A stretch of DNA of 64,000 nt. Origin: Selenomonadaceae bacterium. GTDB taxonomy: Bacteria > Bacillota > Negativicutes > Selenomonadales > Selenomonadaceae. How positions within the stretch are numbered: the first letter of the stretch is position 1; the number at the start of each line of letters is the position of its first letter. The stretch is from assembly GCA_017553205.1 (NCBI GenBank), contig JAFZMV010000021.1, positions 6,571 to 70,570 on the forward strand, read 5' to 3'. The position numbers were made by a program, and so were the translations under genes. The notes under the pieces are model-generated. The model saw only the letters and a list, made by a program, of their open reading frames with translations, was not told the origin of the DNA and did not search any database. Below, piece after piece: positions 1-64,000 of this stretch.

Positions 1-2283
1 GTAATTTCTCCCGCACCGTGTACGAAAAACGGTTTTGTAACTTTCGTAAGTTTCAACACTTTGACAAAAGTTACAGACGAGGCTTTCAGAACTTGGGCAA
101 AAATTGTAAACGCCGTTCCTAATTCCAAACTTTATTTAAAAGGAAAATCTTTCAGAGATCAATTCGGAACCGATTATATTCTCAACAGAATTGAGGCGGC
201 AGGATTATCCAAAGACAGAGTAATTTACGAGCCTGACGAGCAGGAATATCTTCAAAAATATGCTAATGCTGATATTGCTTTGGACACTTTCCCTTATCCC
301 GGCGGCGGCACAACTTGCGACGCTCTTTATATGGGAGTGCCTGTTATAACTTATGTTTCGACTGAAAGACATAATACACGTTTCGGCTATTCCCTTTTAA
401 CAAATGTGGGACTTGGAGAACTTTGTGCATTTTCTGAAGAAGAATATATACAAAAAGCCGTAGACCTTGCGAATGACTGGGACAGAATCAGAGAATATCA
501 TTTGACTCTTCGCAGACAAATGGAAGCGTCGCCGCTTATGAATGATGTTATTTATATGGGAGAAGTTGAACAGGATTACGAGAAAATTTTTAATGCTTGG
601 TTAAATTCTGAAGAACTTCCAGAATTTCCTCAAGAACCCGATCCAATTACAGAAGAACTTGCAGAATATTATTATTCGCGTGCAGAAGAATATTTGAAAT
701 TTGAAGAAGAAAATCCGAGCGTAAATCCTGCACTTTCCGTAAATATAAAACGTGCCCTTTATTATTTTGAACTTGCCGCACAAGCTGATAAAAAACATGA
801 GGCGGAAATTTATTTTAACATTGCCGACTGCAGAAAAAATTTATTGAATTATGCAGGAGCTTATGAGTCTGTTTGTCAGTGCGGAAAAATTATTTATGAG
901 TCAGGAAAAAATCTTGATGAATTTTCAAATAAATTTTTGCAAAAATATCATGATTTGCGTGGAAAACTTTCACTCTTCAGCGGAAATCCTGTTGAATCTG
1001 CAGATAATTATGATAAAGCAGTTCAATTCGCTGATGAGAATTCAAAATTTGCTCCCGCAAGTGCCGCACTTGTCAGCTTAAATTTTTTGGATATGTCCAG
1101 CGAAGACACTATCGAGCCACATTTTGAGTATCAAAAACTTCTTGAAAATATTCAGCCTTTTACGGAATATCATGAACGCGGAGAAAAAATTCGAGTCGGA
1201 TATATTTCTGCAGGTTTCTGTCAAAATGAACTGTTCACCGCACTTTTCGGAATGATAACAACTCAAAATAAAGAAAAATTCGATGTTTACTGCTACAGCT
1301 TAAACAAAAGAGATGATCAATATACAAATGTTTTCAGAGCTCAAGTGCAAAATTTTGTAAATGTCAGGAACTTAAGTTATTTTGAACTCGCGAAAAAAAT
1401 TCATGACGACAAAATTGATATTCTTGTAGATTTGGCTGGACATACTGAAGGAAATATGTTGCCCACACTTGCTTATAAACCCGCTCCAATTCAAATTTCA
1501 GGTTTGGGCTATACTGAAACCACCGGAATGAAATCTGTTGATTATTTTATCACTGATGAAGTTGTAGATCCGCCCGGAGAACATGAAAAATATTTTACTG
1601 AAAAACTTTTGTACATGCCTTGCCAATTTTCTTACGCTCAAAGAACTGACGTAAAAACACCGCAAGCCGCTCCATGCACTCAACGTGACCATGTAACTTT
1701 CGGAACAATTTGCGATTATCATAAAATAAATGATGAAATGTTGCTTGTTTGGAAAGAAATTTTAAATCGCGTTCCGAAATCTGTTTTGATGATGCGTGCT
1801 CAAGAATTTGCCAGTGCCTCTACAATAAATCATGCTTATGCGAGAATGAAAAAATTAGGATTTAACATGGATCAAATTACTTTTCTTCCGCCTGTTCCAA
1901 ATTATTTAGATGAAATGTTGAATCTCGATTTAATTCTTGATTCATATCCATGCGGAATCGGAATAAACACGATTGACGCAATTTATATGGGCGTGCCTGT
2001 TATAACTCTTTACAGTGACAGAAGAAGTACACGTTTCGGACTCAGCATTTTAAAAAGTGCGGACGTTGAAAATCTTGCAGTAAATAATGTTCAAGATTAT
2101 ATTGAACGTGCAGTTGCTCTCGTGAATGATAAAGAGGCTCTCGACGCTCTCCATAAAAATTTACGGGCGTTAATGCAAAAATCTTCCGCATTAAATCCTG
2201 AAAATTATACTAAAATTCTTGAAAGTCATTTTGAAAAAATTTTGGAAACAGAACCAAATTTTTTGACGGCTTTAGGAAAATAA
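1..2283 (+). CDS. GT41 / SPINDLY-family (O-GlcNAc-transferase-like) glycosyltransferase with two tandem catalytic modules; 5' end lies outside the window
   Basis: Frame 1 is open from nt 1 (no stop before the TTG at 61), so the gene continues upstream. Two copies of the GT41 C-terminal module are visible: GFVTFVSFNTLTKV..PNSKLYLKG..FPYPGGGTTCDALYMGVPVIT, and VGYISAGF..HVTFGTICDYHKIN..PKSVLMMR..DSYPCGIGINTIDAIYMGVPVITL. A helical/TPR-like linker joins them. Confidence 0.8.
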   Translation, partial: VISPAPCTKNGFVTFVSFNTLTKVTDEAFRTWAKIVNAVPNSKLYLKGKSFRDQFGTDYILNRIEAAGLSKDRVIYEPDEQEYLQKYANADIALDTFPYPGGGTTCDALYMGVPVITYVSTERHNTRFGYSLLTNVGLGELCAFSEEEYIQKAVDLANDWDRIREYHLTLRRQMEASPLMNDVIYMGEVEQDYEKIFNAWLNSEELPEFPQEPDPITEELAEYYYSRAEEYLKFEEENPSVNPALSVNIKRALYYFELAAQADKKHEAEIYFNIADCRKNLLNYAGAYESVCQCGKIIYESGKNLDEFSNKFLQKYHDLRGKLSLFSGNPVESADNYDKAVQFADENSKFAPASAALVSLNFLDMSSEDTIEPHFEYQKLLENIQPFTEYHERGEKIRVGYISAGFCQNELFTALFGMITTQNKEKFDVYCYSLNKRDDQYTNVFRAQVQNFVNVRNLSYFELAKKIHDDKIDILVDLAGHTEGNMLPTLAYKPAPIQISGLGYTETTGMKSVDYFITDEVVDPPGEHEKYFTEKLLYMPCQFSYAQRTDVKTPQAAPCTQRDHVTFGTICDYHKINDEMLLVWKEILNRVPKSVLMMRAQEFASASTINHAYARMKKLGFNMDQITFLPPVPNYLDEMLNLDLILDSYPCGIGINTIDAIYMGVPVITLYSDRRSTRFGLSILKSADVENLAVNNVQDYIERAVALVNDKEALDALHKNLRALMQKSSALNPENYTKILESHFEKILETEPNFLTALGK

Positions 2284-2325
2284 GCTCATCGAGCGGTAAC
2301 AAAAAATTGACGCATAAATAGCGTA

Positions 2326-2368
2326 ATCCCCCTGAAGGTTCCTCCAAACTCTTCAAGGGGATTTTTTT
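2326..2368 (+). terminator. Intrinsic terminator after the glycosyltransferase gene
   Basis: Hairpin atccccctgaag / cttcaaggggat (11 of 12 bp) followed by TTTTTTT. Confidence 0.7.
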
Positions 2369-2443
2369 ACGCCTGAAACCGCATGGACTCACAATTTCAA
2401 TGTGTACGCGGATTTTATCACGCCCAAATTTTTTTGCAAATTT

Positions 2444-5400
2444 TTATTCAAAGTTGACTTCAGGCAAATTTTCAATAATTTCTAAAGTTTTTAAACTCAC
2501 CGTCATCGAACTTAACAACAATTTCAAAATATATTTTTCGTCGCCTATCTCTTCGCAAAAATCATTCGGATTATTTTCAATTCCGCTCGCATTATCAATT
2601 TTTATCTGATAACGCTCAATTATCCAATCAACAGGACTCCGACCGTTCACCACGTATTCAAAAATTTTTTCAGGAATATTTTTTATCGTGATGAACTCAT
2701 TATATTGCAAAATTTTTTTGTCCGCAGATAATTTCATTTTTTTGCCGATTAAATAATTTTTTTCAGAAATTTCTATCTCAACACACTCCGGCTTTTCAAA
2801 TTTTTCGTAATTCAAATGCACTTCAGCAAGTTCACGTCCGCACTCAGAAATTTTTTTAAATTTTTCCCACTCGTCTACCAAAAAAATTCTCGGCAAACTT
2901 TTTTTCAACTCAGCACTAAATTTCTCTCGATAACTCGGCAAATGCAAAAAGCCATATACATAATAAAAAATTTCTTCCTTCAGACTTTTTGCGTTACAAA
3001 AATTATTTTCACCGATTTTTTGCGTTACAAAAAGTCCGTACTTCTCTCGAGCCAAATTTTCTATAAAATCGCTCACTCCGTCCCGACGTAACGCCATTTC
3101 TGCAAATAAATTCCCCTCTTCTCGCTCATAATAATACAAAGGAAAACACTGAACGTCTCCAATGAAATGTACGTCGCAAATTTTTTTCGTCAAAAAAACT
3201 GAAAAATTTTTTGCTCCGCTGCCCGGTAAACAAATTAAAAGATTTTCGGAATTTTTCTCTGGAAAAAATTTTTTCGTCTGTCCGGGATAATTTATCAAAA
3301 AATCTCCGCGATAAATATTTTCTTCGCAAAATGGTCTGTAATAGCCTCTGAATAAATTTTTTTCGTCAAAAATAATTTTTTCGTCGTTTCGTGCGTGTCG
3401 ATAAAGTTCTCGCGTCCACGAAATTTTTTTTGCGTTCATATCAAAATTTTTTTCGATTTTAAATTTCTCTCGCTGTTCATTATAAAATTCAATCATTGAT
3501 GAAATATTTTTTTGCAAAGATTTTATCGAAAAATTATAAATCCAACTGTCCCGACCTGTTTCAATTCCACGCGAATAAATATTGAAAAAAACTTCCGCAG
3601 AATTATTTTTTTTGTCGCCAAGTAAAATATATTTCTCAAAAATATTTCCGCGTTGATTTATCCAATCATTTTTTTCATTCGGTTCAATTTTTTTAAATTC
3701 ATCGCTCAAAACAGTTTTAATCGCAGAAATTTTTTTAAGTTTTTGCTCGCGTGTCAGATAGTCGCCAATGTCGCAATAAAAAATTTCAGCTTTTTTATTT
3801 TGCGAAGGATTTTTCACTAAAATTGTTATCGCAATCGGAGCACGTGAACCGCTGCCAAAAATATTATCTTTTTCTTTTTTTCTAATTTCGCCTTGAGTGC
3901 GAGCATTTCCACGCAAATTAAAAATATAAATTTCGCTAAATTCTTCAGAAAAATTTTTTCTCAAGCCGTCCATAGCCGCACCGTCCAAAAATCCGGCATT
4001 TGTAACAAAACCAATCACGCCTTCAGAAATTCTGTCAGAAGCCCAGCGAAATGCTTTGATGTAAGAATCGTACAGAGAATTTTTATTTGTGGCGGAAGTA
4101 TTTTTTGCATAAGTTTCAGAAATTCTTGCAGAAATTTTTTCGTAAAAATTATTTTGATTGTTGTCATTTGCAGAGCGTTGACCGACAGAATACGGAGGAT
4201 TTCCGATAATAATTTGAATATTTTCATCAAGTTGATATTGAGAGCGTTGAAAATTTTCTTGAAGAGATTTTTTAAAATCTTCGCCGAGAAAAATTTCTCT
4301 GTCGTAAGCAATTTTATTTTTTTGATTCTCATAAGATTGAAAAGTATCTTGAAAAACAATTCCTTGAAACGGAAAATATTTTTCTGGATTAGAATTAAAA
4401 GCATTTTCAATATTTATGGCGGCGATGTAATAAGCGAGCAAAACAATTTCATTTGCATGAAGTTCGCCGGAAAATTTTCTGAACAAATCTTTTTTTTGAA
4501 TCAAGCCGCTTTGAATCAATCTGACAATAAAAGTTCCCGTGCCTGTGAACGGGTCGAGAATGTGAACATTTTTATCGGACAAAGTTTTTCCGAAATTTTT
4601 TTGCAAAACGTCGTTGACAGAATTTAAAATAAAATCGACGACTTCAACGGGCGTGTAAACAATTCCGAGTTTTGCGGAAGTTTTCGGCAGAGCAATTTTA
4701 AAAAAGCTGTCATAAAGTCGAATCAAAATTTCTTGGCGTTTTTTCCAATCATTTTTTAAATCGCCCATCGCTTTACATTCATTTTTAATTTGTTCGTAAA
4801 GTTTTTGAAAATTTTCGTGGTCTTTGTCAAAATTTTTTTCGTCGAGAAGATTTAAAATTTTTTGCAAAGCCTTCGACACGGGATTTTTTTGAACAAAATA
4901 AAAATTATCAAAAATCGCCTCAAAAATCGGACGCGTTACCAAATGTTGAGCAAGCATCTCAATCGCAGCATTTTCATCAATCGAAGTGCCGAGAGTTTTT
5001 TGCAAATCGGAAATAAAATTATCAAAAATATTTTTTGATTCGTCATCAGTTTCGATTAAATTTTTAATTTGCCGCGTGTGTCGTTCAACAACATCTTTGA
5101 CTTTGTAAGCCCACTGAATCCAATAAAGTTTGTTGCCGAGATTTTCAACAATTCGGGCGTAAATTTTATTTTTGAGATCGTCCCACTTCAAAAAATATTC
5201 GATAAAAATTTGTGGATTGTCTGCAGGTTTTTCAGGAAAAATTTCTTTATTCGGTCTTGCAACAATAATTTTTGAACTTTGCCCGGTATTACGAGTTTTT
5301 TCAATTTCGATATTCATTGCGTCATCATGAGCCCGCAGAGCATTTAAAATTTCAAAAATAATTTTAAAATCGTCGCTGTTTTTCAAAAATTCTTCGGGCT

Positions 5401-7213
5401 TTTGATTCATCGGAATAATGACGGGAATAATAATGTAACCGAATTTTTTATTTGTTGCTTTTCTCATCACTCTGCCGACAGCCTGAATAATTTCGACTTT
5501 AGATTTTCTTGACGACAAAAAAATAATTGAATCGAGAGCAGGAACATCAACGCCTTCAGAAAGGCAACGAACATTATTTAAAATATGACAAGAATTTTTT
5601 TCTGCGGAATTTTTTAATTTTTGAATTTCGATTGAGCGATTATTTGCGGAATATGATCCGTCAACGTGCGAAGAAGAAATTTTTACGAAATGATTTTTTT
5701 CAGAGTCTGACATATCTGCGAAAAATTTTTCTTGAACTTGCGGAAAAATTTCAGCGAATTTTTTTGACGTTACAATATTTTTGCAAAAAGAAACGGCACT
5801 GTGCATAAAATTTTTATCGTCGGCAATAAATTTTTCGGAGTTTTCGTCCATATTTTTTGAAAGAGAAATAATTGAGCCGACAATTTTTAAAGCGTCGTCA
5901 GTTTCCAAAGGTTTTTCGGTGATTTTATTTTTGTCGGTAATTTTTACATTTGCGTTTTTGAGCGAATTTGTCAAAAAAGTTTCGTCAACAGTCAAAACAA
6001 AAACTTTATAATCTGACAAAATATTTTTGCTGACAGCCTCCGCAAAAGAAATTTTGAAAAATTCTTTTCCGAAAGTTTCTTCGTCGTCCATAGACCATAC
6101 AGCCAATTTTTTTTCGTCGTCAGAATCTTTTGTATCAGTTTTAAAAAGCTTTGGCGTTGCAGTCATATAAATTCTTTTTTTCGCGGAAATAAAATTTTCG
6201 TCGTGAACTTTGACAAAATTTGTTTCTTTATCAAAACCTGTCGTTCTGTGAGCCTCGTCGCAAATAATTAAATCGAAATTTAAATTTAATTCGTGAACCA
6301 CGTCGATTGATTGATAAGTTGAAAAAATCACAGTCATTTTATCTGGAGAAAATTTTTCAATTTCGGCAGAAATTTTTTCAGAATCTGTCATGGCAGGAAT
6401 CGGCAAATTTACATCAGTAATTTCGTCGGCTTTACTTCCCGCAGTCGAATCTGAGCAAATACAAATTGCATTGATTGGATTTTCAGAAAAAGTTGCCCAC
6501 TCTTCAATAGTTTGTGACAAAAGCGAAATACTTGGCACGAGAAATAAAATTTTACCGTTTGGAGAAATTTTTTCAGCGATTTTTAAAGAAGTAAAAGTTT
6601 TACCTGTACCGCAAGCCATAATAAGTTGACCGCGAGAATTTTTTTGAAAATGTTCAGCGGCTTTATCGACAGCAATTTTTTGATAATCTTTTAAAGTTCG
6701 AGAAATTTTTGCATTTTCTCCAAAAAATCCGTTGTTCAAAAGTTGCCAATTAACTTGAGCCTGCCGCAAAATTTCAAGATTTATAATTTTTATTTCTGGC
6801 GACTGATTTTTCATCATTTCGAGAGCATTTGCAGAATAATTTTCAGTTGTTGAAATCCAAATTCTTTTTGAGAAAAATTTTTTTCCGTCATCAAATTTTC
6901 TTGCGGAGTTTGAAATAAAAGAATCGACCGCAGATTTTTCAACAGTTGAGTTATCGGAATAAAATTTACACTGCACGGCGACAAAATTTTCGTCAAAAGT
7001 TTTTGCAACCAAGTCGATGCCCAAATCTTTACCGCCCAAATCATTTTTGTAGGGAAAATTTTTCCAGAGCCAAACATTTGAAAATTTTCCGCGAAAAGGT
7101 GCGTAAGTGAGCAAAAAATTTTTCATCAAACGTTCAAAACATTCGCCTTTTTCTTTTTCCGACATGCAAAAAACTTCACGATAATTTTTTAAAAGTTCGT
7201 CAATCGTCGTCAT
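2444..7213 (-). CDS. Type ISP-like single-polypeptide restriction-modification enzyme (Mrr-like nuclease + SF2 translocase + N6-adenine methyltransferase + target recognition region)
   Basis: 1589-aa ORF; ATG at 7213 preceded by AAGGAGG. Motifs in order: PD-(D/E)xK-like GIDLVAK..VAVQCKF; Walker A MACGTGKTF; ICDEAHRT (DEAH); MTATPK; QAVGRVMR; MTase motif I ILDPFTGTGTF; motif IV GNPPYS; then a ~450-aa C-terminal region. Order and size match LlaGI/LlaBIII-type enzymes as I recall them. Confidence 0.8.
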   Translation of the reverse strand: MTTIDELLKNYREVFCMSEKEKGECFERLMKNFLLTYAPFRGKFSNVWLWKNFPYKNDLGGKDLGIDLVAKTFDENFVAVQCKFYSDNSTVEKSAVDSFISNSARKFDDGKKFFSKRIWISTTENYSANALEMMKNQSPEIKIINLEILRQAQVNWQLLNNGFFGENAKISRTLKDYQKIAVDKAAEHFQKNSRGQLIMACGTGKTFTSLKIAEKISPNGKILFLVPSISLLSQTIEEWATFSENPINAICICSDSTAGSKADEITDVNLPIPAMTDSEKISAEIEKFSPDKMTVIFSTYQSIDVVHELNLNFDLIICDEAHRTTGFDKETNFVKVHDENFISAKKRIYMTATPKLFKTDTKDSDDEKKLAVWSMDDEETFGKEFFKISFAEAVSKNILSDYKVFVLTVDETFLTNSLKNANVKITDKNKITEKPLETDDALKIVGSIISLSKNMDENSEKFIADDKNFMHSAVSFCKNIVTSKKFAEIFPQVQEKFFADMSDSEKNHFVKISSSHVDGSYSANNRSIEIQKLKNSAEKNSCHILNNVRCLSEGVDVPALDSIIFLSSRKSKVEIIQAVGRVMRKATNKKFGYIIIPVIIPMNQKPEEFLKNSDDFKIIFEILNALRAHDDAMNIEIEKTRNTGQSSKIIVARPNKEIFPEKPADNPQIFIEYFLKWDDLKNKIYARIVENLGNKLYWIQWAYKVKDVVERHTRQIKNLIETDDESKNIFDNFISDLQKTLGTSIDENAAIEMLAQHLVTRPIFEAIFDNFYFVQKNPVSKALQKILNLLDEKNFDKDHENFQKLYEQIKNECKAMGDLKNDWKKRQEILIRLYDSFFKIALPKTSAKLGIVYTPVEVVDFILNSVNDVLQKNFGKTLSDKNVHILDPFTGTGTFIVRLIQSGLIQKKDLFRKFSGELHANEIVLLAYYIAAINIENAFNSNPEKYFPFQGIVFQDTFQSYENQKNKIAYDREIFLGEDFKKSLQENFQRSQYQLDENIQIIIGNPPYSVGQRSANDNNQNNFYEKISARISETYAKNTSATNKNSLYDSYIKAFRWASDRISEGVIGFVTNAGFLDGAAMDGLRKNFSEEFSEIYIFNLRGNARTQGEIRKKEKDNIFGSGSRAPIAITILVKNPSQNKKAEIFYCDIGDYLTREQKLKKISAIKTVLSDEFKKIEPNEKNDWINQRGNIFEKYILLGDKKNNSAEVFFNIYSRGIETGRDSWIYNFSIKSLQKNISSMIEFYNEQREKFKIEKNFDMNAKKISWTRELYRHARNDEKIIFDEKNLFRGYYRPFCEENIYRGDFLINYPGQTKKFFPEKNSENLLICLPGSGAKNFSVFLTKKICDVHFIGDVQCFPLYYYEREEGNLFAEMALRRDGVSDFIENLAREKYGLFVTQKIGENNFCNAKSLKEEIFYYVYGFLHLPSYREKFSAELKKSLPRIFLVDEWEKFKKISECGRELAEVHLNYEKFEKPECVEIEISEKNYLIGKKMKLSADKKILQYNEFITIKNIPEKIFEYVVNGRSPVDWIIERYQIKIDNASGIENNPNDFCEEIGDEKYILKLLLSSMTVSLKTLEIIENLPEVNFE

Positions 7214-7395
7214 AACAAAACCTCCTTAAAATTTTAGAAAAATATTTTCGACGCAATAAAAAAAATCCCCGCAAAATTTTTTTCACGGAGATTTTTTTGA
7301 TATTGTATTTTCTGTTGCTTTGAGTATGGAGAAAATGTAAAATTATTATCCGATAACATATCGAAATTTGACAAAGTATTTTAAGGAGATTTTTT

Positions 7396-9759
7396 ATGAT
7401 AGAAATTTTTGATGGAGCAATGGGGACAATGTTACAGCAGGGCGGATTAAAAGCCGGAGCATGTCCCGAACTTATGAATATTGAAAGTCCTGAAGTCGTA
7501 AAAAAAATTCATCGTGCTTATATCGACGCAGGCTCAACAATTATTACAACAAATACTTTTGGTGCAAGCAGTTTAAAACTTTCTCATTACGGAATTGCCG
7601 AAAGAATGGAAGAAATAAATTTTGCTGCCGTAAAAATTGCCCGTGAAGTTGCGGAAGATAAAATTAAAATTGCCGGTGATTTGGGACCTACAGGAAAATT
7701 TATTTATCCTCTCGGCGATTTAGATTTTGAGGACGCATATAAAATTTTTTCTGAACAGGCCCAGGCACTTGCAGAGGCTGGAGCAGATTTTTTAATTATT
7801 GAAACCTGCATTGACATTCAAGAAATGCGGGCTGCACTTTTGGCGGCTCATGATGTTTGCAATTTGCCTGTAATTTGTCAACTTTCTTACAGTGAGGACG
7901 GAAGAACGGTAACGGGAACAGATCCGCAGTCGGCGGCAGTAATTCTTGACGCAATGGGAGCGGATATTATCGGAATAAATTGTTCGCTTGGTCCTGAACA
8001 ACTTGTTCCCGTCGTGAAAATTCTTTCCGAAAATACAAATAAAAAAATTTCTGTTCAACCTAATGCGGGCATGCCTTATCTTGAAAACGGCGTTACAAAA
8101 TTTCCGATGGACGCAAAAACTTTTGGCAGTTGGGGCAAAAAACTTGTTGAGGCTGGAGCAAGTTATTTGGGCGGCTGTTGCGGAACCACTCCCGAACATA
8201 TTAGAGAACTTTCAAATAATGTAAAAAATTTGCAAGAAATCGAAAGAAATTTTTCAAAAACTTTAAAACTTTCCAGTCGGAGTAAAACTGTTGAGATTGA
8301 TAAAAATTTGTCAACTGCTTTAATCGGTGAGAGAATAAATCCTACAGGCAGAAAAAAACTTGCCGCAGAAATTCGCGAAGGTTCTTTAATCGGTGTGAAA
8401 CGCGATGCAATTCAGCAAGTTAAAGCGGGTGCGAATGTTTTAGATGTCAATATGGGAGTCGGCGGAATAGATCAAGCCGCGATGATGAAAAAAGCCGTGC
8501 AGGAAATTTCTCAAATTACTGACGCTCCACTTTCGATTGACACTTCAGACGAAAAAGCACTTGAAGCAGGTTTGAGAATTTATCCCGGACGAGCTTTGAT
8601 AAATTCCGTGAGTTTTGAGCCGGACAGAATAAAAAATTTTTTACCGCTTGCAAAAAAATACGGTGCGGCAATTTTAATTTTGCCGTTGACTGAAAAAGGC
8701 GTTCCGAAAACTGCAGAAGAAAGAATCGAAGTCGCAGAAAAAATTTTGGACGAGGCAAAAAAAGTCGGACTGACGGACGGAGATTTTTTACTTGATGCGT
8801 TAGTAATGACAATTTCTGCAGATAAAAATGCTTGCTTGGAAGTTTTGAAAACTTTAAAACTTTATCGCGAAAAATTCGGTTATCCTTCGACAATGGGACT
8901 TTCAAATATTTCTTTCGGACTTCCTAACCGTCCTTTGATAAATTCAACTTTTTTTGCGATGTGTCTTTCAGCAGGTCTTGACGCTCCCATAATGAATCCT
9001 TATGACGAATCAATGCAGAATATTTTAAAAGCAAGTTCGGCACTTATCGGCAAAGATGAAAACGGTTTAGAGTACAGCAAAAATTTTTCAAACATTTCAC
9101 AGACTGTGACGGAGAAAAAAATTATTTCCACAAATATTTTGGACGCTGTGAAAAATGCTGTCATTGAAGGCGAAAAAGATGAAATTGCAGAACTAATCAA
9201 AAAAGCCGTCGCAGAAAATCATGACGCAAACGAAATTACAGAAAAATCTTTAACCGCGGCGATGAATGACATAGGCGAGGACTTTGGAGCGGGAAAAATT
9301 TTTCTTCCGCAAGTTTTATTGAGTGCTGAAACCATGAGAACGGCTTTTGACAAATTGAAAGAACTTTTACCCGCCGCCGATACAAAGAGCGAAGGAACTT
9401 TTGTAATTGCTACCGTCAAGGGCGACATACATGACTTGGGAAAAAATATTACCGGTGCACTTTTGGCGAACAGCGGATTTAATTTGATTGATTTGGGGAA
9501 AGATGTTGACTCTGAAAAAATTGTTCGTGCGGCGATTGAAAATAACGCTGACATTGTAGGACTTTGTGCTTTGATGACAACGACTATGATTCAAATTGAT
9601 AAAGTTATCGAAGATTTGAAAAATGCAGGCTGTAATGCAAAAGTTATGGTCGGCGGAGCGGCTTTAACTCAAGAATATGCAGACAGTGCAGGGGCTGACG
9701 CTTACGCAAAAGACGGAGTTGAAGCTGTGAAACTTGCAAAAAAAATGTTAGAAAAATAA
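7396..9759 (+). CDS. metH: Cobalamin-dependent methionine synthase, short form (Hcy-binding + pterin-binding + B12-binding domains, no reactivation domain)
   Basis: N-terminal homocysteine S-methyltransferase domain (..GGCCGTTPEHI), a central pterin-binding domain, and a C-terminal B12 domain with DxHxxG (GDIHDLGKN). AAGGAG lies upstream of the ATG. Confidence 0.9.
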   Translation: MIEIFDGAMGTMLQQGGLKAGACPELMNIESPEVVKKIHRAYIDAGSTIITTNTFGASSLKLSHYGIAERMEEINFAAVKIAREVAEDKIKIAGDLGPTGKFIYPLGDLDFEDAYKIFSEQAQALAEAGADFLIIETCIDIQEMRAALLAAHDVCNLPVICQLSYSEDGRTVTGTDPQSAAVILDAMGADIIGINCSLGPEQLVPVVKILSENTNKKISVQPNAGMPYLENGVTKFPMDAKTFGSWGKKLVEAGASYLGGCCGTTPEHIRELSNNVKNLQEIERNFSKTLKLSSRSKTVEIDKNLSTALIGERINPTGRKKLAAEIREGSLIGVKRDAIQQVKAGANVLDVNMGVGGIDQAAMMKKAVQEISQITDAPLSIDTSDEKALEAGLRIYPGRALINSVSFEPDRIKNFLPLAKKYGAAILILPLTEKGVPKTAEERIEVAEKILDEAKKVGLTDGDFLLDALVMTISADKNACLEVLKTLKLYREKFGYPSTMGLSNISFGLPNRPLINSTFFAMCLSAGLDAPIMNPYDESMQNILKASSALIGKDENGLEYSKNFSNISQTVTEKKIISTNILDAVKNAVIEGEKDEIAELIKKAVAENHDANEITEKSLTAAMNDIGEDFGAGKIFLPQVLLSAETMRTAFDKLKELLPAADTKSEGTFVIATVKGDIHDLGKNITGALLANSGFNLIDLGKDVDSEKIVRAAIENNADIVGLCALMTTTMIQIDKVIEDLKNAGCNAKVMVGGAALTQEYADSAGADAYAKDGVEAVKLAKKMLEK

Positions 9760-9837
9760 TCTAAAAAAATTTTTCGCTTGTTTTTTTGTATTCGACAAAG
9801 TAAAATTACAACTTGAGGTGATATTTGAAATGTCAAT

Positions 9838-10165
9838 AACCCCGCGCCTAAAGGCGGGGGCTTGCAAAAAGTCCTGATTGACTAGCTTAAGTCTTAACTG
9901 ACTACGTTACCTGCGAAAATATAGGTACCTGCGAGCGTAAATCCTAACTTGTAACTCTACGGCTTATGGTTAAACAGTTCTGAGGGGTAGGGACGGTGCT
10001 GTAAGTATACAAAACCGCAGGATAACATTGGCGAAGGATTATTACTCTAGCGGGCGGAGGCTTTAAAAGCAATTAAGCTCGCTCGTCTTTTGGCGAAAAA
10101 ACTTATTTGATAGAGAGGAGGAGTGCGGTTTCCTCCCCACTGCTAAAGCAGGGGGTATCCACCGC
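9838..10165. ncRNA. Candidate structured RNA / long structured htrA leader of unknown class (GC-rich island)
   Basis: About 45-50% G+C in a ~33% background, with stops in all frames. It is bounded by two hairpins of identical architecture: CCCC-G-CGCC UAAA GGCG-GGGG at 9840-9860 and CCCC-A-CUGC UAAA GCAG-GGGG at 10135-10155. Further internal hairpins include ggagga/tcctcc at 10117-10136. Strand is not resolved. Confidence 0.45.
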
Positions 10166-10171
10166 ACATAT

Positions 10172-11290
10172 TTGATGAAATCCAAAAATTTTAAAAAGTT
10201 TGTTTTTGCGGCTTTTATGTGTAGTGCTTTACTTTTGAGCGGCTGTGATAAAAATATCGGAGAAGATTCTGTTGACGATAACGGAAAAGCCGTTGTAAAA
10301 ACTTCTGCAGAAGCGGCAACGAGCAGTTCTTCAAAAGCATCTGACGCAAGAAATACTCCTGTTGTCCGCGTTGCAAAATCTGTCGGACCTTCAGTTGTCG
10401 GAATAACAAATAAAGCAGTTGCGAGAGATTTTTTTAATCGCACTGTAGAAACTGAAGGAGTCGGCTCCGGCGTAATTTTCCGCAAAGACGGTTATATTGT
10501 TACAAACAATCATGTTATTGCAGGTGCAAAGGAATTAATCGTTTCACTTTCTGACGGCAATACTGTCAACGGAGAATTGGTCGGTGCAGATGAAATTACA
10601 GATATTGCTGTTGTAAAAGTCAACGCGAAAGATTTGCCTGTTGCAACTTTTGGAAATTCTGATGATGTTATGGTTGGTGAACCTGCTATTGCTATCGGAA
10701 ATCCTATGGGCTTAGAATTTCAAGGCTCTGTTACTGTCGGAGTTATCAGTGCACTTAACAGAACTTTGGAACTTAATGACAGACGCGTAAAACTTTTACA
10801 AACTGACGCGGCAATAAGTCCCGGAAATTCGGGCGGAGCTTTGTTGAATGCTGACGGAGAAGTTATCGGAATTAACAGTGCGAAACTTGCAACAAACGGA
10901 GTAGAAGGCATGGGCTTTGCAATTCCGATAAACACCGTGCAGAGTATTATTAACGAACTTATGGAAAAAGGTTATGTTGCTCGCCCGTATCTCGGAGTGA
11001 CGATTTTTGATAAACAAACTGCCGCCCGTTACGGATATTCACTGAGTATTGAAAAAGGCGTATATGTTTTTCAAATTGCTGTCGGTTCTCCCGCAGATAA
11101 AGCAGGACTTCAACGCGGAGATATTATTTTGGCTGTAGACGACAAAGAAGTTAATTCCGTGACAGAAGTCAGAAACGATATTGCCGCCAGAAAAATCGGC
11201 GATAAAGTTAAAGTCAAATACGATCGCGACGGAAAAGAAACGACTGTTGAAATTGAATTAAAAGAAATACCTCAGCCGACCAATCAATAA
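10172..11290 (+). CDS. htrA: HtrA/DegP-family serine protease with one PDZ domain, lipoprotein-type signal peptide
   Basis: Catalytic triad contexts TNNHVIAG, DIAVVKV and GNSGGALL, plus a C-terminal PDZ. The N-terminus is K-rich with lipobox LLLSGC. Start is TTG 10172 or ATG 10175. Confidence 0.88.
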   Translation: MMKSKNFKKFVFAAFMCSALLLSGCDKNIGEDSVDDNGKAVVKTSAEAATSSSSKASDARNTPVVRVAKSVGPSVVGITNKAVARDFFNRTVETEGVGSGVIFRKDGYIVTNNHVIAGAKELIVSLSDGNTVNGELVGADEITDIAVVKVNAKDLPVATFGNSDDVMVGEPAIAIGNPMGLEFQGSVTVGVISALNRTLELNDRRVKLLQTDAAISPGNSGGALLNADGEVIGINSAKLATNGVEGMGFAIPINTVQSIINELMEKGYVARPYLGVTIFDKQTAARYGYSLSIEKGVYVFQIAVGSPADKAGLQRGDIILAVDDKEVNSVTEVRNDIAARKIGDKVKVKYDRDGKETTVEIELKEIPQPTNQ

Positions 11291-11314
11291 AAAATTTTTT
11301 AAAACATAAAAAAA

Positions 11315-11348
11315 GCACGGACGGTAAATTCACTGTCTGTGCTTTTTT
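11315..11348 (+). terminator. Intrinsic terminator after htrA
   Basis: gcacggacgg / ctgtctgtgc gives a 10-bp stem (two G-U pairs on the + strand) followed by TTTTTT. An A-run upstream gives partial bidirectionality. Confidence 0.75.
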
Positions 11349-11369
11349 GGTTGAGTTTTTTTAAGAAAA

Positions 11370-11828
11370 TTATTTTTCTTCGCTGTCTTTTTCAACTTCT
11401 GCCGAAACTTTATTTTCAATTTCGATGGGGAAAGTGACAACTTTTAAAGCGGTGAGAGTTTTTGCCGCTCCTTCTTCCAACAAATCAAAATCGCGGAGTT
11501 CGCTTTCATTTCCGACTTTGTGCCATTTGTCTTCATCGTCTTTGAAGTACATTTCAAATTCAAGCTGAAAATGTTTTTCGTCAGCAAATTTCACATGAAA
11601 TTTTCCCGCACTGTACTGCAGACCTGCTTTTTCGTTTTTCTCGATAATTTCGGTAAGACGCGGCAAGGCAACTTCTTTAATATCCTCAATTTTCATGTTG
11701 GGCTTGAGGAGATTTTTAAAAAAATCCTTGACATTTTCGGCGACAACTTTTGCCTTTTCTACAGTCGATTCAACAGACTCTTTAGCCTTATCCATTTGTT
11801 TATCGACCGTTTCTTTTGTAATTGCCAT
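11370..11828 (-). CDS. Hypothetical acidic, lysine/glutamate-rich protein (152 aa)
   Basis: Clean ORF with coding-like composition. No family recognised. Confidence 0.5.
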   Translation of the reverse strand: MAITKETVDKQMDKAKESVESTVEKAKVVAENVKDFFKNLLKPNMKIEDIKEVALPRLTEIIEKNEKAGLQYSAGKFHVKFADEKHFQLEFEMYFKDDEDKWHKVGNESELRDFDLLEEGAAKTLTALKVVTFPIEIENKVSAEVEKDSEEK

Positions 11829-11903
11829 TCAATATTCACTCCCAATTTATAATTTTTGAATTTCATAACTGCTGATTCTTTCAAATATTAAATTTTCCTG
11901 CCT

Positions 11904-11946
11904 AAATAAAAAATCCCTCCGCAGATAAATTTTCTGCAGAGAGATT
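11904..11946 (-). terminator. Intrinsic terminator after the PTS gene
   Basis: On the minus strand ucucucugcaga / ucugcggaggga forms 12 bp, two of them G-U. These pair only in the minus orientation. A U-run follows. Confidence 0.6.
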
Positions 11947-11971
11947 TTTTTATCTTAGGTTTCCGAAAAAA

Positions 11972-13900
11972 TTATTCTTCAACTTTGTAAAGCGTATAAG
12001 TTAAACCAAAACCAACTGCAAGAGCAATCAAGTTTACGATAATGTACTGAATAATTTGTCCGTTCATGTAGAGGAGCATACCAGGAATAACGGTAATACC
12101 CATGCCGGTACCTGCAAGACCCATAAAGCTGGAAATTGCACCGCCGACTGCACCGCCACAGCAACCGAATACAAACGGTTTCATTAAGCGGAGGTTAATA
12201 CCGAAAATTGCAGGCTCGGTAATTCCCAAGAAAGCAGGAACTGTTGAGGAAATATAGAGAGCACGTTTTTTCGGATCTTGAGTTTTGAGAGAAACTGCCA
12301 ATGCCGCACCGCCCTGAGCGATTGTTGCACAAGTGATGATAGCATTGAACGGGTCAGCTTTAATTGTGCTGAGGAGATAAATTTCCAACGCACTGAAGAC
12401 GTGGTGAACACCGAAAATAACGATAACCTGCTGAAGTCCGCCGATAACAAGACCGCCGAGAACAGGAATTTCCAAGAAGTTTTGAACTGCACCGAAAACA
12501 ACCGATTCAAGACCATGCATGATAGGTCCGACAACGAGGAAACCGAGAGCCATTGAAATTGTCAATGTCAAGAACGGAGTTACAATCAAGTCGATAACAT
12601 CTGGGATAAAAGTTTTAAGCCAGTGCTGGAGTTTCGCCGCAAAAATACCGAGAACCAACGCGGGAAGAACTGAACCCTGATAGCCTACCAAAGGAACTGT
12701 GAAAAGTCCCACGTCCAAAGGAATAGGAACTTTGCCGGCATATTCGGGAATAGCGGCTGCTTCCTGCCAAGTCAATCCCAATTCTTTCAAGTCGTTAGCA
12801 AATCCACCGACGACATAAGCGTTAGGCAGAGCCGGGAAAACCAACATCAAACCAAGAACAATACCGATAACGGGAGTACCGCCGAATTTATTCATTGTAG
12901 ACCAGCAGACCAATGCGGGCAAGAATGCAAATGCCGTATCAGTCAAAACTTGAGTCATCAATAAGAAGTTAGGACTCCATTCACTTCCGAGCGACAACAA
13001 CGCTCCGCGAAGTCCCATGAAAAGACCTGTAGCAACCAAAACAGGAATGATAGGTACGAAAACGTCGCCCAATGTACGGGAAATTTTTTGTACCAAACTC
13101 ATTTCGGCGTAAGCAGCTTCTTTTCCGCCGCCTGCACCAAGTGCGGGTTTTAATTTGATAAATTCTTCAGTGACTTTATCAACAAAACCTGTACCGCAGA
13201 TAATCTGATACTGCTGAGCCGCAAAGAATTGACCTTTAACTCCGTCAATGTTTTCGATTTTCTTTTCTTGGATTTTCGATTTGTCATTGACAATAAGACG
13301 CAAACGAGTTGCACAGTGTTCAGCAGTTCTTACGTTATCGGGACCGCCTACATAGTGCATAATAGACTTGGCGACGCGTTCCGCATCCGGTAAGCCTGCA
13401 AACTTTTTAATAACGTCGTCGTCTGCTTCAGCCGAACCGCCGGAACTTTTTTCTTCTTTGGCGGCTTTTGCGGTGACTTTTTGTCCGTCAAGTTCAAAAG
13501 TAATGTCGCCGAATTCTGAATGGTTAGTAACAACAACAGGAGTTGTAGTTTCGTAACCTGCGTCAGTAATAACTTTCGGATCAAACTCAAGCAGAAGTTG
13601 TCCGCGTTTGACTTTACTTCCTGCCTCTGCTTTCGGTTTAAAACCTTTGCCGTCAAGTTTAACCGTGTCCATGCCGACGTGAATCAAAAGTTCAATTCCG
13701 TCGTTGGACTTCAAACCGATTGCGTGACCTGTCGGGAAGAAAACAGTAATCTCACCGTCAAAAGGTGCATAAACTTTTCCTTCGGGATCTTTGACAGCGG
13801 CGCCGCGACCCATTGCACCACCGGCAAACACAGGGTCATTGACCTCGTTTAACGGTGTAAGTTTACCGTTAATAGGACTGCTAATGCGTATGTCCTTCAT
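11972..13900 (-). CDS. PTS sugar transporter, fused EIIA-EIIB-EIIC (glucose/sucrose/beta-glucoside superfamily)
   Basis: EIIA-Glc-like N-terminus (..HAIGLKS..IELLIHVGMDTV), EIIB with active-site CATRLR, then a polytopic EIIC. Start placed at ATG 13900 (GGAGGG 6 nt upstream) rather than the longer ORF-track start. Confidence 0.8.
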   Translation of the reverse strand: MKDIRISSPINGKLTPLNEVNDPVFAGGAMGRGAAVKDPEGKVYAPFDGEITVFFPTGHAIGLKSNDGIELLIHVGMDTVKLDGKGFKPKAEAGSKVKRGQLLLEFDPKVITDAGYETTTPVVVTNHSEFGDITFELDGQKVTAKAAKEEKSSGGSAEADDDVIKKFAGLPDAERVAKSIMHYVGGPDNVRTAEHCATRLRLIVNDKSKIQEKKIENIDGVKGQFFAAQQYQIICGTGFVDKVTEEFIKLKPALGAGGGKEAAYAEMSLVQKISRTLGDVFVPIIPVLVATGLFMGLRGALLSLGSEWSPNFLLMTQVLTDTAFAFLPALVCWSTMNKFGGTPVIGIVLGLMLVFPALPNAYVVGGFANDLKELGLTWQEAAAIPEYAGKVPIPLDVGLFTVPLVGYQGSVLPALVLGIFAAKLQHWLKTFIPDVIDLIVTPFLTLTISMALGFLVVGPIMHGLESVVFGAVQNFLEIPVLGGLVIGGLQQVIVIFGVHHVFSALEIYLLSTIKADPFNAIITCATIAQGGAALAVSLKTQDPKKRALYISSTVPAFLGITEPAIFGINLRLMKPFVFGCCGGAVGGAISSFMGLAGTGMGITVIPGMLLYMNGQIIQYIIVNLIALAVGFGLTYTLYKVEE

Positions 13901-14306
13901 CTCTTCGCCCTCCTTCAAGCGATACATAAAAAACACAGGAACGACCTACAAATTTATTTCAGCAAAATAAATTTCCAAGATTTAAAATGATTCAATTTCT
14001 CCGTGCCGAAACAAAATTTCAAGTATTTGCAAATCGCCCCTCCTCAAATAAAGTATGAAAAAAATATGTATGAATTATATCTGCATAAGGTTTTAACGTC
14101 AACTGCAAGAAGAAAAAATTTTTCGATAATTTTTTAACAATCTTTTGTTGATTCTAGTCAATAATTCCAGTACATTTTGGAAAAATAAAATCTGTCTTAA
14201 ATCACTCGAAGTGAGCAAGAATTTTAATCGACGTTGTTAAAAATTTCTCGACAAAATAAATTTTCTGTGGAATAATTCCTTCAAAATTTTTGGAGGGATT
14301 TTTTTT

Positions 14307-14864
14307 ATGATAATTTTGGCTTCTGCATCTCCACGCAGAAAAGAACTTTTGAAAAAACTTTGCGATAATTTTATCGTTGAATCTTGCGACGTGGAAGAAA
14401 TTCAAACTGCTGACAATCCGAAAAATTTGGCGGTAAAAAATGCCGAACTTAAAGCAAAATTTATTTCCGCTCGGCATGAAAATGATATTGTTATTGGTGC
14501 TGATACGATTGTTACTTTGAACGGGAAAATTTTTGGAAAACCTGCCGACAAATTCGGTGCTGAAAAAATGCTCCGTGAACTTTCGGGAAAAAAGCATGAA
14601 GTTATAACCGGAATTGCAATTTGTACCGAAAATAAAATTTTTACGGCGGCAGAAGTCACCGAAGTTTTTTTTGGAGAAATGACTGACAAAGAAATTTCTG
14701 AATATGTTTCAACCGGCGAACCTCTCGATAAATCAGGCTCGTATGCTTTACAGGGAGGAGCGGCGAAATTTATCGAAAAAATTAACGGCGACTGGTCAAA
14801 TGTTGTCGGACTTCCGCTATACAGACTCAGACAGCTGGCAAAATCTTCGGGGATTTCTCTTTAA
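14307..14864 (+). CDS. maf: Maf-family nucleoside triphosphate pyrophosphatase (septum formation inhibitor-like)
   Basis: MIILASASPRRKELL.. N-terminus and overall Maf pattern. GGAGGG lies upstream. Confidence 0.88.
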   Translation: MIILASASPRRKELLKKLCDNFIVESCDVEEIQTADNPKNLAVKNAELKAKFISARHENDIVIGADTIVTLNGKIFGKPADKFGAEKMLRELSGKKHEVITGIAICTENKIFTAAEVTEVFFGEMTDKEISEYVSTGEPLDKSGSYALQGGAAKFIEKINGDWSNVVGLPLYRLRQLAKSSGISL

Positions 14865-14870
14865 AATTCC

Positions 14871-14899
14871 TTGTAATAAAAATTTAAGTCGGTTATAAT
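14871..14899 (+). promoter_or_regulatory. Sigma-70-type promoter for the solute-binding protein gene
   Basis: TTGTAA, 17-nt spacer, TATAAT. Confidence 0.5.
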
Positions 14900-14933
14900 T
14901 GCGAAAAATTTTTCTTTGCGGGAAGGTGAGTTT

Positions 14934-15980
14934 ATGCGGCGGTATACTGTTTTGCTGTTGGCGGTTTTTATGCTGGTCTTATCTGCGGCGGCAGGAATGA
15001 GTTTTAAAGTCGGAGCAGACGAAAAATCTTTTGACGTACCCATGCAGGAATTGACGGCTTATACAACACTTCCTGCGGAAACTGTTACAATTTTGTCGGA
15101 GGCGTACGAAAAAGAAAGTCGTGTCAGAGTAAATTTTGTTCCGCTTACTCAACAAGATTTAATTCAAAAAGTTCGTGATGATTCTGTTTCAGATCCCACC
15201 GTTGTTAAAACTGTTGACGTTGTAATTTCGGACAGTGCAACTTTAAAAAAGGCGGCGGATTTAAATTTGTTTACGCCTTACACTTCAGAAATAAATGACT
15301 CCGTAAAAAACAGTTTCAAAGACGGCTATGACAGATGGGTCGGAATTTGGTACGATCCTATTGTTTTTTGTGCGAACAAAGATTATTTGAAAAAAATTTA
15401 TGAAATTCCCGACACTTGGGAAAGTTTATCTAAATCAACTGCACGAATCGGAATCACAGATTTTTTGGCGGCTGATGCGTCCTCAAATTTGATGATGCAA
15501 ATGATCGGAAATTTCGGCGACGCAAAAACTTTTGAAATTTTGGCGGGAATACATCCTAAGGTTGTTCAGTACGCAAAATATTTATCAAATCCCGTACGCC
15601 AAGCAGGTATGGGTGAAACTGATATTTCTGTTGCCATTGAGAGCGAAACGTTGAGATATATTCAGGACGGCTATCCGCTGAAAATAATTTATCCCGCAAA
15701 CGGCACGGCTTATATTTTGACGGGAGTCGGAATCACTGCAAAAGATGAAGTCAAAAATAAAGCGGCTGGAAATTTTGCGGACTGGCTTTTAAGTGATGAA
15801 GCTCAAATGATTCTTCAGAAAACGGGCTTTTATTTTATTTCAACAAATCCCAGAACTTTGGCGTATAAAACTTTTGCGGGGAAAAATCTTGTGCTTTTCA
15901 ATGATTCGCAGAATTTTACCGAACAACAGAGAAATACTTTTTTAGACCGCTGGGTTAAACAAATCAGATTTTCTAATTAG
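14934..15980 (+). CDS. ABC transporter periplasmic/extracellular solute-binding protein (family 1, iron/polyamine/thiamine-like); no cognate permease or ATPase adjacent
   Basis: Signal peptide (LLLAVFMLVLSAAAG) and the general SBP family-1 pattern. Start at ATG 14934 after GGAAGGTGAG. Confidence 0.6.
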   Translation: MRRYTVLLLAVFMLVLSAAAGMSFKVGADEKSFDVPMQELTAYTTLPAETVTILSEAYEKESRVRVNFVPLTQQDLIQKVRDDSVSDPTVVKTVDVVISDSATLKKAADLNLFTPYTSEINDSVKNSFKDGYDRWVGIWYDPIVFCANKDYLKKIYEIPDTWESLSKSTARIGITDFLAADASSNLMMQMIGNFGDAKTFEILAGIHPKVVQYAKYLSNPVRQAGMGETDISVAIESETLRYIQDGYPLKIIYPANGTAYILTGVGITAKDEVKNKAAGNFADWLLSDEAQMILQKTGFYFISTNPRTLAYKTFAGKNLVLFNDSQNFTEQQRNTFLDRWVKQIRFSN

Positions 15981-15996
15981 TGAGGCGAAAAAAATT

Positions 15997-17340
15997 TTGG
16001 ATAACAAAAAAAATTTAAAAGCCGGAATTATAAGTTTGGGCTGTGCAAAAAATTTAGTTGATACTGAAGTCATGCTGGGAATTATGCGGGATAACAATAT
16101 TACAATTACTCCGAATCCTGCAGAAGCTGACATTTTAATAATAAATACTTGTGCTTTTATTGCGTCGGCGAAAGAAGAATCAATCACGACGATTTTAAAT
16201 TTTTCAGAGTACAAGACTGAAGGAAACTGCAAATCTTTAATCGTTGCGGGCTGTCTTGGTCAGCGTTACAGCAAAGAACTTTTAAACGAGATGCCGGAAA
16301 TTGATGCAATAATCGGCACAAGTACATGGCACAGAATTATTGAGGCGATAAATTTAACTCTTCGCGGCGAGCGTGCTATTTTAATCGGCGACAAAGAAAT
16401 TATTTACGACTCCAAAACTCCCCGCCTTCGCACTACTCCGAGTTATACCGCCTATGTAAAAATTGCTGAAGGTTGCGATCATAAATGTGCTTTCTGTGCA
16501 ATTCCTTTAATTCGCGGAAAACAAATTTCAAGACCGATTGAAGATATTGTTGCCGAAGTTCAAAGACTTGCTGACGAGGGAGTTAAAGAAATAAATTTAA
16601 TTGCTCAAGATACTACAAATTACGGTCGAGATATTTACGGAAAGCCGAAACTTGCCGACTTGCTCCGCGAACTTGTCAAAGTCGAAAAAATTTCATGGAT
16701 AAGAATTTTGTACGCTTATCCGCAGAGTTTTACAGACGAACTTATTGATTTAATCGCGAGCGAAGAAAAAATTTGTAATTATATTGACTTGCCGTTACAG
16801 CATGCGGCGGACAGTGTTTTGAAACGCATGCACAGACCTGACACAAAAAAATCAATTGAAACGCTTTTAAATAAACTTCGTGAAAAAATTCCTGATGTTG
16901 CAATTCGTTCAACTTTTATGGTCGGTTATCCCGGCGAAACTGATGAAGAATTTGAGATTTTGAAAAATTTCCTGCTGGAACAAAGACTTGATAAAGTCGG
17001 CATTTTTGTTTATTCTCCTGAAGAAGATACCGCCGCTTATGAAATGGACGGGCAAATTTTGGAAGATGTTGCGGGCGAGCGTTACCATGAGTTAATGAGT
17101 ATTCAAAGTTTAATTTCTCAAGAGATTAACGAAAGTTTGGTTGAAAAAGAATTTGATGTTCTGATTGAAGGACGCGACACGGAAACTGCCGAAGTTGTTG
17201 CGGGACGTTCTTACCGCGAGGCTCCTGAAGTTGACGGACAAATTTATATTGAGAATGACAGAAAGAGTTCTGCAGGCGATATTGTCCGCGTAAAAGTCAC
17301 TGCGGGTTTTGCTTATGACGTTGCCGCAGAAAAAATTTGA
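15997..17340 (+). CDS. rimO: Ribosomal protein S12 methylthiotransferase RimO (radical SAM, MTTase N-domain + TRAM)
   Basis: LGCAKNLVDTEVMLG N-terminus, radical SAM CDHKCAFCAIP, C-terminal TRAM. Confidence 0.88.
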   Translation: MDNKKNLKAGIISLGCAKNLVDTEVMLGIMRDNNITITPNPAEADILIINTCAFIASAKEESITTILNFSEYKTEGNCKSLIVAGCLGQRYSKELLNEMPEIDAIIGTSTWHRIIEAINLTLRGERAILIGDKEIIYDSKTPRLRTTPSYTAYVKIAEGCDHKCAFCAIPLIRGKQISRPIEDIVAEVQRLADEGVKEINLIAQDTTNYGRDIYGKPKLADLLRELVKVEKISWIRILYAYPQSFTDELIDLIASEEKICNYIDLPLQHAADSVLKRMHRPDTKKSIETLLNKLREKIPDVAIRSTFMVGYPGETDEEFEILKNFLLEQRLDKVGIFVYSPEEDTAAYEMDGQILEDVAGERYHELMSIQSLISQEINESLVEKEFDVLIEGRDTETAEVVAGRSYREAPEVDGQIYIENDRKSSAGDIVRVKVTAGFAYDVAAEKI

Positions 17341-17373
17341 TTTTGCGAAAAAATTTTTTAAGGTGGTCTTTTT

Positions 17374-17532
17374 GTGAATAGTGAATTAAATGAAAAAGTT
17401 TCTGCTGACGATTCTATTTTGAAAAAAATTTTTAGAGGAATTGCACTTGTAGGTTTTGGAATTGTCGGAACTCTTTTTGTCTTTGTGAATGGAATGTTGG
17501 GAAGATTCGGAGAACCGAAAAAGAAAAAATAA
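17374..17532 (+). CDS. Unannotated small membrane protein (52 aa), below the ORF-track cutoff
   Basis: GTG start 6 nt after AAGGTGG. One hydrophobic helix (IFRGIALVGFGIVGTLFVFVNGML) and a basic tail (EPKKKK). Confidence 0.4.
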   Translation: MNSELNEKVSADDSILKKIFRGIALVGFGIVGTLFVFVNGMLGRFGEPKKKK

Positions 17533-17557
17533 TTTTTTTTACGGAGGATAAAAAATC

Positions 17558-17932
17558 TTGTACGAATTAACTGTAAGATCCGAATTTGAGGCGGCTCACA
17601 AAATTAAAAATTATCCCGGGAAATGTGCACGGCTTCACGGTCATAATTGGATTGTTGAAATTGTTGTCAAAGGTTCTGAACTTAACGAGCTGGGAATTTT
17701 GGTGGACTTCAAAATTTTGAAATCCGAACTGAATAAAGTTTTGGAAGAATTGGATCATCAATACTTGAATGAACTTAAAATTTTTGCGGAAAAAGAGCCG
17801 ACTGCAGAAAATATTGCAAAAATTATTTTTGAAAAACTTTCCTGCTCTGAAATTTTTAACGGTGCGGCAAAATTATCGGCAGTAAAAGTATTCGAGTCGC
17901 CGAAATCCTGCGTCATTTATTATCCCGACTGA
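17558..17932 (+). CDS. queD: 6-carboxy-5,6,7,8-tetrahydropterin synthase
   Basis: FEAAHKI..CARLHGHNW.. signature of the PTPS/QueD family. TTG start after GGAGGA. Confidence 0.85.
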   Translation: MYELTVRSEFEAAHKIKNYPGKCARLHGHNWIVEIVVKGSELNELGILVDFKILKSELNKVLEELDHQYLNELKIFAEKEPTAENIAKIIFEKLSCSEIFNGAAKLSAVKVFESPKSCVIYYPD

Positions 17933-18062
17933 AAAAATTTTTTTGAATATCCTGCCGAAAAAAATACGGCATTTTTTTTTGGAAATTTGCCGAACAGAAT
18001 AATCCCCATAAATTTTGCCGAAGAATTTTTACAACTGATAGAATAAGGAGTGTTGATTTAGC

Positions 18063-18710
18063 TTGAATTTTTATCCGAAAATTTTATGTATGCTCTTATT
18101 GCTGGTATTTTTGCCGCCGATTGGTTTAATTTTCATGTACAAATTTTCTCCGTTCAACAGGCAAACAAATTTCATGATTGCGGTGGCTTGTATAGGATTT
18201 TTTATTTACGCTCAATTTTCTTCTCCGAACAGTTCAGATTTGAAATTATTTTTCACGGGAGAAAATAAAAAAGCCGCCTACCAAGTGACGACTGAAGAAT
18301 TTATAGAAAAATTTAATTTAAAATCTGAAGAACTTGCCCGACAACTGCAAATGAAAATTAAAAATCCGCTGGAAGTTTCGGAAAAAAGTTTTCGTTATGA
18401 ATTTAATCAGAATCTAATTTTGAGCGGAAAAATTGGAACGGACGAAAATATTTCTGAAATTGAAATTTTTGCCGATCCCAAAAATCAAGACGAATCTTTT
18501 CAAGCGATTGTTTGTATCGGTTTAATAATTTCTGTTTTCAATCCCGAATTGGATCAGGACGAACGCAGCGAAATTTTCAACGAATTAAAAATGTTTGTGG
18601 ATAAGGGAACCGCGAACATGAACGAAAAAACCACACGCGGAAAAATTCAATACAGCGTACAGACTGACGAAAATAAAAAAGTTACTTTCAAAGCTGTAGT
18701 CATGAAATAA
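18063..18710 (+). CDS. Hypothetical membrane-anchored protein (two N-terminal TM helices)
   Basis: ORF with hydrophobic N-terminus. AAGGAG upstream of the TTG. No family recognised. Confidence 0.5.
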   Translation: MNFYPKILCMLLLLVFLPPIGLIFMYKFSPFNRQTNFMIAVACIGFFIYAQFSSPNSSDLKLFFTGENKKAAYQVTTEEFIEKFNLKSEELARQLQMKIKNPLEVSEKSFRYEFNQNLILSGKIGTDENISEIEIFADPKNQDESFQAIVCIGLIISVFNPELDQDERSEIFNELKMFVDKGTANMNEKTTRGKIQYSVQTDENKKVTFKAVVMK

Positions 18711-19677
18711 TTTGTGAACGTGCTTTTTCAGCAGTTTTCATGACGGCAAGAGAAGTTTCAAGACCTTTCTGCATTGCGGAAAAGTCTTTTTTATTGTAAA
18801 TTTCCGCAAATCTTTTAAATTCATGAGTCATTCGATGAGAAAATTTATTCAAAGAAATTTTTTCGACTTTATCTGAACCGCGAAGATTTATTTCAAAGCC
18901 CTGCAATTCGTTGGGCTTGCCGAGAGTCCTTATATATCCTTTTTCGCCTTGAATAATCGCATAACTTGGAGAGTCAGAATCTTTCGCGGCAACTGCGGAC
19001 GCAAAAAAATTTTTATACTTCATGACAACAATTCCCGAAGTATCTACGCCGTTAAAACCGATATTTGCTGTATAATTTACTTCGTCAGGTTCTCCGAAAA
19101 GTCCGACAATAAAATTTAAATTGTAAATATTTAAATCGTACAAAGCTCCGCCGAATTTTTTCGGATCGAAAGCGGGAGCAACTTCACCTTGCAAATATTT
19201 GTCGTAGCGGCTGGAGTATTGAGAAAAATTTGCCGTGACTGCACGAATTTTCCCAAGCTGAGGAAGTTTTTCCTTTATCGCTGAAAAGTTAGGCAAATTT
19301 AAAGTAGTTATCGCCTCGAACACATACAAATTTTTTTCTTCGGCTAAATTTTTTATTTCTTCGACTTCTTTTGAAGTTGTCGCGAAAGGTTTTTCAACTA
19401 TAACATTTTTTTCGGCGAGCAGGGCTTTTTTCGCGTATTCATAGTGAACGCTGTTAATTAAGCCGATATAGACAAAATTTATTTCTTCGTCTTTTAAAAG
19501 TTCGTCGTAGTCTGTATAAACTTTTTTGATTGAAAAATCTTCCGCGAGTTTTTCGGCTTTATCTTTGCTGTGAGGACGTGCAAAAATTGCCGTCTTAGAA
19601 ATTTCAGGAACTTCTTTGAGTGCGGGCAAAGCTCCTTCATTAACAATTAAACCTGTTCCGCAAATTGCAAGATTCAT
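18700..19677 (-). CDS. Gfo/Idh/MocA-family NAD(P)-dependent oxidoreductase
   Basis: N-terminal Rossmann motif MNLAICGTGLI and an EKP motif (VIVEKPFA). Start moved to ATG 19677 (GGAGGTG upstream). Confidence 0.8.
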   Translation of the reverse strand: MNLAICGTGLIVNEGALPALKEVPEISKTAIFARPHSKDKAEKLAEDFSIKKVYTDYDELLKDEEINFVYIGLINSVHYEYAKKALLAEKNVIVEKPFATTSKEVEEIKNLAEEKNLYVFEAITTLNLPNFSAIKEKLPQLGKIRAVTANFSQYSSRYDKYLQGEVAPAFDPKKFGGALYDLNIYNLNFIVGLFGEPDEVNYTANIGFNGVDTSGIVVMKYKNFFASAVAAKDSDSPSYAIIQGEKGYIRTLGKPNELQGFEINLRGSDKVEKISLNKFSHRMTHEFKRFAEIYNKKDFSAMQKGLETSLAVMKTAEKARSQIIS

Positions 19678-19743
19678 AAAAAAACACCTCCGCAAAATAA
19701 AAAGTGCAATGCTCAAAAAGAACATCGCACTTTTTACAATTTA

Positions 19744-20334
19744 TCAGTCGTCTAGAACGTACACAGTAACATTACGTCTGCCAAAATTCATTGCCTCAGA
19801 ATAACTTTCCATACAAAGATCTATTTTATATCCGCGAATTGCTCCGCCTGTATCAGCCGCGATCGCCTCGCCGTAGCCCGGAATATAAAGACGAGTTCCG
19901 AGAGGAATAACACTGGGATCGACCGCCGCAACTCCGTAAGCTGCACGCATACCGGTAGCAGTATAACCGCTTCCGCTTCCGTCTGTAGGAAGATATGCTG
20001 ACGCTTCCATCGACATCACACTTGCATAAGCAACTCTGCTTTCTTCTTCAACATCTTCAACTGCAGGCTCTTCAACGGTTTCAATTTCTGCCGCATTTTC
20101 GACAGGTTCACCCTTTTCTTCCTGCAAAGTATTTTCAATTTCAGATTTTTCTTCAACCTGTGTCGATTCTGAAGGTACTTGCTCCACCTCCAAAACTTGT
20201 GCAGTTTCTGCTGACTGAATTTCATCTGACTGGCTTGTAAAACCGGTATTCAGTGCCGCAAATCCTGCAAGCATCAGGCACAGTGCATATTTTTTTTCAT
20301 TCATGCCCAACTTCTTTACCATTCTACGCTTCAT
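19744..20334 (-). CDS. Secreted 3D-domain protein (cell-wall-associated, MltA/YabE-like C-terminal domain) with acidic linker
   Basis: C-terminal ..GVAAVDPSVIPLGTRLYIPGYGEAIAADTGGAIRGYKIDL.. is typical of the 3D domain. Signal-peptide-like N-terminus. Start uncertain (20334 or 20304). Confidence 0.7.
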   Translation of the reverse strand: MKRRMVKKLGMNEKKYALCLMLAGFAALNTGFTSQSDEIQSAETAQVLEVEQVPSESTQVEEKSEIENTLQEEKGEPVENAAEIETVEEPAVEDVEEESRVAYASVMSMEASAYLPTDGSGSGYTATGMRAAYGVAAVDPSVIPLGTRLYIPGYGEAIAADTGGAIRGYKIDLCMESYSEAMNFGRRNVTVYVLDD

Positions 20335-20540
20335 TATTCCGCTGCTGTTAAGTGCTGAGATATTTCTCAGTCTAACCCGGAGCAGCCTTCCCCCTTTCAA
20401 AACTTAAAGTTTTTCTTTTAACGCGGGAAATTATAATACTTAAAAGTGAAATTGTTATGAAAAAACGACAATTTTTACAATTTGATTTCATAAAAGGCGT
20501 AACAATGCCGATTCTTTCGGGCAAAAATTTTTTTGCAACA

Positions 20541-20577
20541 AAAAAGCAGACTCTTCAAATTGAATTGTCTGCTTTTT
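20541..20577 (-). terminator. Bidirectional hairpin terminator downstream of ftsZ
   Basis: AAAAA-gcagac..gtctgc-TTTTT. Confidence 0.55.
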
Positions 20578-20591
20578 CTGTCGTGAAAAAT

Positions 20592-21671
20592 TCAACTTCT
20601 TCTCATAAAAATCGGAATATCAATTCCCGTACTTGTTGAAATTTTTTTAGGTTCTATCGGTTCGGGCTGTTTAATCGTCTGCTTAACTACCTGCTCTGTA
20701 ACTTCCGCGAACTCGTCGCCGAATTTTGTAGCAATGATGGTAACTATAATTTTATCGCCGAGTTTTTCATCAATCGACGCACCGAAAATAATTTCTGCTT
20801 CAGGGTGGGCGGCTTCCTGAACAGTCATTGCAGCTTCATTGACTTCAAACATTGAAAGGGCATCAGTCGCTCCCATGACGTTCAGCAAAATTCCTCTTGC
20901 CCCCGAAACTCCTGTTTCAAGTAACGGAGAATCCATAGCCGCACGAACCGCATCAACTGCCGCATTACTTCCTGCTGCCTCACCGACTCCCATTAAAGCC
21001 GAGCCGGAATTACTCATAATAGTTTTAACGTCCGCAAAGTCAAGACTGATAAGTCCGGGAACTGCGATTAAATCTGAAATTCCCTGCACGCCTTGACGAA
21101 GAATATCATCAGCCAACAAAAATGCTTTAGTCATCGGAGTTTTTTTATCAACAACCTGCAAAAGTCTGTCATTGGGAATTGTGATAATTGAATCAACATT
21201 CTGCTTTAAATTCGCTATCCCCATATCAGCATTTCTTTTGCGTTTAGGACCTTCAAAAGTAAACGGGCGAGTAACAACTCCTACAGTTAATGCGTGAAGT
21301 TCTCTGGCACATTCCGCAACAATCGGAGCTGCCCCTGTACCTGTTCCGCCACCCATTCCCGCTGTAATAAAAATCATATCTGAATCAGTCAGAGCCTTTA
21401 CAATTTCTTCGCGACTTTCAATTGCTGCCTTTTGACCAACATCAGGACGAGCTCCCGCACCAAGTCCGCGAGTCAACTTCGCACCGATTTGAATTCTTTT
21501 GTTGGATTTTGACATGGAAAGTGCTTGAGCGTCAGTATTTATCGCGATAAATTCCACGCCCTTTAAACCTGATTCAATCATTCTGTTGACAGCATTACTG
21601 CCGCCGCCGCCTATGCCAACGACTTTTATTTTCGCAAAATTAGATAATTCAATGTCATCAAATTCTAACAT
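20592..21671 (-). CDS. ftsZ: Cell division GTPase FtsZ
   Basis: [17 protein letters not shown], tubulin signature [17 protein letters not shown]. Confidence 0.97.
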
Positions 21672-21674
21672 ACC

Positions 21675-22250
21675 TCAATCCTCCGTTTGTTCTTGAATTT
21701 TTCGGATAACTTTACAGGGATTTCCAAAAGCCAAAACTCCTTCGGGAATATCTTTCGTCACTAGAGATTTTGCACCGATAACGGAATTACTTCCGATTTT
21801 TACGCCCGGCAACACTGTAACATCTCCGCCTAACCAAACATTATTTTCAATTATGATAGGTTTTGCAATTTCAAAGCCGGCATTTCTCTTTTCGACTTCC
21901 AAAGGGTGAATCGCCGTATAAAATCCGCAGTTCGGACCGACGAAACATTTTTTCCCGAAAATAATTTTTGCACAGTCCATTAAATAATTATTGTGATTAA
22001 AAAAACTTCCTTCACCGATTTCAATATTATAGCCGTAATCAACCATGAAGGACGGCAAAATTTCTATTTTTGAAACGTCTACATTTGGCAGAATTTTTTT
22101 CAAAAGTTCAAGTCTTTCAGAAGAATTTTTCGGGCTTGTGACATTAAATTTCATGCACAAATCTTTTGCAAAAATTCTTTCGTTGATTAGTTCTTCGTCA
22201 AAATTTGCGTCGTACCATTTGCCCGCCAGCATATCACTTTTTGCAGACAT
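21675..22250 (-). CDS. Maltose/galactoside O-acetyltransferase-like hexapeptide-repeat protein
   Basis: Mac N-terminal region (MLAGKWYDANFDEELI) plus left-handed beta-helix repeats (..VWLGGDVTVLPGVKIGSNSVIGAKSLV). Its stop lies 3 nt before the ftsZ start. Confidence 0.75.
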   Translation of the reverse strand: MSAKSDMLAGKWYDANFDEELINERIFAKDLCMKFNVTSPKNSSERLELLKKILPNVDVSKIEILPSFMVDYGYNIEIGEGSFFNHNNYLMDCAKIIFGKKCFVGPNCGFYTAIHPLEVEKRNAGFEIAKPIIIENNVWLGGDVTVLPGVKIGSNSVIGAKSLVTKDIPEGVLAFGNPCKVIRKIQEQTED

Positions 22251-22269
22251 TTTTATTTCCCCTGTCTAT

Positions 22270-23058
22270 TCAAAAATTTTTCTTAAACACGAAAATGTAC
22301 TCGTGCTTGAAAATATAGAAGTCGTTTTTTAATGCTCGATACCGCCAAAGATTTTGATGATTGTTTTTGCCCTTTGTTTCTCCAAAATTTTTTACGATGA
22401 CAGCTTTCAGCAAAAAATTTTTCTCCATGAAAAGTTCCATGCAGTAAAATCCAAGCGGAATAACTCGGCTGTCAGAGTACTTATCTCCGATAACGCAGGC
22501 ACAGTAACGATTTTTTTCTAAAAATCTCGTCGTGTTGTCAATAATTTTGCCGAATGAGTTTTTAAAATCCTCAAGGTTCGTGCAGTTCGATAAGTCTTGA
22601 GGATTATCGGAAAATTTTATTATGTCCCAGTACGGCGGGTGAAAAATCACGAATTGAAAATTTTTTATCCCTGCAGAATTCATAACAGATTTTATATCAA
22701 CTGTTCCGCTGTCCCCGCAAATCGAAATTATTTTCGACTCGGAATTTTCTTCAAGAGAAATTCTCTGCATGGTTTCTTCAAGAACTTTCTGCTGTAATTC
22801 AATACCGACAGCATTTCTTTTCATTCTTTGAGCCTCAATCAGTGAGGTTCCGCTACCCATGAACGGATCTAAAATCCAATCATTTTTTTTTGTGTAGCGT
22901 GTGAAAAGTTGATGAGGTATCTGCGGGACAAAATTTCCGTGATAATCTCCGACATGTACGCCTGAATTATCTCTCTTATCAATCAGCCATAAAGAGCCGG
23001 TTTCGACATCTGAATAATCTCTCCAAAGTTTTTCATCAATGTCGTTAAACTTCGGCAT
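22270..23058 (-). CDS. Solitary N6-adenine/N4-cytosine-type DNA methyltransferase (motif I before motif IV)
   Basis: ..FVPQIPHQLFTRYTKKNDWILDPFMGSGTSLIEA (AdoMet motif) followed about 75 aa later by FVIFHPPYWD ((D/N/S/H)PPY-like). No nuclease gene adjacent. Confidence 0.65.
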   Translation of the reverse strand: MPKFNDIDEKLWRDYSDVETGSLWLIDKRDNSGVHVGDYHGNFVPQIPHQLFTRYTKKNDWILDPFMGSGTSLIEAQRMKRNAVGIELQQKVLEETMQRISLEENSESKIISICGDSGTVDIKSVMNSAGIKNFQFVIFHPPYWDIIKFSDNPQDLSNCTNLEDFKNSFGKIIDNTTRFLEKNRYCACVIGDKYSDSRVIPLGFYCMELFMEKNFLLKAVIVKNFGETKGKNNHQNLWRYRALKNDFYIFKHEYIFVFKKNF

Positions 23059-23127
23059 GACATTCCCCCGATTTTAATTTTGAAAACTTTTTGCATTTTA
23101 ATAGATTGTTACATTCAAGTCAAATTT

Positions 23128-24183
23128 TTAGTCAGTGCTGTAACTGACAATAGAAAAATTCTTGCTTTGATTCAAATTTATTTCTCTGCCGTCTTCTGTA
23201 ACTATTATCGGCATGGCAGAAAAATCTTTCGGGTAAAAAACGACTCGTCCTTTTTCTCCATTTGATAAAGTTACAGTCGAACCGATTAAACTGTCTTTAA
23301 TTCTCGTTAAAAGCGGAACACAAACAGCAGGATCAAAAACTGCATAAACTTCACTCGTCAAAAATTTAATTGCGTCGAAGGGAGTTTTTTTGGTTTCTCC
23401 TTCATACTCTGCAGTCAGATTGTCATAAGCATCGGCAACCGCCACGATTCTTGCGAAGGGGTGAATTTTTTCTCCGCTTAAACCTTTTGAAAATCCTCCA
23501 CCGTTCATTTGCTCGTGATGACATTGCACTACAGTGGGAACAGGTTCATCGAATCCCAAATTTTTTACGAGATTATAACCTTTTTTGACATGACCTCTAT
23601 AAGTTTCAAGTTCTGCGGGAGTCATTTTTTCCGGACGTTTAATAATAAGTTCTTCAGGAAAATTATTTTTGCCCACGTCATGCAAAAATGCGGCGGTAAC
23701 AATCGTGCGAATTTCTTCCCACTTATAATGCATCCACTTTGCAATAATTCCCGAAAAAATTGCCACACGTTCAGAGTGCAGAGCCAAAGTTGTATTCATA
23801 TGTGCAAGGCTGAAAAGATAATTTATCGACGCATGATTGTCCGCCATCGGCAAAATTTGTGCGGCAAGTTTGGCAGTGGTTTTTCTTGCGGATGTACCGT
23901 CTTTAAGTTCCTGAAAAATTTGATCGGCAAGTTTAGAAACTTTTTCAAAGTCATGAGTAAATGCAGAATCTTTTTTGACAACTGCCGCCGCCTGCTGGAA
24001 ATTTTTGCTCAAGTCAAATTCATCTTTTATAAATACGGCGGGAATTTCCAATTTTTTCAGACGCTCAATATGTTGATCCGTCAATATTGTATTCTCCGAA
24101 AGGACAACTACAAATTTATCATTTGTAACCGTCCTCGCCAAAACCATGTCCGTTTTAAGTTCTTCAACTGAAACTGCTTTCAC
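23128..24183 (-). CDS. HD-GYP-family domain protein with degenerate GYP motif
   Basis: FLHDVGK and HHEQMNGGGFSKGLSGEKIHPFARIVAVADAYDNLTA, compared with consensus HHExxDGxGYPxGL..ARI..ADxFDALT. Confidence 0.75.
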   Translation of the reverse strand: MKAVSVEELKTDMVLARTVTNDKFVVVLSENTILTDQHIERLKKLEIPAVFIKDEFDLSKNFQQAAAVVKKDSAFTHDFEKVSKLADQIFQELKDGTSARKTTAKLAAQILPMADNHASINYLFSLAHMNTTLALHSERVAIFSGIIAKWMHYKWEEIRTIVTAAFLHDVGKNNFPEELIIKRPEKMTPAELETYRGHVKKGYNLVKNLGFDEPVPTVVQCHHEQMNGGGFSKGLSGEKIHPFARIVAVADAYDNLTAEYEGETKKTPFDAIKFLTSEVYAVFDPAVCVPLLTRIKDSLIGSTVTLSNGEKGRVVFYPKDFSAMPIIVTEDGREINLNQSKNFSIVSYSTD

Positions 24184-24316
24184 TCAAAATACCTCCTTCA
24201 AAAGTGCGAAATTACAGAGCAAAAAATTTTTTCAAACTCTCAAAAACTTGCATTGAAATATTTAATACAGTATAATTCAACGGCTCAAAAAACACAATGA
24301 AAGGAAGAGTAATTCG

Positions 24317-25126
24317 ATGAAAAAAATTTTTCTGGCGATGACTCTAGTACTTACGATGTTATTTACAGGCTGCGGAGGAGATCAGCCGAAAGACAATGCA
24401 GGCGGAAAAGACACGAAAAAAATTGTTATCGGTCTTGATGATGAATATCCGCCGATGGGTTTCAAAAATGAAAAAAATGAAATTGTCGGTTTTGATGTAG
24501 ATTTGGCAAAAGAAACTGCAAAAAAACTCGGTGCTGAAGTTGAATTCAAAGGAATTGACTGGAGCAGTAAAGAGGCTGAATTAAAATCCGGTCGCGTTGA
24601 TATTCTCTGGAACGGTTTGGATATTACTCCCGAACGTAAAGAAAATATGTTGTTCAGCGATCCTTACATGGACAACAGACAAGTTGTTTTCGTTCGTAAA
24701 GGTTCTGACTTGAAAATTTCTGCAGAGGCTGATCTTGCCGGAAAAAATATAGGAACTCAGGCGGCATCTACTGCTGAAGATTATGTCAACAAAAATGAAA
24801 ATCTCAAAAATTCTTTCAAAGAATTTAAAACTTACGGCGATTACATGGCGGCTTTCATGGATTTGGAAAATGGAAGAATGGACGCTGTAATTTGTGATGA
24901 GATTGTCGGACGTTATTACATGTCAAAACACCCTGAAACTTTAGAAGCTCTTGACGTTACTGTCGGTCCCGTAAGTGAATTCGGAATTGCCTTTGCAAAA
25001 GAAAATACCGAACTTCGCGACAAAGTACAGAAAGCATTTGACGAAATTGTTGCTGACGGAACTGCAAAGAAAATTTCTGAAAAGTGGTTCGAGGCAGATT
25101 TAATCAAGTCTAAAGAGAAGAAATAA
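24317..25126 (+). CDS. Amino-acid ABC transporter substrate-binding lipoprotein (family 3)
   Basis: Lipobox LFTGC and SBP_bac_3 pattern (IVIGLDDEYPPMGF..GFDVDLAKE..DILWNGLDITPER). Confidence 0.85.
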   Translation: MKKIFLAMTLVLTMLFTGCGGDQPKDNAGGKDTKKIVIGLDDEYPPMGFKNEKNEIVGFDVDLAKETAKKLGAEVEFKGIDWSSKEAELKSGRVDILWNGLDITPERKENMLFSDPYMDNRQVVFVRKGSDLKISAEADLAGKNIGTQAASTAEDYVNKNENLKNSFKEFKTYGDYMAAFMDLENGRMDAVICDEIVGRYYMSKHPETLEALDVTVGPVSEFGIAFAKENTELRDKVQKAFDEIVADGTAKKISEKWFEADLIKSKEKK

Positions 25127-25137
25127 TTTTCAGCGTA

Positions 25138-25782
25138 ATGGATAAATTTTTTAATATGACGCTCCTTATTATGGAGGGAGCGGAAGTCACGCTGACAATT
25201 TTTGTCATAACTTTATTATTGAGTCTGCCGCTTGGCGGAATGGCGGCGTTGGGAAGAATTTCAACATTTGCACCGCTGAAATATTTAATGGAGTTCTATG
25301 TATGGATAATGCGGGGAACTCCTTTAATGTTGCAGTTGTTATTTGTTTATTTCGCACTTCCTATGGTCGGAATAAAACTTCCCGATGTTGCGGCGGCTCT
25401 TCTTGCATTCACGCTGAATTATGCGGCGTACTTTGCAGAAATTTTTCGTGCAGGTATTCAGGCAATTCCTCGCGGACAGTATGAAGCGTCAATGGCTCTG
25501 GGCTTAACACATTGGCAGATGATGCGTCATATAATTTTCCCGCAGGTTTTAAGAGTAGTTCTCCCGCCGATTTCCAACGAAACAATAAATCTTGTCAAAG
25601 ATACTTCGTTGATTTATATTTTGGCGATGAATGACTTGTTAAGAGTTGCAAGAACTATTGTTCAGCGGGAATTTGACATGACACCTTTTGTAATTGCGGG
25701 AATTTTCTACTTGGCAATGACTGCAATTTTAACTTGGGGATTTAAAAAACTGGAGCAACGTTACGGCTCATATGAAACCTAA
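25138..25782 (+). CDS. Amino-acid ABC transporter permease (His/Glu/Gln/Arg/opine family)
   Basis: EAA-loop region AEIFRAGIQAIPRGQYEASMALGL; about 5 TM segments. No ATPase gene follows. Confidence 0.85.
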   Translation: MDKFFNMTLLIMEGAEVTLTIFVITLLLSLPLGGMAALGRISTFAPLKYLMEFYVWIMRGTPLMLQLLFVYFALPMVGIKLPDVAAALLAFTLNYAAYFAEIFRAGIQAIPRGQYEASMALGLTHWQMMRHIIFPQVLRVVLPPISNETINLVKDTSLIYILAMNDLLRVARTIVQREFDMTPFVIAGIFYLAMTAILTWGFKKLEQRYGSYET

Positions 25783-25787
25783 AATAA

Positions 25788-25904
25788 TTTGGAATTTGGA
25801 ATTAGGAATGTGGAACTGAAATAATGAGGAATGAGGAATTAGGAATGTGGAATTAAAATTTCTAACTCCTAACTCCTAATTCCTCATTAAACAAGCTCCT
25901 CATT
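25788..25904. repeat. GGAA-heptad palindromic intergenic element, copy 1 (both arms)
   Basis: Tandem 7-nt units tttggaa tttggaa ttaggaa tgtggaa .. tgaggaa tgaggaa ttaggaa tgtggaa. Then ttaaaattt, then complementary units ctaactc ctaactc ctaattc ctcatt. Confidence 0.8.
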
Positions 25905-25926
25905 AAAACAAGGGGGAGGCTTTTAG

Positions 25927-27174
25927 ATGACAAGAAAATTTCTGCTGAGTCTCCTTCTTTTTTTATTGGGGATTTCAGCTTTTAAAATAAGTTATGCGGC
26001 TACTTTGGAAAATGTTCGATACAGTTACGGCTCTGGCACTGTAAGAATAGTTTTGGACTTGACTGATAAAACTGATTTTGAAGAATCGACTGCAGAAAAT
26101 CCTTCGCGTTCGATTATCGACTTGCAAAATACAAGAGTCGCTCCAAATCTTCATAATTACTCCGCAGAATTAAATTCTACTGCCGCAAAAAAAATTCGCG
26201 TCGCTCAATTCAATTCAAATACCACAAGAATTGTTATCGAAACGATGGCAGCGGTAAATATTTTCAAACTCAACAACGGTCCGAGCGGTTACAGAATTGT
26301 TATTGATGTGGGAAATGCGGCTTTTAAAGAAAATCCTGAACTAAATAAACCGAAAGAACCCGAAATAAAAATTGAAACTCCCAAAGAAGAAAAAGAACTC
26401 AAGGACGATAAAAAATCTAAGGAAGATAAAAAATCTAAAGACGACAAAAAATCTAAAGACGACAAAAAGTCTAAAGACGACAAAAAATCCAAAGACGATA
26501 AAAAATCCAAAGATGACAGAAAATCTAAGGACGATAAAAAATCTAAAGATGACGAGCCGAAAAATATTGAAGATGATTTGAAAGAATTAACCGGTTTAGA
26601 CGGAAAAACTATCGTCATAGATCCGGGACATGGCGGAGGAGATGCGGGAGCAATCGGACCGACAGGAGTTATGGAAAAATCTGTGACTCTTCGTGTTTCC
26701 CTTGAACTTGAAAAACTTTTGAAAGCAGAGGGAGCAAATGTTATAATGACCCGCAGAACCGATAAACCTGTTTCGCCCAGAGGAGATTCAGCATCTGCTA
26801 TCGAAGAACTTCAGGCACGTTGTGATGTTGCCAATAGGTTGAAAGCTGACATTTTCATTTCGATTCACGCTGACAGCTTTACAAATCCTGACGCGAGAGG
26901 TTCAACCGGTTATTATTACGAGAAAAGCACAAGTCCCGACGGGAGAAGGCTTGCCGATGCAATTAGACGCGGTCTTTGCGAACAGATACAAACACCGAGC
27001 AGAGGAACTAAGCCATGCAATTTCTATGTAGTTCGCCATACTGATATGCCTGCCACTCTTTTGGAACTTGCGTTTATTTCAAATCCTGAAGAAGAAAAAA
27101 TTCTTGACTCCGAAGAGGGAATAAAAAAAGCCGCACAAGGTATTTTGGACGGCATTGAAGATTATTTCGGATAA
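25927..27174 (+). CDS. N-acetylmuramoyl-L-alanine amidase (Amidase_3) with N-terminal AMIN domain and K/D-rich repeat linker
   Basis: Signal peptide; AMIN-like TVRIVLDL..; catalytic IVIDPGHGGGDAGAIG..SIHADS. GGGGGAGG lies upstream. Confidence 0.85.
   Translation: MTRKFLLSLLLFLLGISAFKISYAATLENVRYSYGSGTVRIVLDLTDKTDFEESTAENPSRSIIDLQNTRVAPNLHNYSAELNSTAAKKIRVAQFNSNTTRIVIETMAAVNIFKLNNGPSGYRIVIDVGNAAFKENPELNKPKEPEIKIETPKEEKELKDDKKSKEDKKSKDDKKSKDDKKSKDDKKSKDDKKSKDDRKSKDDKKSKDDEPKNIEDDLKELTGLDGKTIVIDPGHGGGDAGAIGPTGVMEKSVTLRVSLELEKLLKAEGANVIMTRRTDKPVSPRGDSASAIEELQARCDVANRLKADIFISIHADSFTNPDARGSTGYYYEKSTSPDGRRLADAIRRGLCEQIQTPSRGTKPCNFYVVRHTDMPATLLELAFISNPEEEKILDSEEGIKKAAQGILDGIEDYFG
26407..26550 (+). 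repeat. In-frame 18-nt tandem repeat (8 units, DKKSK[D/E]) inside the amidase gene
   Basis: gat aaa aaa tct aa[g/a] ga[a/c] repeated eight times with silent or conservative variation. Confidence 0.9.
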
Positions 27175-27218
27175 ATTTTTATCAACTAAATTTTTTTAAA
27201 CAAAGGGAGGTTTTCGGT

Positions 27219-27680
27219 ATGAAAAAGTTTTTTTCCGCGATGTTTCTGGCATTTGTCATGATAATTTCAACAGCGGCTGTTGAGGCGGCAGATGTCCCGG
27301 ACTTTGCAAACTTCGGAAGAGGTTATCTTGGTTACAGCGGTGCAGAAACTTCTACAAAAGGTTACACTGCCTACACCTACACCTGCAACATTGAAAATGA
27401 AACGGGCATGGCGGAAGAGTTCGTAAGAAATGTAATTGCCGCTTATCCTTTTAAACTTGCAGGTCATTACACTCAGGATTACACACAAAATTCAAACACG
27501 AGCTGGGAACATTGGTATTTCACTTACAAAGGAAATAAATATGTTGCACCGTTCCAGAGAAGTTACCGCGAAATTTATTCCTGTCATCTTGAAATAAGCA
27601 GATACCGCAACGGGCAAACAGGAGTTTCACATTTTACTATCCGTGTTGCTGACGGTCTTTCTTATGACGGCGGTTATTGA
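27219..27680 (+). CDS. Hypothetical secreted protein (153 aa)
   Basis: Signal peptide MKKFFSAMFLAFVMIISTAAVEA. GGGAGG upstream. No family recognised. Confidence 0.55.
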   Translation: MKKFFSAMFLAFVMIISTAAVEAADVPDFANFGRGYLGYSGAETSTKGYTAYTYTCNIENETGMAEEFVRNVIAAYPFKLAGHYTQDYTQNSNTSWEHWYFTYKGNKYVAPFQRSYREIYSCHLEISRYRNGQTGVSHFTIRVADGLSYDGGY

Positions 27681-27745
27681 GAAGATACAATTTCTGAACA
27701 AAATTTTTTTGCCTGACCTTTGAAAAATTTTTTCAAGGGTTTTTT

Positions 27746-27756
27746 TGTGTTATAAT
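27746..27756 (+). promoter_or_regulatory. Extended -10 promoter element (TGTGTTATAAT) upstream of rlmD
   Basis: TGnTATAAT about 28 nt before the ATG. The same TTTTTGTGTTATAAT string recurs upstream of polC. Confidence 0.5.
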
Positions 27757-27783
27757 CTGAAAAATTTTTTTGGGAGTCTTTTT

Positions 27784-29148
27784 ATGAAACCTGTTGAATT
27801 AAATAAAAATTATGAGATTGAAATTTTAAGTCTGGGATCAAATGCCGAAGGTGTCGGACGGATTGAAAATTTTACGATTTTTGTTGAAAATGCTCTTCCG
27901 AATGAAAAAATTTTTGCGAAAATTATTGAAGTCAAAAAAAATTATGCGGTCGGAAAGCTGATAAAAATTTTGCGTGAAAGTTCGGACAGAGTAAAACCAT
28001 TCTGCCCGATTTATTTTGAGTGTGGAGGCTGTCAACTTCAGCATTTGAATTATTCTGCACAGCTCAAACTCAAGAAAAAAATTATTTCGGACGCGTTGGA
28101 AAGAATCGGAAAAATTGACGGTGTGGAAATTTTGGAAACAATCGGCATGGAAAATCCTTTGCGTTACAGAAATAAAATGCAGTTTCCTGTCGGAAAAAAT
28201 AAATCTGAAATTATTGTCGGCTGTTTCGCAAAAAATTCCCACAAAATTATTGATACTGATTCCTGTATGATTCAGCGAGAAGGAAATGATAAAATTTTGC
28301 GTGCCGTGAAAAAAATTGCGAACAAATTAAAAATTTCTGCTTATGACGAAGATAAACATACGGGAATTTTGCGGCATGTCATGGGAAGAGTCGGACTTAA
28401 TAACGAATTGATGGCGGTTTTGGTGACGGCGAAAAAAAATCTGCCTGACGAAAAAAAAATTATCCGTGCAATTCGTGAAGAACTTCCTGAAATTTCTTCC
28501 ATTCAGCAAAATATTCAGACTTACAAAAATAATGTCATTCTTGGTCGCGAAACAAAAATTTTGTACGGCAGAGAAACTATCAAAGACAAAATCGGAAATT
28601 TGAAATTTAATATTTCTGCACGAAGTTTTTTTCAAGTGAACACCGAACAGGCGGAAATTTTGTATAAAACCGCGTTGAATTTTGCGGAATTGAGCGGGCG
28701 GGAAATTGTTATTGATGCTTACTGCGGAACAGGGACTATCTCATTATTTTTGGCGAAGTCTGCTTATAAAGTTTACGGGATTGAAATTGTAAACTCGGCG
28801 ATAAATGACGCGAAAAAAAATGCCCGCGAAAATAAAATTCGCAACGCTGAATTTATTTGCGGGGACGCGGTGAAAGTTATTCCAAAATTATTCAGCGAAG
28901 GAATTTTTGCTGATGTCGTAATTGTAGATCCTCCGCGTGCAGGCTGTGAAAAAAAAGTTCTTGAAACTTTTGCCTCCATGAATCCCGCAAAAATTATTTA
29001 TGTTTCCTGCAATCCCGCAACGCTGGCAAGAGATTTAAAAATTTTATCTGAACTCGGTTACAAGACAAAAAAAATTCAGCCCGTTGACATGTTCCCTTTC
29101 AGTTCTCATGTTGAATCGGTTGCACAGATTGTAAAAGAAACTGATTAA
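27784..29148 (+). CDS. rlmD: 23S rRNA (uracil-5)-methyltransferase RlmD/RumA family (TRAM + Fe-S + SAM MTase)
   Basis: TRAM N-terminus, Cys cluster CPIYFECGGCQLQH, DAYCGTGT, DPPRAGC, VSCNPATLARD. Start moved to ATG 27784. Confidence 0.85.
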   Translation: MKPVELNKNYEIEILSLGSNAEGVGRIENFTIFVENALPNEKIFAKIIEVKKNYAVGKLIKILRESSDRVKPFCPIYFECGGCQLQHLNYSAQLKLKKKIISDALERIGKIDGVEILETIGMENPLRYRNKMQFPVGKNKSEIIVGCFAKNSHKIIDTDSCMIQREGNDKILRAVKKIANKLKISAYDEDKHTGILRHVMGRVGLNNELMAVLVTAKKNLPDEKKIIRAIREELPEISSIQQNIQTYKNNVILGRETKILYGRETIKDKIGNLKFNISARSFFQVNTEQAEILYKTALNFAELSGREIVIDAYCGTGTISLFLAKSAYKVYGIEIVNSAINDAKKNARENKIRNAEFICGDAVKVIPKLFSEGIFADVVIVDPPRAGCEKKVLETFASMNPAKIIYVSCNPATLARDLKILSELGYKTKKIQPVDMFPFSSHVESVAQIVKETD

Positions 29149-29178
29149 AAATATTTTATAAATGGAGGATAATTTTTT

Positions 29179-30531
29179 ATGAGTGAAGATTTTGTTTCAA
29201 CGATAAAAGAAATTTTAAAATACGGCGGTTCGACTTTTGCGGCTCTGATTGTGATGAGCGTTTACACGACGACCGACGGACTTTTTATCGGAAATTTTAT
29301 CGGGACTAACGGACTGGCGGCAATGGCTTTAATTTATCCCGTGACAATTATTTTTATTGCCATCGGAACTTTATTTGAAACCGGCGGAAGTGCTGTTGTT
29401 GCAAGTGTTATCGGCGAAAATAAAAAAGACACTGCAGAAAAAATTATGAGGACAAATTATTTCACAGCCATTATTGTCGGAATAATTATTGCAGTTGTCG
29501 GAAATATTTTTGTTGAAGATTTTTTAAAATTTCTTTCTGACAATCCCGAAGAATTTTTAATAATTGATCTGGCTGTTTCGTATTTGCGAATAACTCTTTG
29601 CAGTGTTACGTTTTCGATAATGATTTATATGACCGGAGCATTTATGCGTTGTATCGGTCAGCCTTCGCACGTTGCTTATTTAATGTGTACGACAGTCGTT
29701 ATAAATATAATTTTGGACGCACTTTTTATAATTGTTTTTGGCTGGGGAATGGAAGGTGCGGCAGGTGCAACATTTATTGCACAATTTTCCGGAGCAGTGA
29801 TAACTTTTTACTACTTTAAATTTTCCAAGCATAAATTTTCAACTAAATTCAGCATTGGAGATTTTGAGTACATTTTTCAGGAAATAAAAATTGGTGCGGG
29901 TTTTGGATTTGCGTCCCTGATGTTGTTCGTCACCGAATATTTTTTGAATTTTATTTTGCTGCAATATGACGCGGCACATTTATTATCTGTCGCGGCAATT
30001 TCAAATATAATTTTGAGTTTTGTATTTTTGCCCTTGAACGGATTGGACACTGGAATACAGCCGTTAATGAGCAAACTTTTTGCAGAGAAAAAAGAGAACG
30101 AATATTTAAACGTAATGCGTTACGGATTTTTCACGACGATGATTTTGACTGTCGGAATGTATATCATATTGATGATTTTCCCTGAAGAATTGGCGAGATT
30201 TTTTATTGAATCAAATGAGCCGATAACAGAAGACATGGTAATTTTTCTTCAAATGTTGTTTTTGTTTCAACCTTTCGTCGGAATTTATACATGGCTCAGC
30301 GGAATCATGGCGGCACTTGAAGATGAATGGCGGAATATTGTAGTAGGCTTATCGCCGATTTTTGTTCAAGTCCCGTTGATGTGGTTTATGCCAAAATTTA
30401 TTCCGATAGAATATGTAGCTTTGGCTTTTTCTCTGCAGGACGTTGCGGAAGCTTCAATCGCGTTTTTATTGATACATTCTTTTTTCAAGATGAAAGGTAT
30501 TTCATTCAAGAAAATTTTTAAACCGCGGTAA
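29179..30531 (+). CDS. MATE-family multidrug/efflux transporter
   Basis: 12-TM-like profile with a MATE-type N-terminus (..VYTTTDGLFIGNFIGTNGLAAMAL..). Confidence 0.8.
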   Translation: MSEDFVSTIKEILKYGGSTFAALIVMSVYTTTDGLFIGNFIGTNGLAAMALIYPVTIIFIAIGTLFETGGSAVVASVIGENKKDTAEKIMRTNYFTAIIVGIIIAVVGNIFVEDFLKFLSDNPEEFLIIDLAVSYLRITLCSVTFSIMIYMTGAFMRCIGQPSHVAYLMCTTVVINIILDALFIIVFGWGMEGAAGATFIAQFSGAVITFYYFKFSKHKFSTKFSIGDFEYIFQEIKIGAGFGFASLMLFVTEYFLNFILLQYDAAHLLSVAAISNIILSFVFLPLNGLDTGIQPLMSKLFAEKKENEYLNVMRYGFFTTMILTVGMYIILMIFPEELARFFIESNEPITEDMVIFLQMLFLFQPFVGIYTWLSGIMAALEDEWRNIVVGLSPIFVQVPLMWFMPKFIPIEYVALAFSLQDVAEASIAFLLIHSFFKMKGISFKKIFKPR

Positions 30532-30539
30532 AAATTCTT

Positions 30540-32180
30540 TCATTTTTTGGCTTTTTTATTTTTTCGTGCCTCATAACGTTTTTTTGATTCGGCAATAATT
30601 TTGTTCATCGGGTGATTTTTCCGAGTTTCGCAATTTTCATTTCCGCAATAAAACATTGGGGTACGTTCTTTAAATTTATGCAGGAACATTGTACCGCCAC
30701 AAACTTTACAAGGTTTTTCCTGCGGTTCGTCCCAAGTTGAAAAATCACAAGCAGGAAAATCTTCACAGATAAATGAATTTCTTTTTCCGAAAAGTCTTTT
30801 TGTCAAACGTTTTCCGCATTTCGGACATTTCTTGTCGAGATATTCCAAAATTGGCTTTGCGTTTTTACATTCGGGATAACCTGAACACGCCAAAAATTTT
30901 CCGTAGCGTCCTCGTTTAATCAGCATGGGCTTTCCGCATTTGTCGCAAATTTCGTCGCTCAATTCGTCGGGCTGTTTTTGCGGAGTGGCATTTTCTCCAA
31001 GTTCATTCATTGCCTGTTCAAAATTTTTAACAAAAACGTTACAATAATTTTCTATAACAGAAATTTTTTCCGCCTTTCCTTCAGCAATTTCCGAAAACTG
31101 CACGGAAAGTTTTTTATAAGAATCTGAACTGAAATCTTCATCAAAAAATCCGTCAAGAGCCTCCAAAACTTTTTTGCCTGTCGGAGTGATTTTATAAGTC
31201 GAATTTTCAGCCGTAATATAATTTCTTTTCAGCAGTGAAGAAATCCCGCCCGCGTAAACTTCAGCCCAATCAATTCCAAGTTTATCAAGAGCCGCCATCA
31301 AAGATGCGTCGGAACATTCGCCGCCCAAAATAAATTTTTCGTCAACTTTTTTTTCGGACTGATTGAAAATTAAATTATAAAGTTGAAATTGTCCGTCAGA
31401 TAAAAATTCCTTGACGCTTTCCGGAGTGCGTTTTTCGTCCGTCAAAAAAATTTCTTCGCCGTGAGGAAATTTTATTAAACCTGTCCTCTCGTCGTCATTT
31501 AAACTTACGCCTTCAAAAAGTTGTTCGGCAATCACGCGAGTTTTTGCGGCGGAAAAATTTAATTTTTGAAATGCAAGCTCCTGCATAACTGCGGGAGTAA
31601 ATTTTTTTTCAAGAATAATTTTGCCGTCTATTTTTTTTTCGGTGATGAGTTTTAAAAGAAGTACACGAAATCTGCCGACTTTTACTCCGCGATAAATTTT
31701 GCAGGAAAGATAATCGCCAATTTTTTGACTGACAAATTTGTCGATAATCTGACGAGCCTGAAAAGATTTAACAAGATTTTCGTCAATAGGTCTTGCATAA
31801 TCCTGAAGATTTTTTATTTTGTCTTTGGTGAGTTCGTCAAGAAAAATTCTGCACTTGGATTTTGCATTTACTCCGAAAAGTTCGCAACACTGTTTTGAAA
31901 GAAATTCTCCAGCACCGTCAGGATTCATCGCAAAAAAAACTCTTCGAGCATTCAAAGATTCTTTTTCAATTTCTTTCACCAGCGGAGCTTTTCCGCGAAC
32001 TTTGATATATTCCGGAGAATAATTTTCTTCGTCAATTCCGAGTCGGCTTTTCGGCAGATCTCTTAGAAATCCGTCTGTAGATATTACCAAAAAAGATCTT
32101 CCCAAAAATTTTTTCAGCGTTCGAGCTTTGCCCGCTGTTTCAGTGAGTATCAAAGTTTTTAATGTTGTTTCCTTCGACAA
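30540..32180 (-). CDS. Topoisomerase IA (TopA)-like protein, shortened and apparently catalytically degenerate; Toprim + remnants of the core + three C4 zinc ribbons
   Basis: LILTETAGKARTLKKFLG..GFLRDLP (Toprim). AMNPDGAGE replaces ATDxDREGE. AEQLFEGVSLNDDERTGLIKFPHGEE replaces ..LYEG..GLITYMRTDS. Zn ribbons CDKCG..CSGYPEC, CPKCG.., CKVCG..CGNENC. TTG start after GGAGGG. Immediately downstream of dprA. Confidence 0.75.
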   Translation of the reverse strand: MSKETTLKTLILTETAGKARTLKKFLGRSFLVISTDGFLRDLPKSRLGIDEENYSPEYIKVRGKAPLVKEIEKESLNARRVFFAMNPDGAGEFLSKQCCELFGVNAKSKCRIFLDELTKDKIKNLQDYARPIDENLVKSFQARQIIDKFVSQKIGDYLSCKIYRGVKVGRFRVLLLKLITEKKIDGKIILEKKFTPAVMQELAFQKLNFSAAKTRVIAEQLFEGVSLNDDERTGLIKFPHGEEIFLTDEKRTPESVKEFLSDGQFQLYNLIFNQSEKKVDEKFILGGECSDASLMAALDKLGIDWAEVYAGGISSLLKRNYITAENSTYKITPTGKKVLEALDGFFDEDFSSDSYKKLSVQFSEIAEGKAEKISVIENYCNVFVKNFEQAMNELGENATPQKQPDELSDEICDKCGKPMLIKRGRYGKFLACSGYPECKNAKPILEYLDKKCPKCGKRLTKRLFGKRNSFICEDFPACDFSTWDEPQEKPCKVCGGTMFLHKFKERTPMFYCGNENCETRKNHPMNKIIAESKKRYEARKNKKAKK

Positions 32181-32205
32181 TTAAAACCCTCCAAGCTTTT
32201 TTCAA

Positions 32206-32250
32206 TTAGAAATGAGGAATGTGGAATTAAAATTCCTAACTCCTAATTCC
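32206..32250. repeat. GGAA-heptad palindromic element, copy 2 (dprA / topA-like spacer)
   Basis: ttagaaa tgaggaa tgtggaa ttaaaa ttcctaa ctcctaa ttcc. It overlaps the dprA stop codon. Confidence 0.75.
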
Positions 32251-33364
32251 TTCTGTATCGTCCGCCGTCTTCAGTAATATATTTTTTCAGTTCAAGTTCA
32301 AGAATTATAGACGAAATTTCTGCCGCGTCAATATCATCAACCGACATCAAAATTTCATCGAGAGTAATATATTCTTCAGCGGGAATTATGTCAAAAATTT
32401 TTTTCTCCGTGTCAGTAAGTTCAATCGGTTTGACTTCCAAAATTTTCTTCTCTTCAACAGGTGCGGGAATTTTTTCAGTTTCAAAAATATTTTGTTCGAC
32501 TGAAAAATTATATTTCTTCAAAATATCTTTGACATCATTTAACAAAATCGCACCGTTTTTTATGAGATTGTTACAGCCTAAACTTTTTTCGGAAAAAATA
32601 TTTCCCGGCACGGCAAAAACATCACGAGAAAATTTTTTTGCGTCCTCTGCCGTCAAAAGTGCTCCGCTTTTTTCTCCCGCCTCAATAACAATCACACAGC
32701 GTGAAAGCCCCGCAATAATTTTATTTCTTGCAGGAAAACTTCCTGTATTCGGCTGAAAACTCGGACTGAATTCACTTATGACAATTCCTTTTTCAGAAAT
32801 TTCTTCAAGCAGTTTTTTTTTCTCGCTCTTGAAATAATAACTTATTCCTCCGCCCAAAATTGCCGCCGTTCTTCCGTTTTTCATTGCACCGATATGAGCG
32901 GCAGTATCAATTCCTTTAGCTGCTCCGCTGACAATCGTTAAACCTGCCGCCGCAAGTTCGGAGCTGATTTTTTGAGCGGCTTTTTTTCCGTATTCAGTCG
33001 CCTCTCTTGTTCCGACAATCGCAACTCTTTCCGAAAAAGTTCTTAAATTTCCGCGATAATAAAAAATTGCCGGAGCAGACGGAATATTTTTTAAGATAGG
33101 CGGATAATCTTCGTCAAGAATACAGCACAATTTAAAATTTTTCTTTTCGCAAAAACCTTCAATCATTTCGGGAGCCTCAGGAAATTTTTTTCTGAATTCA
33201 AAAAAAGATTCCAACGCATTTGACGGCAGATTTATTTTTTCAAACTCTTCCCGTCTTGCATGCCATGCTTTTTCCGCACCTCCAAAAAAATTTGAAATTT
33301 TTATTACTCGCTGACTTCCCATTTGATTCGCGGCTTTCATTGCCGCCATAAAATATTTCTCCAA
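32243..33364 (-). CDS. dprA: DNA processing protein DprA (Smf)
   Basis: VAIVGTREATEYGKKAA..LTIVSGAAKGIDTAAH..GGGISYY..FPARNKIIAGLS. C-terminal winged-helix-like tail. Confidence 0.9.
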   Translation of the reverse strand: MEKYFMAAMKAANQMGSQRVIKISNFFGGAEKAWHARREEFEKINLPSNALESFFEFRKKFPEAPEMIEGFCEKKNFKLCCILDEDYPPILKNIPSAPAIFYYRGNLRTFSERVAIVGTREATEYGKKAAQKISSELAAAGLTIVSGAAKGIDTAAHIGAMKNGRTAAILGGGISYYFKSEKKKLLEEISEKGIVISEFSPSFQPNTGSFPARNKIIAGLSRCVIVIEAGEKSGALLTAEDAKKFSRDVFAVPGNIFSEKSLGCNNLIKNGAILLNDVKDILKKYNFSVEQNIFETEKIPAPVEEKKILEVKPIELTDTEKKIFDIIPAEEYITLDEILMSVDDIDAAEISSIILELELKKYITEDGGRYRRN

Positions 33365-33380
33365 CGCACCAACGCCCTTC

Positions 33381-33405
33381 TAATAATTTGGAATTTGGAA
33401 TGAAG
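33381..33405. repeat. GGAA-heptad element, copy 3 (single-arm fragment upstream of dprA)
   Basis: taataatttggaatttggaatgaag matches the first 25 nt of copy 1 almost exactly. Confidence 0.6.
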
Positions 33406-33566
33406 AGTAAGAAAATTTTTTGTCTGAAATATTTTCCTTTGATTCTTTCGACTTGAAAATTTTCCTGCCAAAAAATTTTTATGGGCGGCAGGGATTTTAT
33501 TTTACTGTATAGAATTTTCAAACGTCATAAATTGTGCGTTGATAAATCGTAAAGAAAAGCGGGTGA

Positions 33567-34427
33567 ATGTTGGTGGAAAAAGTCAAAGTGATGATTGTTG
33601 ATGATTCAAAAGTCAGTCGTGCTATATTGGCAAACCACTTGTCGAAAACAAATTTTGAAGTCGTCGCTATGGCGAAAGATGCGGCGGAGGCTTTGAAACT
33701 TTATCATGAATGTAGTCCTGATATTGTGACGATGGACATGAATTTGCCGGACGCGGACGGAATAGAATGCAGCAGAAGAATTCGTGCGGCTGATCCTGAA
33801 GCAAAAATCGTAATGATAAGTGCGATGAGGGACGGAAATTTAATAGCACGCGGCAAAGAAGTCGGAATCGGTGCATTTTTGCAGAAACCTGTAAGCACAA
33901 ACGCAATAATTGATTCACTGATGATGCTTTGTCAAAAGAAAGTCAGTCGTGTTGCAATGCTCAGAGAATCTTACGTAAAAATTTTCGCGAATTCTTTAAA
34001 GCAGGGAATTTTTGAAATGATTGCAGTAAAAGTCGAGCCTGTTATAGAACATTACGACAAAAAATATTTGGACGTGGACGGAATAGCGGTCATAGTCGGC
34101 TTGACGGGCAGTCCTTCCGGCAGAGCGATATTTTACATGTCGAAGGACACCATGAAAAATTTTTCAAAGAAAATGTTGAGCAGTGAAGATTTATCTGACG
34201 ATGAAATCCAAGATGCAGTGGAAGAAGCGGCAAATATTATCATGGGGCATGGCGTTTCAAATGTAAACGACGTTTTTAAAGACAAAGAATTGAGAATTAC
34301 TCCGCCGGGTACAATCTGCGGAGCGGGCATCAGGGTGGCGAGCCCGAAACTTACGACTTTCAAACTTACAGCCCCGACAAATTTCGGCGACATTTGCGTT
34401 AATGTCGGATTCGCGGAAGGAGATTGA
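33567..34427 (+). CDS. CheY-like receiver domain fused to a CheX/CheC-like phosphatase domain
   Basis: REC: VMIVDDSKV..IVTMDMNLPDADG..ISAM. C-terminal: GIAVIVGLTGSPSGRAIFY..AVEEAANIIMG (ExxN)..ITPPGT. Confidence 0.8.
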   Translation: MLVEKVKVMIVDDSKVSRAILANHLSKTNFEVVAMAKDAAEALKLYHECSPDIVTMDMNLPDADGIECSRRIRAADPEAKIVMISAMRDGNLIARGKEVGIGAFLQKPVSTNAIIDSLMMLCQKKVSRVAMLRESYVKIFANSLKQGIFEMIAVKVEPVIEHYDKKYLDVDGIAVIVGLTGSPSGRAIFYMSKDTMKNFSKKMLSSEDLSDDEIQDAVEEAANIIMGHGVSNVNDVFKDKELRITPPGTICGAGIRVASPKLTTFKLTAPTNFGDICVNVGFAEGD

Positions 34428-34431
34428 TAGC

Positions 34432-34899
34432 GTGGATGCAAAACTCGTAAACCCTTTTATTGATGCGTTTATGGCGGTTATGCCGCAAATAGGTTTTCCA
34501 ACGCCGACAAGAAAAAAAGTTTTTTTACAGGATAGAAATATTGTCAGCAATGGCGTTGTTGTTATGGTCGGATTTACAAAACAAATGCGTGGTAATGTTG
34601 TTTACAACATGAAAGAGGACGTTGCAAAATTTGTAGCGTCAACCATGATGATGGGCATGCCCGTTGCAGAATTTGACGCAATGGCTCAAAGTGCGATTTG
34701 TGAACTTTCTAACATGCTTTCTGCAAATTCCGCAACCAATCTCACGAAAATGGGACTTGAAGTTGATATTTCTACTCCCAATTTGACTATCGGTCAAGGT
34801 CTTTCCGTAAAAATAAGCGACAGTCAATATCTTACTATTGAAATGGATTTGGGCGGACACAGCGTTGATATTGCAATCGCTGTTGACAGGAATAATTAA
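34432..34899 (+). CDS. cheX: Chemotaxis phosphatase CheX
   Basis: VNPFIDAF..VVVMVGFTKQMRGNVVY..AICELSNML (ExxN)..DISTPNLTIG. GTG start 8 nt after AAGGAG. Confidence 0.8.
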   Translation: MDAKLVNPFIDAFMAVMPQIGFPTPTRKKVFLQDRNIVSNGVVVMVGFTKQMRGNVVYNMKEDVAKFVASTMMMGMPVAEFDAMAQSAICELSNMLSANSATNLTKMGLEVDISTPNLTIGQGLSVKISDSQYLTIEMDLGGHSVDIAIAVDRNN

Positions 34900-34920
34900 A
34901 AAAATTTTCTAATAACAAAA

Positions 34921-34956
34921 GTAGAGTTTCTGAGTGGAAGCTCTACTTTTTATTTT
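34921..34956 (+). terminator. Intrinsic terminator after cheX
   Basis: gtagagtttc / gaagctctac 10-bp stem, loop tgagtg, then TTTTTATTTT. Confidence 0.85.
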
Positions 34957-34989
34957 GGGAGGAAAAATTTTTTATGCAGATTGATTGAT

Positions 34990-35160
34990 TATTACTCCGA
35001 CGATTAAAATTACCAAAAACTGTGAGAAATTTTTAGCAGACGTGAAATGCGAATAGAATCTCACGAAAAAAATTTAGTATTTATTGTCGTCGGAGTAATA
35101 TCTAGCCCGTTAAGCTAGCAGATAAACAAAATTTTATCATTTATTGTCGTCGGAGTAACA
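34990..35160. repeat. Short direct + inverted repeat cluster (non-coding)
   Basis: Exact 20-mer atttattgtcgtcggagtaa at 35079-35098 and 35139-35158 (60-nt period). Inverted 13-mer attactccgacga at 34991-35003. Internal hairpins gtgaga/tctcac and ctagc/gctag. Confidence 0.7.
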
Positions 35161-35236
35161 GTTCGCGAAAATCGAAAACCCACATACACTACAATTAAAA
35201 TATTTTCTGCACCGCTGATAATTTTTTCTTCCAAAA

Positions 35237-36142
35237 TTATTTCATCACTCGTGCATTAAATTTTTCGATAAGTTTTACAGGGCGATAAGATTCTTTTGCT
35301 TGTCGAAGTCCTTCAAGTCCCATATCTGATTCGCGATTTATAAAAGTCACGTCAGACCATTCAGCCGCCACAAAATTTTGATTTATCGCGGTATATGCTC
35401 CGCGAATTTCCGGATTTGCTTTTTCAACATGAATTACTGCGGTATCAGAATTTAATTTTTCTCCAAAAGTAAACGCTATAACTTTTCCGTCAAGTAAAAT
35501 TGCTCCGCCTTTCAGTTTGAACTCGTCGAAGTTGTCAAAAATTTCATGTATCGCCGCCTGTTCGTAACAAATAAACGGATCGTCAGGATTTATTTTTTTA
35601 TGAATTTCGTACCAGCGGTTTAATTCGTCGCGACACTTGGGAATAATTTCAGAAGTTATCGGCAAATATTCAGCCGTCGGAAATTCTTTTCGGAAAGAAT
35701 TTAAATGATTTTTTTTGCCGTGATATTTTCTGCCCGACAAATTTATTAAATCTTCCGCCAAATAAACATAATCAAATTCATTTCTGTCAGGCTCGATTTC
35801 AAAATTTGCATGCGGATATTTTTTAAGCTCTTCAGTAAAATTTTTTTCGACTATAACAAAAGAAAAATTTTTTTCGCCTTTATTTTTTTCTGCCCAGTCC
35901 AAAATTTTTGTAATTGCGTCCTGCATTTTTTCCTGCTGTCCTACAGGTTGCCAAGCCGCCAACATATCCTCACTTGACGACGAAATAAAAAGTACTTCAT
36001 CTTCCACAGTCCACTGAATATTGCAAAGGTTTCTCCAAATGTACAAATTTGTGAAATTATGTTCGGAGTTTTCGTAATAACCCGCATTGTAAAATTTGTC
36101 GATAATTTTTTTGTCTGCTTTTTCCAAATTTTTAAATTCCAT
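35237..36142 (-). CDS. DUF2156-like protein (stand-alone homolog of the MprF/LysX C-terminal aminoacyl-transferase domain)
   Basis: Pattern NSEHNFTNLYIWRN.., about 300 aa, GNAT-like duplication. The family call is from memory. Confidence 0.5.
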   Translation of the reverse strand: MEFKNLEKADKKIIDKFYNAGYYENSEHNFTNLYIWRNLCNIQWTVEDEVLFISSSSEDMLAAWQPVGQQEKMQDAITKILDWAEKNKGEKNFSFVIVEKNFTEELKKYPHANFEIEPDRNEFDYVYLAEDLINLSGRKYHGKKNHLNSFRKEFPTAEYLPITSEIIPKCRDELNRWYEIHKKINPDDPFICYEQAAIHEIFDNFDEFKLKGGAILLDGKVIAFTFGEKLNSDTAVIHVEKANPEIRGAYTAINQNFVAAEWSDVTFINRESDMGLEGLRQAKESYRPVKLIEKFNARVMK

Positions 36143-36182
36143 ATTCCAAACCCCTTAAAAATTTTTTTCGTGATTCACTTAA

Positions 36183-36632
36183 TCACCAGCGTAATTTTCT
36201 TTGCCATGCAGTCATTTCTTTTTGTCCAAGCGGCAAATCTATTGATTGACCGTTGTCGTAAAAAAATTTGAATCTGACTTCTTTCGCCAAAAGTAAATCT
36301 CTCAAAGCATTTTTCGGCAGACTGACGAACAATTTATTTTCATTTTTCCACTGCATGCGAGTTTGTTTTGTGGCGGCAGGCATTTCCCATGGAGCTCCGT
36401 CAGTGAAAAGCACTGCACGTTTTAAAAATTGTGACTTATCGTATCTGTAATCCCAAAGACTTAAAACTGCTCCCTCAAGTCTGCCGTCAATATCTCTGGA
36501 CGCTTGAAAATCTAATCGAGCATATTCTTCAAGAGTGGTCGCTTTTCTGTGATCGTGATTCCATGTATAACTCACTCCGAAAATTCCTATCGTGAAAAGC
36601 AAAACACCGATTCCCAAAAAAATTTTCTGCAT
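36183..36632 (-). CDS. Hypothetical membrane-anchored protein (149 aa)
   Basis: N-terminal TM helix (IFLGIGVLLFTIGIFGV). Codirectional with and 40 nt upstream of the DUF2156 gene. Confidence 0.5.
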   Translation of the reverse strand: MQKIFLGIGVLLFTIGIFGVSYTWNHDHRKATTLEEYARLDFQASRDIDGRLEGAVLSLWDYRYDKSQFLKRAVLFTDGAPWEMPAATKQTRMQWKNENKLFVSLPKNALRDLLLAKEVRFKFFYDNGQSIDLPLGQKEMTAWQRKLRW

Positions 36633-36743
36633 TATTTTCTCCGTAAAAAAATTTTTGAACTTACAAATTTATTTTATACATCTTGTCGCTGTTAATAATT
36701 TTATCCAAAATTGATTATAATTTTTATTTTGTTAAGCGTCAAA

Positions 36744-36794
36744 TAAAAAAAGGGCGTTTAATTTCCCCATTTATAAGCTGGAAATTTTTCGCCC
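36744..36794 (-). terminator. Intrinsic terminator after mreB
   Basis: Minus strand: gggcg..tttcc / ggaaa..cgccc hairpin followed by TTTTTTTATTT. Confidence 0.55.
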
Positions 36795-36819
36795 GGTTTA
36801 ATGAATCAGAATCCGTTAT

Positions 36820-37809
36820 TTAAAAATTTTTAGTAATTTCAAGTGCTTTTCCCGTACCGAGAGCAACACAACTCAAAGGATCGTCAGCAACGGAAGTCGG
36901 AATATCTGTTTCACGTCTGATAAGTTCATCAAGACCGTAAAGCATTGCACCGCCACCCGTCAAAACAATTCCTCTGTCAATAATATCCGCCGCAAGTTCG
37001 GGAGGAGTTCCTTCTAAAACTTTTTTCACGCAGGAAACAATTTTGCCGACAGATTCTTGAAGTGCATCGGCGACTTGATTTGAATTTATCTGAATATTTT
37101 TCGGAAGTCCGGAAACAACATCACGTCCGCGAACGTCCATTGTTAAATTTCTTGCTCCCGCATAAGCCGCACCGACTGTAACTTTGATATTTTCAGAAGT
37201 TCTTTCACCAATCATCAAATTATAGTGGCTCTTAATATAAGCCTCAATATCAGAATCAAATTTATTTCCCGCAACTCTGAGGCTGTCACCGTAAACAATT
37301 CCGCCGAGAGAAATTACTGCAACGTCACATGTTCCTCCGCCAATATCTACAACCATCGAACCGACAGGTTCAGAAATATCAATTCCTGCTCCAAGTGCAG
37401 CGGCAATCGGTTCTTCAATGAGTTCAGCTTTTTTTGCTCCTGCCTGTTCAGCCGCCTCTTGTACCGCTCTTTTTTCCACAACGGTTACGCCGGTAGGAAT
37501 ACAAATCATGACATAAGGTCCGAACAAAAAAGATCTGCCGACAACTTTTTCCAAAAAATGCCTAATCATTGATTCCGTCATGTCATAATCAGCAATAACT
37601 CCGTCACGAAGCGGACGAATCGCAACAATATTTCCCGGAGTACGTCCGATCATTTGTTTTGCTTCTTCGCCTATAGCCAAAACATTATTTGTATCTCTAT
37701 CAACTGCAACTACTGAAGGTTCACGAAGAACAATTCCTTTTCCCTTTACAAAAACCAAAACATTTGCCGTCCCTAAATCTATACCTACACTGGTTGACAC
37801 ACCAAACAA
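36820..37809 (-). CDS. mreB: Rod-shape-determining actin homolog MreB
   Basis: GIDLGTANVLVF..., DIGGGTCDVAVISLGG, VLTGGGAML. Start placed at TTG 37809 (AAGGAG 9 nt upstream), giving the usual MFG.. N-terminus. The ORF-track start is probably too long. Confidence 0.93.
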   Translation of the reverse strand: MFGVSTSVGIDLGTANVLVFVKGKGIVLREPSVVAVDRDTNNVLAIGEEAKQMIGRTPGNIVAIRPLRDGVIADYDMTESMIRHFLEKVVGRSFLFGPYVMICIPTGVTVVEKRAVQEAAEQAGAKKAELIEEPIAAALGAGIDISEPVGSMVVDIGGGTCDVAVISLGGIVYGDSLRVAGNKFDSDIEAYIKSHYNLMIGERTSENIKVTVGAAYAGARNLTMDVRGRDVVSGLPKNIQINSNQVADALQESVGKIVSCVKKVLEGTPPELAADIIDRGIVLTGGGAMLYGLDELIRRETDIPTSVADDPLSCVALGTGKALEITKNF

Positions 37810-37910
37810 ATTAAAAAACTCCTTTCGCATAAAAAACACCGCGAATTTTAACACGCTTTTTTTTTGTTTACAAGTACAGATTGACACTCTCCCGCGTGCG
37901 TTTCATAAAT

Positions 37911-38313
37911 TTTATAGCGGTTTTCATAAATAAAAACACAAAAAATGGTATAACAAACCAAGCAAAATTCCAGTTGAGAGAAAAATGTGAAATATGAGTA
38001 AAAAAATCTTGACCAAAAACGAAAGAGAGCGACTAGTTGACGCGTATACAAGTATGGGAAAAGCAAAGATAATAGCAAAAGCGTACGGAGTGTCAGCACA
38101 AAAGGTATTCCGATTGGTAGCACAGAAAAAAAGAACCGGCTCGCTGGAACTTGAACTTCATAAGCCCAAAATAAGCGAAGAAGATTTATAAAGAACGGCA
38201 GAACTTATAATCGAAGAACCCGACATAACTTTGCAAGAAATAATCGATAGATTAAATCTTTATTGTAAAGTTCCGTCGGGGTTACTGATATTATTTTTTC
38301 AAACCGCTATAAA
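37911..38313 (+). mobile_element. Internally deleted IS630/Tc1-family element remnant with terminal inverted repeats
   Basis: TIRs tttatagcggttt (37911-37923) and aaaccgctataaa (38301-38313). They enclose a transposase N-terminal HTH fragment. TA dinucleotides sit at both ends. Confidence 0.65.
37994..38260 (+). pseudogene. IS630-family transposase, N-terminal HTH fragment with in-frame stop and 3' truncation
   Basis: MSKKILTKNERERLVDAYTSMGKAKIIAKAYGVSAQKVFRLVAQKKRTGSLE..., in-frame TAA at 38189, then ..AELIIEEPDITLQEIIDRLNL in the same frame. The DDE domain is absent. Confidence 0.65.
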
Positions 38314-39504
38314 TTAACAGGTTCTAAAAGCAGAATTTAAAATTTTTCTGACTTCTCCAATTAAATAGAGAGAACCCGCAACAATTTTCACACCGTCGAA
38401 ATTTTTTATTTTTTCCACAGCGTCAAAAATATTTTCTGCTCCGATACATTCAACTCCAAAATTTTTTAATTTACCGCAAATATTTTCTACACTTTCTGCA
38501 CGTTCTGAAATCGGTTCAGTAACAATAACAAAATCTTCTGCACGAAACAAATTTTTTATAATCCCGTCAATATTTTTGTCGGCGAGTGCTCCAAAAATAA
38601 AAATTCTTCGACCGTCAGGAAATTTTTTATCAAGACTTTTACGAAGTGCCGCCGCTCCATGCGGGTTGTGTGCTCCGTCGATAATTATTTTTCCGAAATT
38701 TGTTTCAACAGTTTCAAAACGTCCCGCCCAGTGAACTTTTTTTAAAGCGGAAAAAATTTTTTCGTCAGGAATTTTTAAAAATTTCGCCGTTTGAATTGCG
38801 ACAGCAGAATTTATTTTTTGATATTCTCCCTGTAAATTCGTTTCAACCTCAACAGGTTTATCGACGATATACAGCGGAGAATTATTTTTTTTCGCAACTT
38901 CTTGAATAATTTTCAGCGGTTCACCTGTTGCGGCAGTAACGACAGGAACATTTTTTTTGATAATCCCCGCTTTATTTCTTGCGATACTTTTTAAATCTCC
39001 CAAAATATTTTCATGATCCAGAGCAACATTTGTTATTACAGAAATTTTCGGAGTAATAATATTTGTTGAATCCCAAGTCCCGCCGAGTCCAGTTTCAATA
39101 ACTGCAAAATCAACTTCACTTTTTGCGAAATATGCAAAAGCTGCCGCCGTCAAAACTTCAAAATGTGTCGCAGGAATTTCAAAATTTTGTATCAATGAAA
39201 GAATTTCTGCAAATTCAGATTCAGAAATATTTTCTCCGTTGACTTTGATTCTTTCGCAGTAACTTTCTAAATGCGGAGAAGTGAACAGCCCGACTTTAAA
39301 ACCTGCCGTCTGTAAAATTTCGGAAAGCATTGCACAAACCGAACCTTTGCCATTTGTCCCCGCAACATGAATTGATTCAAAATAATTCTGCGGGTTTCCA
39401 AGTTCTTTTGAAAGTAAATTTATTCTTTCAAGTCCAGCCTTTATTCCGAAAATACATCTTTCTTCAAGATATTTTAAAGCGTCGTCATAATTTTTAATTT
39501 CCAT
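38314..39504 (-). CDS. folC: Folylpolyglutamate synthase / dihydrofolate synthase
   Basis: P-loop HVAGTNGKGSV and Mur-ligase-family pattern. Start at ATG 39504 after AAGGAAG. Confidence 0.88.
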   Translation of the reverse strand: MEIKNYDDALKYLEERCIFGIKAGLERINLLSKELGNPQNYFESIHVAGTNGKGSVCAMLSEILQTAGFKVGLFTSPHLESYCERIKVNGENISESEFAEILSLIQNFEIPATHFEVLTAAAFAYFAKSEVDFAVIETGLGGTWDSTNIITPKISVITNVALDHENILGDLKSIARNKAGIIKKNVPVVTAATGEPLKIIQEVAKKNNSPLYIVDKPVEVETNLQGEYQKINSAVAIQTAKFLKIPDEKIFSALKKVHWAGRFETVETNFGKIIIDGAHNPHGAAALRKSLDKKFPDGRRIFIFGALADKNIDGIIKNLFRAEDFVIVTEPISERAESVENICGKLKNFGVECIGAENIFDAVEKIKNFDGVKIVAGSLYLIGEVRKILNSAFRTC

Positions 39505-39531
39505 GAAAAATTCTTCCTTCAAAATAAAATT

Positions 39532-42500
39532 TTAAAATCCCATAAACAAACTTATTTGATCTGTTTCGTCCAAATCATTTAAACAGCCGTGTTCTTTTAA
39601 TACGGCGATACTTGTTTTATTTATTCCCGATTTATTTTGTAAATCTTCAATGGAAGTAAATTTTCCTGATTTTCTGGCTTCCTCAATTCCTTTTGCCGCA
39701 ACTTGTCCCACTCCGTCCAATGACGCAAGCGGAGGAAGTAAAGAATTTTCCAAAACAATAAATCTTTCTGCGTCCGATTTATACAAATCTACATGTTCAA
39801 TTCCAAATCCGCGTGAAAACATTTCTTTTGCAAGTTCAAAAACTGCAAGTTTTCCGCTTTCTTTTAAATCAAGTTTTCTTTCGTTGGAAAGATTTTCTAA
39901 TTTTTTTATCTGCGAATCAACATAACTTTCACCTTTAACAATTTCATTCGCGTCAAATTCATCTGCACGAATTGAAAAATATGCCGCATAATATGCCAAA
40001 GGATAATGAACTTTGCAATATGCAATTCGATAAGCCATCATAACATAAGCCGTTGCATGAGCTCTCGGAAATAAATATTTTATTTTTTGACAAGAATCAA
40101 TATACCAGTCGGGAACTTTATGAGATTTTAAATCCTCCACAAATTCTTCAGAAATTCCTTTTCCCTTACGAACATTTTCCATAATTTTAAAACTTTTTAA
40201 TTCGTCAATACCATTATGAATTAAATACATCATAATATCATCACGTGCAGAAATTGCGTCTTTTAATGTGCAGTGACCTGCTTTAATTAAATCTTGAGCA
40301 TTTCCAAGCCAAACATCTGTTCCATGAGAAAATCCGGAAATTCTTACCAAATCACTAAAACATTTAGGATTTGTGTCTGCAATCATTTGTCGAGTAAAAG
40401 ACGTGCGAAATTCCGGAATTCCAATCGCATCTTTCGGATTGAAAATTTTCATCGTCGGTTTATCGTCAAGAGGAATTGTTTGCGGATCTCTGTGAGTAAT
40501 TTTTTCCAACATTTTTATAACTGTCGGATCATCGTGACCAAGAATATCTAATTTTACTAAACGTGAACTTATTGAATGATAATCAAAATGCGTCGTAATT
40601 GTTTCAGAATTTTTATCGTCGGCAGGGTGTTGAATCGGAGTAAAATAATGAATATCCATATTACGGGGAACAACCATAATTCCTGCGGGGTGTTGTCCCG
40701 TTGTTTTTTTTACTCCCTGACAACCTTCAGAAATTTTTGCAATATATGAGCCGTGTTTTTTTATATTTTTTTCTTCAAAAAATTTTTTTACCAAACCGAA
40801 AGCAGTTTTTTCTGCAACTGTTGTGATTGTTCCGGCTCTGTAAACATTATGACGACCAAATAAAATTTCTGTGTATTTGTGTGCAGTCGGTTGATATTCT
40901 CCCGAAAAATTTAAATCAATATCTGGAACTTTATCGCCGTCAAATCCCAAAAAAACTGCAAACGGAATGTCATGCCCGTCTTTTGTCAAAGGATAACCGC
41001 AAACAGGACAATTTTTATTTTCTAAATCATATCCGCAACCAACTTCACCATGCGTAAAAAATTTGCTGTAATTACATTTTTTGCAACGATAATGTGGCGG
41101 AAGAGGATTTACTTCTGTAATTCCTGTCATTGTTGCTACAAAACTTGAGCCGACACTTCCACGACTTCCGACTAAATATCCGTCGTCGTTAGATTTTTTT
41201 ACAAGTCTTTGAGCAATTAAATACAAACTTGAAAATCCATGCTGAATTATCGGTTTTAATTCTTGTTCAAGTCTGTCCTCAACAATTTTCGGCAAATTTT
41301 CTCCGTAAATATATTTTGCTTTTTTGTAGGACATTTCTCTAATTTCTTCATCTGCTCCCGGCATTGAAGGAGAATATAAAGCTTCGGGAATCGGTTTTAA
41401 AAATTCAATTTCATCAGAAATTTTATTCGGATTCGTGACAACTGCATCGTAAGCAGTTTTTTCGTCAAGATATGAAAATTCTTGCAACATTTCGTCAGTC
41501 GTCCGCAAAAATAACGGCGGCTGATTTTCTGCGTCCTCAAATCCTTTTCCGTACATCAAAATTGCTCTGTAAATTGAATCTTTCGGATTTAAAAAATGTG
41601 CGTCACAAGTTGCGACGAGAGGTTTGTTTAATTTTTTTGCAAGTTCGGCAACTTTTTTATTTATGTTAATCAAATCTTCGTCAGTTTTTACATTCGGAAA
41701 ATCTTCACTTTTTTTTAAAAAATCATTGTTATGAATCGGCTGAATTTCCAAATAATCATAAAAATTTGCAATTTCTTCAATTTTTTTCTCAGGTTTTTCT
41801 TCGACGATTGCCCGAATAAGTTCGCCCGCCTCACAAGCCGAACCGATTATTAAACCTTCACGAAATTCTTTTAAAACTTCTTTCGGGATTCTCGGAGTGC
41901 GATTATAAAATCTAAGCTGACTCATTGAAACAAGTTGATATAAATTTTTTAAACCGACTTTATTTTTCGCAAGTAAAATTATGTGGTAAGCCGGCAAATA
42001 TTTTTTGTCTTTCGCAATTTTTCCGTTGAAAAAATTTTTTAAATCAAAAAATTCTTCTTCATCGCTCTTAATTCCCAATTCTTCGTTTTCAAGTTCCAAA
42101 TAACCCTCCATTCCGTAAATAATTTTTATTTCTTTTCCTTTTTTCTTCAATTTTTCTGCAGTTTTTGCGGCTTCCGGAAATGCCTGAACAACTCCATGAT
42201 CCGTTATCGCAATAGATTTCCAATTCCAATTTGCGGCGGTGGTGACTAATTTTTCAGCAGAAATTACAGCGTCCATCATGCTCATCGTCGTATGAACATG
42301 AAGTTCAGTTCTTTTAATTTTTGCGTCGTCGGTTCGCTCGTCGGAAATTTTTATTTCTTCAATGCTGTCAATCAAAAAAATATTTTCTTTCAAATATTCG
42401 TCGTACTTGACGACACCAGAAATTTTCAAATTCATTCCGGATTTTAAATTTTCCGCCAAATTTTTTGCTTTGTCGATTGATTCTTTTCGGAAAAGTTTTT

Positions 42501-43011
42501 TGCAAATAATTCCTTCGGTTGCGTCAACAAGACTGAAAGTCACAGAACCCGAACCGGTTTTAAATTCGCGAAAAGTCACGCCGTTTTTATCGCCGCTGCC
42601 GATTTCTCCGCAAATTACAGATTTTTTATCAAGTTTCAAATTCATAATTTCGGTAACAGGCTCGGTAATTTTTTTCCCGAAAATTTTATCGCCCTTCAAA
42701 TCATCGAAGTTAGAAATTTTTTGAACAGGCGAAACAAATTTTTGAGGTGTCGGAGAAATTTTAGTTTCTGCTTGAGGAATAACATCAACAAAAATTTTTG
42801 CATTGACGGAAAATTTTTGCGACAAAAAATTTGACAAATTTTTAATTTCGACAGGTGAAGGAGATTTTAATTTAATTTCCCAGCAATTTATTTCGGGAAT
42901 GATGATAACATCTTGAAGAGAGCAGTTTTTAAAATTTTCTGCTGCTGAAAAATCTTTAATAATCTCGTGAAAAATATTTTTGTCTTTCAAAATCAATTTG
43001 TAACGTTTCAT
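39532..43011 (-). CDS. polC: PolC-type DNA polymerase III alpha subunit lacking the internal 3'-5' exonuclease domain
   Basis: OB domain; PHP (TELHVHTTMSMMDAV..AITDHGVVQAF); PolC Zn module (YRCKKCNYSKFF..NCPVCG); GSRGSVGSSFVA; PDIDLNF; C-terminal HhH. Between ..IIYGMEGYLE and AYHIILLAKNKVGLKNL there are only about 35 aa where B. subtilis PolC carries the DEDDh domain. Confidence 0.85.
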   Translation of the reverse strand: MKRYKLILKDKNIFHEIIKDFSAAENFKNCSLQDVIIIPEINCWEIKLKSPSPVEIKNLSNFLSQKFSVNAKIFVDVIPQAETKISPTPQKFVSPVQKISNFDDLKGDKIFGKKITEPVTEIMNLKLDKKSVICGEIGSGDKNGVTFREFKTGSGSVTFSLVDATEGIICKKLFRKESIDKAKNLAENLKSGMNLKISGVVKYDEYLKENIFLIDSIEEIKISDERTDDAKIKRTELHVHTTMSMMDAVISAEKLVTTAANWNWKSIAITDHGVVQAFPEAAKTAEKLKKKGKEIKIIYGMEGYLELENEELGIKSDEEEFFDLKNFFNGKIAKDKKYLPAYHIILLAKNKVGLKNLYQLVSMSQLRFYNRTPRIPKEVLKEFREGLIIGSACEAGELIRAIVEEKPEKKIEEIANFYDYLEIQPIHNNDFLKKSEDFPNVKTDEDLININKKVAELAKKLNKPLVATCDAHFLNPKDSIYRAILMYGKGFEDAENQPPLFLRTTDEMLQEFSYLDEKTAYDAVVTNPNKISDEIEFLKPIPEALYSPSMPGADEEIREMSYKKAKYIYGENLPKIVEDRLEQELKPIIQHGFSSLYLIAQRLVKKSNDDGYLVGSRGSVGSSFVATMTGITEVNPLPPHYRCKKCNYSKFFTHGEVGCGYDLENKNCPVCGYPLTKDGHDIPFAVFLGFDGDKVPDIDLNFSGEYQPTAHKYTEILFGRHNVYRAGTITTVAEKTAFGLVKKFFEEKNIKKHGSYIAKISEGCQGVKKTTGQHPAGIMVVPRNMDIHYFTPIQHPADDKNSETITTHFDYHSISSRLVKLDILGHDDPTVIKMLEKITHRDPQTIPLDDKPTMKIFNPKDAIGIPEFRTSFTRQMIADTNPKCFSDLVRISGFSHGTDVWLGNAQDLIKAGHCTLKDAISARDDIMMYLIHNGIDELKSFKIMENVRKGKGISEEFVEDLKSHKVPDWYIDSCQKIKYLFPRAHATAYVMMAYRIAYCKVHYPLAYYAAYFSIRADEFDANEIVKGESYVDSQIKKLENLSNERKLDLKESGKLAVFELAKEMFSRGFGIEHVDLYKSDAERFIVLENSLLPPLASLDGVGQVAAKGIEEARKSGKFTSIEDLQNKSGINKTSIAVLKEHGCLNDLDETDQISLFMGF

Positions 43012-43042
43012 AAAAAAAAATCCTCCGAAAATTTTTTGATGA

Positions 43043-43053
43043 ATTATAACACA
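43043..43053 (-). promoter_or_regulatory. Extended -10 promoter element (TGTGTTATAAT) upstream of polC
   Basis: Reverse complement of attataacaca, about 30 nt upstream of the polC ATG. Confidence 0.5.
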
Positions 43054-43111
43054 AAAAATTTCTCCGAGAAAATTTTAAAAATTTTTGAGCAAAAAAATTT
43101 TTCTCACCGTT

Positions 43112-43150
43112 AAATAAAAAAATCTTCGATAAATTTTTCATCGGAGATAA
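43112..43150 (-). terminator. Terminator hairpin after azlC (near-identical copy of the one at 48569-48604)
   Basis: Minus strand: atctccgatgaaaaatttatcgaagatttttttattt. Confidence 0.65.
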
Positions 43151-43163
43151 TTTTTTTGCGACT

Positions 43164-43877
43164 CTATTTTCTATTAGAATTTTCTTTAACAGGTTTTATA
43201 ATTGCCGCCGCTCCCGCAATTAAAATTGTCAAAATTATTGTCCGAGTTCCCGCAGTAATGTAGCTGAAAAAATATTCCGCCAGAAAACTCATCGCAAAAC
43301 TTATCATGACGACCGACAAAATAATTTTATCCTGTCTTGCGGGAGGAATTATTATCGCCAAAAACATTCCGTAAAGTGCCACACTCAACGCACTGACAAC
43401 AGAAACAGGCAAAATATTTCCCGCAATAATTCCCAGAGCAGTTCCGACAGACCAGCCGGGCAATGCAGGAATCATCGCACCGTAATTATAAAAAGGATTC
43501 AGCCAGCCTTTTCTTGCTACTGTTATTCCAAAAATCTCGTCAGTCACATCAAAGCCGACAAAAATTCTGTGATAAAACGGAGTGTCTTTTGAAAATTTTT
43601 GACTCATAACTGCACTCATCAACAAATATCTTGCATTAGCTACTAAAGTTATTATTGCAATTTCCAAATAAGGAGCGTCCGCCGCAATTACTGTGAAGCC
43701 CGCATATTCTCCCGCCGATGCATTATTTAAAAGACTTGCAAAAAATCCTTGAAGAGGATTTAATCCCGCATGTTTCGCCGTTATTCCCAAAGTAAAACTC
43801 ACGACAAAATATCCGAGTCCGATTGGAATTCCGTCGCGTATTCCGTCCATGAGTGCTTGTCTGTTTAATGTTGTCAT
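43164..43877 (-). CDS. azlC: AzlC-family branched-chain amino acid exporter subunit
   Basis: GIPIGLGYFVVSFTLGI..LNNASAGEYAG.. AzlC pattern. No azlD-like ORF follows. Confidence 0.8.
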   Translation of the reverse strand: MTTLNRQALMDGIRDGIPIGLGYFVVSFTLGITAKHAGLNPLQGFFASLLNNASAGEYAGFTVIAADAPYLEIAIITLVANARYLLMSAVMSQKFSKDTPFYHRIFVGFDVTDEIFGITVARKGWLNPFYNYGAMIPALPGWSVGTALGIIAGNILPVSVVSALSVALYGMFLAIIIPPARQDKIILSVVMISFAMSFLAEYFFSYITAGTRTIILTILIAGAAAIIKPVKENSNRK

Positions 43878-43878
43878 T

Positions 43879-44763
43879 TTAATATTTACCGCCTGCCGAT
43901 TTTTTTATTTTTTCGTGGAAAAAGAAATTAACTATTGTAGGCGGCGAAGAATAATTTTTTTGTAAGTCGTCGCGATTGTAAACATATTCCAAATTATTTT
44001 TTTCCGCGTAATTTTTAATTTTTTTATCCAGTTCAATCCAATACGAAATATTTTTCCGCTGATAAATTTCTTGGTAAAGTTTTTCATGTCGCGGAAAATT
44101 ATTTTTTATGTAGTTTAAAATCTTCGGCTTATAATCTCCGCGAAGATTTAAATTTTCCAGCCAAATTAAATTACAAAAATTTTTCACCGCGTCAATAATT
44201 TTTTCAACGTCAGTAATTTCAGGAAAAATCGGCGAAATAAAACAAGTCGTAGAAATTTTTTCTTCGTGAAGTTTTTTCATCGCAACAATTCTCCGAGAAA
44301 TTGAAACTGCATTATCCATATCATTTTTAAAATTTTCGTCAAGTGTGTTAATGCTGAAACCGACGCGAATATTTTTAAAATTTTTTATCAAATCCAAGTC
44401 ACGCAGAATTAAATCAGATTTCGTTTGCAAACTCAAATTTATGTCAACGCCTTGAATTTCTTCCAAAAAAGTTTTTGTCCGCTGAAAAATTTCTTCCTGC
44501 GGATTATAAGGATCGGTGACCGAACTCATGAAAAAAGATTTTCCCGAATATTTTTGAGGATTTTTTATTTTCTCCCAAATTTTGACATCAAGAAAAGTTC
44601 CCCACTCCTCAAGATGATTGGAAAATTTTTTCATGAAACAAGCATAACAATATTTGCAGGAATGAGTGCAGCCCACATAAGGATTAACAGAATAATCACA
44701 GACTGGCAAATTTGATTTTGAAATTATACTTTTCACCAAAATTTTTTTTATTAAAGGATTCAC
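43879..44763 (-). CDS. Radical SAM protein, SplB/Rv2578c-like (COG1533-type) family
   Basis: NPYVGCTHSCKYCYA CxxxCxxC motif near the N-terminus; about 290 aa. Confidence 0.7.
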   Translation of the reverse strand: MNPLIKKILVKSIISKSNLPVCDYSVNPYVGCTHSCKYCYACFMKKFSNHLEEWGTFLDVKIWEKIKNPQKYSGKSFFMSSVTDPYNPQEEIFQRTKTFLEEIQGVDINLSLQTKSDLILRDLDLIKNFKNIRVGFSINTLDENFKNDMDNAVSISRRIVAMKKLHEEKISTTCFISPIFPEITDVEKIIDAVKNFCNLIWLENLNLRGDYKPKILNYIKNNFPRHEKLYQEIYQRKNISYWIELDKKIKNYAEKNNLEYVYNRDDLQKNYSSPPTIVNFFFHEKIKKSAGGKY

Positions 44764-44877
44764 TTTTAATTTTTCACCTCGTATAATTGAGAAAAAATTT
44801 TTGATTGAATTTACGAATTTATTATAACATTTTTTCTTGTGTTGATGAAAAATATTAAAGGAGTCATCGAAATTTTT

Positions 44878-46863
44878 ATGACGGAAAAAAAATTTAAAGT
44901 TGTTTCACCTTTCAAGCCGACGGGAGATCAGCCTCAAGCGATTGAAAATTTGGCGGAAGGAATTGAGGACGGACTTTCTGCACAAGTTTTACTTGGTGCA
45001 ACAGGTACGGGAAAAACTTATACAATCGCAAAAGTTATTGAAAAAATTCAGTTGCCGACTTTGGTTATTGCTCATAATAAAACTTTGGCGGCTCAACTTG
45101 CAAGCGAGTTCAAAACTTTTTTTCCTGAAAATTATGTCGGATATTTTGTCAGCTATTATGATTATTATCAGCCTGAAGCATATCTTCCCGCGACGGATAC
45201 TTACATTGAAAAAGATGCGTCGATAAATGATGAGATAGATCAAATGCGACACTCTGCGACGTGCAGTTTGTTTGAAAGAAATGACGTGATAATTGTTGCC
45301 AGTGTTTCATGCATTTATGGTCTTGGTTCTCCCGAAAATTATTTTAAACTTGTTCTGCATGTTTATAAAAGACAAATTATTTCCCGCGAAGAAATTTTGA
45401 AAAGACTTGTCGCCATTCGCTATGAAAGAAACGATATTATTATTGAGCGTGGAAAATTTCGAGTTCGCGGAGATGTTATCGAAGTCACTCCAGCAGGTTA
45501 TAACGGACGGGCTTTGAGAATTGAACTTTTCGGCGATGAAGTTGAAAAAATTTCTGAATTTGAAATTTTGACTGGAAAAATTTTGGGCGTGCGGGACGAG
45601 ATTTTTATTTTTCCCGCGTCGCATTATATTGCGGACGTTGACGACTTAAACCGTGCAGAAAAAAATATTCGTGCGGAACTTCGAGAGCAAATAAATTTTT
45701 TCACGGAAAATAAAAAACTTATCGAGGCTCAACGAATTGAACAGCGAACAAATTTTGATTTAGAAATGATACGAGAGATGGGCTACTGTTCGGGAATTGA
45801 AAATTATTCAAGGCATTTGACAGGAAGAAATGCGGGAGAACCTCCGTATACTTTGATAGATTATTTTCCGAAAAATTTTTTGACGGTGATTGATGAATCA
45901 CACGTTACACTTCCTCAACTTCGTGCAATGTATAACGGAGATCAGTCAAGAAAATCTGTTTTGATTGATAACGGGTTCCGTCTTCCGAGTGCAAAAGATA
46001 ACCGCCCGCTGACTTTTGACGAATTTAACGAAAAAATTTCACAAATAATTTATGTTTCGGCAACTCCCGCACCTTACGAAATTTCACAAGCCGGAAAAGT
46101 TGTAGAGCAGATTATCAGACCGACAGGGCTTTTAGATCCTGTTGTCGAAGTTCGTCCGATAAAAAATCAGATTGATGATTTAATTTCTGAAATTCATGAG
46201 CGGGTAAAAGTTCATGAAAGAATTTTGATAACGACGCTGACAAAAAAATTTGCAGAAGAATTAACAGAATATTTGACAAGTTCAGGAATTAGCGTAAAAT
46301 ATCTTCATTCGGACATCGTTACTATTGAGCGTGCTGAAATTATTCATGACTTACGTGTCGGAAAATTCGACGTGCTTGTCGGAATAAATCTTTTAAGAGA
46401 GGGGTTGGATATTCCCGAAGTTTCTTTGATAGCGATTTTGGACGCGGATAAGGAGGGATTTTTGAGATCGGAAACTTCACTGATTCAAACAATAGGACGT
46501 GCGGCAAGAAATGTTCATGGAAAAGTAATTTTGTACGCCGAAAAAATTACCGATTCCATGAAAAATGCAATGGCGGAAACTGAACGACGCAGGAAAATTC
46601 AGCAGAAGTACAATTCAGAAAATCATATAACACCTAAAACAATCGAAAAACCTGTTGTGCCGTTAATAGAACTGCCGTTGAAAAAAAATGAACGAAACAA
46701 AAATAAAACTGCGGGTGAACTTCTTAAAAAATTGACGGCATCACAAAGAAAAAATTTAGTCAAAAGTTTGACCGCACAAATGCACGAAGCATCAAAAAAC
46801 TTGGAATTTGAAAGAGCGGCTGAACTTCGTGACATTATTTTAAAGTTGGAAGATAACCTTTAA
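44878..46863 (+). CDS. uvrB: Excinuclease ABC subunit B
   Basis: [23 protein letters not shown], beta-hairpin region, C-terminal UVR motif ([11 protein letters not shown]). Confidence 0.95.
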
Positions 46864-46934
46864 AATTTGAAATTAAAAAATATTCCTTTTACATGAAGCA
46901 AAGTAAACGATTAATTTAAAGGAGAGATTTTTAC

Positions 46935-47768
46935 ATGAAGGAAAGTATTTTGTCTGAGCAAATTTATACTTTACGTAAACGCATGGGATTAACACAGGAA
47001 GTTGTTGCAGAAAAATTAAAAATTACTCCGCAGTCGGTCTCACGCTGGGAAAACGGACAGAGCAGACCCGATATTGACATGTTGCCGAAAATTGCGGATT
47101 TTTTTGATGTGAGTATTGACGGGCTTTTCGGTTACCGTGCAGATAATCTTCGTATTTTAGGTTACGAAAAAAATTATAAAAATCATGAGGTTTACTGGGG
47201 AAATGTTATTCAGAGAATCGAGAGAAAAGTTTTAAAATTTCTCCCTCCCGTAAAACCTTTGAGTATTTTGAATGTCGGCTGCGGTGAAGGACAGACCGCA
47301 ATTTTTTTTGCAAGAAACGGTTATATTGTTTCTGCCTGTGACACTTCCGAAAAAAATTTGGAGCAAGCTGAAAAAAATGCCGAAAAATTCGGGCAGAAAA
47401 TAAATTTTTTCAAAGCTGACATTATGAACTATGAAATTGAAACAAATTTTGATATAATCTTTGCGTGCGGAGCCATGCAGTATGTTCCGTTGAAAGAAAG
47501 AGCAAGAATTTTTAAAATGTTCCAAGAGCAGACAAATGCAGGCGGCTTAAATGTCGTCAACGCGATTGTAGAAAAAAGTTTTGTCGATCCTGCACCAAAC
47601 TGGGACGAAAATGCTTTTCTCTATGAAACTGCCGAAATTTTTAAATATTACGGAGCAGACTGGAAATTTGAACTGATGGAGGAAAATTATTTTGACTGTG
47701 AAGTTAAAAATATTCCTCGTCACAGTCATTGCATGGATCAGCTTATCGCACGAAAAATTTTAAAGTAA
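46935..47768 (+). CDS. XRE-family HTH domain fused to a class I SAM-dependent (TehB-like) methyltransferase
   Basis: HTH: LRKRMGLTQEVVAEKLKITPQSVSRWENGQSRP. MTase motif I: ILNVGCGEGQTAIFFARNGY. Confidence 0.75.
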   Translation: MKESILSEQIYTLRKRMGLTQEVVAEKLKITPQSVSRWENGQSRPDIDMLPKIADFFDVSIDGLFGYRADNLRILGYEKNYKNHEVYWGNVIQRIERKVLKFLPPVKPLSILNVGCGEGQTAIFFARNGYIVSACDTSEKNLEQAEKNAEKFGQKINFFKADIMNYEIETNFDIIFACGAMQYVPLKERARIFKMFQEQTNAGGLNVVNAIVEKSFVDPAPNWDENAFLYETAEIFKYYGADWKFELMEENYFDCEVKNIPRHSHCMDQLIARKILK

Positions 47769-47790
47769 TTTTCGAGGAGATGTTTATTAA

Positions 47791-48090
47791 ATGGAAATCA
47801 CCAAAAATTTGGACGGCACCACTTTAACGCTGGCTTTGTCGGGAAGACTTGACGCGAGCAATGCACAGGAACTCACCAACGAACTCAACGCATCACTTGA
47901 AGGCGTAACAGATTTAATTTTTGATTTCACGAATTTGAAATATGTTGCATCTGCAGGACTCCGTGCATTGCTTATGGCTCAAAAACGCATGAACAAACAG
48001 GGCAGCATGACTATCAAACATGTTGACGAGGCTGTCATGGAAGTTTTGGAAATGACGGGCTTTGCCGATCTCATGAATATCGAAAACTGA
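47791..48090 (+). CDS. STAS-domain anti-sigma-factor antagonist (SpoIIAA/RsbV-like)
   Basis: 99 aa; conserved phosphorylatable-serine context YVASAGLRALL. Confidence 0.8.
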   Translation: MEITKNLDGTTLTLALSGRLDASNAQELTNELNASLEGVTDLIFDFTNLKYVASAGLRALLMAQKRMNKQGSMTIKHVDEAVMEVLEMTGFADLMNIEN

Positions 48091-48102
48091 CGGAGATTCA
48101 AT

Positions 48103-48510
48103 ATGGAAAAATTAACAATCGATGCGAAGATTGAAAATTTACCTTCCGCCACAGAATTTGTCACGCAGGCACTTGAAAATAGCGATTGTCCGATGAAAGT
48201 TATCATGCAGATGGAGTTAGTAATTGAAGAAATTTTCGTGAATGTTGCAAATTATGCTTACGCACCGGAAACAGGTTCTGTTACTATTTGCAGAGATTTT
48301 GAAGAAAATCCCCGCACACTTTGTCTGACTTTCATTGACGGCGGAAAATCCCATAACCCTCTGGAACATGCGGACCCCGATATAACTTTGGCGGCGGAGG
48401 ACAGAGATATCGGCGGATTGGGAATTTTTCTTGTCAAAAAAAATGTTGACGAAATTTCTTACAAATACGAGGACGGAAAAAATATTTTGTCCGTGAAAAA
48501 ATTTTTCTGA
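48103..48510 (+). CDS. Anti-sigma regulatory factor / serine kinase (SpoIIAB/RsbW-like HATPase_c)
   Basis: N-box EEIFVNVANYAY and G-box GIGGLGIFLVKK. No sigma factor gene follows. Confidence 0.75.
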   Translation: MEKLTIDAKIENLPSATEFVTQALENSDCPMKVIMQMELVIEEIFVNVANYAYAPETGSVTICRDFEENPRTLCLTFIDGGKSHNPLEHADPDITLAAEDRDIGGLGIFLVKKNVDEISYKYEDGKNILSVKKFF

Positions 48511-48568
48511 GTTAAAAATGCAACCGAATGACAAATTGCAATAGCAACTTGGACAGAATTTAAAAAAT

Positions 48569-48604
48569 ATCTTCGATGAAAAATTTGTCGAAGATTTTTT
48601 ATTT
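48569..48604 (+). terminator. Intrinsic terminator after the STAS/kinase pair
   Basis: atcttcga / tcgaagat perfect 8-bp stem, then TTTTTTATTTT. Confidence 0.75.
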
Positions 48605-48664
48605 TGCAGAAAAATATTTTTGTTCAACTTAATTTTACATTTCGCAGAACGCTCGCGGTTGACA

Positions 48665-48693
48665 TTGACATTGAACAACAAATAAGCTATATT
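48665..48693 (+). promoter_or_regulatory. Sigma-70-type promoter for pckA
   Basis: TTGACA (duplicated ttgacattgaca), 17-nt spacer, TATATT. Confidence 0.5.
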
Positions 48694-48743
48694 TAACAAG
48701 AAATGCAGTAAATTTTCTGGAAATTTTTTTTGGAGGTATGAAA

Positions 48744-50360
48744 ATGGCGATGATGGATTTAACAAAGTACGGTATTACCGGCACAACTGAAGTCCTTTAC
48801 AATCCGACTTATGAAGTTCTTTTCAATGAGGAAACCAAACCCGGTCTTGAAGGTTTTGATGTCGGCAAAGAAACCGAACTCGGTGCAATCAACGTTATGA
48901 CCGGCGAATTTACAGGACGTTCTCCTAAAGACAAATTTATTGTCTACGATGACACAACAAAAGAAGGTGCACCGGGCGAAATTTGGTGGACAACTGACGA
49001 ATACAAAAACGACAACAAAAAATGCAGTGTCGAAAGCTGGAAAGTTTTAAAAGAACTCGCTATCAAAGAACTTTCTAATAAAAAACTTTATGTTGTTGAC
49101 GGATTCTGCGGAACTCACAAAGATACCCGCATGAAAATTCGTTTCATCATGGAAGTTGCTTGGCAGGCTCATTTTGTCACCAACATGTTTATTCGTCCGA
49201 AAACTCAAGAAGAATTTGATCAGGAACCCGATTTTGTAGTTTACAACGCCTCCAAAGCTAAAGTCGAAAACTTCAAAGAACTCGGACTTAATTCCACAAC
49301 TGCAGTTGTTTTCAACGTCACCGACAAAGAACAAGTTATTATTAATACTTGGTACGGCGGCGAAATGAAAAAAGGCATGTTCAGCATGATGAATTATTTC
49401 CTCCCGCTGAAAGGTATTGCCGCTATGCACTGCTCCGCAAATACCGACATGAACGGCGAAAACACCGCTATTTTCTTCGGTCTTTCCGGCACAGGTAAAA
49501 CTACTCTTTCTACTGATCCGAAACGTTTACTTATCGGTGACGATGAACACGGCTGGGACGATCAGGGCGTTTTCAACTTTGAAGGCGGCTGCTATGCTAA
49601 AGTCATCAACCTTGACAAAGAATCTGAACCCGATATTTATAACGCAATTAAACGCGATGCCCTTCTTGAAAATGTCACTGTTGACAATGACGGCAAAATT
49701 GATTTTGCTGATAAAACTGTCACAGAAAATACTCGCGTAAGCTATCCGATTTATCACATTAAAAATATCGTTCGTCCCGACAGTCATGGACCTGCGGCAA
49801 AAGCTGTTATTTTCCTCAGTGCTGATGCATTCGGCGTATTGCCTCCTGTTTCCATTTTGACTCCCGAACAGACAAAATATTATTTCCTCAGTGGCTTTAC
49901 TGCCAAACTTGCAGGAACTGAACGCGGAATTACTGAACCGACTCCGACTTTCTCAGCATGTTTCGGTCAGGCTTTCCTCGAACTTCACCCGACAAAATAC
50001 GCTGAAGAACTTGTAAAACGTATGGAAAAATCCGGTGCTAAGGCTTATCTTGTCAACACAGGTTGGAACGGCAGCGGCAAACGCATTTCCATCAAAGATA
50101 CTCGCGGAATTATCGACGCAATTCTCGGCGGTGCAATTAAAACGGCTCCGACTAAGAAACTTGACATCTTCAATCTCGAAATTCCGACAGAACTCGAAGG
50201 CGTTGCGACAAATATTCTTGATCCTCGCGACACTTACGCAGATCCCGAAGAATGGAACAAAAAAGCAAAAGACCTTGCAGAACGTTTCATTAAAAACTTC
50301 AAAAAATACGAATACAATGAAGCAGGCAAAGCACTTGTCCCGGCAGGTCCTCAGCTTTAA
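48744..50360 (+). CDS. pckA: Phosphoenolpyruvate carboxykinase (ATP)
   Basis: [10 protein letters not shown], kinase-1a [22 protein letters not shown] 48744 lies 7 nt after GGAGG. Confidence 0.95.
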
Positions 50361-50386
50361 TAGATTATAAATCTAAGAAATAAATT

Positions 50387-50424
50387 AAGCAGTTGGAGAT
50401 TTTTGGATTTCCAACTGCTTTTTT
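50387..50424 (+). terminator. Intrinsic terminator after pckA
   Basis: aagcagttgga / tccaactgctt 11-bp stem followed by TTTTTT. Confidence 0.85.
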
Positions 50425-50473
50425 GGTGTTTTAAATTTTTCGTCAAAAACTAAACTAAAAAAATATTTTTCTT

Positions 50474-52114
50474 TCAGTCTTTAAAAATTCCGATTCGTGT
50501 AAAAAATTTCACTCCGAATTTTCCGATCATCGGGATTCTTTCCATATCAGCTTTCAAAAGTCCGCCCGTCAAAGCAGTTGCCGCGATATAAACCAGACAG
50601 CCCGCAAAAATTGCTCCGAATGTCGAGAAAATTTCTGAAGAAAATTCTGCAAGCGTGAAGTCATAGAAAATTTTCACGACTGCCGCCATAATTCCCGCAG
50701 AAATTATCGTTTTGAAAAGCTGAGAAATTTCCATTTTGTAGCCGATATATTTGTAAATGAAATACAAATTTATAAAAGCCGCAACACCCATATCAGCCGC
50801 CGTCGCCCAAGCCGCTCCCATAATTCCAAATTCAGGCATTGCCGTCAAAGTCCAGTTTAAAATAACTTTTGCCGCCGCCGCCAAAACCATGTTGACCATC
50901 GGAATTGTAGTATGTCCGAGTCCCTGCAAAACTCCTGTTGAAACTTGATGAAGTCCCAAAAGAATTATTGACACTGCAGAAATCATGACGGCGGGACCTG
51001 CTCCCGGTGCGTTATAAATCAAAGATGAAATCGGAGTTGCAAGAAAAAATATTATTACAAACGCGGGGAAACATACAAAATTTGAAATTCTGACTGCCGC
51101 CGCCGTCTGCCTGAAAATTCTTGCGGTATCTTTTAAAGCTCGTGCCTCTGAAATTGCGGGAACGATTGAAACCGCCAAAGACGCTGTTAAAATTGTCGCG
51201 AGATTCACCAGCGGAACAGCCATTCCGTTTAAATATCCGAAAAGTTCCGTCGCCTGTCTGACTGAATATCCTGCCGCCTCTAATCTCTGCGGAACAATCA
51301 TTAAATCCAAATTTGAAACTACAGGCAACATTATCGACGCGGCACTGACGGGAAGAGAAAGTTTAAAAATTCTTTTTATGATTGATAAAGTCGATTCTGA
51401 ATTTGACTGCGGAGTCGGTTTTAAATAAGCGGAATAATTTTTTTCTATGTCTTTGTTCAGTTTTATGTGAAAATAAACCAAAACCATTAAGCCTGTTACC
51501 GCTCCCGCCAATGCTCCCAAACTTGCACCAGCCGCCGCCCAATCAAGTCCCCAAGGAAGAAACAAATCCGCAAGAACTATCATAACTATTACACGGAAAA
51601 TTTGCTCGACAATCTGACTGACTGCCGTCGGTGTCATTCTCTGCCAGCCTTGCAAATATCCTCTGGACGCGGCAAGAAAAGTTACAAAAAAAACTGTCGG
51701 AGCAAGTGCCACGATTGACATATATGCTCTTTCATCGCGAACTAAATTCCATTCAATTAACCACGTTGCAGAAAAATATGTCAACAATGAAAAAATTATT
51801 GCCGTCGCCAACATTAACGCCAAAGATATTTTGAAAACTCTTCTTGCTCCAAAAATATCATTCAATGCAACTCTTTCCGCTGTGATTATTGAAATTGCTA
51901 CAGGCACTCCCGCTTGTGAAATTGTTATTGCAAAAAAATAAATCGGGAAAGCCATTTGATAAAGTCCGATACCTTCGCCGCCCAGAATTCTTGAAACAAA
52001 AATCCAATTTAATGAGCCGATTACTTTGACGACAAAACTTGCTATCGTCAAAATAAATGTACCCTTTAAAAATTTTTCGTTTCTTGACTGAACGTCGGTT
52101 TGTTTATCTGTCAT
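50474..52114 (-). CDS. MurJ/SpoVB-family (MOP superfamily) lipid II / polysaccharide flippase
   Basis: About 14 TM segments; MviN/SpoVB-like N-terminus FLKGTFILTIASFVVKVIGS. Start moved to ATG 52114. Confidence 0.8.
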   Translation of the reverse strand: MTDKQTDVQSRNEKFLKGTFILTIASFVVKVIGSLNWIFVSRILGGEGIGLYQMAFPIYFFAITISQAGVPVAISIITAERVALNDIFGARRVFKISLALMLATAIIFSLLTYFSATWLIEWNLVRDERAYMSIVALAPTVFFVTFLAASRGYLQGWQRMTPTAVSQIVEQIFRVIVMIVLADLFLPWGLDWAAAGASLGALAGAVTGLMVLVYFHIKLNKDIEKNYSAYLKPTPQSNSESTLSIIKRIFKLSLPVSAASIMLPVVSNLDLMIVPQRLEAAGYSVRQATELFGYLNGMAVPLVNLATILTASLAVSIVPAISEARALKDTARIFRQTAAAVRISNFVCFPAFVIIFFLATPISSLIYNAPGAGPAVMISAVSIILLGLHQVSTGVLQGLGHTTIPMVNMVLAAAAKVILNWTLTAMPEFGIMGAAWATAADMGVAAFINLYFIYKYIGYKMEISQLFKTIISAGIMAAVVKIFYDFTLAEFSSEIFSTFGAIFAGCLVYIAATALTGGLLKADMERIPMIGKFGVKFFTRIGIFKD

Positions 52115-52297
52115 TATTTTTATCACTCTGCCTAAATTTAATGCGGAAAGGATTATAACATTTTTAAACTGCACTGAACAGTGTACAATAAAAAAATCTC
52201 ATTCAAAAAAATAATTCCGTACCGTGAAATATACAAAATTATTTTTCAATCTATAATTGACAAGCTATATTAGGTTATGATTTAATAATCACGCAAT

Positions 52298-52383
52298 GCG
52301 GATATGGCGGAATTGGCAGACGCGCCGGACTTAGAATCCGGTGTCCTTGCGACGTATGGGTTCAAGTCCCTTTATCCGCACCA
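52298..52383 (+). tRNA. tRNA-Leu (anticodon UAG), class II with long variable arm, CCA encoded
   Basis: Acceptor GCGGATA/TATCCGC; anticodon stem CCGGA/TCCGG with loop CTTAGAA; T-loop TTCAAGT; discriminator A + CCA. TTGACA..TTTAAT promoter-like boxes at 52257-52286. Confidence 0.92.
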
Positions 52384-52404
52384 TTTTTTTGATAGAAAAG
52401 TTTA

Positions 52405-53253
52405 TCAGAGGTTTAATAAATTTTTCGCATTGAGTTCCAAAATTTTTTTCTTGTCATCATCAGTGACAGGAATTTTTTTTATGAAATTTATAGATTCAGT
52501 CGGAGAAGTCCATGGGCTGTCCGTGCCGAATAAAATTTTTTCAGCACCAAAAATTTTTACGAACTCACAAAATTTTTTTTCGTCCATTAAATTTAAATCT
52601 TCGTCATTCCATGAAAAATCTTTTCGCGGGTGAATTTTTCCCGTTGAAAATGAAGTGTCAAGAAAAATTTTTTTATCGGCAAGAGTAATTAAAACTTCGT
52701 CCCAATTTTTCCAGCCGCCCATATGAGCAAGAACAAATTTAAAATTTCCGATTTTCTCAATGACATTCCGCGACATTTTCGGCGAACAACTGACAACGCC
52801 CGGAAAACCAATATCAAGCCCCGCATGAGTTACAACAATTAAATCAAGTTCGGCGGCACGATCAAAAATATTCAAAAATTTTTTGTCATCAAGATTTTTA
52901 TTTTGATAGACAGGGTGAACTTTTATTCCTTTTAATCCCAAATTTTTTATCCGCGAAAGTTCTGCACGATAATTTTCAAAATCAGGGTGCATGCTTGCAA
53001 AATAAATTATTCCCCGCTCAAAAAATTTTTCGTTAATGTCGGCGGCAGAATTATTTATTTTTTCAACCTGTGCGATATGAGTTGCAACAGGAAGAATCAC
53101 CGAAAAATTTATTTCGGATTTCTGCATGGAATTTATCAAGCCGTTTAAAGTTCCGTCAGAAAATGGAATTGTTTTGCTTGTTCGGCTCAATTTTTCGACG
53201 ACTTCAGCAGAAATTTTTTCGGGAAAAATATGTGTGTGAAAATCTATAATCAA
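52405..53253 (-). CDS. Amidohydrolase-2 / TIM-barrel metal-dependent hydrolase family protein
   Basis: IIDFHTHIFPEKI N-terminus and later ..VTHAGLD.. and DSPW motifs. Start placed at TTG 53253, 7 nt after GGAGGA. Confidence 0.7.
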   Translation of the reverse strand: MIIDFHTHIFPEKISAEVVEKLSRTSKTIPFSDGTLNGLINSMQKSEINFSVILPVATHIAQVEKINNSAADINEKFFERGIIYFASMHPDFENYRAELSRIKNLGLKGIKVHPVYQNKNLDDKKFLNIFDRAAELDLIVVTHAGLDIGFPGVVSCSPKMSRNVIEKIGNFKFVLAHMGGWKNWDEVLITLADKKIFLDTSFSTGKIHPRKDFSWNDEDLNLMDEKKFCEFVKIFGAEKILFGTDSPWTSPTESINFIKKIPVTDDDKKKILELNAKNLLNL

Positions 53254-53257
53254 AAAA

Positions 53258-53968
53258 TTATCCTCCAAGATATGCCTTGCGAATATCTTCACTTGCCGCC
53301 AATTTTTTTGCGTCGCCTGAAATTGTAATTCTGCCCGTTTCCAAAACATACGCACGATTTGCGATTGACAACGCCATATTTGCATTTTGTTCGACAAGCA
53401 AAACAGTTGTTCCAGTTTTGTTTATGTCGGTGATAATCGAAAAAATTTCACGAATCAAAAGCGGAGCAAGTCCCATGCTTGGTTCATCAAGTAATAAAAG
53501 TTTCGGGCGACTCATTAAAGCTCTGCCCATTGCCAGCATTTGCTGTTCACCGCCCGATAAAGTTCCTGCAGGTTGTAATTTTCTTTCTTCAAGACGCGGA
53601 AATCTGCCGAAAACCATTTTGAAATCTTTTTCAAATTCTTCTTTGTCATTGCGGATAAATGCACCGAGTTCCAAATTTTCCATGACGGTCATTTCTGCAA
53701 AAATTCTTCTGCCTTCGGGAACTTGTGAAATTCCTTCGCGAACAATTTTATGAGCGGGCATGCCTGCAATATCATTTCCAAAAAAATTTATCGTGCCGTT
53801 TTTCGGTTTCAAAAGTCCTGAAATTGTTCTGAGTGTCGTAGATTTTCCCGCACCGTTTGCTCCTATCAGCGTGACAATTTCTCCCTCGTTTACTTCAAGA
53901 CTGATTCCCTTGAGTGCGTGAATTGCTCCGTAGTAAACATTTATATCTTTAATATCAAGCATAGCCAT
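53258..53968 (-). CDS. livF: Branched-chain amino acid ABC transporter ATP-binding protein (LivF-type); no liv partners adjacent
   Basis: Walker A GANGAGKST, signature LSGGEQQML, Walker B LLLLDEPS, LivF-like N-terminus LDIKDINVYYG. Confidence 0.85.
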   Translation of the reverse strand: MAMLDIKDINVYYGAIHALKGISLEVNEGEIVTLIGANGAGKSTTLRTISGLLKPKNGTINFFGNDIAGMPAHKIVREGISQVPEGRRIFAEMTVMENLELGAFIRNDKEEFEKDFKMVFGRFPRLEERKLQPAGTLSGGEQQMLAMGRALMSRPKLLLLDEPSMGLAPLLIREIFSIITDINKTGTTVLLVEQNANMALSIANRAYVLETGRITISGDAKKLAASEDIRKAYLGG

Positions 53969-54051
53969 AAAAAAATTTTCCTCCCAAAGTTTCATAAAAA
54001 ATTTTTCCTGAATTGTATCAAAAAAATAGTTTTTCGCCAAAAAAATTTTTC

Positions 54052-54079
54052 TTGACGTTTCTTTGTATCATTGTAAAAT
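54052..54079 (+). promoter_or_regulatory. Sigma-70-type promoter for the flbD-flhA flagellar operon
   Basis: TTGACG, 16-nt spacer, TAAAAT. Confidence 0.55.
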
Positions 54080-54153
54080 AAAGGAGTTTAATTTTTTACG
54101 GCGAAGAATTAGCCGAAGTTTTTATGCATCTGGTTTGCTGAGGAGGCTGCGAA

Positions 54154-54354
54154 ATGATAAAGTTGACAAAGTTTAATTCAGATTCAAAGAAAAAGGGAGA
54201 ATTTATCCTCAACGCCGAAGTTATTCAGACTATTGAAGAAACTCCCGACACGGTTATAACTTTGATGAATGAAAAAAAATTTATTGTCGATGAACCGGCT
54301 GACGAAGTTGTCCGTCGTGTCATGAAATACCGCCGTGCTTTAAAATCTTTCTAA
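54154..54354 (+). CDS. flbD: Flagellar protein FlbD
   Basis: MIKLTKFN...FILNAEVIQTIEETPDTVITL..KFIV.E is typical of FlbD. GAGGAGG upstream. Confidence 0.85.
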   Translation: MIKLTKFNSDSKKKGEFILNAEVIQTIEETPDTVITLMNEKKFIVDEPADEVVRRVMKYRRALKSF

Positions 54355-54372
54355 ATCGGAGGGGAAATGTAA

Positions 54373-54891
54373 ATGGCTGATGAAGAAAAAGATGTTGAGT
54401 CGACTCCTGAACCCAAGAAAAAATCGCCTATAATTTTAATTGTGGTTTTGGTCGTTGTCGGCTTGGCACTCGCCGCAGGAATTTCTATATTTGTTACTAC
54501 AAAAATCATGGCTGACGCAAATGCCGAACAAGATGAAGGAGAAGGTCGCCACCATGACGCAGGAATTTTTATAAAGCTCGGAGATCCTAAAGAAGGCATG
54601 CTTGTCAATGTCGGCGGACCTCGTGCAGGAAAATATCTTAAAGCCGGTATCGTCCTCGAAATGAATCCCGGAAAAAAGTCTGTAATAAATGAAGAAACAA
54701 AAACCCTGCAGCCTGACGCTCAAGTTAAAATTGATGATATGGTAACGCAGTTCTTGCGTGCCACAAAAGTTGAAGACTTCGACGCAACAAAACAAGACGA
54801 ACTGAAGAAGCAGTTAAAAGATGCTTTGAATGCTGAACTTGGTTCCGGTGCGGTTTACGATATTTATATCACAAGTTTTCTTTTGCAATAA
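54373..54891 (+). CDS. fliL: Flagellar basal-body-associated protein FliL
   Basis: Single TM followed by the FliL domain (..KYLKAGIVLEMN..). Confidence 0.8.
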   Translation: MADEEKDVESTPEPKKKSPIILIVVLVVVGLALAAGISIFVTTKIMADANAEQDEGEGRHHDAGIFIKLGDPKEGMLVNVGGPRAGKYLKAGIVLEMNPGKKSVINEETKTLQPDAQVKIDDMVTQFLRATKVEDFDATKQDELKKQLKDALNAELGSGAVYDIYITSFLLQ

Positions 54892-54955
54892 TTTGTTGTT
54901 AGCGAAAAATTTTTTATAATATCTGACTACGAATTGACAAAAGGGGGGAACAAAT

Positions 54956-55963
54956 TTGCCGGGTGATGTGCTGTCTCAATCCGAGATAGATGCTCTTTTA
55001 GCCGGAGTTATGAGCGGCGATGTTGATGCCGACTCTATGAAAAATGATTCGGGCGGAAAAAAAGTTAAAGTTTACGACTTCAAACGCCCCGATAAATTTT
55101 CTAAAGACCAAATCCGCACGCTTTACATGTTGCATGAAAGTTTTGCAAGGCTTTTAAATACATATCTCAGTACGCATTTGAGAACGCTGGTTAATGTTGA
55201 CGTTGCGTCAGTCGAGCAGCTGACTTATCAAGAATTTGTTCAGTCGATGGCAAATCCCAGCGTCATAAGTGTTCTCGGAGTCCCGCCGCTTAAGGGAAAT
55301 ATTATTATGGAAATCGGCACAGAAATTGCCTTTGCATTTATAGACAGAGTTTTTGGCGGCGACGGAAATACTTCAATAAAAACCCGCGTACTTACAGAAA
55401 TTGAAGATGCTGTTATGCGGCGTTTTGTAAATACGGCGATGGGACATTTCAAAGAGGCTTGGGCGAATGTTGCTACAATAAATCCGTTTTTGGAAACAAC
55501 GGAATCAAATCCGCAGTTCACTCAAATTGTGCCGCCCTCTGATATGGTTGTCATCGTTACTGTACAAATGCGTGTCGGCGAAATTGAAGGTATGATGAAT
55601 ATTTGTATTCCTTACCTTGTACTTGAGCCTATTATGTCCAAATTGACAACAACTTTCTGGGTCGCCTCGTCAATTTCCAAAGACGAAAACGAAAATAATC
55701 TCGTTGCGATTCAGAAAAAACTTGATAAAACTATGGTGGATTTAATTGTGGAAGTCGGCGAAGTTCAAATTACAATTCGAGAATTTTTGACTTTGGGTTT
55801 CGGCGATGTTCTCCAACTTGGCACAAAAGTTAAAGACGATCTGCCATGTAAAATTGGTAATCATGCAAAATTCTACTGCCGTCCCGGTACTTCAGGGAAA
55901 AAAATGGCTGTTCAAGTAACTAAAGTTGTACAACCGGAAGGAGATGATAACGACTATGAGTGA
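54956..55963 (+). CDS. fliM: Flagellar motor switch protein FliM
   Basis: N-terminal CheY-P binding LSQSEIDALL, FDFKRPDKFSKDQ, FliM middle and FliN-like C-terminal domains. TTG start after GGGGGGA. Confidence 0.93.
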   Translation: MPGDVLSQSEIDALLAGVMSGDVDADSMKNDSGGKKVKVYDFKRPDKFSKDQIRTLYMLHESFARLLNTYLSTHLRTLVNVDVASVEQLTYQEFVQSMANPSVISVLGVPPLKGNIIMEIGTEIAFAFIDRVFGGDGNTSIKTRVLTEIEDAVMRRFVNTAMGHFKEAWANVATINPFLETTESNPQFTQIVPPSDMVVIVTVQMRVGEIEGMMNICIPYLVLEPIMSKLTTTFWVASSISKDENENNLVAIQKKLDKTMVDLIVEVGEVQITIREFLTLGFGDVLQLGTKVKDDLPCKIGNHAKFYCRPGTSGKKMAVQVTKVVQPEGDDNDYE

Positions 55964-57251
55964 CGATATGATTTCGCAGGCTGAAATTGATGCACTTTTG
56001 GCAGGCGGAGCGGTCGGTGACGATACCGGTGGCGGAGATACAGGCGATTCAGGCGGCTCATCTTCTTCAGAGGGTAGAGATTTTTCTGAAGTTTTGTCTG
56101 ATATTGAAAAAGACGCACTCGGAGAAATTGGAAATATTTCAATGGGAAGTGCGGCTACTACACTTTCCACTTTGTTGAGTCATAAGGTTTCTATTACAAC
56201 GCCGACTGTTTCTGTTGCTACTATGAGTATCATTCAGGAACATTATCCCATGCCTTATCTCGTCGTTGAAGTCGGATATACAATCGGTATCGACGGAAAT
56301 AATGTTTTAGCTATTCAGGCAAGCGACGCGGCAATTATTGCGGACTTGATGATGGGCGGAGACGGAACTAACCCAGACCAAAATTTAAGTGAGATTCATA
56401 TGAGTGCTGTCGGCGAATCAATGAATCAGATGATGGGTGCGGTTGCTACAAGTCTTTCAACCATGTTCAATAAAAAAATTGATATTTCGCCGCCTATAGT
56501 AAATCTCGTCGATTTCGGAAAAGAAGAAGTTATCACCGAAATGGCGAAAAATACTGATCCGATCGTAAGAATTTCATTTAAAATGGAAGTCGACGGACTT
56601 ATTGACAGCGAAATTATGCAGATTCTGCCAGTAACCGTTGCAAAGGATATGGTAAAATCTTTGATGGGCGGCGGAGATGAAACGCCCGCACCTTCTCCTG
56701 ATGTTGCTCCTCCACCTTCAGCACCTCCTCCACCACAACAACAGGCAGCACCTCCTCCACCGCAACAGCAGTATGCACCACCACCACAGCAACAGTATGC
56801 ACCACCGCCGCAACAGCAGTACGCACCGCCACCGCAACAGCAGTACGCACCGCCACCACAGCAACAGTACGCACCACCGCCTCCGGGCTACGGATATGGA
56901 GGACCTCCAATGCAACCGAATGTTGTAACAAATATGCCGGTTTCTCCGGCACAGTTCATGCCACTTTCAATGGAACCTGTACAGGTCAACGAAGCAAATA
57001 TCGGATTGATTCTCGATGTACCTTTGCAAGTTACGGTTGAACTCGGCAGAACAAAAAAATCTATCAAAGAAGTTTTGGAACTTTCCAACGGCTCAATCGT
57101 CGAGCTTGATAAACTGGCTGGCGAACCCGTTGAAATTCAAGTAAACGGTCATTTTCTTGCTAAGGGCGAAGTCGTCGTTATTGATGAAAATTTTGGTGTC
57201 AGAATAACCGAAATTGCAAGCCCTGCAGAACGTGCGTCACGCCTTATGTAA
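55956..57251 (+). CDS. fliY: Flagellar motor switch phosphatase FliY (CheC-like domain + P/Q-rich linker + FliN domain)
   Basis: LSQAEIDALL; CheC-like EKDALGEIGNISMG and MSAVGESMNQMMG; C-terminal FliN (LDVPLQVTVELGRTK..). The ATG overlaps the fliM stop (ATGAGTGA). Confidence 0.9.
   Translation: MSDDMISQAEIDALLAGGAVGDDTGGGDTGDSGGSSSSEGRDFSEVLSDIEKDALGEIGNISMGSAATTLSTLLSHKVSITTPTVSVATMSIIQEHYPMPYLVVEVGYTIGIDGNNVLAIQASDAAIIADLMMGGDGTNPDQNLSEIHMSAVGESMNQMMGAVATSLSTMFNKKIDISPPIVNLVDFGKEEVITEMAKNTDPIVRISFKMEVDGLIDSEIMQILPVTVAKDMVKSLMGGGDETPAPSPDVAPPPSAPPPPQQQAAPPPPQQQYAPPPQQQYAPPPQQQYAPPPQQQYAPPPQQQYAPPPPGYGYGGPPMQPNVVTNMPVSPAQFMPLSMEPVQVNEANIGLILDVPLQVTVELGRTKKSIKEVLELSNGSIVELDKLAGEPVEIQVNGHFLAKGEVVVIDENFGVRITEIASPAERASRLM
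56764..56883 (+). repeat. In-frame 24-nt tandem repeat (5 units, QQQYAPPP) in the fliY linker
   Basis: caacagcagta[t/c]gcaccaccaccaca-type units repeated five times with synonymous variation. Confidence 0.9.
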
Positions 57252-57290
57252 TTGGGAATGGGGAATTAGAAATGAGGAATTAAATTTTCT
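57251..57290. repeat. GGAA-heptad element, copy 4 (fliY-cheY spacer; mainly one arm)
   Basis: attgggaa tggggaa ttagaaa tgaggaa ttaaattttc, starting at the last base of the fliY stop codon. Confidence 0.7.
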
Positions 57291-57318
57291 GATTCTGCAC
57301 TCCATATTGAAAAATTTC

Positions 57319-57347
57319 TTGCCGATTTTAAATATATCGGTTATAAT
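57319..57347 (+). promoter_or_regulatory. Internal sigma-70-type promoter upstream of cheY
   Basis: TTGCCG, 17-nt spacer, TATAAT. Confidence 0.5.
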
Positions 57348-57401
57348 TGCCGAAATTGTTTTAAAGTGTTATTTAAACCAAAGAATGGGGAGAGATGGAT
57401 T

Positions 57402-57764
57402 ATGGCAATACGAGTGTTAGTCGTTGATGATGCGGCTTTTATGAGAATGATGGTTAAAGATATTCTTAGCAAAAACGGATACGAAGTTGTCGGCGAGGCC
57501 GAAAATGGCATGAAGGCTGTTGAAAAATACAACGAGTTGCACCCGGATTTGACAACTATGGATATTACCATGCCGGAAATGGATGGAATTTCTGCTGTCA
57601 AAGCTATCAAAAAAATTGATCCTAATGCAAAAATCGTTATGTGCAGTGCTATGGGTCAGCAGGCAATGGTTATTGAAGCTATTCAAGCGGGTGCTCGTGA
57701 CTTCATTGTTAAGCCGTTCCAAGCTGACCGCGTACTTGAGGCAGTGCGTAAAGCTGTCGGCTAA
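57402..57764 (+). CDS. cheY: Chemotaxis response regulator CheY
   Basis: RVLVVDDAAFMRMM..DLTTMDITMPEMDG..SAMGQ..KPF. ATG 57402 after GGGGAGAG. Confidence 0.93.
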   Translation: MAIRVLVVDDAAFMRMMVKDILSKNGYEVVGEAENGMKAVEKYNELHPDLTTMDITMPEMDGISAVKAIKKIDPNAKIVMCSAMGQQAMVIEAIQAGARDFIVKPFQADRVLEAVRKAVG

Positions 57765-58273
57765 TGAGTCGAAAAATTAGAATTTTTTTGCCGATCGCAT
57801 TCGCGTTTTTGTGCGTGATTTTAAATTTTGATTGTGGAACGTTGGAAGCTGCAGGCGGTTATTTGGAGGGTTATGAAGAAGTCCAGCCGAAACCTACTGC
57901 AGTTTCTTGGTGGTCTACGTTAGCTTATTTGTTAAGTCTGCTTGCTGTCTTTGCGGTCGTGGTTATCATGGCGTATTTTGCGGCGAAATTTATCGGCGGA
58001 CGTTTTAACGCACGAATGTCGACAGGCGGCGGCAAAGTGTTAGAAAATTTACCGTTGGGGCCAAATCGCTCTGTCTGCATTGTTGAAATAGCGGGCAGAG
58101 TGTTTTTATTGGGAGTAACTGACGGCAGCATAACTTTGCTCGGTGAAATTACCGACAATGACATGATTGCACATTTGCATGAACAAAGTTTGGCAGGAGA
58201 TATTTTTGCTCAAGATTTCGGCTCATTCTCGGACTTGGTGAAAAAAATTCCGCCGATTTTTAAGAAAAAGTGA
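57764..58273 (+). CDS. fliO: Flagellar biosynthesis protein FliO (FliZ)
   Basis: TM helix followed by ..VLENLPLGPNRSVCIVEIAGRVFLLGVTDGSITLL.., typical of FliO. Confidence 0.8.
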   Translation: MSRKIRIFLPIAFAFLCVILNFDCGTLEAAGGYLEGYEEVQPKPTAVSWWSTLAYLLSLLAVFAVVVIMAYFAAKFIGGRFNARMSTGGGKVLENLPLGPNRSVCIVEIAGRVFLLGVTDGSITLLGEITDNDMIAHLHEQSLAGDIFAQDFGSFSDLVKKIPPIFKKK

Positions 58274-58277
58274 TTCA

Positions 58278-59021
58278 ATGTTGTCAAAATTATATTACGC
58301 ACTGATAATTTTATTTTTTATCACGAATACAGCCGATGCCGCACCTTTGATTCCAAGCGTAAATGTTGGTGTAGGTACGGCAGAAAATCCGCAGGACGTT
58401 TCGTCAACTCTGCAGATCATGGCGGTTCTGACTATCGCGACGATTGCCCCGGGAATTTTATTGATGACAACTTCTTTTGTCAGAATTGTAGTCATTATAG
58501 GATTTTTGCGGAACGCGATAGCAACCCAGAATGTCCCGCCGAACCAAGTTATCATAGGTTTGGCGATGTTTTTGACATTCTACATAATGGCACCATATTG
58601 GAGCGTGGCAAATGAACAGGGAATACAACCGTATTTAAACGGACAAATTTCTCAAGAAGAGGCGTTGGACAACACACTTGCTCCGATTCGTGAATTTATG
58701 TTCAGGCAGACACGCGAGGCAGATATTGCACTTTTCGTAAATTTATCTGACGCGGAAAGACCGGAAACACAAGAAGACGTTTCAACTTTTGTTTTAATTC
58801 CTGCGTTTATGATAAGCGAACTTAAGACGGCTTTTCAAATCGGATTTATGATTTATGTGCCGTTCATTGTAATTGATATGATTGTTGCAACGACTCTCAT
58901 GTCAATGGGTATGATGATGTTGCCGCCGGTTATGATTTCTCTGCCGTTTAAAATTCTTCTGTTCGTTATGATAGACGGCTGGCATTTGCTGATAAATTCA
59001 ATTATTACAAGTTTCAGGTGA
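58278..59021 (+). CDS. fliP: Flagellar export apparatus protein FliP
   Basis: ..LTIATIAPGILLMTTSFVRIVVIIGFLRNA..; conserved FliP core. Confidence 0.93.
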   Translation: MLSKLYYALIILFFITNTADAAPLIPSVNVGVGTAENPQDVSSTLQIMAVLTIATIAPGILLMTTSFVRIVVIIGFLRNAIATQNVPPNQVIIGLAMFLTFYIMAPYWSVANEQGIQPYLNGQISQEEALDNTLAPIREFMFRQTREADIALFVNLSDAERPETQEDVSTFVLIPAFMISELKTAFQIGFMIYVPFIVIDMIVATTLMSMGMMMLPPVMISLPFKILLFVMIDGWHLLINSIITSFR

Positions 59022-59030
59022 GGACAAAAA

Positions 59031-59300
59031 ATGTCTGGAGATTTAGTAATACAGCTTGGGCAGGAAGCGTTAATGATGGTTATAATAGTTTCCGCTCCTA
59101 TGTTGGGACTTGGTTTGAGCGTCGGTCTTATGGTCAGCGTATTTCAGGCGACAACTTCAATTCAAGAGCAGACGCTGGCATTTATCCCGAAAATTATTGC
59201 AGTGTTTATAGCGGTTTTGATTTTTGGTCCGTGGATGCTCAGTTTGATGACAGAATTTTTCATGGGAATTTTTGTAAATCTGCCTTTACGAATTAGTTAA
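59031..59300 (+). CDS. fliQ: Flagellar export apparatus protein FliQ
   Basis: 89 aa; ..SAPMLGLGLSVGLMVSVFQATTSIQEQTLAFIPK.. Confidence 0.92.
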   Translation: MSGDLVIQLGQEALMMVIIVSAPMLGLGLSVGLMVSVFQATTSIQEQTLAFIPKIIAVFIAVLIFGPWMLSLMTEFFMGIFVNLPLRIS

Positions 59301-59319
59301 ACATTGGAGAAAGTGCGTT

Positions 59320-60114
59320 TTGACGGAAATAGATCTTTATGACATATTTCAAGGACAGGTTGCGGCATTTCTGCTGGTGTTGACAAGGACGAGCGGAATT
59401 TTTTTAATTTCGCCATTCTTCGGCAGTTTGAATGTTCCGATTCAATTTAGAGCGGCGGCGGCAATTACGATGGCAATGGTAATTTTTCCCGTAATTGTTC
59501 GTGAAACTGTCGTAACTGCTCCCGCAACCGTCTTAATGTTCGCGGCTACGGTTATTCAGGAAATGTTTATAGGCTGGCTGATAGGTTTTATAGCTTTCGT
59601 AGTTATGGCGGCAATAAATATGGCAGGAAAAATTATGGACCTGCAAATTGGTTTTGCAGTTGCAAACGTCATGGATCCTACTTCCGGACAACAGTCGCCG
59701 CTTATCGGAAGTTTTTTTTATAACTTGTCTGTAATTTATTTTCTGATTGTCAACGGTCATCACATGATTATAACGGGCTTGGTTGAAAGTTTTCGATCTG
59801 TTCCGATTGACAGCATTGTTTGGAATCCCGCATTGACAGATTTTATGATTAATTTGACAAATGGAGTTTTTTTGACAGGAATGAAAATTGCAATGCCTGT
59901 AACTTTCGCAATTTTGATAACTAACGTTGGAATGGGAATACTTGCAAGAACCATGCCGCAGATGAATATTTTTGTTGTCGGTATTCCGATGCACTTGATG
60001 ATTGGACTTTTCATGCTGGCTATGCTTATGCCGTTTTATGTTTTGTTTTTGGACGTGATGTTTAGTGGAATGTATTCAAGCATTTCAACAGCAATTAAAC
60101 TTATTTCCCCATGA
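59320..60114 (+). CDS. fliR: Flagellar export apparatus protein FliR
   Basis: FLLVLTRTSGIFLISPFFG.. and a 6-TM pattern. TTG start. Confidence 0.88.
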   Translation: MTEIDLYDIFQGQVAAFLLVLTRTSGIFLISPFFGSLNVPIQFRAAAAITMAMVIFPVIVRETVVTAPATVLMFAATVIQEMFIGWLIGFIAFVVMAAINMAGKIMDLQIGFAVANVMDPTSGQQSPLIGSFFYNLSVIYFLIVNGHHMIITGLVESFRSVPIDSIVWNPALTDFMINLTNGVFLTGMKIAMPVTFAILITNVGMGILARTMPQMNIFVVGIPMHLMIGLFMLAMLMPFYVLFLDVMFSGMYSSISTAIKLISP

Positions 60115-61228
60115 AAATTTAATTTACGAGAAAAATTTTTTCAATCTTCAGCGTTTTGCGGAAGGTGAAAAAACTGAAGAACCGACTGCAAAAAAACGCG
60201 GTGACGCAAGAAAAAAAGGGCAAGTCGCAAAAAGTCAGGAACTCAACGCGGCTTTTGTACTTTTGGCGGGTTTTCTCGGACTTAAAATTTTATGGGAGTT
60301 TATTTACGGAAATATTGCGGGATATGCGACGCATGTTTTTTCTAATCTCGCTTATACTACCACTACAGAAACAATCAGCGAACTTTTTTTGGGAATAATG
60401 GTTCTTCTTGGAAAAACTGCTCTGCCGATAATGTTGGGAATCATGGTTTTTGGACTTGCGGTAAATTTTTATCAAGTAGGATTTGTTATTTCTACTGAAC
60501 CGCTCGGCTTTAAACTTGACAAACTTAATCCCATAAACGGTTTCGGCAGAATTTTTTCAAAGCGTTCATTGGTTGAGCTTGTAAAATCCATTTTCAAAAT
60601 TATTGTTATAGGATTTTTCTTGTATCTCTTTTTGAAAGATGAAATTCCGTACATGCCGTATTTTATTTATTACGACTTGACACACAGCATGACGGAAATA
60701 GCCGACAAAATTTTTGCTATGGCTTTTCAGGTAATTGCGGTTATAATGGTGCTTGCCGTCGCTGATTATGCTTATCAACAATGGCAGATGACGCAAGATT
60801 TGAAAATGACTAAACAAGAAGTCAAAGACGAATACAAGCAAACCGAAGGTGATCCGCAAATTAAAGGAAAAATCAAACAGAAACAAAGACAAATGGCGAT
60901 GCAAAGAATGATGCAGGAAGTTCCGAAAGCTGACGTTATCGTTACAAACCCTACTCACTTGGCGATAGCAATAATGTATCAGCCGGGAATGATTGCCCCT
61001 GTAGTTCTTGCTAAAGGTCAAGACTTGGTGGCGGAGAGAATTAAAGCCATCGCCCGCGAAAATCGAATAACGATTGTTGAAAATAAACCTCTTGCTCGTG
61101 CTTTATATGAAGCGGTTGAAGTCGGCGGAAGTGTTCCGCAGGAATTATATAAAGCCGTTGCTGAATTGTTGGCATATGTCTACAAGTTGAAAAATAAAAA
61201 AATTCGTCCGTCAAGTGCGGCGGCGTGA
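60065..61228 (+). CDS. flhB: Flagellar export switch protein FlhB
   Basis: ..FAEGEKTEEPTAKKRGDARKKGQVAKSQE.., autocleavage NPTH (VTNPTHLAIA). The only canonical in-frame start is GTG 60065, which overlaps fliR by 50 nt; the true start is uncertain. Confidence 0.88.
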   Translation: MECIQAFQQQLNLFPHENLIYEKNFFNLQRFAEGEKTEEPTAKKRGDARKKGQVAKSQELNAAFVLLAGFLGLKILWEFIYGNIAGYATHVFSNLAYTTTTETISELFLGIMVLLGKTALPIMLGIMVFGLAVNFYQVGFVISTEPLGFKLDKLNPINGFGRIFSKRSLVELVKSIFKIIVIGFFLYLFLKDEIPYMPYFIYYDLTHSMTEIADKIFAMAFQVIAVIMVLAVADYAYQQWQMTQDLKMTKQEVKDEYKQTEGDPQIKGKIKQKQRQMAMQRMMQEVPKADVIVTNPTHLAIAIMYQPGMIAPVVLAKGQDLVAERIKAIARENRITIVENKPLARALYEAVEVGGSVPQELYKAVAELLAYVYKLKNKKIRPSSAAA

Positions 61229-61231
61229 AAA

Positions 61232-61297
61232 CTAAGAATTAAAAATTAAAAATTGAAACAAATTTAATTCCTAATTCCTAAATCCCAATTCCTCATT
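61232..61297. repeat. GGAA-heptad element, copy 5 (flhB-flhA spacer, opposite orientation)
   Basis: ctaagaattaaaaattaaaaattgaaa .. ttaattc ctaattc ctaaatc ccaattc ctcatt. Confidence 0.7.
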
Positions 61298-61318
61298 GAA
61301 AAAAAGGGGCTGAGAAAA

Positions 61319-63406
61319 TTGGCTGCACCCGCAGGCAGTGTGTCCGGAGAATCTTTCTCGTTAGGCACATTCATACAAAAATACAGTGACGTTATTATCG
61401 CGGTGACATTGGTCATGATTGTCATAATGATGATTATACCTTTGCCGACCGTGCTTTTGGATTTTCTGATTTGTTTGAACATAACCATTGCACTGATAGT
61501 AATAATGAGTGCGATTTATAATGAAGAGGCACTGGATTTATCTGTTTTCCCATCTCTGCTCCTTGTGACGACTCTATTTCGATTAGCACTGAATATTTCT
61601 TCAACGCGATTGATTTTGATAAACGGTTATGCGGGAGAAGTTATAACGGCTTTCGGAAATTTCGTTGTCGGCGGTAATCCCGTTGTCGGTTTTATTATGT
61701 TTATAATCTTAGTCATTATAAACTTTATCGTTATTACAAAAGGTTCTGAACGTGTCGCGGAAGTTTCTGCACGTTTTACTTTGGACGCTATGCCCGGTAA
61801 GCAGATGTCTATTGACGCGGATTTGAATCAGGGTGCGATAACGGACGAAGAGGCAAAAGTCCGCCGCGAAAAAATTCAGCGTGAAGCGGATTTCTTCGGA
61901 GCTATGGACGGTGCTACGAAGTTCGTTAAAGGTGACGCGATCGCCGCAATTATTATCATGCTGATAAATATCGGCGGCGGTTTTGTTATCGGAATGGTTA
62001 TGAGAGATTTGGAGGCTGTCCAATCTCTTCAAACTTATACGCTTTTAACTGTCGGTGAAGGTCTTGTCAGTCAAATTCCTGCTCTGTTAATTTCAACTGC
62101 AACAGGTATTATTGTTACTCGTGCAGCATCTGAAGGAAACTTGGGCAACGACTTAGTTAAACAGCTTTTCAACAATGAAAGAGTTTTCTTTATAAACAGC
62201 GGAGTTTTGGCGTTACTTTCGATTGTTCCCGGTCTGCCCGGTATTCCGTTTTTCACGTTGGCATGTATTTGCGGATTTATAGGCTACAGTCTGCACAAAA
62301 AATCTATCGTACCTGATGAAGTTCGCGAAGAAGAACAGGAAAGCAAAGAACGTGCAGAAGCTACCAGACCCGAAAATATTGTTTCGCTCCTGCAAGTCGA
62401 TCCTATGGAATTAGAAATTGGTTATTCGTTAATTCCTTTGGTTGATACGGGACAAGGCGGCGACTTGCTCGACAGAATTGTTATGATTCGTCGTCAGTGT
62501 GCTTTGGAACTCGGTTTAGTTGTTCCTACTATCAGAATAAGAGATAACATTCAGATAAAACCTAACGCTTATATTGTCAAGTTGAAAGGCATGGAAATTG
62601 CAAGGGGTGAATTGATGTTAGATCATTTCTTGGCAATGAATTCGGGAACAGTTTTTGAAGAAGTGCCGGGCATTGAAACTATTGAACCTGCTTTCGGACT
62701 TCCTGCCTTGTGGATTCCTGAAAGTGAAAGAGAACAGGCAGAGTTAAACGGCTATACAGTTGTTGACGCGGTTTCTGTTTTGGCAACTCACTTGACGGAA
62801 ATTATTAAACAACATGCGTCTGAAATTCTCGGTCGTCAGGAAACTCAAAATCTTATCGACAACCTTGCAAAAACAAATCAGACTCTTGTCAACGAAGTTG
62901 TTCCAGAACTCATGGGAGTCGGAGAAATTCAAAAAGTTTTGGCTAACTTGCTCGACGAAAGAATATCTATTCGCGACATGGCGACAATCATGGAAGTTCT
63001 TGCGGATTATTCACGGGCGACAAAGGATACAGAAATTCTTACAGAATATGTCCGCCACGCAATGGCAAGACAAATTACACAGCAAGTTGTTCAAGGAAAT
63101 ACATTGCCCTGCGTCACTCTCGATCCTGCACTTGAAAACAGAATTGCGGGAGGAGTTCAAAGGACGGATCATGGCTCTTATGTCAGCTTGGATCCCGATT
63201 CAATGCGTCGCATGACATCTTCCTTGAATGCAGAGTTGGAAAAATTATCGAACATGGGTTATCAGCCTGTAGTTTTAACAAGTCCTGCGGTTCGTTTGTA
63301 CTTCAGAAAACTTGTTGCCCGCTCCGCACCCGGAATAATTATCGTTTCTCATGCAGAAATAAATCCGTCGGTAGAAATTCAAGTTCTCGGCGTTGTCAGA
63401 TTGTAA
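61319..63406 (+). CDS. flhA: Flagellar export apparatus protein FlhA
   Basis: ..RLILINGYAGEVITAFGNFVVGGN..VITKGSERVAEVSARFTLDAMPGKQMSIDADL..; full-length with a cytoplasmic C-domain. TTG start. Confidence 0.95.
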   Translation: MAAPAGSVSGESFSLGTFIQKYSDVIIAVTLVMIVIMMIIPLPTVLLDFLICLNITIALIVIMSAIYNEEALDLSVFPSLLLVTTLFRLALNISSTRLILINGYAGEVITAFGNFVVGGNPVVGFIMFIILVIINFIVITKGSERVAEVSARFTLDAMPGKQMSIDADLNQGAITDEEAKVRREKIQREADFFGAMDGATKFVKGDAIAAIIIMLINIGGGFVIGMVMRDLEAVQSLQTYTLLTVGEGLVSQIPALLISTATGIIVTRAASEGNLGNDLVKQLFNNERVFFINSGVLALLSIVPGLPGIPFFTLACICGFIGYSLHKKSIVPDEVREEEQESKERAEATRPENIVSLLQVDPMELEIGYSLIPLVDTGQGGDLLDRIVMIRRQCALELGLVVPTIRIRDNIQIKPNAYIVKLKGMEIARGELMLDHFLAMNSGTVFEEVPGIETIEPAFGLPALWIPESEREQAELNGYTVVDAVSVLATHLTEIIKQHASEILGRQETQNLIDNLAKTNQTLVNEVVPELMGVGEIQKVLANLLDERISIRDMATIMEVLADYSRATKDTEILTEYVRHAMARQITQQVVQGNTLPCVTLDPALENRIAGGVQRTDHGSYVSLDPDSMRRMTSSLNAELEKLSNMGYQPVVLTSPAVRLYFRKLVARSAPGIIIVSHAEINPSVEIQVLGVVRL

Positions 63407-63477
63407 GCAAAAAAATTTCCGGAGTCGGGAAAAAATTTCTCGGCTCTTTTTCTATAAAAATTTTTGGAGGGATTATC

Positions 63478-63786
63478 ATGAAAAAAATTCCACGCGGTTT
63501 AACCGACAAAGACATGGTAAAAAATTATATTGAAGAAGGAACTATCGAATCACAACTTTTGACGGCAGCGAAAAAAGCTGAAAAACTTCGTCTTATTGAA
63601 CAAGCTGAAGCACCGCCCGAACCTCTTGCAAAATCAGGATTCACAAAAGAACTCACTGAAAAATTGGGCATGGAACTTCTTGCCATGAAAATTGAGCTTT
63701 CAAATTCGGGCGTGAAAAGTTACAATTTCAAAATTAAACGCGACGGAGAAAAAATTATTTTGTCTGTCACTGATAAAAAATTTTAA
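63478..63786 (+). CDS. Hypothetical protein (102 aa) directly downstream of flhA
   Basis: GGAGGG upstream of the ATG. No family recognised. Confidence 0.5.
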   Translation: MKKIPRGLTDKDMVKNYIEEGTIESQLLTAAKKAEKLRLIEQAEAPPEPLAKSGFTKELTEKLGMELLAMKIELSNSGVKSYNFKIKRDGEKIILSVTDKKF

Positions 63787-63831
63787 TGAATTTATTTTAC
63801 TTACAAAAATTTTTTTGGGGAGGTGTATACA

Positions 63832-64000
63832 ATGAAATGTCATCGGTGCGGAAAAGAGTTAGAAGGCGGAGCGAAATGTATTTTCTGCGGTTATGAAAAT
63901 TCTGAGGGAAATGTCAGAGAAATGACGAGTGCTGAAAAAAATTTTTACAATGGTGTGACTATCGAAAGCGGAGAAAATTTTAAAAACGAAAATTTTAATC
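63832..64000 (+). CDS. Zinc-ribbon domain protein, 3' end outside the window
   Basis: MKCHRCGKELEGGAKCIFCGYEN (CxxC..CxxC). GGGGAGG upstream. Confidence 0.5.
   Translation, partial: MKCHRCGKELEGGAKCIFCGYENSEGNVREMTSAEKNFYNGVTIESGENFKNENFN

Follow-up and report, generated by a model that had tools for sequence, protein, structure and literature searches.

The 343-nt segment at positions 9832-10174 of the window, the whole 64,000-nt stretch of Selenomonadaceae DNA analysed here, is very probably a gene-less, PATE-like element of the ISC/IS605 superfamily that carries an IscB-type omegaRNA and has inserted ahead of the ATG of htrA. The sequence-only reading had proposed 9838-10165 as a candidate structured RNA whose class was unassigned, and which might be a new ncRNA. 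When both strands of 9000-11000 were run through cmscan (Rfam 15), the sole match was HEARO (RF02033), at 9832-10045 on the plus strand and covering model positions 1-211 of 211. It scored 127.9 bits (E 1.2e-27) against a gathering score of 83 bits. HEARO and one tRNA are the only structured-RNA matches across the whole window. A full-length match to a curated family rules out a new ncRNA class and bears out an alternative that the same reading had offered, a known Rfam family that it had not recognised. Among the hits that it said would overturn its claim it had named rnpB, ssrA, ffs and 6S; HEARO, although outside those four, does so in substance. What was first described as HEARO was later recognised as the omegaRNA that guides IscB, a nuclease encoded by transposons (Meers et al.). 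The element is best taken as a commonplace remnant of a familiar type of mobile DNA; its novelty is confined to the particular family in this lineage and to its place in the htrA leader.

The RNA folds as the family does. P1 is formed by GUCAAU (9832-9837) pairing with AUUGAC (9877-9882), both within the RF02033 match on the plus strand, and the first consensus hairpin of HEARO is the hairpin at 9840-9860. Two hairpins had been described as bracketing the stretch, CCCC-G-CGCC TAAA GGCG-GGGG at 9840-9860 and CCCC-A-CTGC TAAA GCAG-GGGG at 10135-10155; both lie exactly at those positions and both fold single-stranded. The first of them carries a compensatory change in the copy on contig C143, with CTCC/GGAG replacing CCCC/GGGG. 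A local helix tacct/aggta, also proposed, gives way to the family structure, which instead pairs GUUACCUGCG with the distant CGCAGGAUAAC. RNAalifold was applied to six sequences: four orphans (the unit at 9832-10174, the copies on C143 and C142, and one from genome G002) and two that are linked to IscB (G317 and G035). Compensatory changes on both sides were seen in 27 of the 55 consensus pairs, a covariation that, over only six sequences, is supportive.

The RF02033 model misses downstream (3') elements of the scaffold (Meers et al.). Beyond the modelled part, the RNA at our locus has a 3' extension on the plus strand, 10046-10096, with two more hairpins. One pairs AGCGGGC (10049-10055) with GCUCGCU (10077-10083), and the terminal one is UCGUC UUUU GGCGA (10083-10096). 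The terminal hairpin covaries. TCGTC pairs with GGCGA in the copy at 9832-10174, TCGCC with GGCGA in C138 and C142, TCCTC with GAGGA in G002 as well as G012, and CCCTC with GAGGG in G317. Hairpins equivalent to these sit directly ahead of the iscB RBS in G317 and G035. P1, the first hairpin, the pseudoknot-region helices and the multi-stem core are all common to our RNA and the HEARO/IscB omegaRNAs, whereas the scaffold at 9832-10096 is followed by no IscB/HNH ORF and the left end of the transposon comes directly. By score and by structure alike, the RNA at 9832-10096 is a member of the HEARO/omegaRNA family that has lost its partner gene.

The RNA belongs to a larger mobile unit that is repeated in the genome, with at least four full copies of the 343-nt unit and additional fragments. 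Alignment fixes its limits, from GTCAAT (9832) to a terminus reading ...CACATATTTG (10174), with flanks that are unrelated between copies, so that the natural unit is slightly wider than the 9838-10165 originally delimited. The G+C content of that narrower stretch is 47.6%, in keeping with what had been claimed, but its surroundings are less A+T-rich than the ~33% G+C reported, at 37.6% for the window and 37.2% for the genome. All six frames of 9832-10174 are closed, as had been noted, with 5-9 stops in each and a longest open stretch of 42 codons. Identity to the unit is 95.3% for the copy on C138, 93.6% for C143 and ~82% for C142. BLAST with the 343-nt unit returned 15 off-locus pieces on 14 further contigs, several of them at contig ends; fragments lie on C25, C40, C93, C19, C171, C97, C44, C146 and C163, with a solo left end on C44. 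Genome-wide, the HEARO covariance model gave seven hits, four of which exceed the cut-off (127.9, 137.8, 116.1 and 114.5 bits). The recurrence of the same ends at unrelated loci takes the unit beyond chance resemblance.

The genes downstream of the other copies are of several kinds: one for a Peripla_BP_2 lipoprotein (C142), a DUF4931 gene (C138), an SDR-type N-terminus (G002) and hslV (G012), the last behind a derivative in which both ends are kept and the interior is different. A constant link to htrA, which had been raised as a test, does not hold, given these unrelated neighbours and the absence of the unit ahead of the htrA orthologues in two genomes of the same genus. Of 25 genomes of the genus that were searched, only three (G000, G002 and G012) have HEARO, and a sample of 301 genomes from the class contains it in 5. 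Exact scans of public genome and metagenome contigs found neither AAAGCAGGGGGTATCCACCGC from the left end nor GCGGGCGGAGGCTTTAAAAGCAATTAAGC from the extension. Near-identical copies of the unit outside the host genome were not visible in such exact-motif scans of public genomes and metagenomes, nor was a full-length parent with both exact ends and iscB.

At each of the seven junctions examined, of which five are in this genome and two in others of its genus, the element stops right at /ATGAA (the slash marks the element boundary). At our locus this insertion target or TAM, whose top-strand reading on the transposon is TTCAT, coincides with the start codon of htrA and the next two bases (10175-10179, plus strand). 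The htrA leaders of the same-genus genomes G010 and G004 run straight across the joined flanks, with GAGGTGATATTTGAAAT/ATGAAATCC colinear with GGAGGT-(8-9 nt)-ATGAAAATT. Because these two leaders are colinear and without the element, the unit was inserted between the promoter and SD of htrA and its ATG. Target-site duplication is absent, as the joined flanks match the empty orthologous sites with no doubled bases. The empty-site orthologues are only ~66-69% identical, so this is not a same-species polymorphism, and the insertion point is good to 1-2 bases by the ATGAA rule; an exact look-up of HtrA returned no record and therefore no same-species empty site. A third genome, G007, has the promoter-like motif in common, but its site reads GGAGGTATTGAAAATG and holds no ATGAA junction. 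The joined flanks of the G002 copy give GGAGGAAATGTG/ATGAAC. ISC transposons are known to use N/ATGA target sites (Kapitonov, Makarova and Koonin 2016, PMC4810608), and TTCAT is the TAM of GstIscB (Meers et al.).

Four of the seven insertions lie exactly at intact gene starts. By a crude count the genome has 10,384 ATGAA sites, of which 8,829 are inside CDSs, 277 are at called starts and 1,278 are otherwise intergenic, so that at least ~18% of those outside CDSs are gene starts. No mechanism that singles out start codons is needed as an explanation; an ATGAA target together with selection against intragenic insertions roughly suffices.

In transposons of the IS608/ISDra2 kind, the target motif is followed by ~19 nt and the left-end (LE) hairpin, and at the other side the right-end (RE) hairpin is followed by ~8-10 nt and the end. 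Both hairpins have an extrahelical base, and there are neither inverted terminal repeats nor a duplication. The unit at 9832-10174 has a like end geometry, extrahelical bases and no terminal inverted repeats. It differs in its target, TTCAT rather than TTAC or TTGAT, and in its cargo, a bottom-strand RNA of the IscB type rather than tnpA/tnpB. Its RE subterminal hairpin, identified by folding and by likeness to a Bifidobacterium longum element, is the first HEARO hairpin read on the minus strand of the window (9840-9860). The top strand of the transposon is the minus strand of the window, and there the right end reads CCCCCGCC TTTA GGCG-C-GGGG TTATTGAC/, with the hairpin 8 nt from the boundary. 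The LE segment (10113-10174, minus strand) contains a purine run, GGAGGAG (10117-10123), an outer stem (10123-10129 with 10161-10167) that covaries in C142 (GTCGC/GCGAC), and the LE hairpin (10135-10155, minus strand) 19 nt from the element end. Its top strand is TTCAT/CAAATAT GTGCGGT GGATA CCCCCTGC TTTA GCAG-T-GGGG AGGAA ACCGCAC. The helix ggagga/tcctcc that had been drawn at 10117-10136 can form, but it competes with this outer stem, which is the better supported.

A low-stringency search of annotated plasmids matched unit positions 294-336, the LE hairpin plus linker, to B. longum NZ_CP065398.1 at 90.7%. The matched sequence precedes by ~58 nt a gene on the opposite strand that is annotated as 'RNA-guided endonuclease TnpB family protein', just where a left end would be expected. 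The B. longum TnpB element reads CCCCCGGC TTTA GCCG-T-GGGG at its LE and CCCCCGGC TTTA GCCG-C-GGGG ...GTCAAC/ at its RE; a bulged T at LE and a bulged C at RE are common to it and to 9832-10174, and its tnpB is antisense to our omegaRNA. A similar mirroring is seen within G035, where a hairpin beyond tnpA, CCAC-GA-GCC TGAA GGC-GTA-GTGG, resembles the element's own HEARO hairpin, CCAC-T-CCC CTAAA GGG-ATA-GTGG. The left ends of G035 and G317 are too diverged from that of 9832-10174 for a direct end-to-end alignment, and in the C142 subfamily the two end hairpins are less alike than in our unit. Taken together, the two look-alike hairpins are, judged from their sequence and placement, the RE and LE subterminal hairpins of an IS200/IS605-superfamily (ISC-type) transposon, and both are predicted to bind the transposase. 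The shared architecture with different inner stems that first drew attention to them is real. The differences that had been called compensatory separate two paralogous, presumptively protein-binding hairpins of one element, and do not mark RNA helices that bracket a new fold.

Downstream of the element, htrA (10175-11290, plus strand) is host DNA and encodes 371 aa with Trypsin_2 and PDZ domains and a lipoprotein-type signal peptide ending in LLSGC. Upstream of it, also in host DNA, is a promoter-like site (9778-9806, plus strand) with -35 TTGTTT (9778-9783), a 17-nt spacer and -10 TAAAAT (9801-9806). It agrees with the consensus at 8 of 12 positions and was left out by a simple promoter scan, but G010, G004 and G007 all keep CTTGT-N(16-17)-AAAGTAAAAT ahead of their htrA orthologues, and we infer that it acts as the htrA promoter. 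The former htrA 5' UTR follows (9812-9831, plus strand), with the SD GAGGTG at 9815-9820, which since the insertion is 343 nt farther from the ATG at 10175. This remnant now abuts the scaffold in the position of an omegaRNA guide, which in IscB omegaRNAs is the 16-20 nt directly 5' of the scaffold (Meers et al.). No terminator-like site was found by scanning 9700-10300, and transcription would therefore continue into htrA. The gene is intact and single-copy in the assembly, so translation from 10175 must persist.

On the preferred reading of a gene-less ISC-type element, the plus strand would present the right end, the complete omegaRNA scaffold to ~10096 and then the left end, at the position usually taken by iscB. 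Y1 transposase (TnpA) would recognise both hairpins on the single-stranded top strand, that is, the minus strand of the window, and insertion beside TTCAT without target duplication would have split the promoter and SD (9778-9820) from the htrA ATG (10175). The copies probably spread earlier by TnpA acting in trans and would have been guarded by an IscB that used the RNAs as homing guides; the helpers would since have been lost, or are missing from the fragmented assembly, leaving the present copies as immobile relics. Were transcription to start near 9813-9816, 16-19 nt of the former 5' UTR would precede the scaffold, at the place of the guide. The omegaRNA would accordingly be transcribed from the htrA promoter within the htrA leader, its strand, RNA ends and expression being predicted from the layout of the locus. 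Without IscB, the omegaRNA at 9832-10096 has no known activity. A search for second genomic targets of the guide-equivalent flanks gave none that was convincing, the sites with up to 2 mismatches and an ATGA being only generic SD-spacer-ATG contexts.

The ORF next to HEARO at 9832-10045 is htrA, and the usual linkage to IscB therefore fails here. It holds in canonical relatives: G035 has the order HEARO, IscB (RRXRR and HNH), Y1_Tnp, while G317 has HEARO, the terminal hairpin, an RBS and IscB, and Natranaerobius plasmid pNTHE02 has HEARO and then an annotated iscB. No IscB was found in the 2.39 Mb assembly when all six frames were searched through stops (NF040563 gave one 27-bit, HNH-only hit, and PF14239, the RRXRR domain, none), nor was Y1_Tnp (PF01797) in a six-frame search in which control genomes were positive; the assembly comprises 171 contigs, is 92% complete and has several contigs that break within the repeat, so that iscB or tnpA may have escaped assembly or binning. 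The ORF behind that HNH-only hit, the only HNH ORF and located on C73, had been considered as a cryptic IscB; it proved to encode an RT/maturase of a group II intron, with a YADD motif. It is conceivable that the copies are live trans-acting omegaRNAs, with IscB and TnpA encoded in the unassembled ~8% or on an unbinned plasmid or phage and with transposition ongoing. Such an IscB would take up these RNAs and, directed by them, cut the elements' own empty sites. In favour of this, the scaffold lacks no part and its structure is intact; three copies share 93.6-95.3% identity and several contigs end in the repeat, a hint of recent activity. PATEs that are served in trans have been described, and iscB, seldom near tnpA (~1.5%), relies on distant helpers (Meers et al.). 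Against it stand the lack of any IscB/IsrB (RRXRR) or Y1_Tnp in the 2.39 Mb, the count of IscB above cut-off in 0 of 24 same-genus genomes searched and the scarcity of HEARO within the genus, and we consider ongoing activity very unlikely. That same scarcity, the full-length match to a curated family, the presence of the unit before unrelated genes and its absence from orthologous htrA leaders leave practically no probability to a new structured ncRNA class or an htrA-specific riboregulator, G+C-rich, highly structured and non-coding as the segment is.

It is a separate matter, and compatible with the relic reading, whether the host has put the element to use. The sequence-only reading had considered an unusually long structured htrA leader; the element probably does form the htrA 5' leader now, but it is not specific to htrA, since the unit also precedes unrelated genes. 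Co-option would mean that it serves as a functional 5' leader, its left end giving a replacement RBS. The gene it precedes is intact and single-copy with its own SD displaced by 343 nt, and the unit has no terminator-like site. At the junction, GGAG (10117-10123), a stem-loop (10123-10167), 7 nt and AUG succeed one another, such that the folded hairpin would bridge SD and start, and htrA expression might be modulated by the structured leader. This arrangement recurs in 9832-10174, C143, C138, C44 and C142 with a stem that covaries, G002 has GGGGG-CAA-hairpin-AACTACT-ATG, and the four of seven insertions at intact gene starts would fit. The purine run and stem, however, are kept in the left end of the B. 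longum TnpB element with no gene start after them and may serve the transposase on DNA; GGAGGA can pair instead with UCCUCC (10131-10136). With gene starts making up at least ~18% of tolerable sites, the ATGAA target and selection against intragenic hits would roughly account for the insertions at start codons, and the insertions may just be recent and mildly harmful. We regard co-option as unlikely. A broader form of the idea is that the left ends of elements targeting N/ATGA evolved an outward-facing, hairpin-bridged SD that keeps the invaded gene translated, the orphan being a functional htrA leader. This seems to us decidedly unlikely. Were it so, the host promoter and 5' UTR may supply both the transcript and the omegaRNA guide, and the functional leader may extend to the copies elsewhere before the binding-protein, DUF4931 and SDR genes.

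Two other accounts of this junction were set aside. Translational coupling from a 22-codon ORF (10107-10175) that ends in UGAUG is weak, as the ORF has a TTG start and no SD, and its TGA is inherent in every ATGAA. GGAGGAG (10117-10123) is not explained as an iscB SD remnant alone, since the TnpB element from B. longum keeps the purine run at its left end too.

Returning to the preferred reading, a protein-less relic of an ISC-type transposon, its nearest parallels are described in the literature. ISC transposons have a 5'-GT(CA) terminus and, at both ends, subterminal imperfect hairpins for the Y1 transposase; they share termini with TnpB-only IS605B elements, in which tnpB is antisense to iscB, and protein-less PATE relatives exist (PMC4810608). 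The unit at 9832-10174 has in common with them the GTCA terminus, an ATGA target without duplication, the end hairpins and termini shared with TnpB elements. The ISC transposons described there, however, encode IscB and are 1.3-1.7 kb long, compared with 343 nt and no ORF for our unit. Protein-less PATEs that carry omegaRNAs have also been described (Meers et al.). By analogy with these, our unit, likewise protein-less and with both IS200/IS605-type ends and a guide-RNA scaffold, would need TnpA and the nuclease in trans, and its TTCAT TAM is common with GstIscB. G. stearothermophilus has a helper TnpA and IscB, whereas neither is detectable in the assembly that hosts 9832-10174.

The value of the result is mainly one of annotation. 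A G+C-rich mystery RNA can be assigned to an established family of guide RNAs, carried by a mini-transposon of a familiar type; the pair of hairpins is accounted for as transposon ends, and the lack of an SD close to the htrA start by its displacement. The locus also exemplifies several points made in the literature: that IscB omegaRNAs persist as protein-less PATEs, that an ATGA/TTCAT target lands elements on start codons, and that ISC and TnpB elements share ends across phyla, here with Bifidobacterium. If the left end did act as a portable RBS, this would add a modest new point on how transposons limit harm to the host, and would show the capture of a host promoter for guide-RNA expression.

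A 15-codon ORF running from ATG at 9830 to TGA at 9877 (MSITPRLKAGACKKS), with GAGGTG (9815-9820) nine nt upstream, had been reported to read through the first hairpin, and it is present exactly as given. In other copies the bases before GTCAA are TT, AA, AG or CG, hence no such ATG is found there. At htrA the flank supplies AT and the element its first base, G, 9 nt after the old htrA SD, and the ORF is therefore a by-product of the junction.

The genome assembly that holds the window (G000) carries other fragments related to the 343-nt protein-less ISC/IS605-type mini-transposon, the unit that lies between the htrA Shine–Dalgarno sequence and start codon. A solo left end of the same type is found within C44:7682-8696 on the minus strand, where unit positions 272-343 recur with 93% identity and the junction again ends in ATGAA. 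It is located directly 3' of an IS607-type serine-recombinase gene, called by eye from its N-terminal sequence, and is also preceded by a tnpB-like ORF of which apparently only the first codons are present, likewise recognized by eye. A glycosyltransferase-like gene (MKILILSASIGSGH...) begins at a TTG codon 8 nt after the solo left end; upstream, only some 270 nt remain before the end of the contig. This arrangement of left end, recombinase and tnpB-like sequence may represent a chimeric or rearranged element.

At C163:1-729 of the same assembly lies a degenerate copy of HEARO (RF02033), the scaffold of the IscB omegaRNA, on the minus strand with an internal insertion (66 bits). The N-terminus of a TnpB (HTH_OrfB_IS605, 62 bits) follows within about 80 nt; the contig end cuts the gene and leaves it incomplete. 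Relics of IscB-type RNA and TnpB elements thus adjoin in this genome. An ORF of 356 aa at C73:10604-11674 (positions 718-1788 of the extracted locus), which combines the reverse-transcriptase motif YADD with an HNH domain at its C-terminus, is by these sequence features a truncated group II intron protein. A further 12 genomes of the genus have 345-382-aa ORFs or read-through frames with HNH-only matches.

A derivative even shorter than the unit is present in a same-genus genome with HEARO (G012:C9, about 11400-11760). Only the initial ~100 nt of HEARO are present; after ~60 nt of sequence unrelated to the unit come the hairpin CCTCTTTGGAGG and the conserved left-end tail GGGGGTATCCGCCGCGCTTATTTG, followed by ATGAA. 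The Shine–Dalgarno sequence of an hslV-like gene lies just downstream.

Upstream of htrA, the motif CTTGT-N(16-17)-AAAGTAAAAT (window 9778-9806) is kept in four species of the genus, while the spacer around it, unlike the motif, has diverged among them. A simple consensus scan missed the motif, which matches at 8 of 12 positions. The motif is a likely promoter. The adjacency of metH and htrA itself varies within the genus, the two being on separate contigs in most relatives. In the 787-aa MetH-type protein (window 7396-9759, plus strand), homocysteine S-methyltransferase and pterin-binding domains occur together with two B12-binding domains; no Pfam match to a C-terminal reactivation domain was obtained. 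Window positions 2444-7213 on the minus strand encode a restriction-modification enzyme of Type ISP, 1589 aa long, with Mrr_cat_2 nuclease, SF2 helicase, coupler, methyltransferase and Type_ISP_C domains.

In B. longum NZ_CP065398.1, whose annotated TnpB element has end hairpins like those of the unit, secY and cas5e adjoin that element (region 103384-109426). The 198-kb record is labelled 'plasmid p1' and looks like chromosomal sequence under a plasmid label.

Follow-up and report, generated by a model that had tools for sequence, protein, structure and literature searches.

We present here a gene of the Selenomonadaceae, a family of gut and rumen bacteria, that is probably a non-catalytic descendant of bacterial topoisomerase I (TopA), a 'pseudo-topoisomerase' whose sequence points to DNA binding as its most likely activity. 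Type IA topoisomerases are held to be universal and to work by a uniform mechanism, and the linkage of topA to dprA is both very widespread and an old puzzle. The gene lies in a 64,000-nucleotide stretch of a Selenomonadaceae genome (hereafter the window, meaning the whole stretch) and belongs to a family of shortened TopA-like proteins, referred to below as the short form. Strong support for a TopA-like, non-catalytic protein comes from its sequence, its predicted structure and comparative evidence.

A TopA homologue downstream of dprA

The short TopA-like gene occupies positions 30540..32180 (-) and encodes 546 amino acids (ORF call, with Pfam and NCBIfam matches); its product is entered at NCBI as MBR6012456.1, 'topoisomerase DNA-binding C4 zinc finger domain-containing protein'. 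Directly upstream lies dprA (32243..33364 (-)), whose product scores 236 bits with TIGR00732, above the cutoff of 191, and matches PF02481 (6e-72). The short form starts 62 nt past the dprA stop with a TTG codon (32178-32180), preceded by the ribosome-binding site GGAGGG (32187..32192 (-)) at a spacing of 6 nt. The order dprA then short form held without exception at every locus examined (the window and 8 others), and 8/8 orthologues examined have GGAGG followed by TTG or GTG as start codon. These data agree with a preliminary description of the window, which had placed a TopA homologue in this reading frame right after dprA, with a good GGAGGG-TTG start, and whose quoted peptide strings were all found in the translation.

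Homology of the protein to Toprim (PF01751, 35.4 bits), Topoisom_bac (PF01131, 65.6 bits) and Zn_ribbon_Top1 (PF01396, 67.1 bits) is far beyond chance, all three scores exceeding the gathering cutoffs. The TopA equivalog model TIGR01051, however, gave 237.3 bits in four separate stretches, about half of its curated cutoff of 456.4 bits. An AlphaFold2 model of the protein was confident (pLDDT 87.4, pTM 0.75), and a Foldseek search with it returned TopA structures as the best matches, the top one being 6ozw (E=3.5e-29, TM 0.62). The profile alignment and the structure prediction that the preliminary description had proposed thus both bear out the homology to TopA.

The likeness to canonical TopA runs along the whole length, with a Toprim/D4 core, three C4 zinc ribbons and a basic tail in common. 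The Toprim-like domain (residues 8-120; 31821..32159 (-); PF01751 at 35 bits, and column counts) lies in the best-conserved N-terminal stretch of the protein (139 bits to 6ozw) and retains the N-terminal Glu, E14, which is E or D across the short-form family. It is followed by the first part of D4 (residues 121-184; 31629..31820 (-)), aligning to TopA residues up to ~221. Here the motif KVGRFR replaces canonical SAGRVQS, K167-R172 being invariant among orthologues; the Arg of SAGRVQS is present in 137/137 canonical TopAs. A remnant of D2 and D3 (residues 185-287; 31320..31628 (-)) consists, in the secondary structure of the model, of a reduced D3 flanked by short strands at 185-192 and 279-287. 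The second part of D4 (residues 288-395; 30996..31319 (-)) aligns with residues 479-581 of E. coli TopA and 490-589 of S. mutans TopA, and holds the best stretch for PF01131 (residues 290-376). The three C4 zinc ribbons noted in the preliminary description (residues 410-445, 446-483 and 484-520; 30621..30953 (-); PF01396 at 67 bits) have all 12 of their 12 Cys invariant in 120 orthologues. A Lys/Arg-rich, helical C-terminal tail (residues 521-546; 30543..30620 (-); helix 524-545 in the model) completes the protein, and such basic tails vary in length across the family.

Loss of the catalytic residues and of the strand-passage gate

The window protein was aligned with 137 TopA representatives as the canonical reference set, and 120 short-form orthologues were used for the family columns. 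The canonical columns E9, D111, D113, E115, Y319, R321 and T-D-S are invariant in 135-137 of the 137 canonical TopAs (136-137 for the acidic residues of Toprim), whereas the window protein reads N86 for D111, D88 for D113, A90 for E115, F238 for Y319, H240 for R321 and G-E-E for T-D-S. Its Mg-binding motif is thus the degenerate NPDGAGE (residues 86-92; 31905..31925 (-)) in place of D-x-D-x-E-G-E, and its former active-site segment is GLIKFPHGEE (residues 234-243; 31452..31481 (-)). In both HMM and phmmer alignments GLIKFPH stands opposite GLITYMR of S. mutans TopA, and the catalytic Tyr is therefore Phe in the window protein (F238, 31467-31469). The earlier observations of an altered Toprim acidic cluster (AMNPDGAGE), a Tyr-to-Phe change and a lost RTDS context accordingly hold when set against the 137 canonical enzymes.

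Degeneration of the acidic D-x-D-x-E cluster and of the Y-x-R-T-D-S active site extends throughout the short-form family, which departs from the canonical state at every catalytic column but E9 and D113. The Tyr column reads Y74/F40/C6 in the 120 orthologues, as against Tyr in 135/137 canonical TopAs, and has changed at least 10 times independently; the R321 column, Arg in 137/137 canonical enzymes, reads H82/R13 with other residues in the remainder and has changed at least 17 times. The D111 equivalent is never Asp (N96 S13 T8 E2 G1) and the E115 equivalent is Q60 E24 R22 A10. The Asp equivalent to D113 is kept in 112/120, and the E9 equivalent is kept as E or D. P0074 is one of the members with Tyr.

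The most divergent short-form subgroup, P0122, reads TDPDRQGE at the acidic cluster. Its D-P-D suggests that the losses of the gate and of Y-R-T-D-S may have preceded the decay of the Mg site.

Compared with the 137 canonical TopAs, the protein also carries three deletions, all mapping to the D2/D3 remnant, of ~61 aa (reference positions 185-193), 43 aa (249-252) and 67 aa (280-288). Together they remove ~171 aa, close to the ~180 aa of missing core estimated in the preliminary description; the 61 and 67 aa represent both halves of D2 and the 43 aa the middle of D3. The deleted parts correspond to residues ~222-285 and ~405-478 of E. coli TopA, and residue 442 of the E. coli D2 loop lies inside the third deletion. 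D2 is the arch that forms the toroid hole and gate, with the hinge by which the gate opens for strand passage, and the 442 loop projects into that hole; the role of D2 is described in PMC4678816. From the deletion map we deduce that the short form would have no toroid hole for strand passage, because both D2 arms are deleted.

A conserved family under purifying selection

Could the gene be a pseudogene in decay, or could it stem from an error of sequencing or assembly? Such an origin might be suspected of a protein shorter than TopA, missing catalytic residues and scoring under the TIGR01051 cutoff, but the comparative data refute it, and we regard it as almost inconceivable. An identical 546-aa protein with the same synteny occurs in four independent assemblies from different samples. 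The short-form family comprises more than 120 clusters of full-length orthologues of near-constant length (535-608 aa), all labelled Selenomonadaceae, and none of the eight loci that were read contained a frameshift or a stop. JAFYNH01 (RGIG7246), CAMUZG01 and CAMJMR01 are among the assemblies that carry the short form. The deletions are in-frame and common to the whole family, and the predicted fold is confident. Moreover, dN/dS was 0.11-0.21 for the short form (five intact ORFs); dprA, taken from the same pairs of genomes, gave 0.11-0.36. The values are approximate because dS (0.8-1.5) is near saturation. The short form is therefore kept under purifying selection, with its Toprim/D4 core, reduced D3, zinc ribbons and basic tail. 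Conservation is highest in the zinc ribbons (0.72-0.86), with the Toprim/D4 region also among the top; the D3 remnant reaches 0.70 and the remnant strands 0.44-0.45. The intact orthologues in relatives, for which the preliminary description had proposed a search, sustain its view that the gene looks expressed and not decayed.

The positional orthologue of topA

Synteny says that the short form is the positional orthologue of topA and not an added paralogue, which the preliminary description had offered as one possibility. In one group of Selenomonadaceae genomes (type A) the gene order is dprA-topA(736-797 aa)-trmFO-hslV-hslU-codY, and in short-form genomes it is dprA-short-trmFO-hslV-hslU, so that the short form fills the exact slot of topA in its relatives. 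The closest known system is the Selenomonadaceae TopA cluster (P0126, P0524, P0503, P0444 and P0500), with which the short form has the slot dprA-X-trmFO-hslVU in common. Between short-form and type-A genomes, HslU is 72-76% and TrmFO 60-67% identical. The short form is 37-42% identical to the canonical TopAs of sister lineages, compared with 73-87% among those TopAs themselves; relative to HslU, it evolves much faster than canonical TopA. In a neighbour-joining tree the family sits on a long branch, at about the same distance (0.63-0.67) from every canonical TopA.

We also looked for an active topoisomerase elsewhere. A phmmer search of all six-frame ORFs of the 64-kb window for a second topoisomerase matched only the short form itself, and no second TopA was found within 10 kb of the related loci. 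In the protein search, no AT-rich canonical TopA matched the well-assembled 37%-GC lineage of the window. Among entries carrying accessions, no NCBI accession block was common to the canonical TopA MBQ7479013 and the short forms compared (MBR6012456, MBR4153662, MBR0261045, MBO4780563, MBQ4404428, MBQ3452323 and MBR1730749). A contig scan with the family alignment had at least three short-form loci among the matches listed; its pattern CSGYP[ED]CK occurs in TopA ribbons generally. Neither scan pattern is present in the type-A Selenomonadaceae TopAs, and the scan is therefore silent on canonical TopA in those metagenome-assembled genomes.

Several individual candidates were rejected. P0135, whose N-terminal block is the closest among canonical TopAs, comes from a different organism with its own topA operon, comM-dprA(289 aa)-topA-hslVU-codY, of the 'Firmicutes bacterium CAG:238' type. 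P0503, P0444 and P0500, considered as relocated topA genes, are all type A with topA linked to dprA; apart from P0126, all four canonical Selenomonadaceae TopA lineages sampled come from genomes with topA in the dprA slot. P0126 itself, the only canonical topA seen away from the operon, is rare, and no short-form genome could be matched to it. Its locus (L092) failed as a synteny lead, the window having an amidohydrolase and not YitT-topA at that position; the ABC ATPase beside it is 86% identical to the window ORF 53258-54040 over just 36 aa, too short to establish orthology. A metagenome scan with P0126 returned only TopAs of other Firmicutes at 48-56% identity.

With a dead gene in topA's own slot and no matching canonical TopA having surfaced, it is conceivable, though we consider it doubtful, that the short form is the sole topA homologue, in which case a widespread Selenomonadaceae clade would live without topoisomerase I activity and relax negative supercoils via topoisomerase III or topoisomerase IV, the dead TopA being retained for some non-catalytic task. 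Life without topoisomerase I is possible for B. subtilis in the laboratory when topoisomerase IV is amplified (PMC6547408), and a review holds that topoisomerase I is 'found in all' bacteria (PMC7140829). If the reading is true, the clade would be a natural exception to that rule.

Proposed role and alternatives

The deletion map and the family columns show that the topA of the conserved dprA-topA-trmFO-hslVU operon, in a forebear of a single Selenomonadaceae clade, lost both D2 arms and the middle of D3, and that constraint was lifted from the Mg-binding cluster D-x-D-x-E and from the active site Y-x-R-T-D-S. We propose that the resulting protein, predicted to be unable to cut DNA or pass strands, would still bind DNA. 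The zinc ribbons and the D4 groove would make the contact, and the DNA bound would most likely be single-stranded or unwound. Because of its invariant, tightly spaced position after dprA, the short form may be co-expressed with DprA and act in the handling of single-stranded DNA (ssDNA), in recombination, transformation or repair. This adjacency suggests a link to DprA, although canonical topA is equally adjacent to dprA. Supercoil relaxation in these bacteria would then have to come from another enzyme. A role in a defence system was considered and discarded, PADLOC giving no meaningful match for the short form; DprA matched ShosA, by family homology only.

A non-catalytic protein could instead have a regulatory role, binding either RNA polymerase or DNA that is unwound or negatively supercoiled, via its zinc ribbons and basic tail, and serving as a sensor, competitor or scaffold that tunes transcription-coupled supercoiling or another topoisomerase. 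We hold this, taken as a whole, to be unlikely, if worth entertaining. The ribbons and the basic tail are the best-kept regions, the operon neighbours trmFO and hslVU are housekeeping and not competence genes, and the dprA-topA adjacency predates the change, so that a DprA-specific role is not necessarily implied. The C-terminal zinc ribbons of E. coli TopA bind ssDNA and interact with RNA polymerase, according to PMC4678816, but for the short form such a contact would be an analogy, and constraint extends to the Toprim/D4 core and the D3 remnant, neither of which a pure zinc-ribbon adaptor such as YrdD would need.

It is much less probable still that the protein remains an enzyme, be it an extremely divergent type IA topoisomerase, as the preliminary description had allowed, or an ssDNA nicking-closing enzyme, using a different nucleophile or receiving the missing gate in trans from a partner. 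Tyr does persist in 74/120 members, the D113-equivalent Asp is largely kept, as is the Toprim Glu (E or D), and the P0122 subgroup has its less altered acidic cluster, so that some residual metal or DNA chemistry is conceivable; activity would also be expected if these genomes had no other topoisomerase I, given the 'found in all' of PMC7140829. However, 46/120 members, the window protein with its Phe included, have no hydroxyl at the active site, and R321-T-D-S, D111 and E115, invariant in 137 canonical enzymes, are lost. The invariant tyrosines Y58, Y268, Y309 and Y321, which might serve as substitutes, align with structural Tyr residues also present in canonical TopAs. As for a gate in trans, the deletions are separate internal segments and the operon has no extra gene to supply them. 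The much faster evolution relative to HslU likewise speaks against an enzyme, and a divergent topoisomerase is very unlikely, the family having no strand-passage domain left and having replaced the Tyr repeatedly. Of the earlier interpretation, a catalytically inactive, DNA-binding TopA-like protein is what sequence, model and comparison strongly favour, and the paralogue is what synteny speaks against.

Relation to known systems and implications

The nearest precedent for the short form is YrdD of E. coli (b3283), encoded in the locus smf(dprA)-smg-yrdD. Both are TopA-derived, non-catalytic and downstream of dprA, and their C4 zinc ribbons are homologous (window residues 407-517 against YrdD in BLASTP: E=8e-16, 26-34% identity). 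Zn-dependent ssDNA binding has been reported for YrdD, a TopA zinc-ribbon homologue (Cheng et al. 2014, as cited in PMC4678816), and by analogy the short form may have the same function. YrdD, however, is 180 aa of zinc ribbons only, whereas selection maintains ~400 aa of Toprim, D4 and a reduced D3 in the short form, which arose independently, in the Negativicutes. E. coli also has a known active topA elsewhere, and for short-form genomes none has been located so far. Other pseudoenzymes, such as the dead AdoMetDC 'prozyme' (PMC5201418), similarly keep an enzyme fold under purifying selection after loss of the catalytic residues; the short form differs in having also deleted a whole mechanical element, the strand-passage gate, and an active partner is not among the genes found. 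Our literature search turned up no account of a dead type IA topoisomerase that keeps the Toprim/D4 core, and nothing specific on Selenomonas topA.

The linkage to dprA has outlasted the catalytic death of a TopA-derived gene twice independently, in the enterobacteria (yrdD) and in the Selenomonadaceae (the short form), which suggests that the coupling of dprA and topA may rest on DNA binding and not on relaxation. For annotation, the short-form family should not be named topoisomerase I. Either a second type IA enzyme, an active one, is encoded in the short-form genomes, or these bacteria would be the first known without topoisomerase I, and the finding raises the question of the present task of the short form and of the enzyme responsible for DNA relaxation in its hosts. 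With the TopA scaffold and DNA-binding zinc ribbons in place, and the gate and cleavage chemistry gone, the short form would represent a natural separation-of-function mutant, one that could reveal non-catalytic roles of TopA such as the binding of ssDNA or bubbles and the interaction with partners.

The gene and its dprA neighbour

A TopA-like gene of 546 aa does follow dprA, as the preliminary description had it (ORF 30540..32180, minus strand), and every peptide string quoted there is found in the translation. Its TTG start (32178-32180, minus strand) has a GGAGGG ribosome-binding site 6 nt 5' of it (32187-32192, minus strand), as proposed, and lies 62 nt from the stop of a genuine dprA (TIGR00732, 236 bits, cutoff 191; PF02481, 6e-72). 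In 8/8 orthologues of this short form the frame is intact and a GGAGG site precedes a TTG or GTG start. All eight (the window and the related loci L085-L088 and L005-L007) pair a non-ATG start with a strong GGAGG, the codon being TTG throughout the low-GC group and GTG at L005-L007; canonical topA starts are mixed, with ATG, TTG and GTG each found. The uniform non-ATG starts of the short form may reflect deliberately modest translation.

The window DprA (32243-33364, minus strand) also scored 195 bits on the PADLOC model for ShosA, the DprA-like antitoxin of the ShosTA defence system. Since it is above the DprA equivalog cutoff as well, we rejected a defence system and read the match as family homology. 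Divergent from dprA lie a response-regulator-CheX fusion (286 aa) and a CheX/CheC protein (165 aa; together 33567-34899, plus strand), a pair present beside dprA at L086 and L088 and absent at L085 and L087.

Three deletions relative to canonical TopA

Toprim, Topoisom_bac and Zn_ribbon_Top1 all score above their Pfam cutoffs in the short form, which reaches only 237 bits, in four separate pieces, against the 456-bit cutoff of the TopA equivalog model TIGR01051. With phmmer, its residues 4-187, 192-240, 247-274 and 288-387 match residues 37-221, 290-338, 387-414 and 490-589 of S. mutans TopA (PDB 6ozw), and this four-stretch alignment therefore implies three internal gaps. As a control we aligned six members of the short-form family with 137 canonical-length TopA representatives, which an exhaustive search of 1.84 billion cluster representatives had supplied. 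At alignment columns 185-193, 249-252 and 280-288 the canonical proteins are longer by a median of 61, 43 and 67 residues, so that 171 aa are missing from the short form, in keeping with the core shortening of about 180 aa estimated by eye.

From the boundaries of the aligned stretches, deletions 1 and 3 correspond to E. coli TopA residues ~222-285 and ~405-478. They appear to remove both halves of domain D2, and deletion 2 would take out the middle of D3, with the exact D2 and D3 boundaries on E. coli TopA being those we take its structure to have. In E. coli TopA the R442KGDEDR loop of D2 reaches into the toroid hole, and the gate is opened by the D2-D4 hinge (PMC4678816); deletion 3 covers both. 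An AlphaFold2 model built on a 120-sequence alignment (pLDDT 87.4, pTM 0.75) bears out the relation to TopA, its best structural matches being TopA structures with 6ozw at the top (E=3.5e-29, TM 0.62).

Catalytic residues

The active site of E. coli TopA consists of D111, D113, Y319 and R321 (PMC4678816). In the control alignment (E. coli numbering), the Y319 tyrosine of 135/137 canonical enzymes is F238 in the window protein, and phmmer likewise places GLIKFPH opposite GLITYMR of S. mutans TopA, so the replacement of Tyr by Phe noticed earlier holds. The RTDS context is indeed lost, R321 (137/137) being H240 and the following T-D-S (136, 137 and 136 of 137) reading G-E-E. The acidic Toprim cluster is altered at D111 and E115 (137/137 each), which are N86 and A90; D113 (137/137) is retained as D88, and the E9 column (136/137) holds E14.

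Across 120 short-form orthologues the Tyr column contains Y in 74, F in 40 and C in 6. The D111 column reads N96, S13, T8, E2 and G1, with Asp in 0/120, the E115 column Q60, E24, R22, A10 and five others, and the R321 column H82, R13, Y7, C7 and others. By Fitch parsimony on an NJ tree, at least 10 changes from the ancestral Y are required in the Tyr column, and 11, 15 and 17 changes in the D111, E115 and R321 columns. The catalytic positions of this family are free to vary.

The most divergent short-form branch, P0122/P0273 (MBR1730749.1; 573 aa, 47% identity), keeps D-P-D in its Toprim motif TDPDRQGE and keeps the Tyr, with R-T-D-S lost (GLITYYDNEV). This subgroup may represent an intermediate stage of degeneration. 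Because it reads TDPDRQGE yet GLITYYDNEV, it suggests that loss of the gate and of the Y-R-T-D-S segment preceded decay of the Mg site.

Conservation of the short form

Four assemblies from different samples encode this very protein, with the same neighbours in each. Among 5.8 billion proteins searched, >120 clusters matched (535-608 aa, 57-83% identity), and all their named members are Selenomonadaceae MAG proteins annotated as 'topoisomerase DNA-binding C4 zinc finger domain-containing protein'. Clustered at 50%, the family collapses to two full-length representatives (58% and 47% identity), and the score steps from 522 to 348 bits between short-form representatives and the first canonical TopAs. 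Nei-Gojobori dN/dS for five orthologues (69-83% protein identity) is 0.11-0.21, and dprA, compared between the same pairs of genomes, gives 0.11-0.36; with dS close to saturation both ranges are approximate, yet far from 1. Together with the intact frames and the confident fold, these data therefore exclude both a pseudogene and an artefact, and agree with the earlier impression that the gene is not decayed.

The G-L-I that precedes the Tyr does not vary in the 120 orthologues, nor do the D4 motif KVGRFR and the 12 Cys of the three C4 zinc ribbons, which had been recognised correctly. Zinc ribbons 1 and 3 (0.86 and 0.82) and Toprim/D4a (0.78-0.79) are the best-conserved regions, the D3 remnant and D4b (0.70) are intermediate, and the two short strands in place of D2 (0.44-0.45) are the least conserved.

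Evolutionary origin

By total score, the canonical cluster nearest the short form (representative P0126) is a Selenomonadaceae TopA, with named members of 723-843 aa from Schwartzia sp., Selenomonadaceae bacterium, Negativicutes bacterium, Mitsuokella sp. AF21-1AC and Selenomonas sp. WCA-380-WT-3B. Genomes with a canonical topA in the dprA operon (type A) have the order (folB-)dprA-topA-trmFO-hslV-hslU-codY-flgB in four sampled lineages: Selenomonas sp. WCA-380-WT-3B (TopA of 758 aa), the P0503 group (736 aa; best 9 of 24 contigs), P0444 (797 aa) and a Schwartzia MAG (776 aa). Those with the short form there (type B) read dprA-short-trmFO-hslV-hslU at L005, L006 and L007 and dprA-short-trmFO at L088. 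Because it occupies the same operon slot, the short form is, on synteny, the positional orthologue of topA. Of the proposed 'inactive DNA-binding paralog', the catalytically inactive TopA-like DNA-binding protein is supported, and 'paralog' is to be corrected to positional orthologue.

HslU identities are 74-87% within type A, 92-96% within type B and 72-76% between them; the corresponding values are 69-81%, 77-90% and 60-67% for TrmFO, 53-60%, 51-75% and 39-47% for DprA, and 73-87%, 55-72% and 37-42% for TopA and the short form. These identities point to a burst of change in the short form on the type-B stem, after which it has changed about as fast as DprA while under purifying selection. 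The type-B clade is broad, with locus GC from 37% to 54%. In the window's low-GC sublineage the genes 3' of the short form have since been rearranged, and the dprA-short pair is kept while all surroundings differ. At L085, 11837-19408, 3' of the short form, holds a KAP NTPase, a 1181-aa UvrD-PDDEXK helicase-nuclease and an RHH/ParE toxin-antitoxin pair, and looks like a variable or defence-type region.

Other features of the window

A 1589-aa Type ISP restriction-modification enzyme (2444-7213, minus strand) contains Mrr_cat_2, ResIII/helicase, ISP coupler, methyltransferase and Type_ISP_C domains; at L085 a comparable gene of 1612 aa is found upstream. A full-length HEARO RNA (Rfam RF02033, 127.9 bits; 9832-10045, plus strand) is flanked by a metH-like gene (7396-9759) and an HtrA-like Trypsin_2/PDZ protease (10172-11290). 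Such RNAs usually go with an HNH endonuclease ORF; no adjoining HNH/IscB ORF was apparent here. An AMIN and Amidase_3 cell-wall amidase (25927-27174, plus strand) has a linker in which a Lys/Asp-rich hexapeptide (DKKSKDDKKSKDDKKSKD) is repeated about nine times in tandem. Beside a lone tRNA gene (52298-52380, plus strand), an Amidohydro_2 gene (52405-53397) and an ABC ATPase (53258-54040) occupy 52405-54040 on the minus strand. Their maximal ORFs overlap by 140 nt, so the Amidohydro_2 start is probably internal. The C-terminus of this ATPase matches the gene beside the P0126 canonical topA at 86% identity.

Search for an active topoisomerase I

No second topoisomerase I was found in the 64-kb window or in the flanks of related short-form loci; the sequence patterns used to scan contigs for the short-form family are absent from Selenomonadaceae TopAs. 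Comparing NCBI accession blocks gave no link between canonical TopAs and short-form MAGs. At least 76% identity to a confirmed type-A sequence was found for 119/120 canonical Selenomonadaceae TopAs, the sole outlier being P0126 (63-65% identical to type A), a rare (three sequences), AT-rich topA on a 3.5-kb contig of 42.5% GC, where it does not follow dprA but lies between genes for YitT and an ABC ATPase. In the Selenomonadaceae TopA search no canonical TopA had the amino-acid composition expected of the window's 37%-GC lineage, and that lineage is well assembled in several samples. Since a review places topoisomerase I in all bacteria (PMC7140829), our default expectation is a second type IA enzyme, more divergent or horizontally acquired, elsewhere in these genomes. 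Natural loss is conceivable because amplification of topo IV lets B. subtilis live with no type IA enzyme at all (PMC6547408), and we consider it unlikely.

Proposed function

Judged from the alignments, cleavage chemistry and strand-passage architecture are gone from the short form, and a Toprim/D4 core, a reduced D3, the three C4 zinc ribbons and a basic tail are evidently kept under selection. D4 of TopA contributes the G-strand groove. The zinc ribbons of the E. coli enzyme bind ssDNA (PMC4678816). The short form would bind single-stranded or unwound DNA without being able to cut it or pass strands through. The main rival, also compatible with these data, has the same dead protein acting on transcription or supercoiling, through contact with RNA polymerase or competition for unwound DNA. 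Spacings of 16-62 nt, a shared strand and invariant adjacency make co-expression with dprA probable, and the protein may have a role in ssDNA handling.

The dprA operon of E. coli K-12 is smf-smg-yrdD, and the homology of YrdD (180 aa, 'putative DNA topoisomerase') to the window protein is confined to the zinc ribbons (E=8e-16). Zn-dependent ssDNA binding is reported for YrdD (Cheng et al. 2014, as cited in PMC4678816). Both look like TopA-derived, non-catalytic DNA binders kept beside dprA, although the Selenomonadaceae protein looks far less reduced and like an independent case. In the literature we searched, no dead type IA topoisomerase with a retained Toprim/D4 core was described. As far as sequence can tell, the short form is a TopA-derived pseudoenzyme with YrdD as its nearest precedent, and it may act in ssDNA handling in the Selenomonadaceae that carry it.
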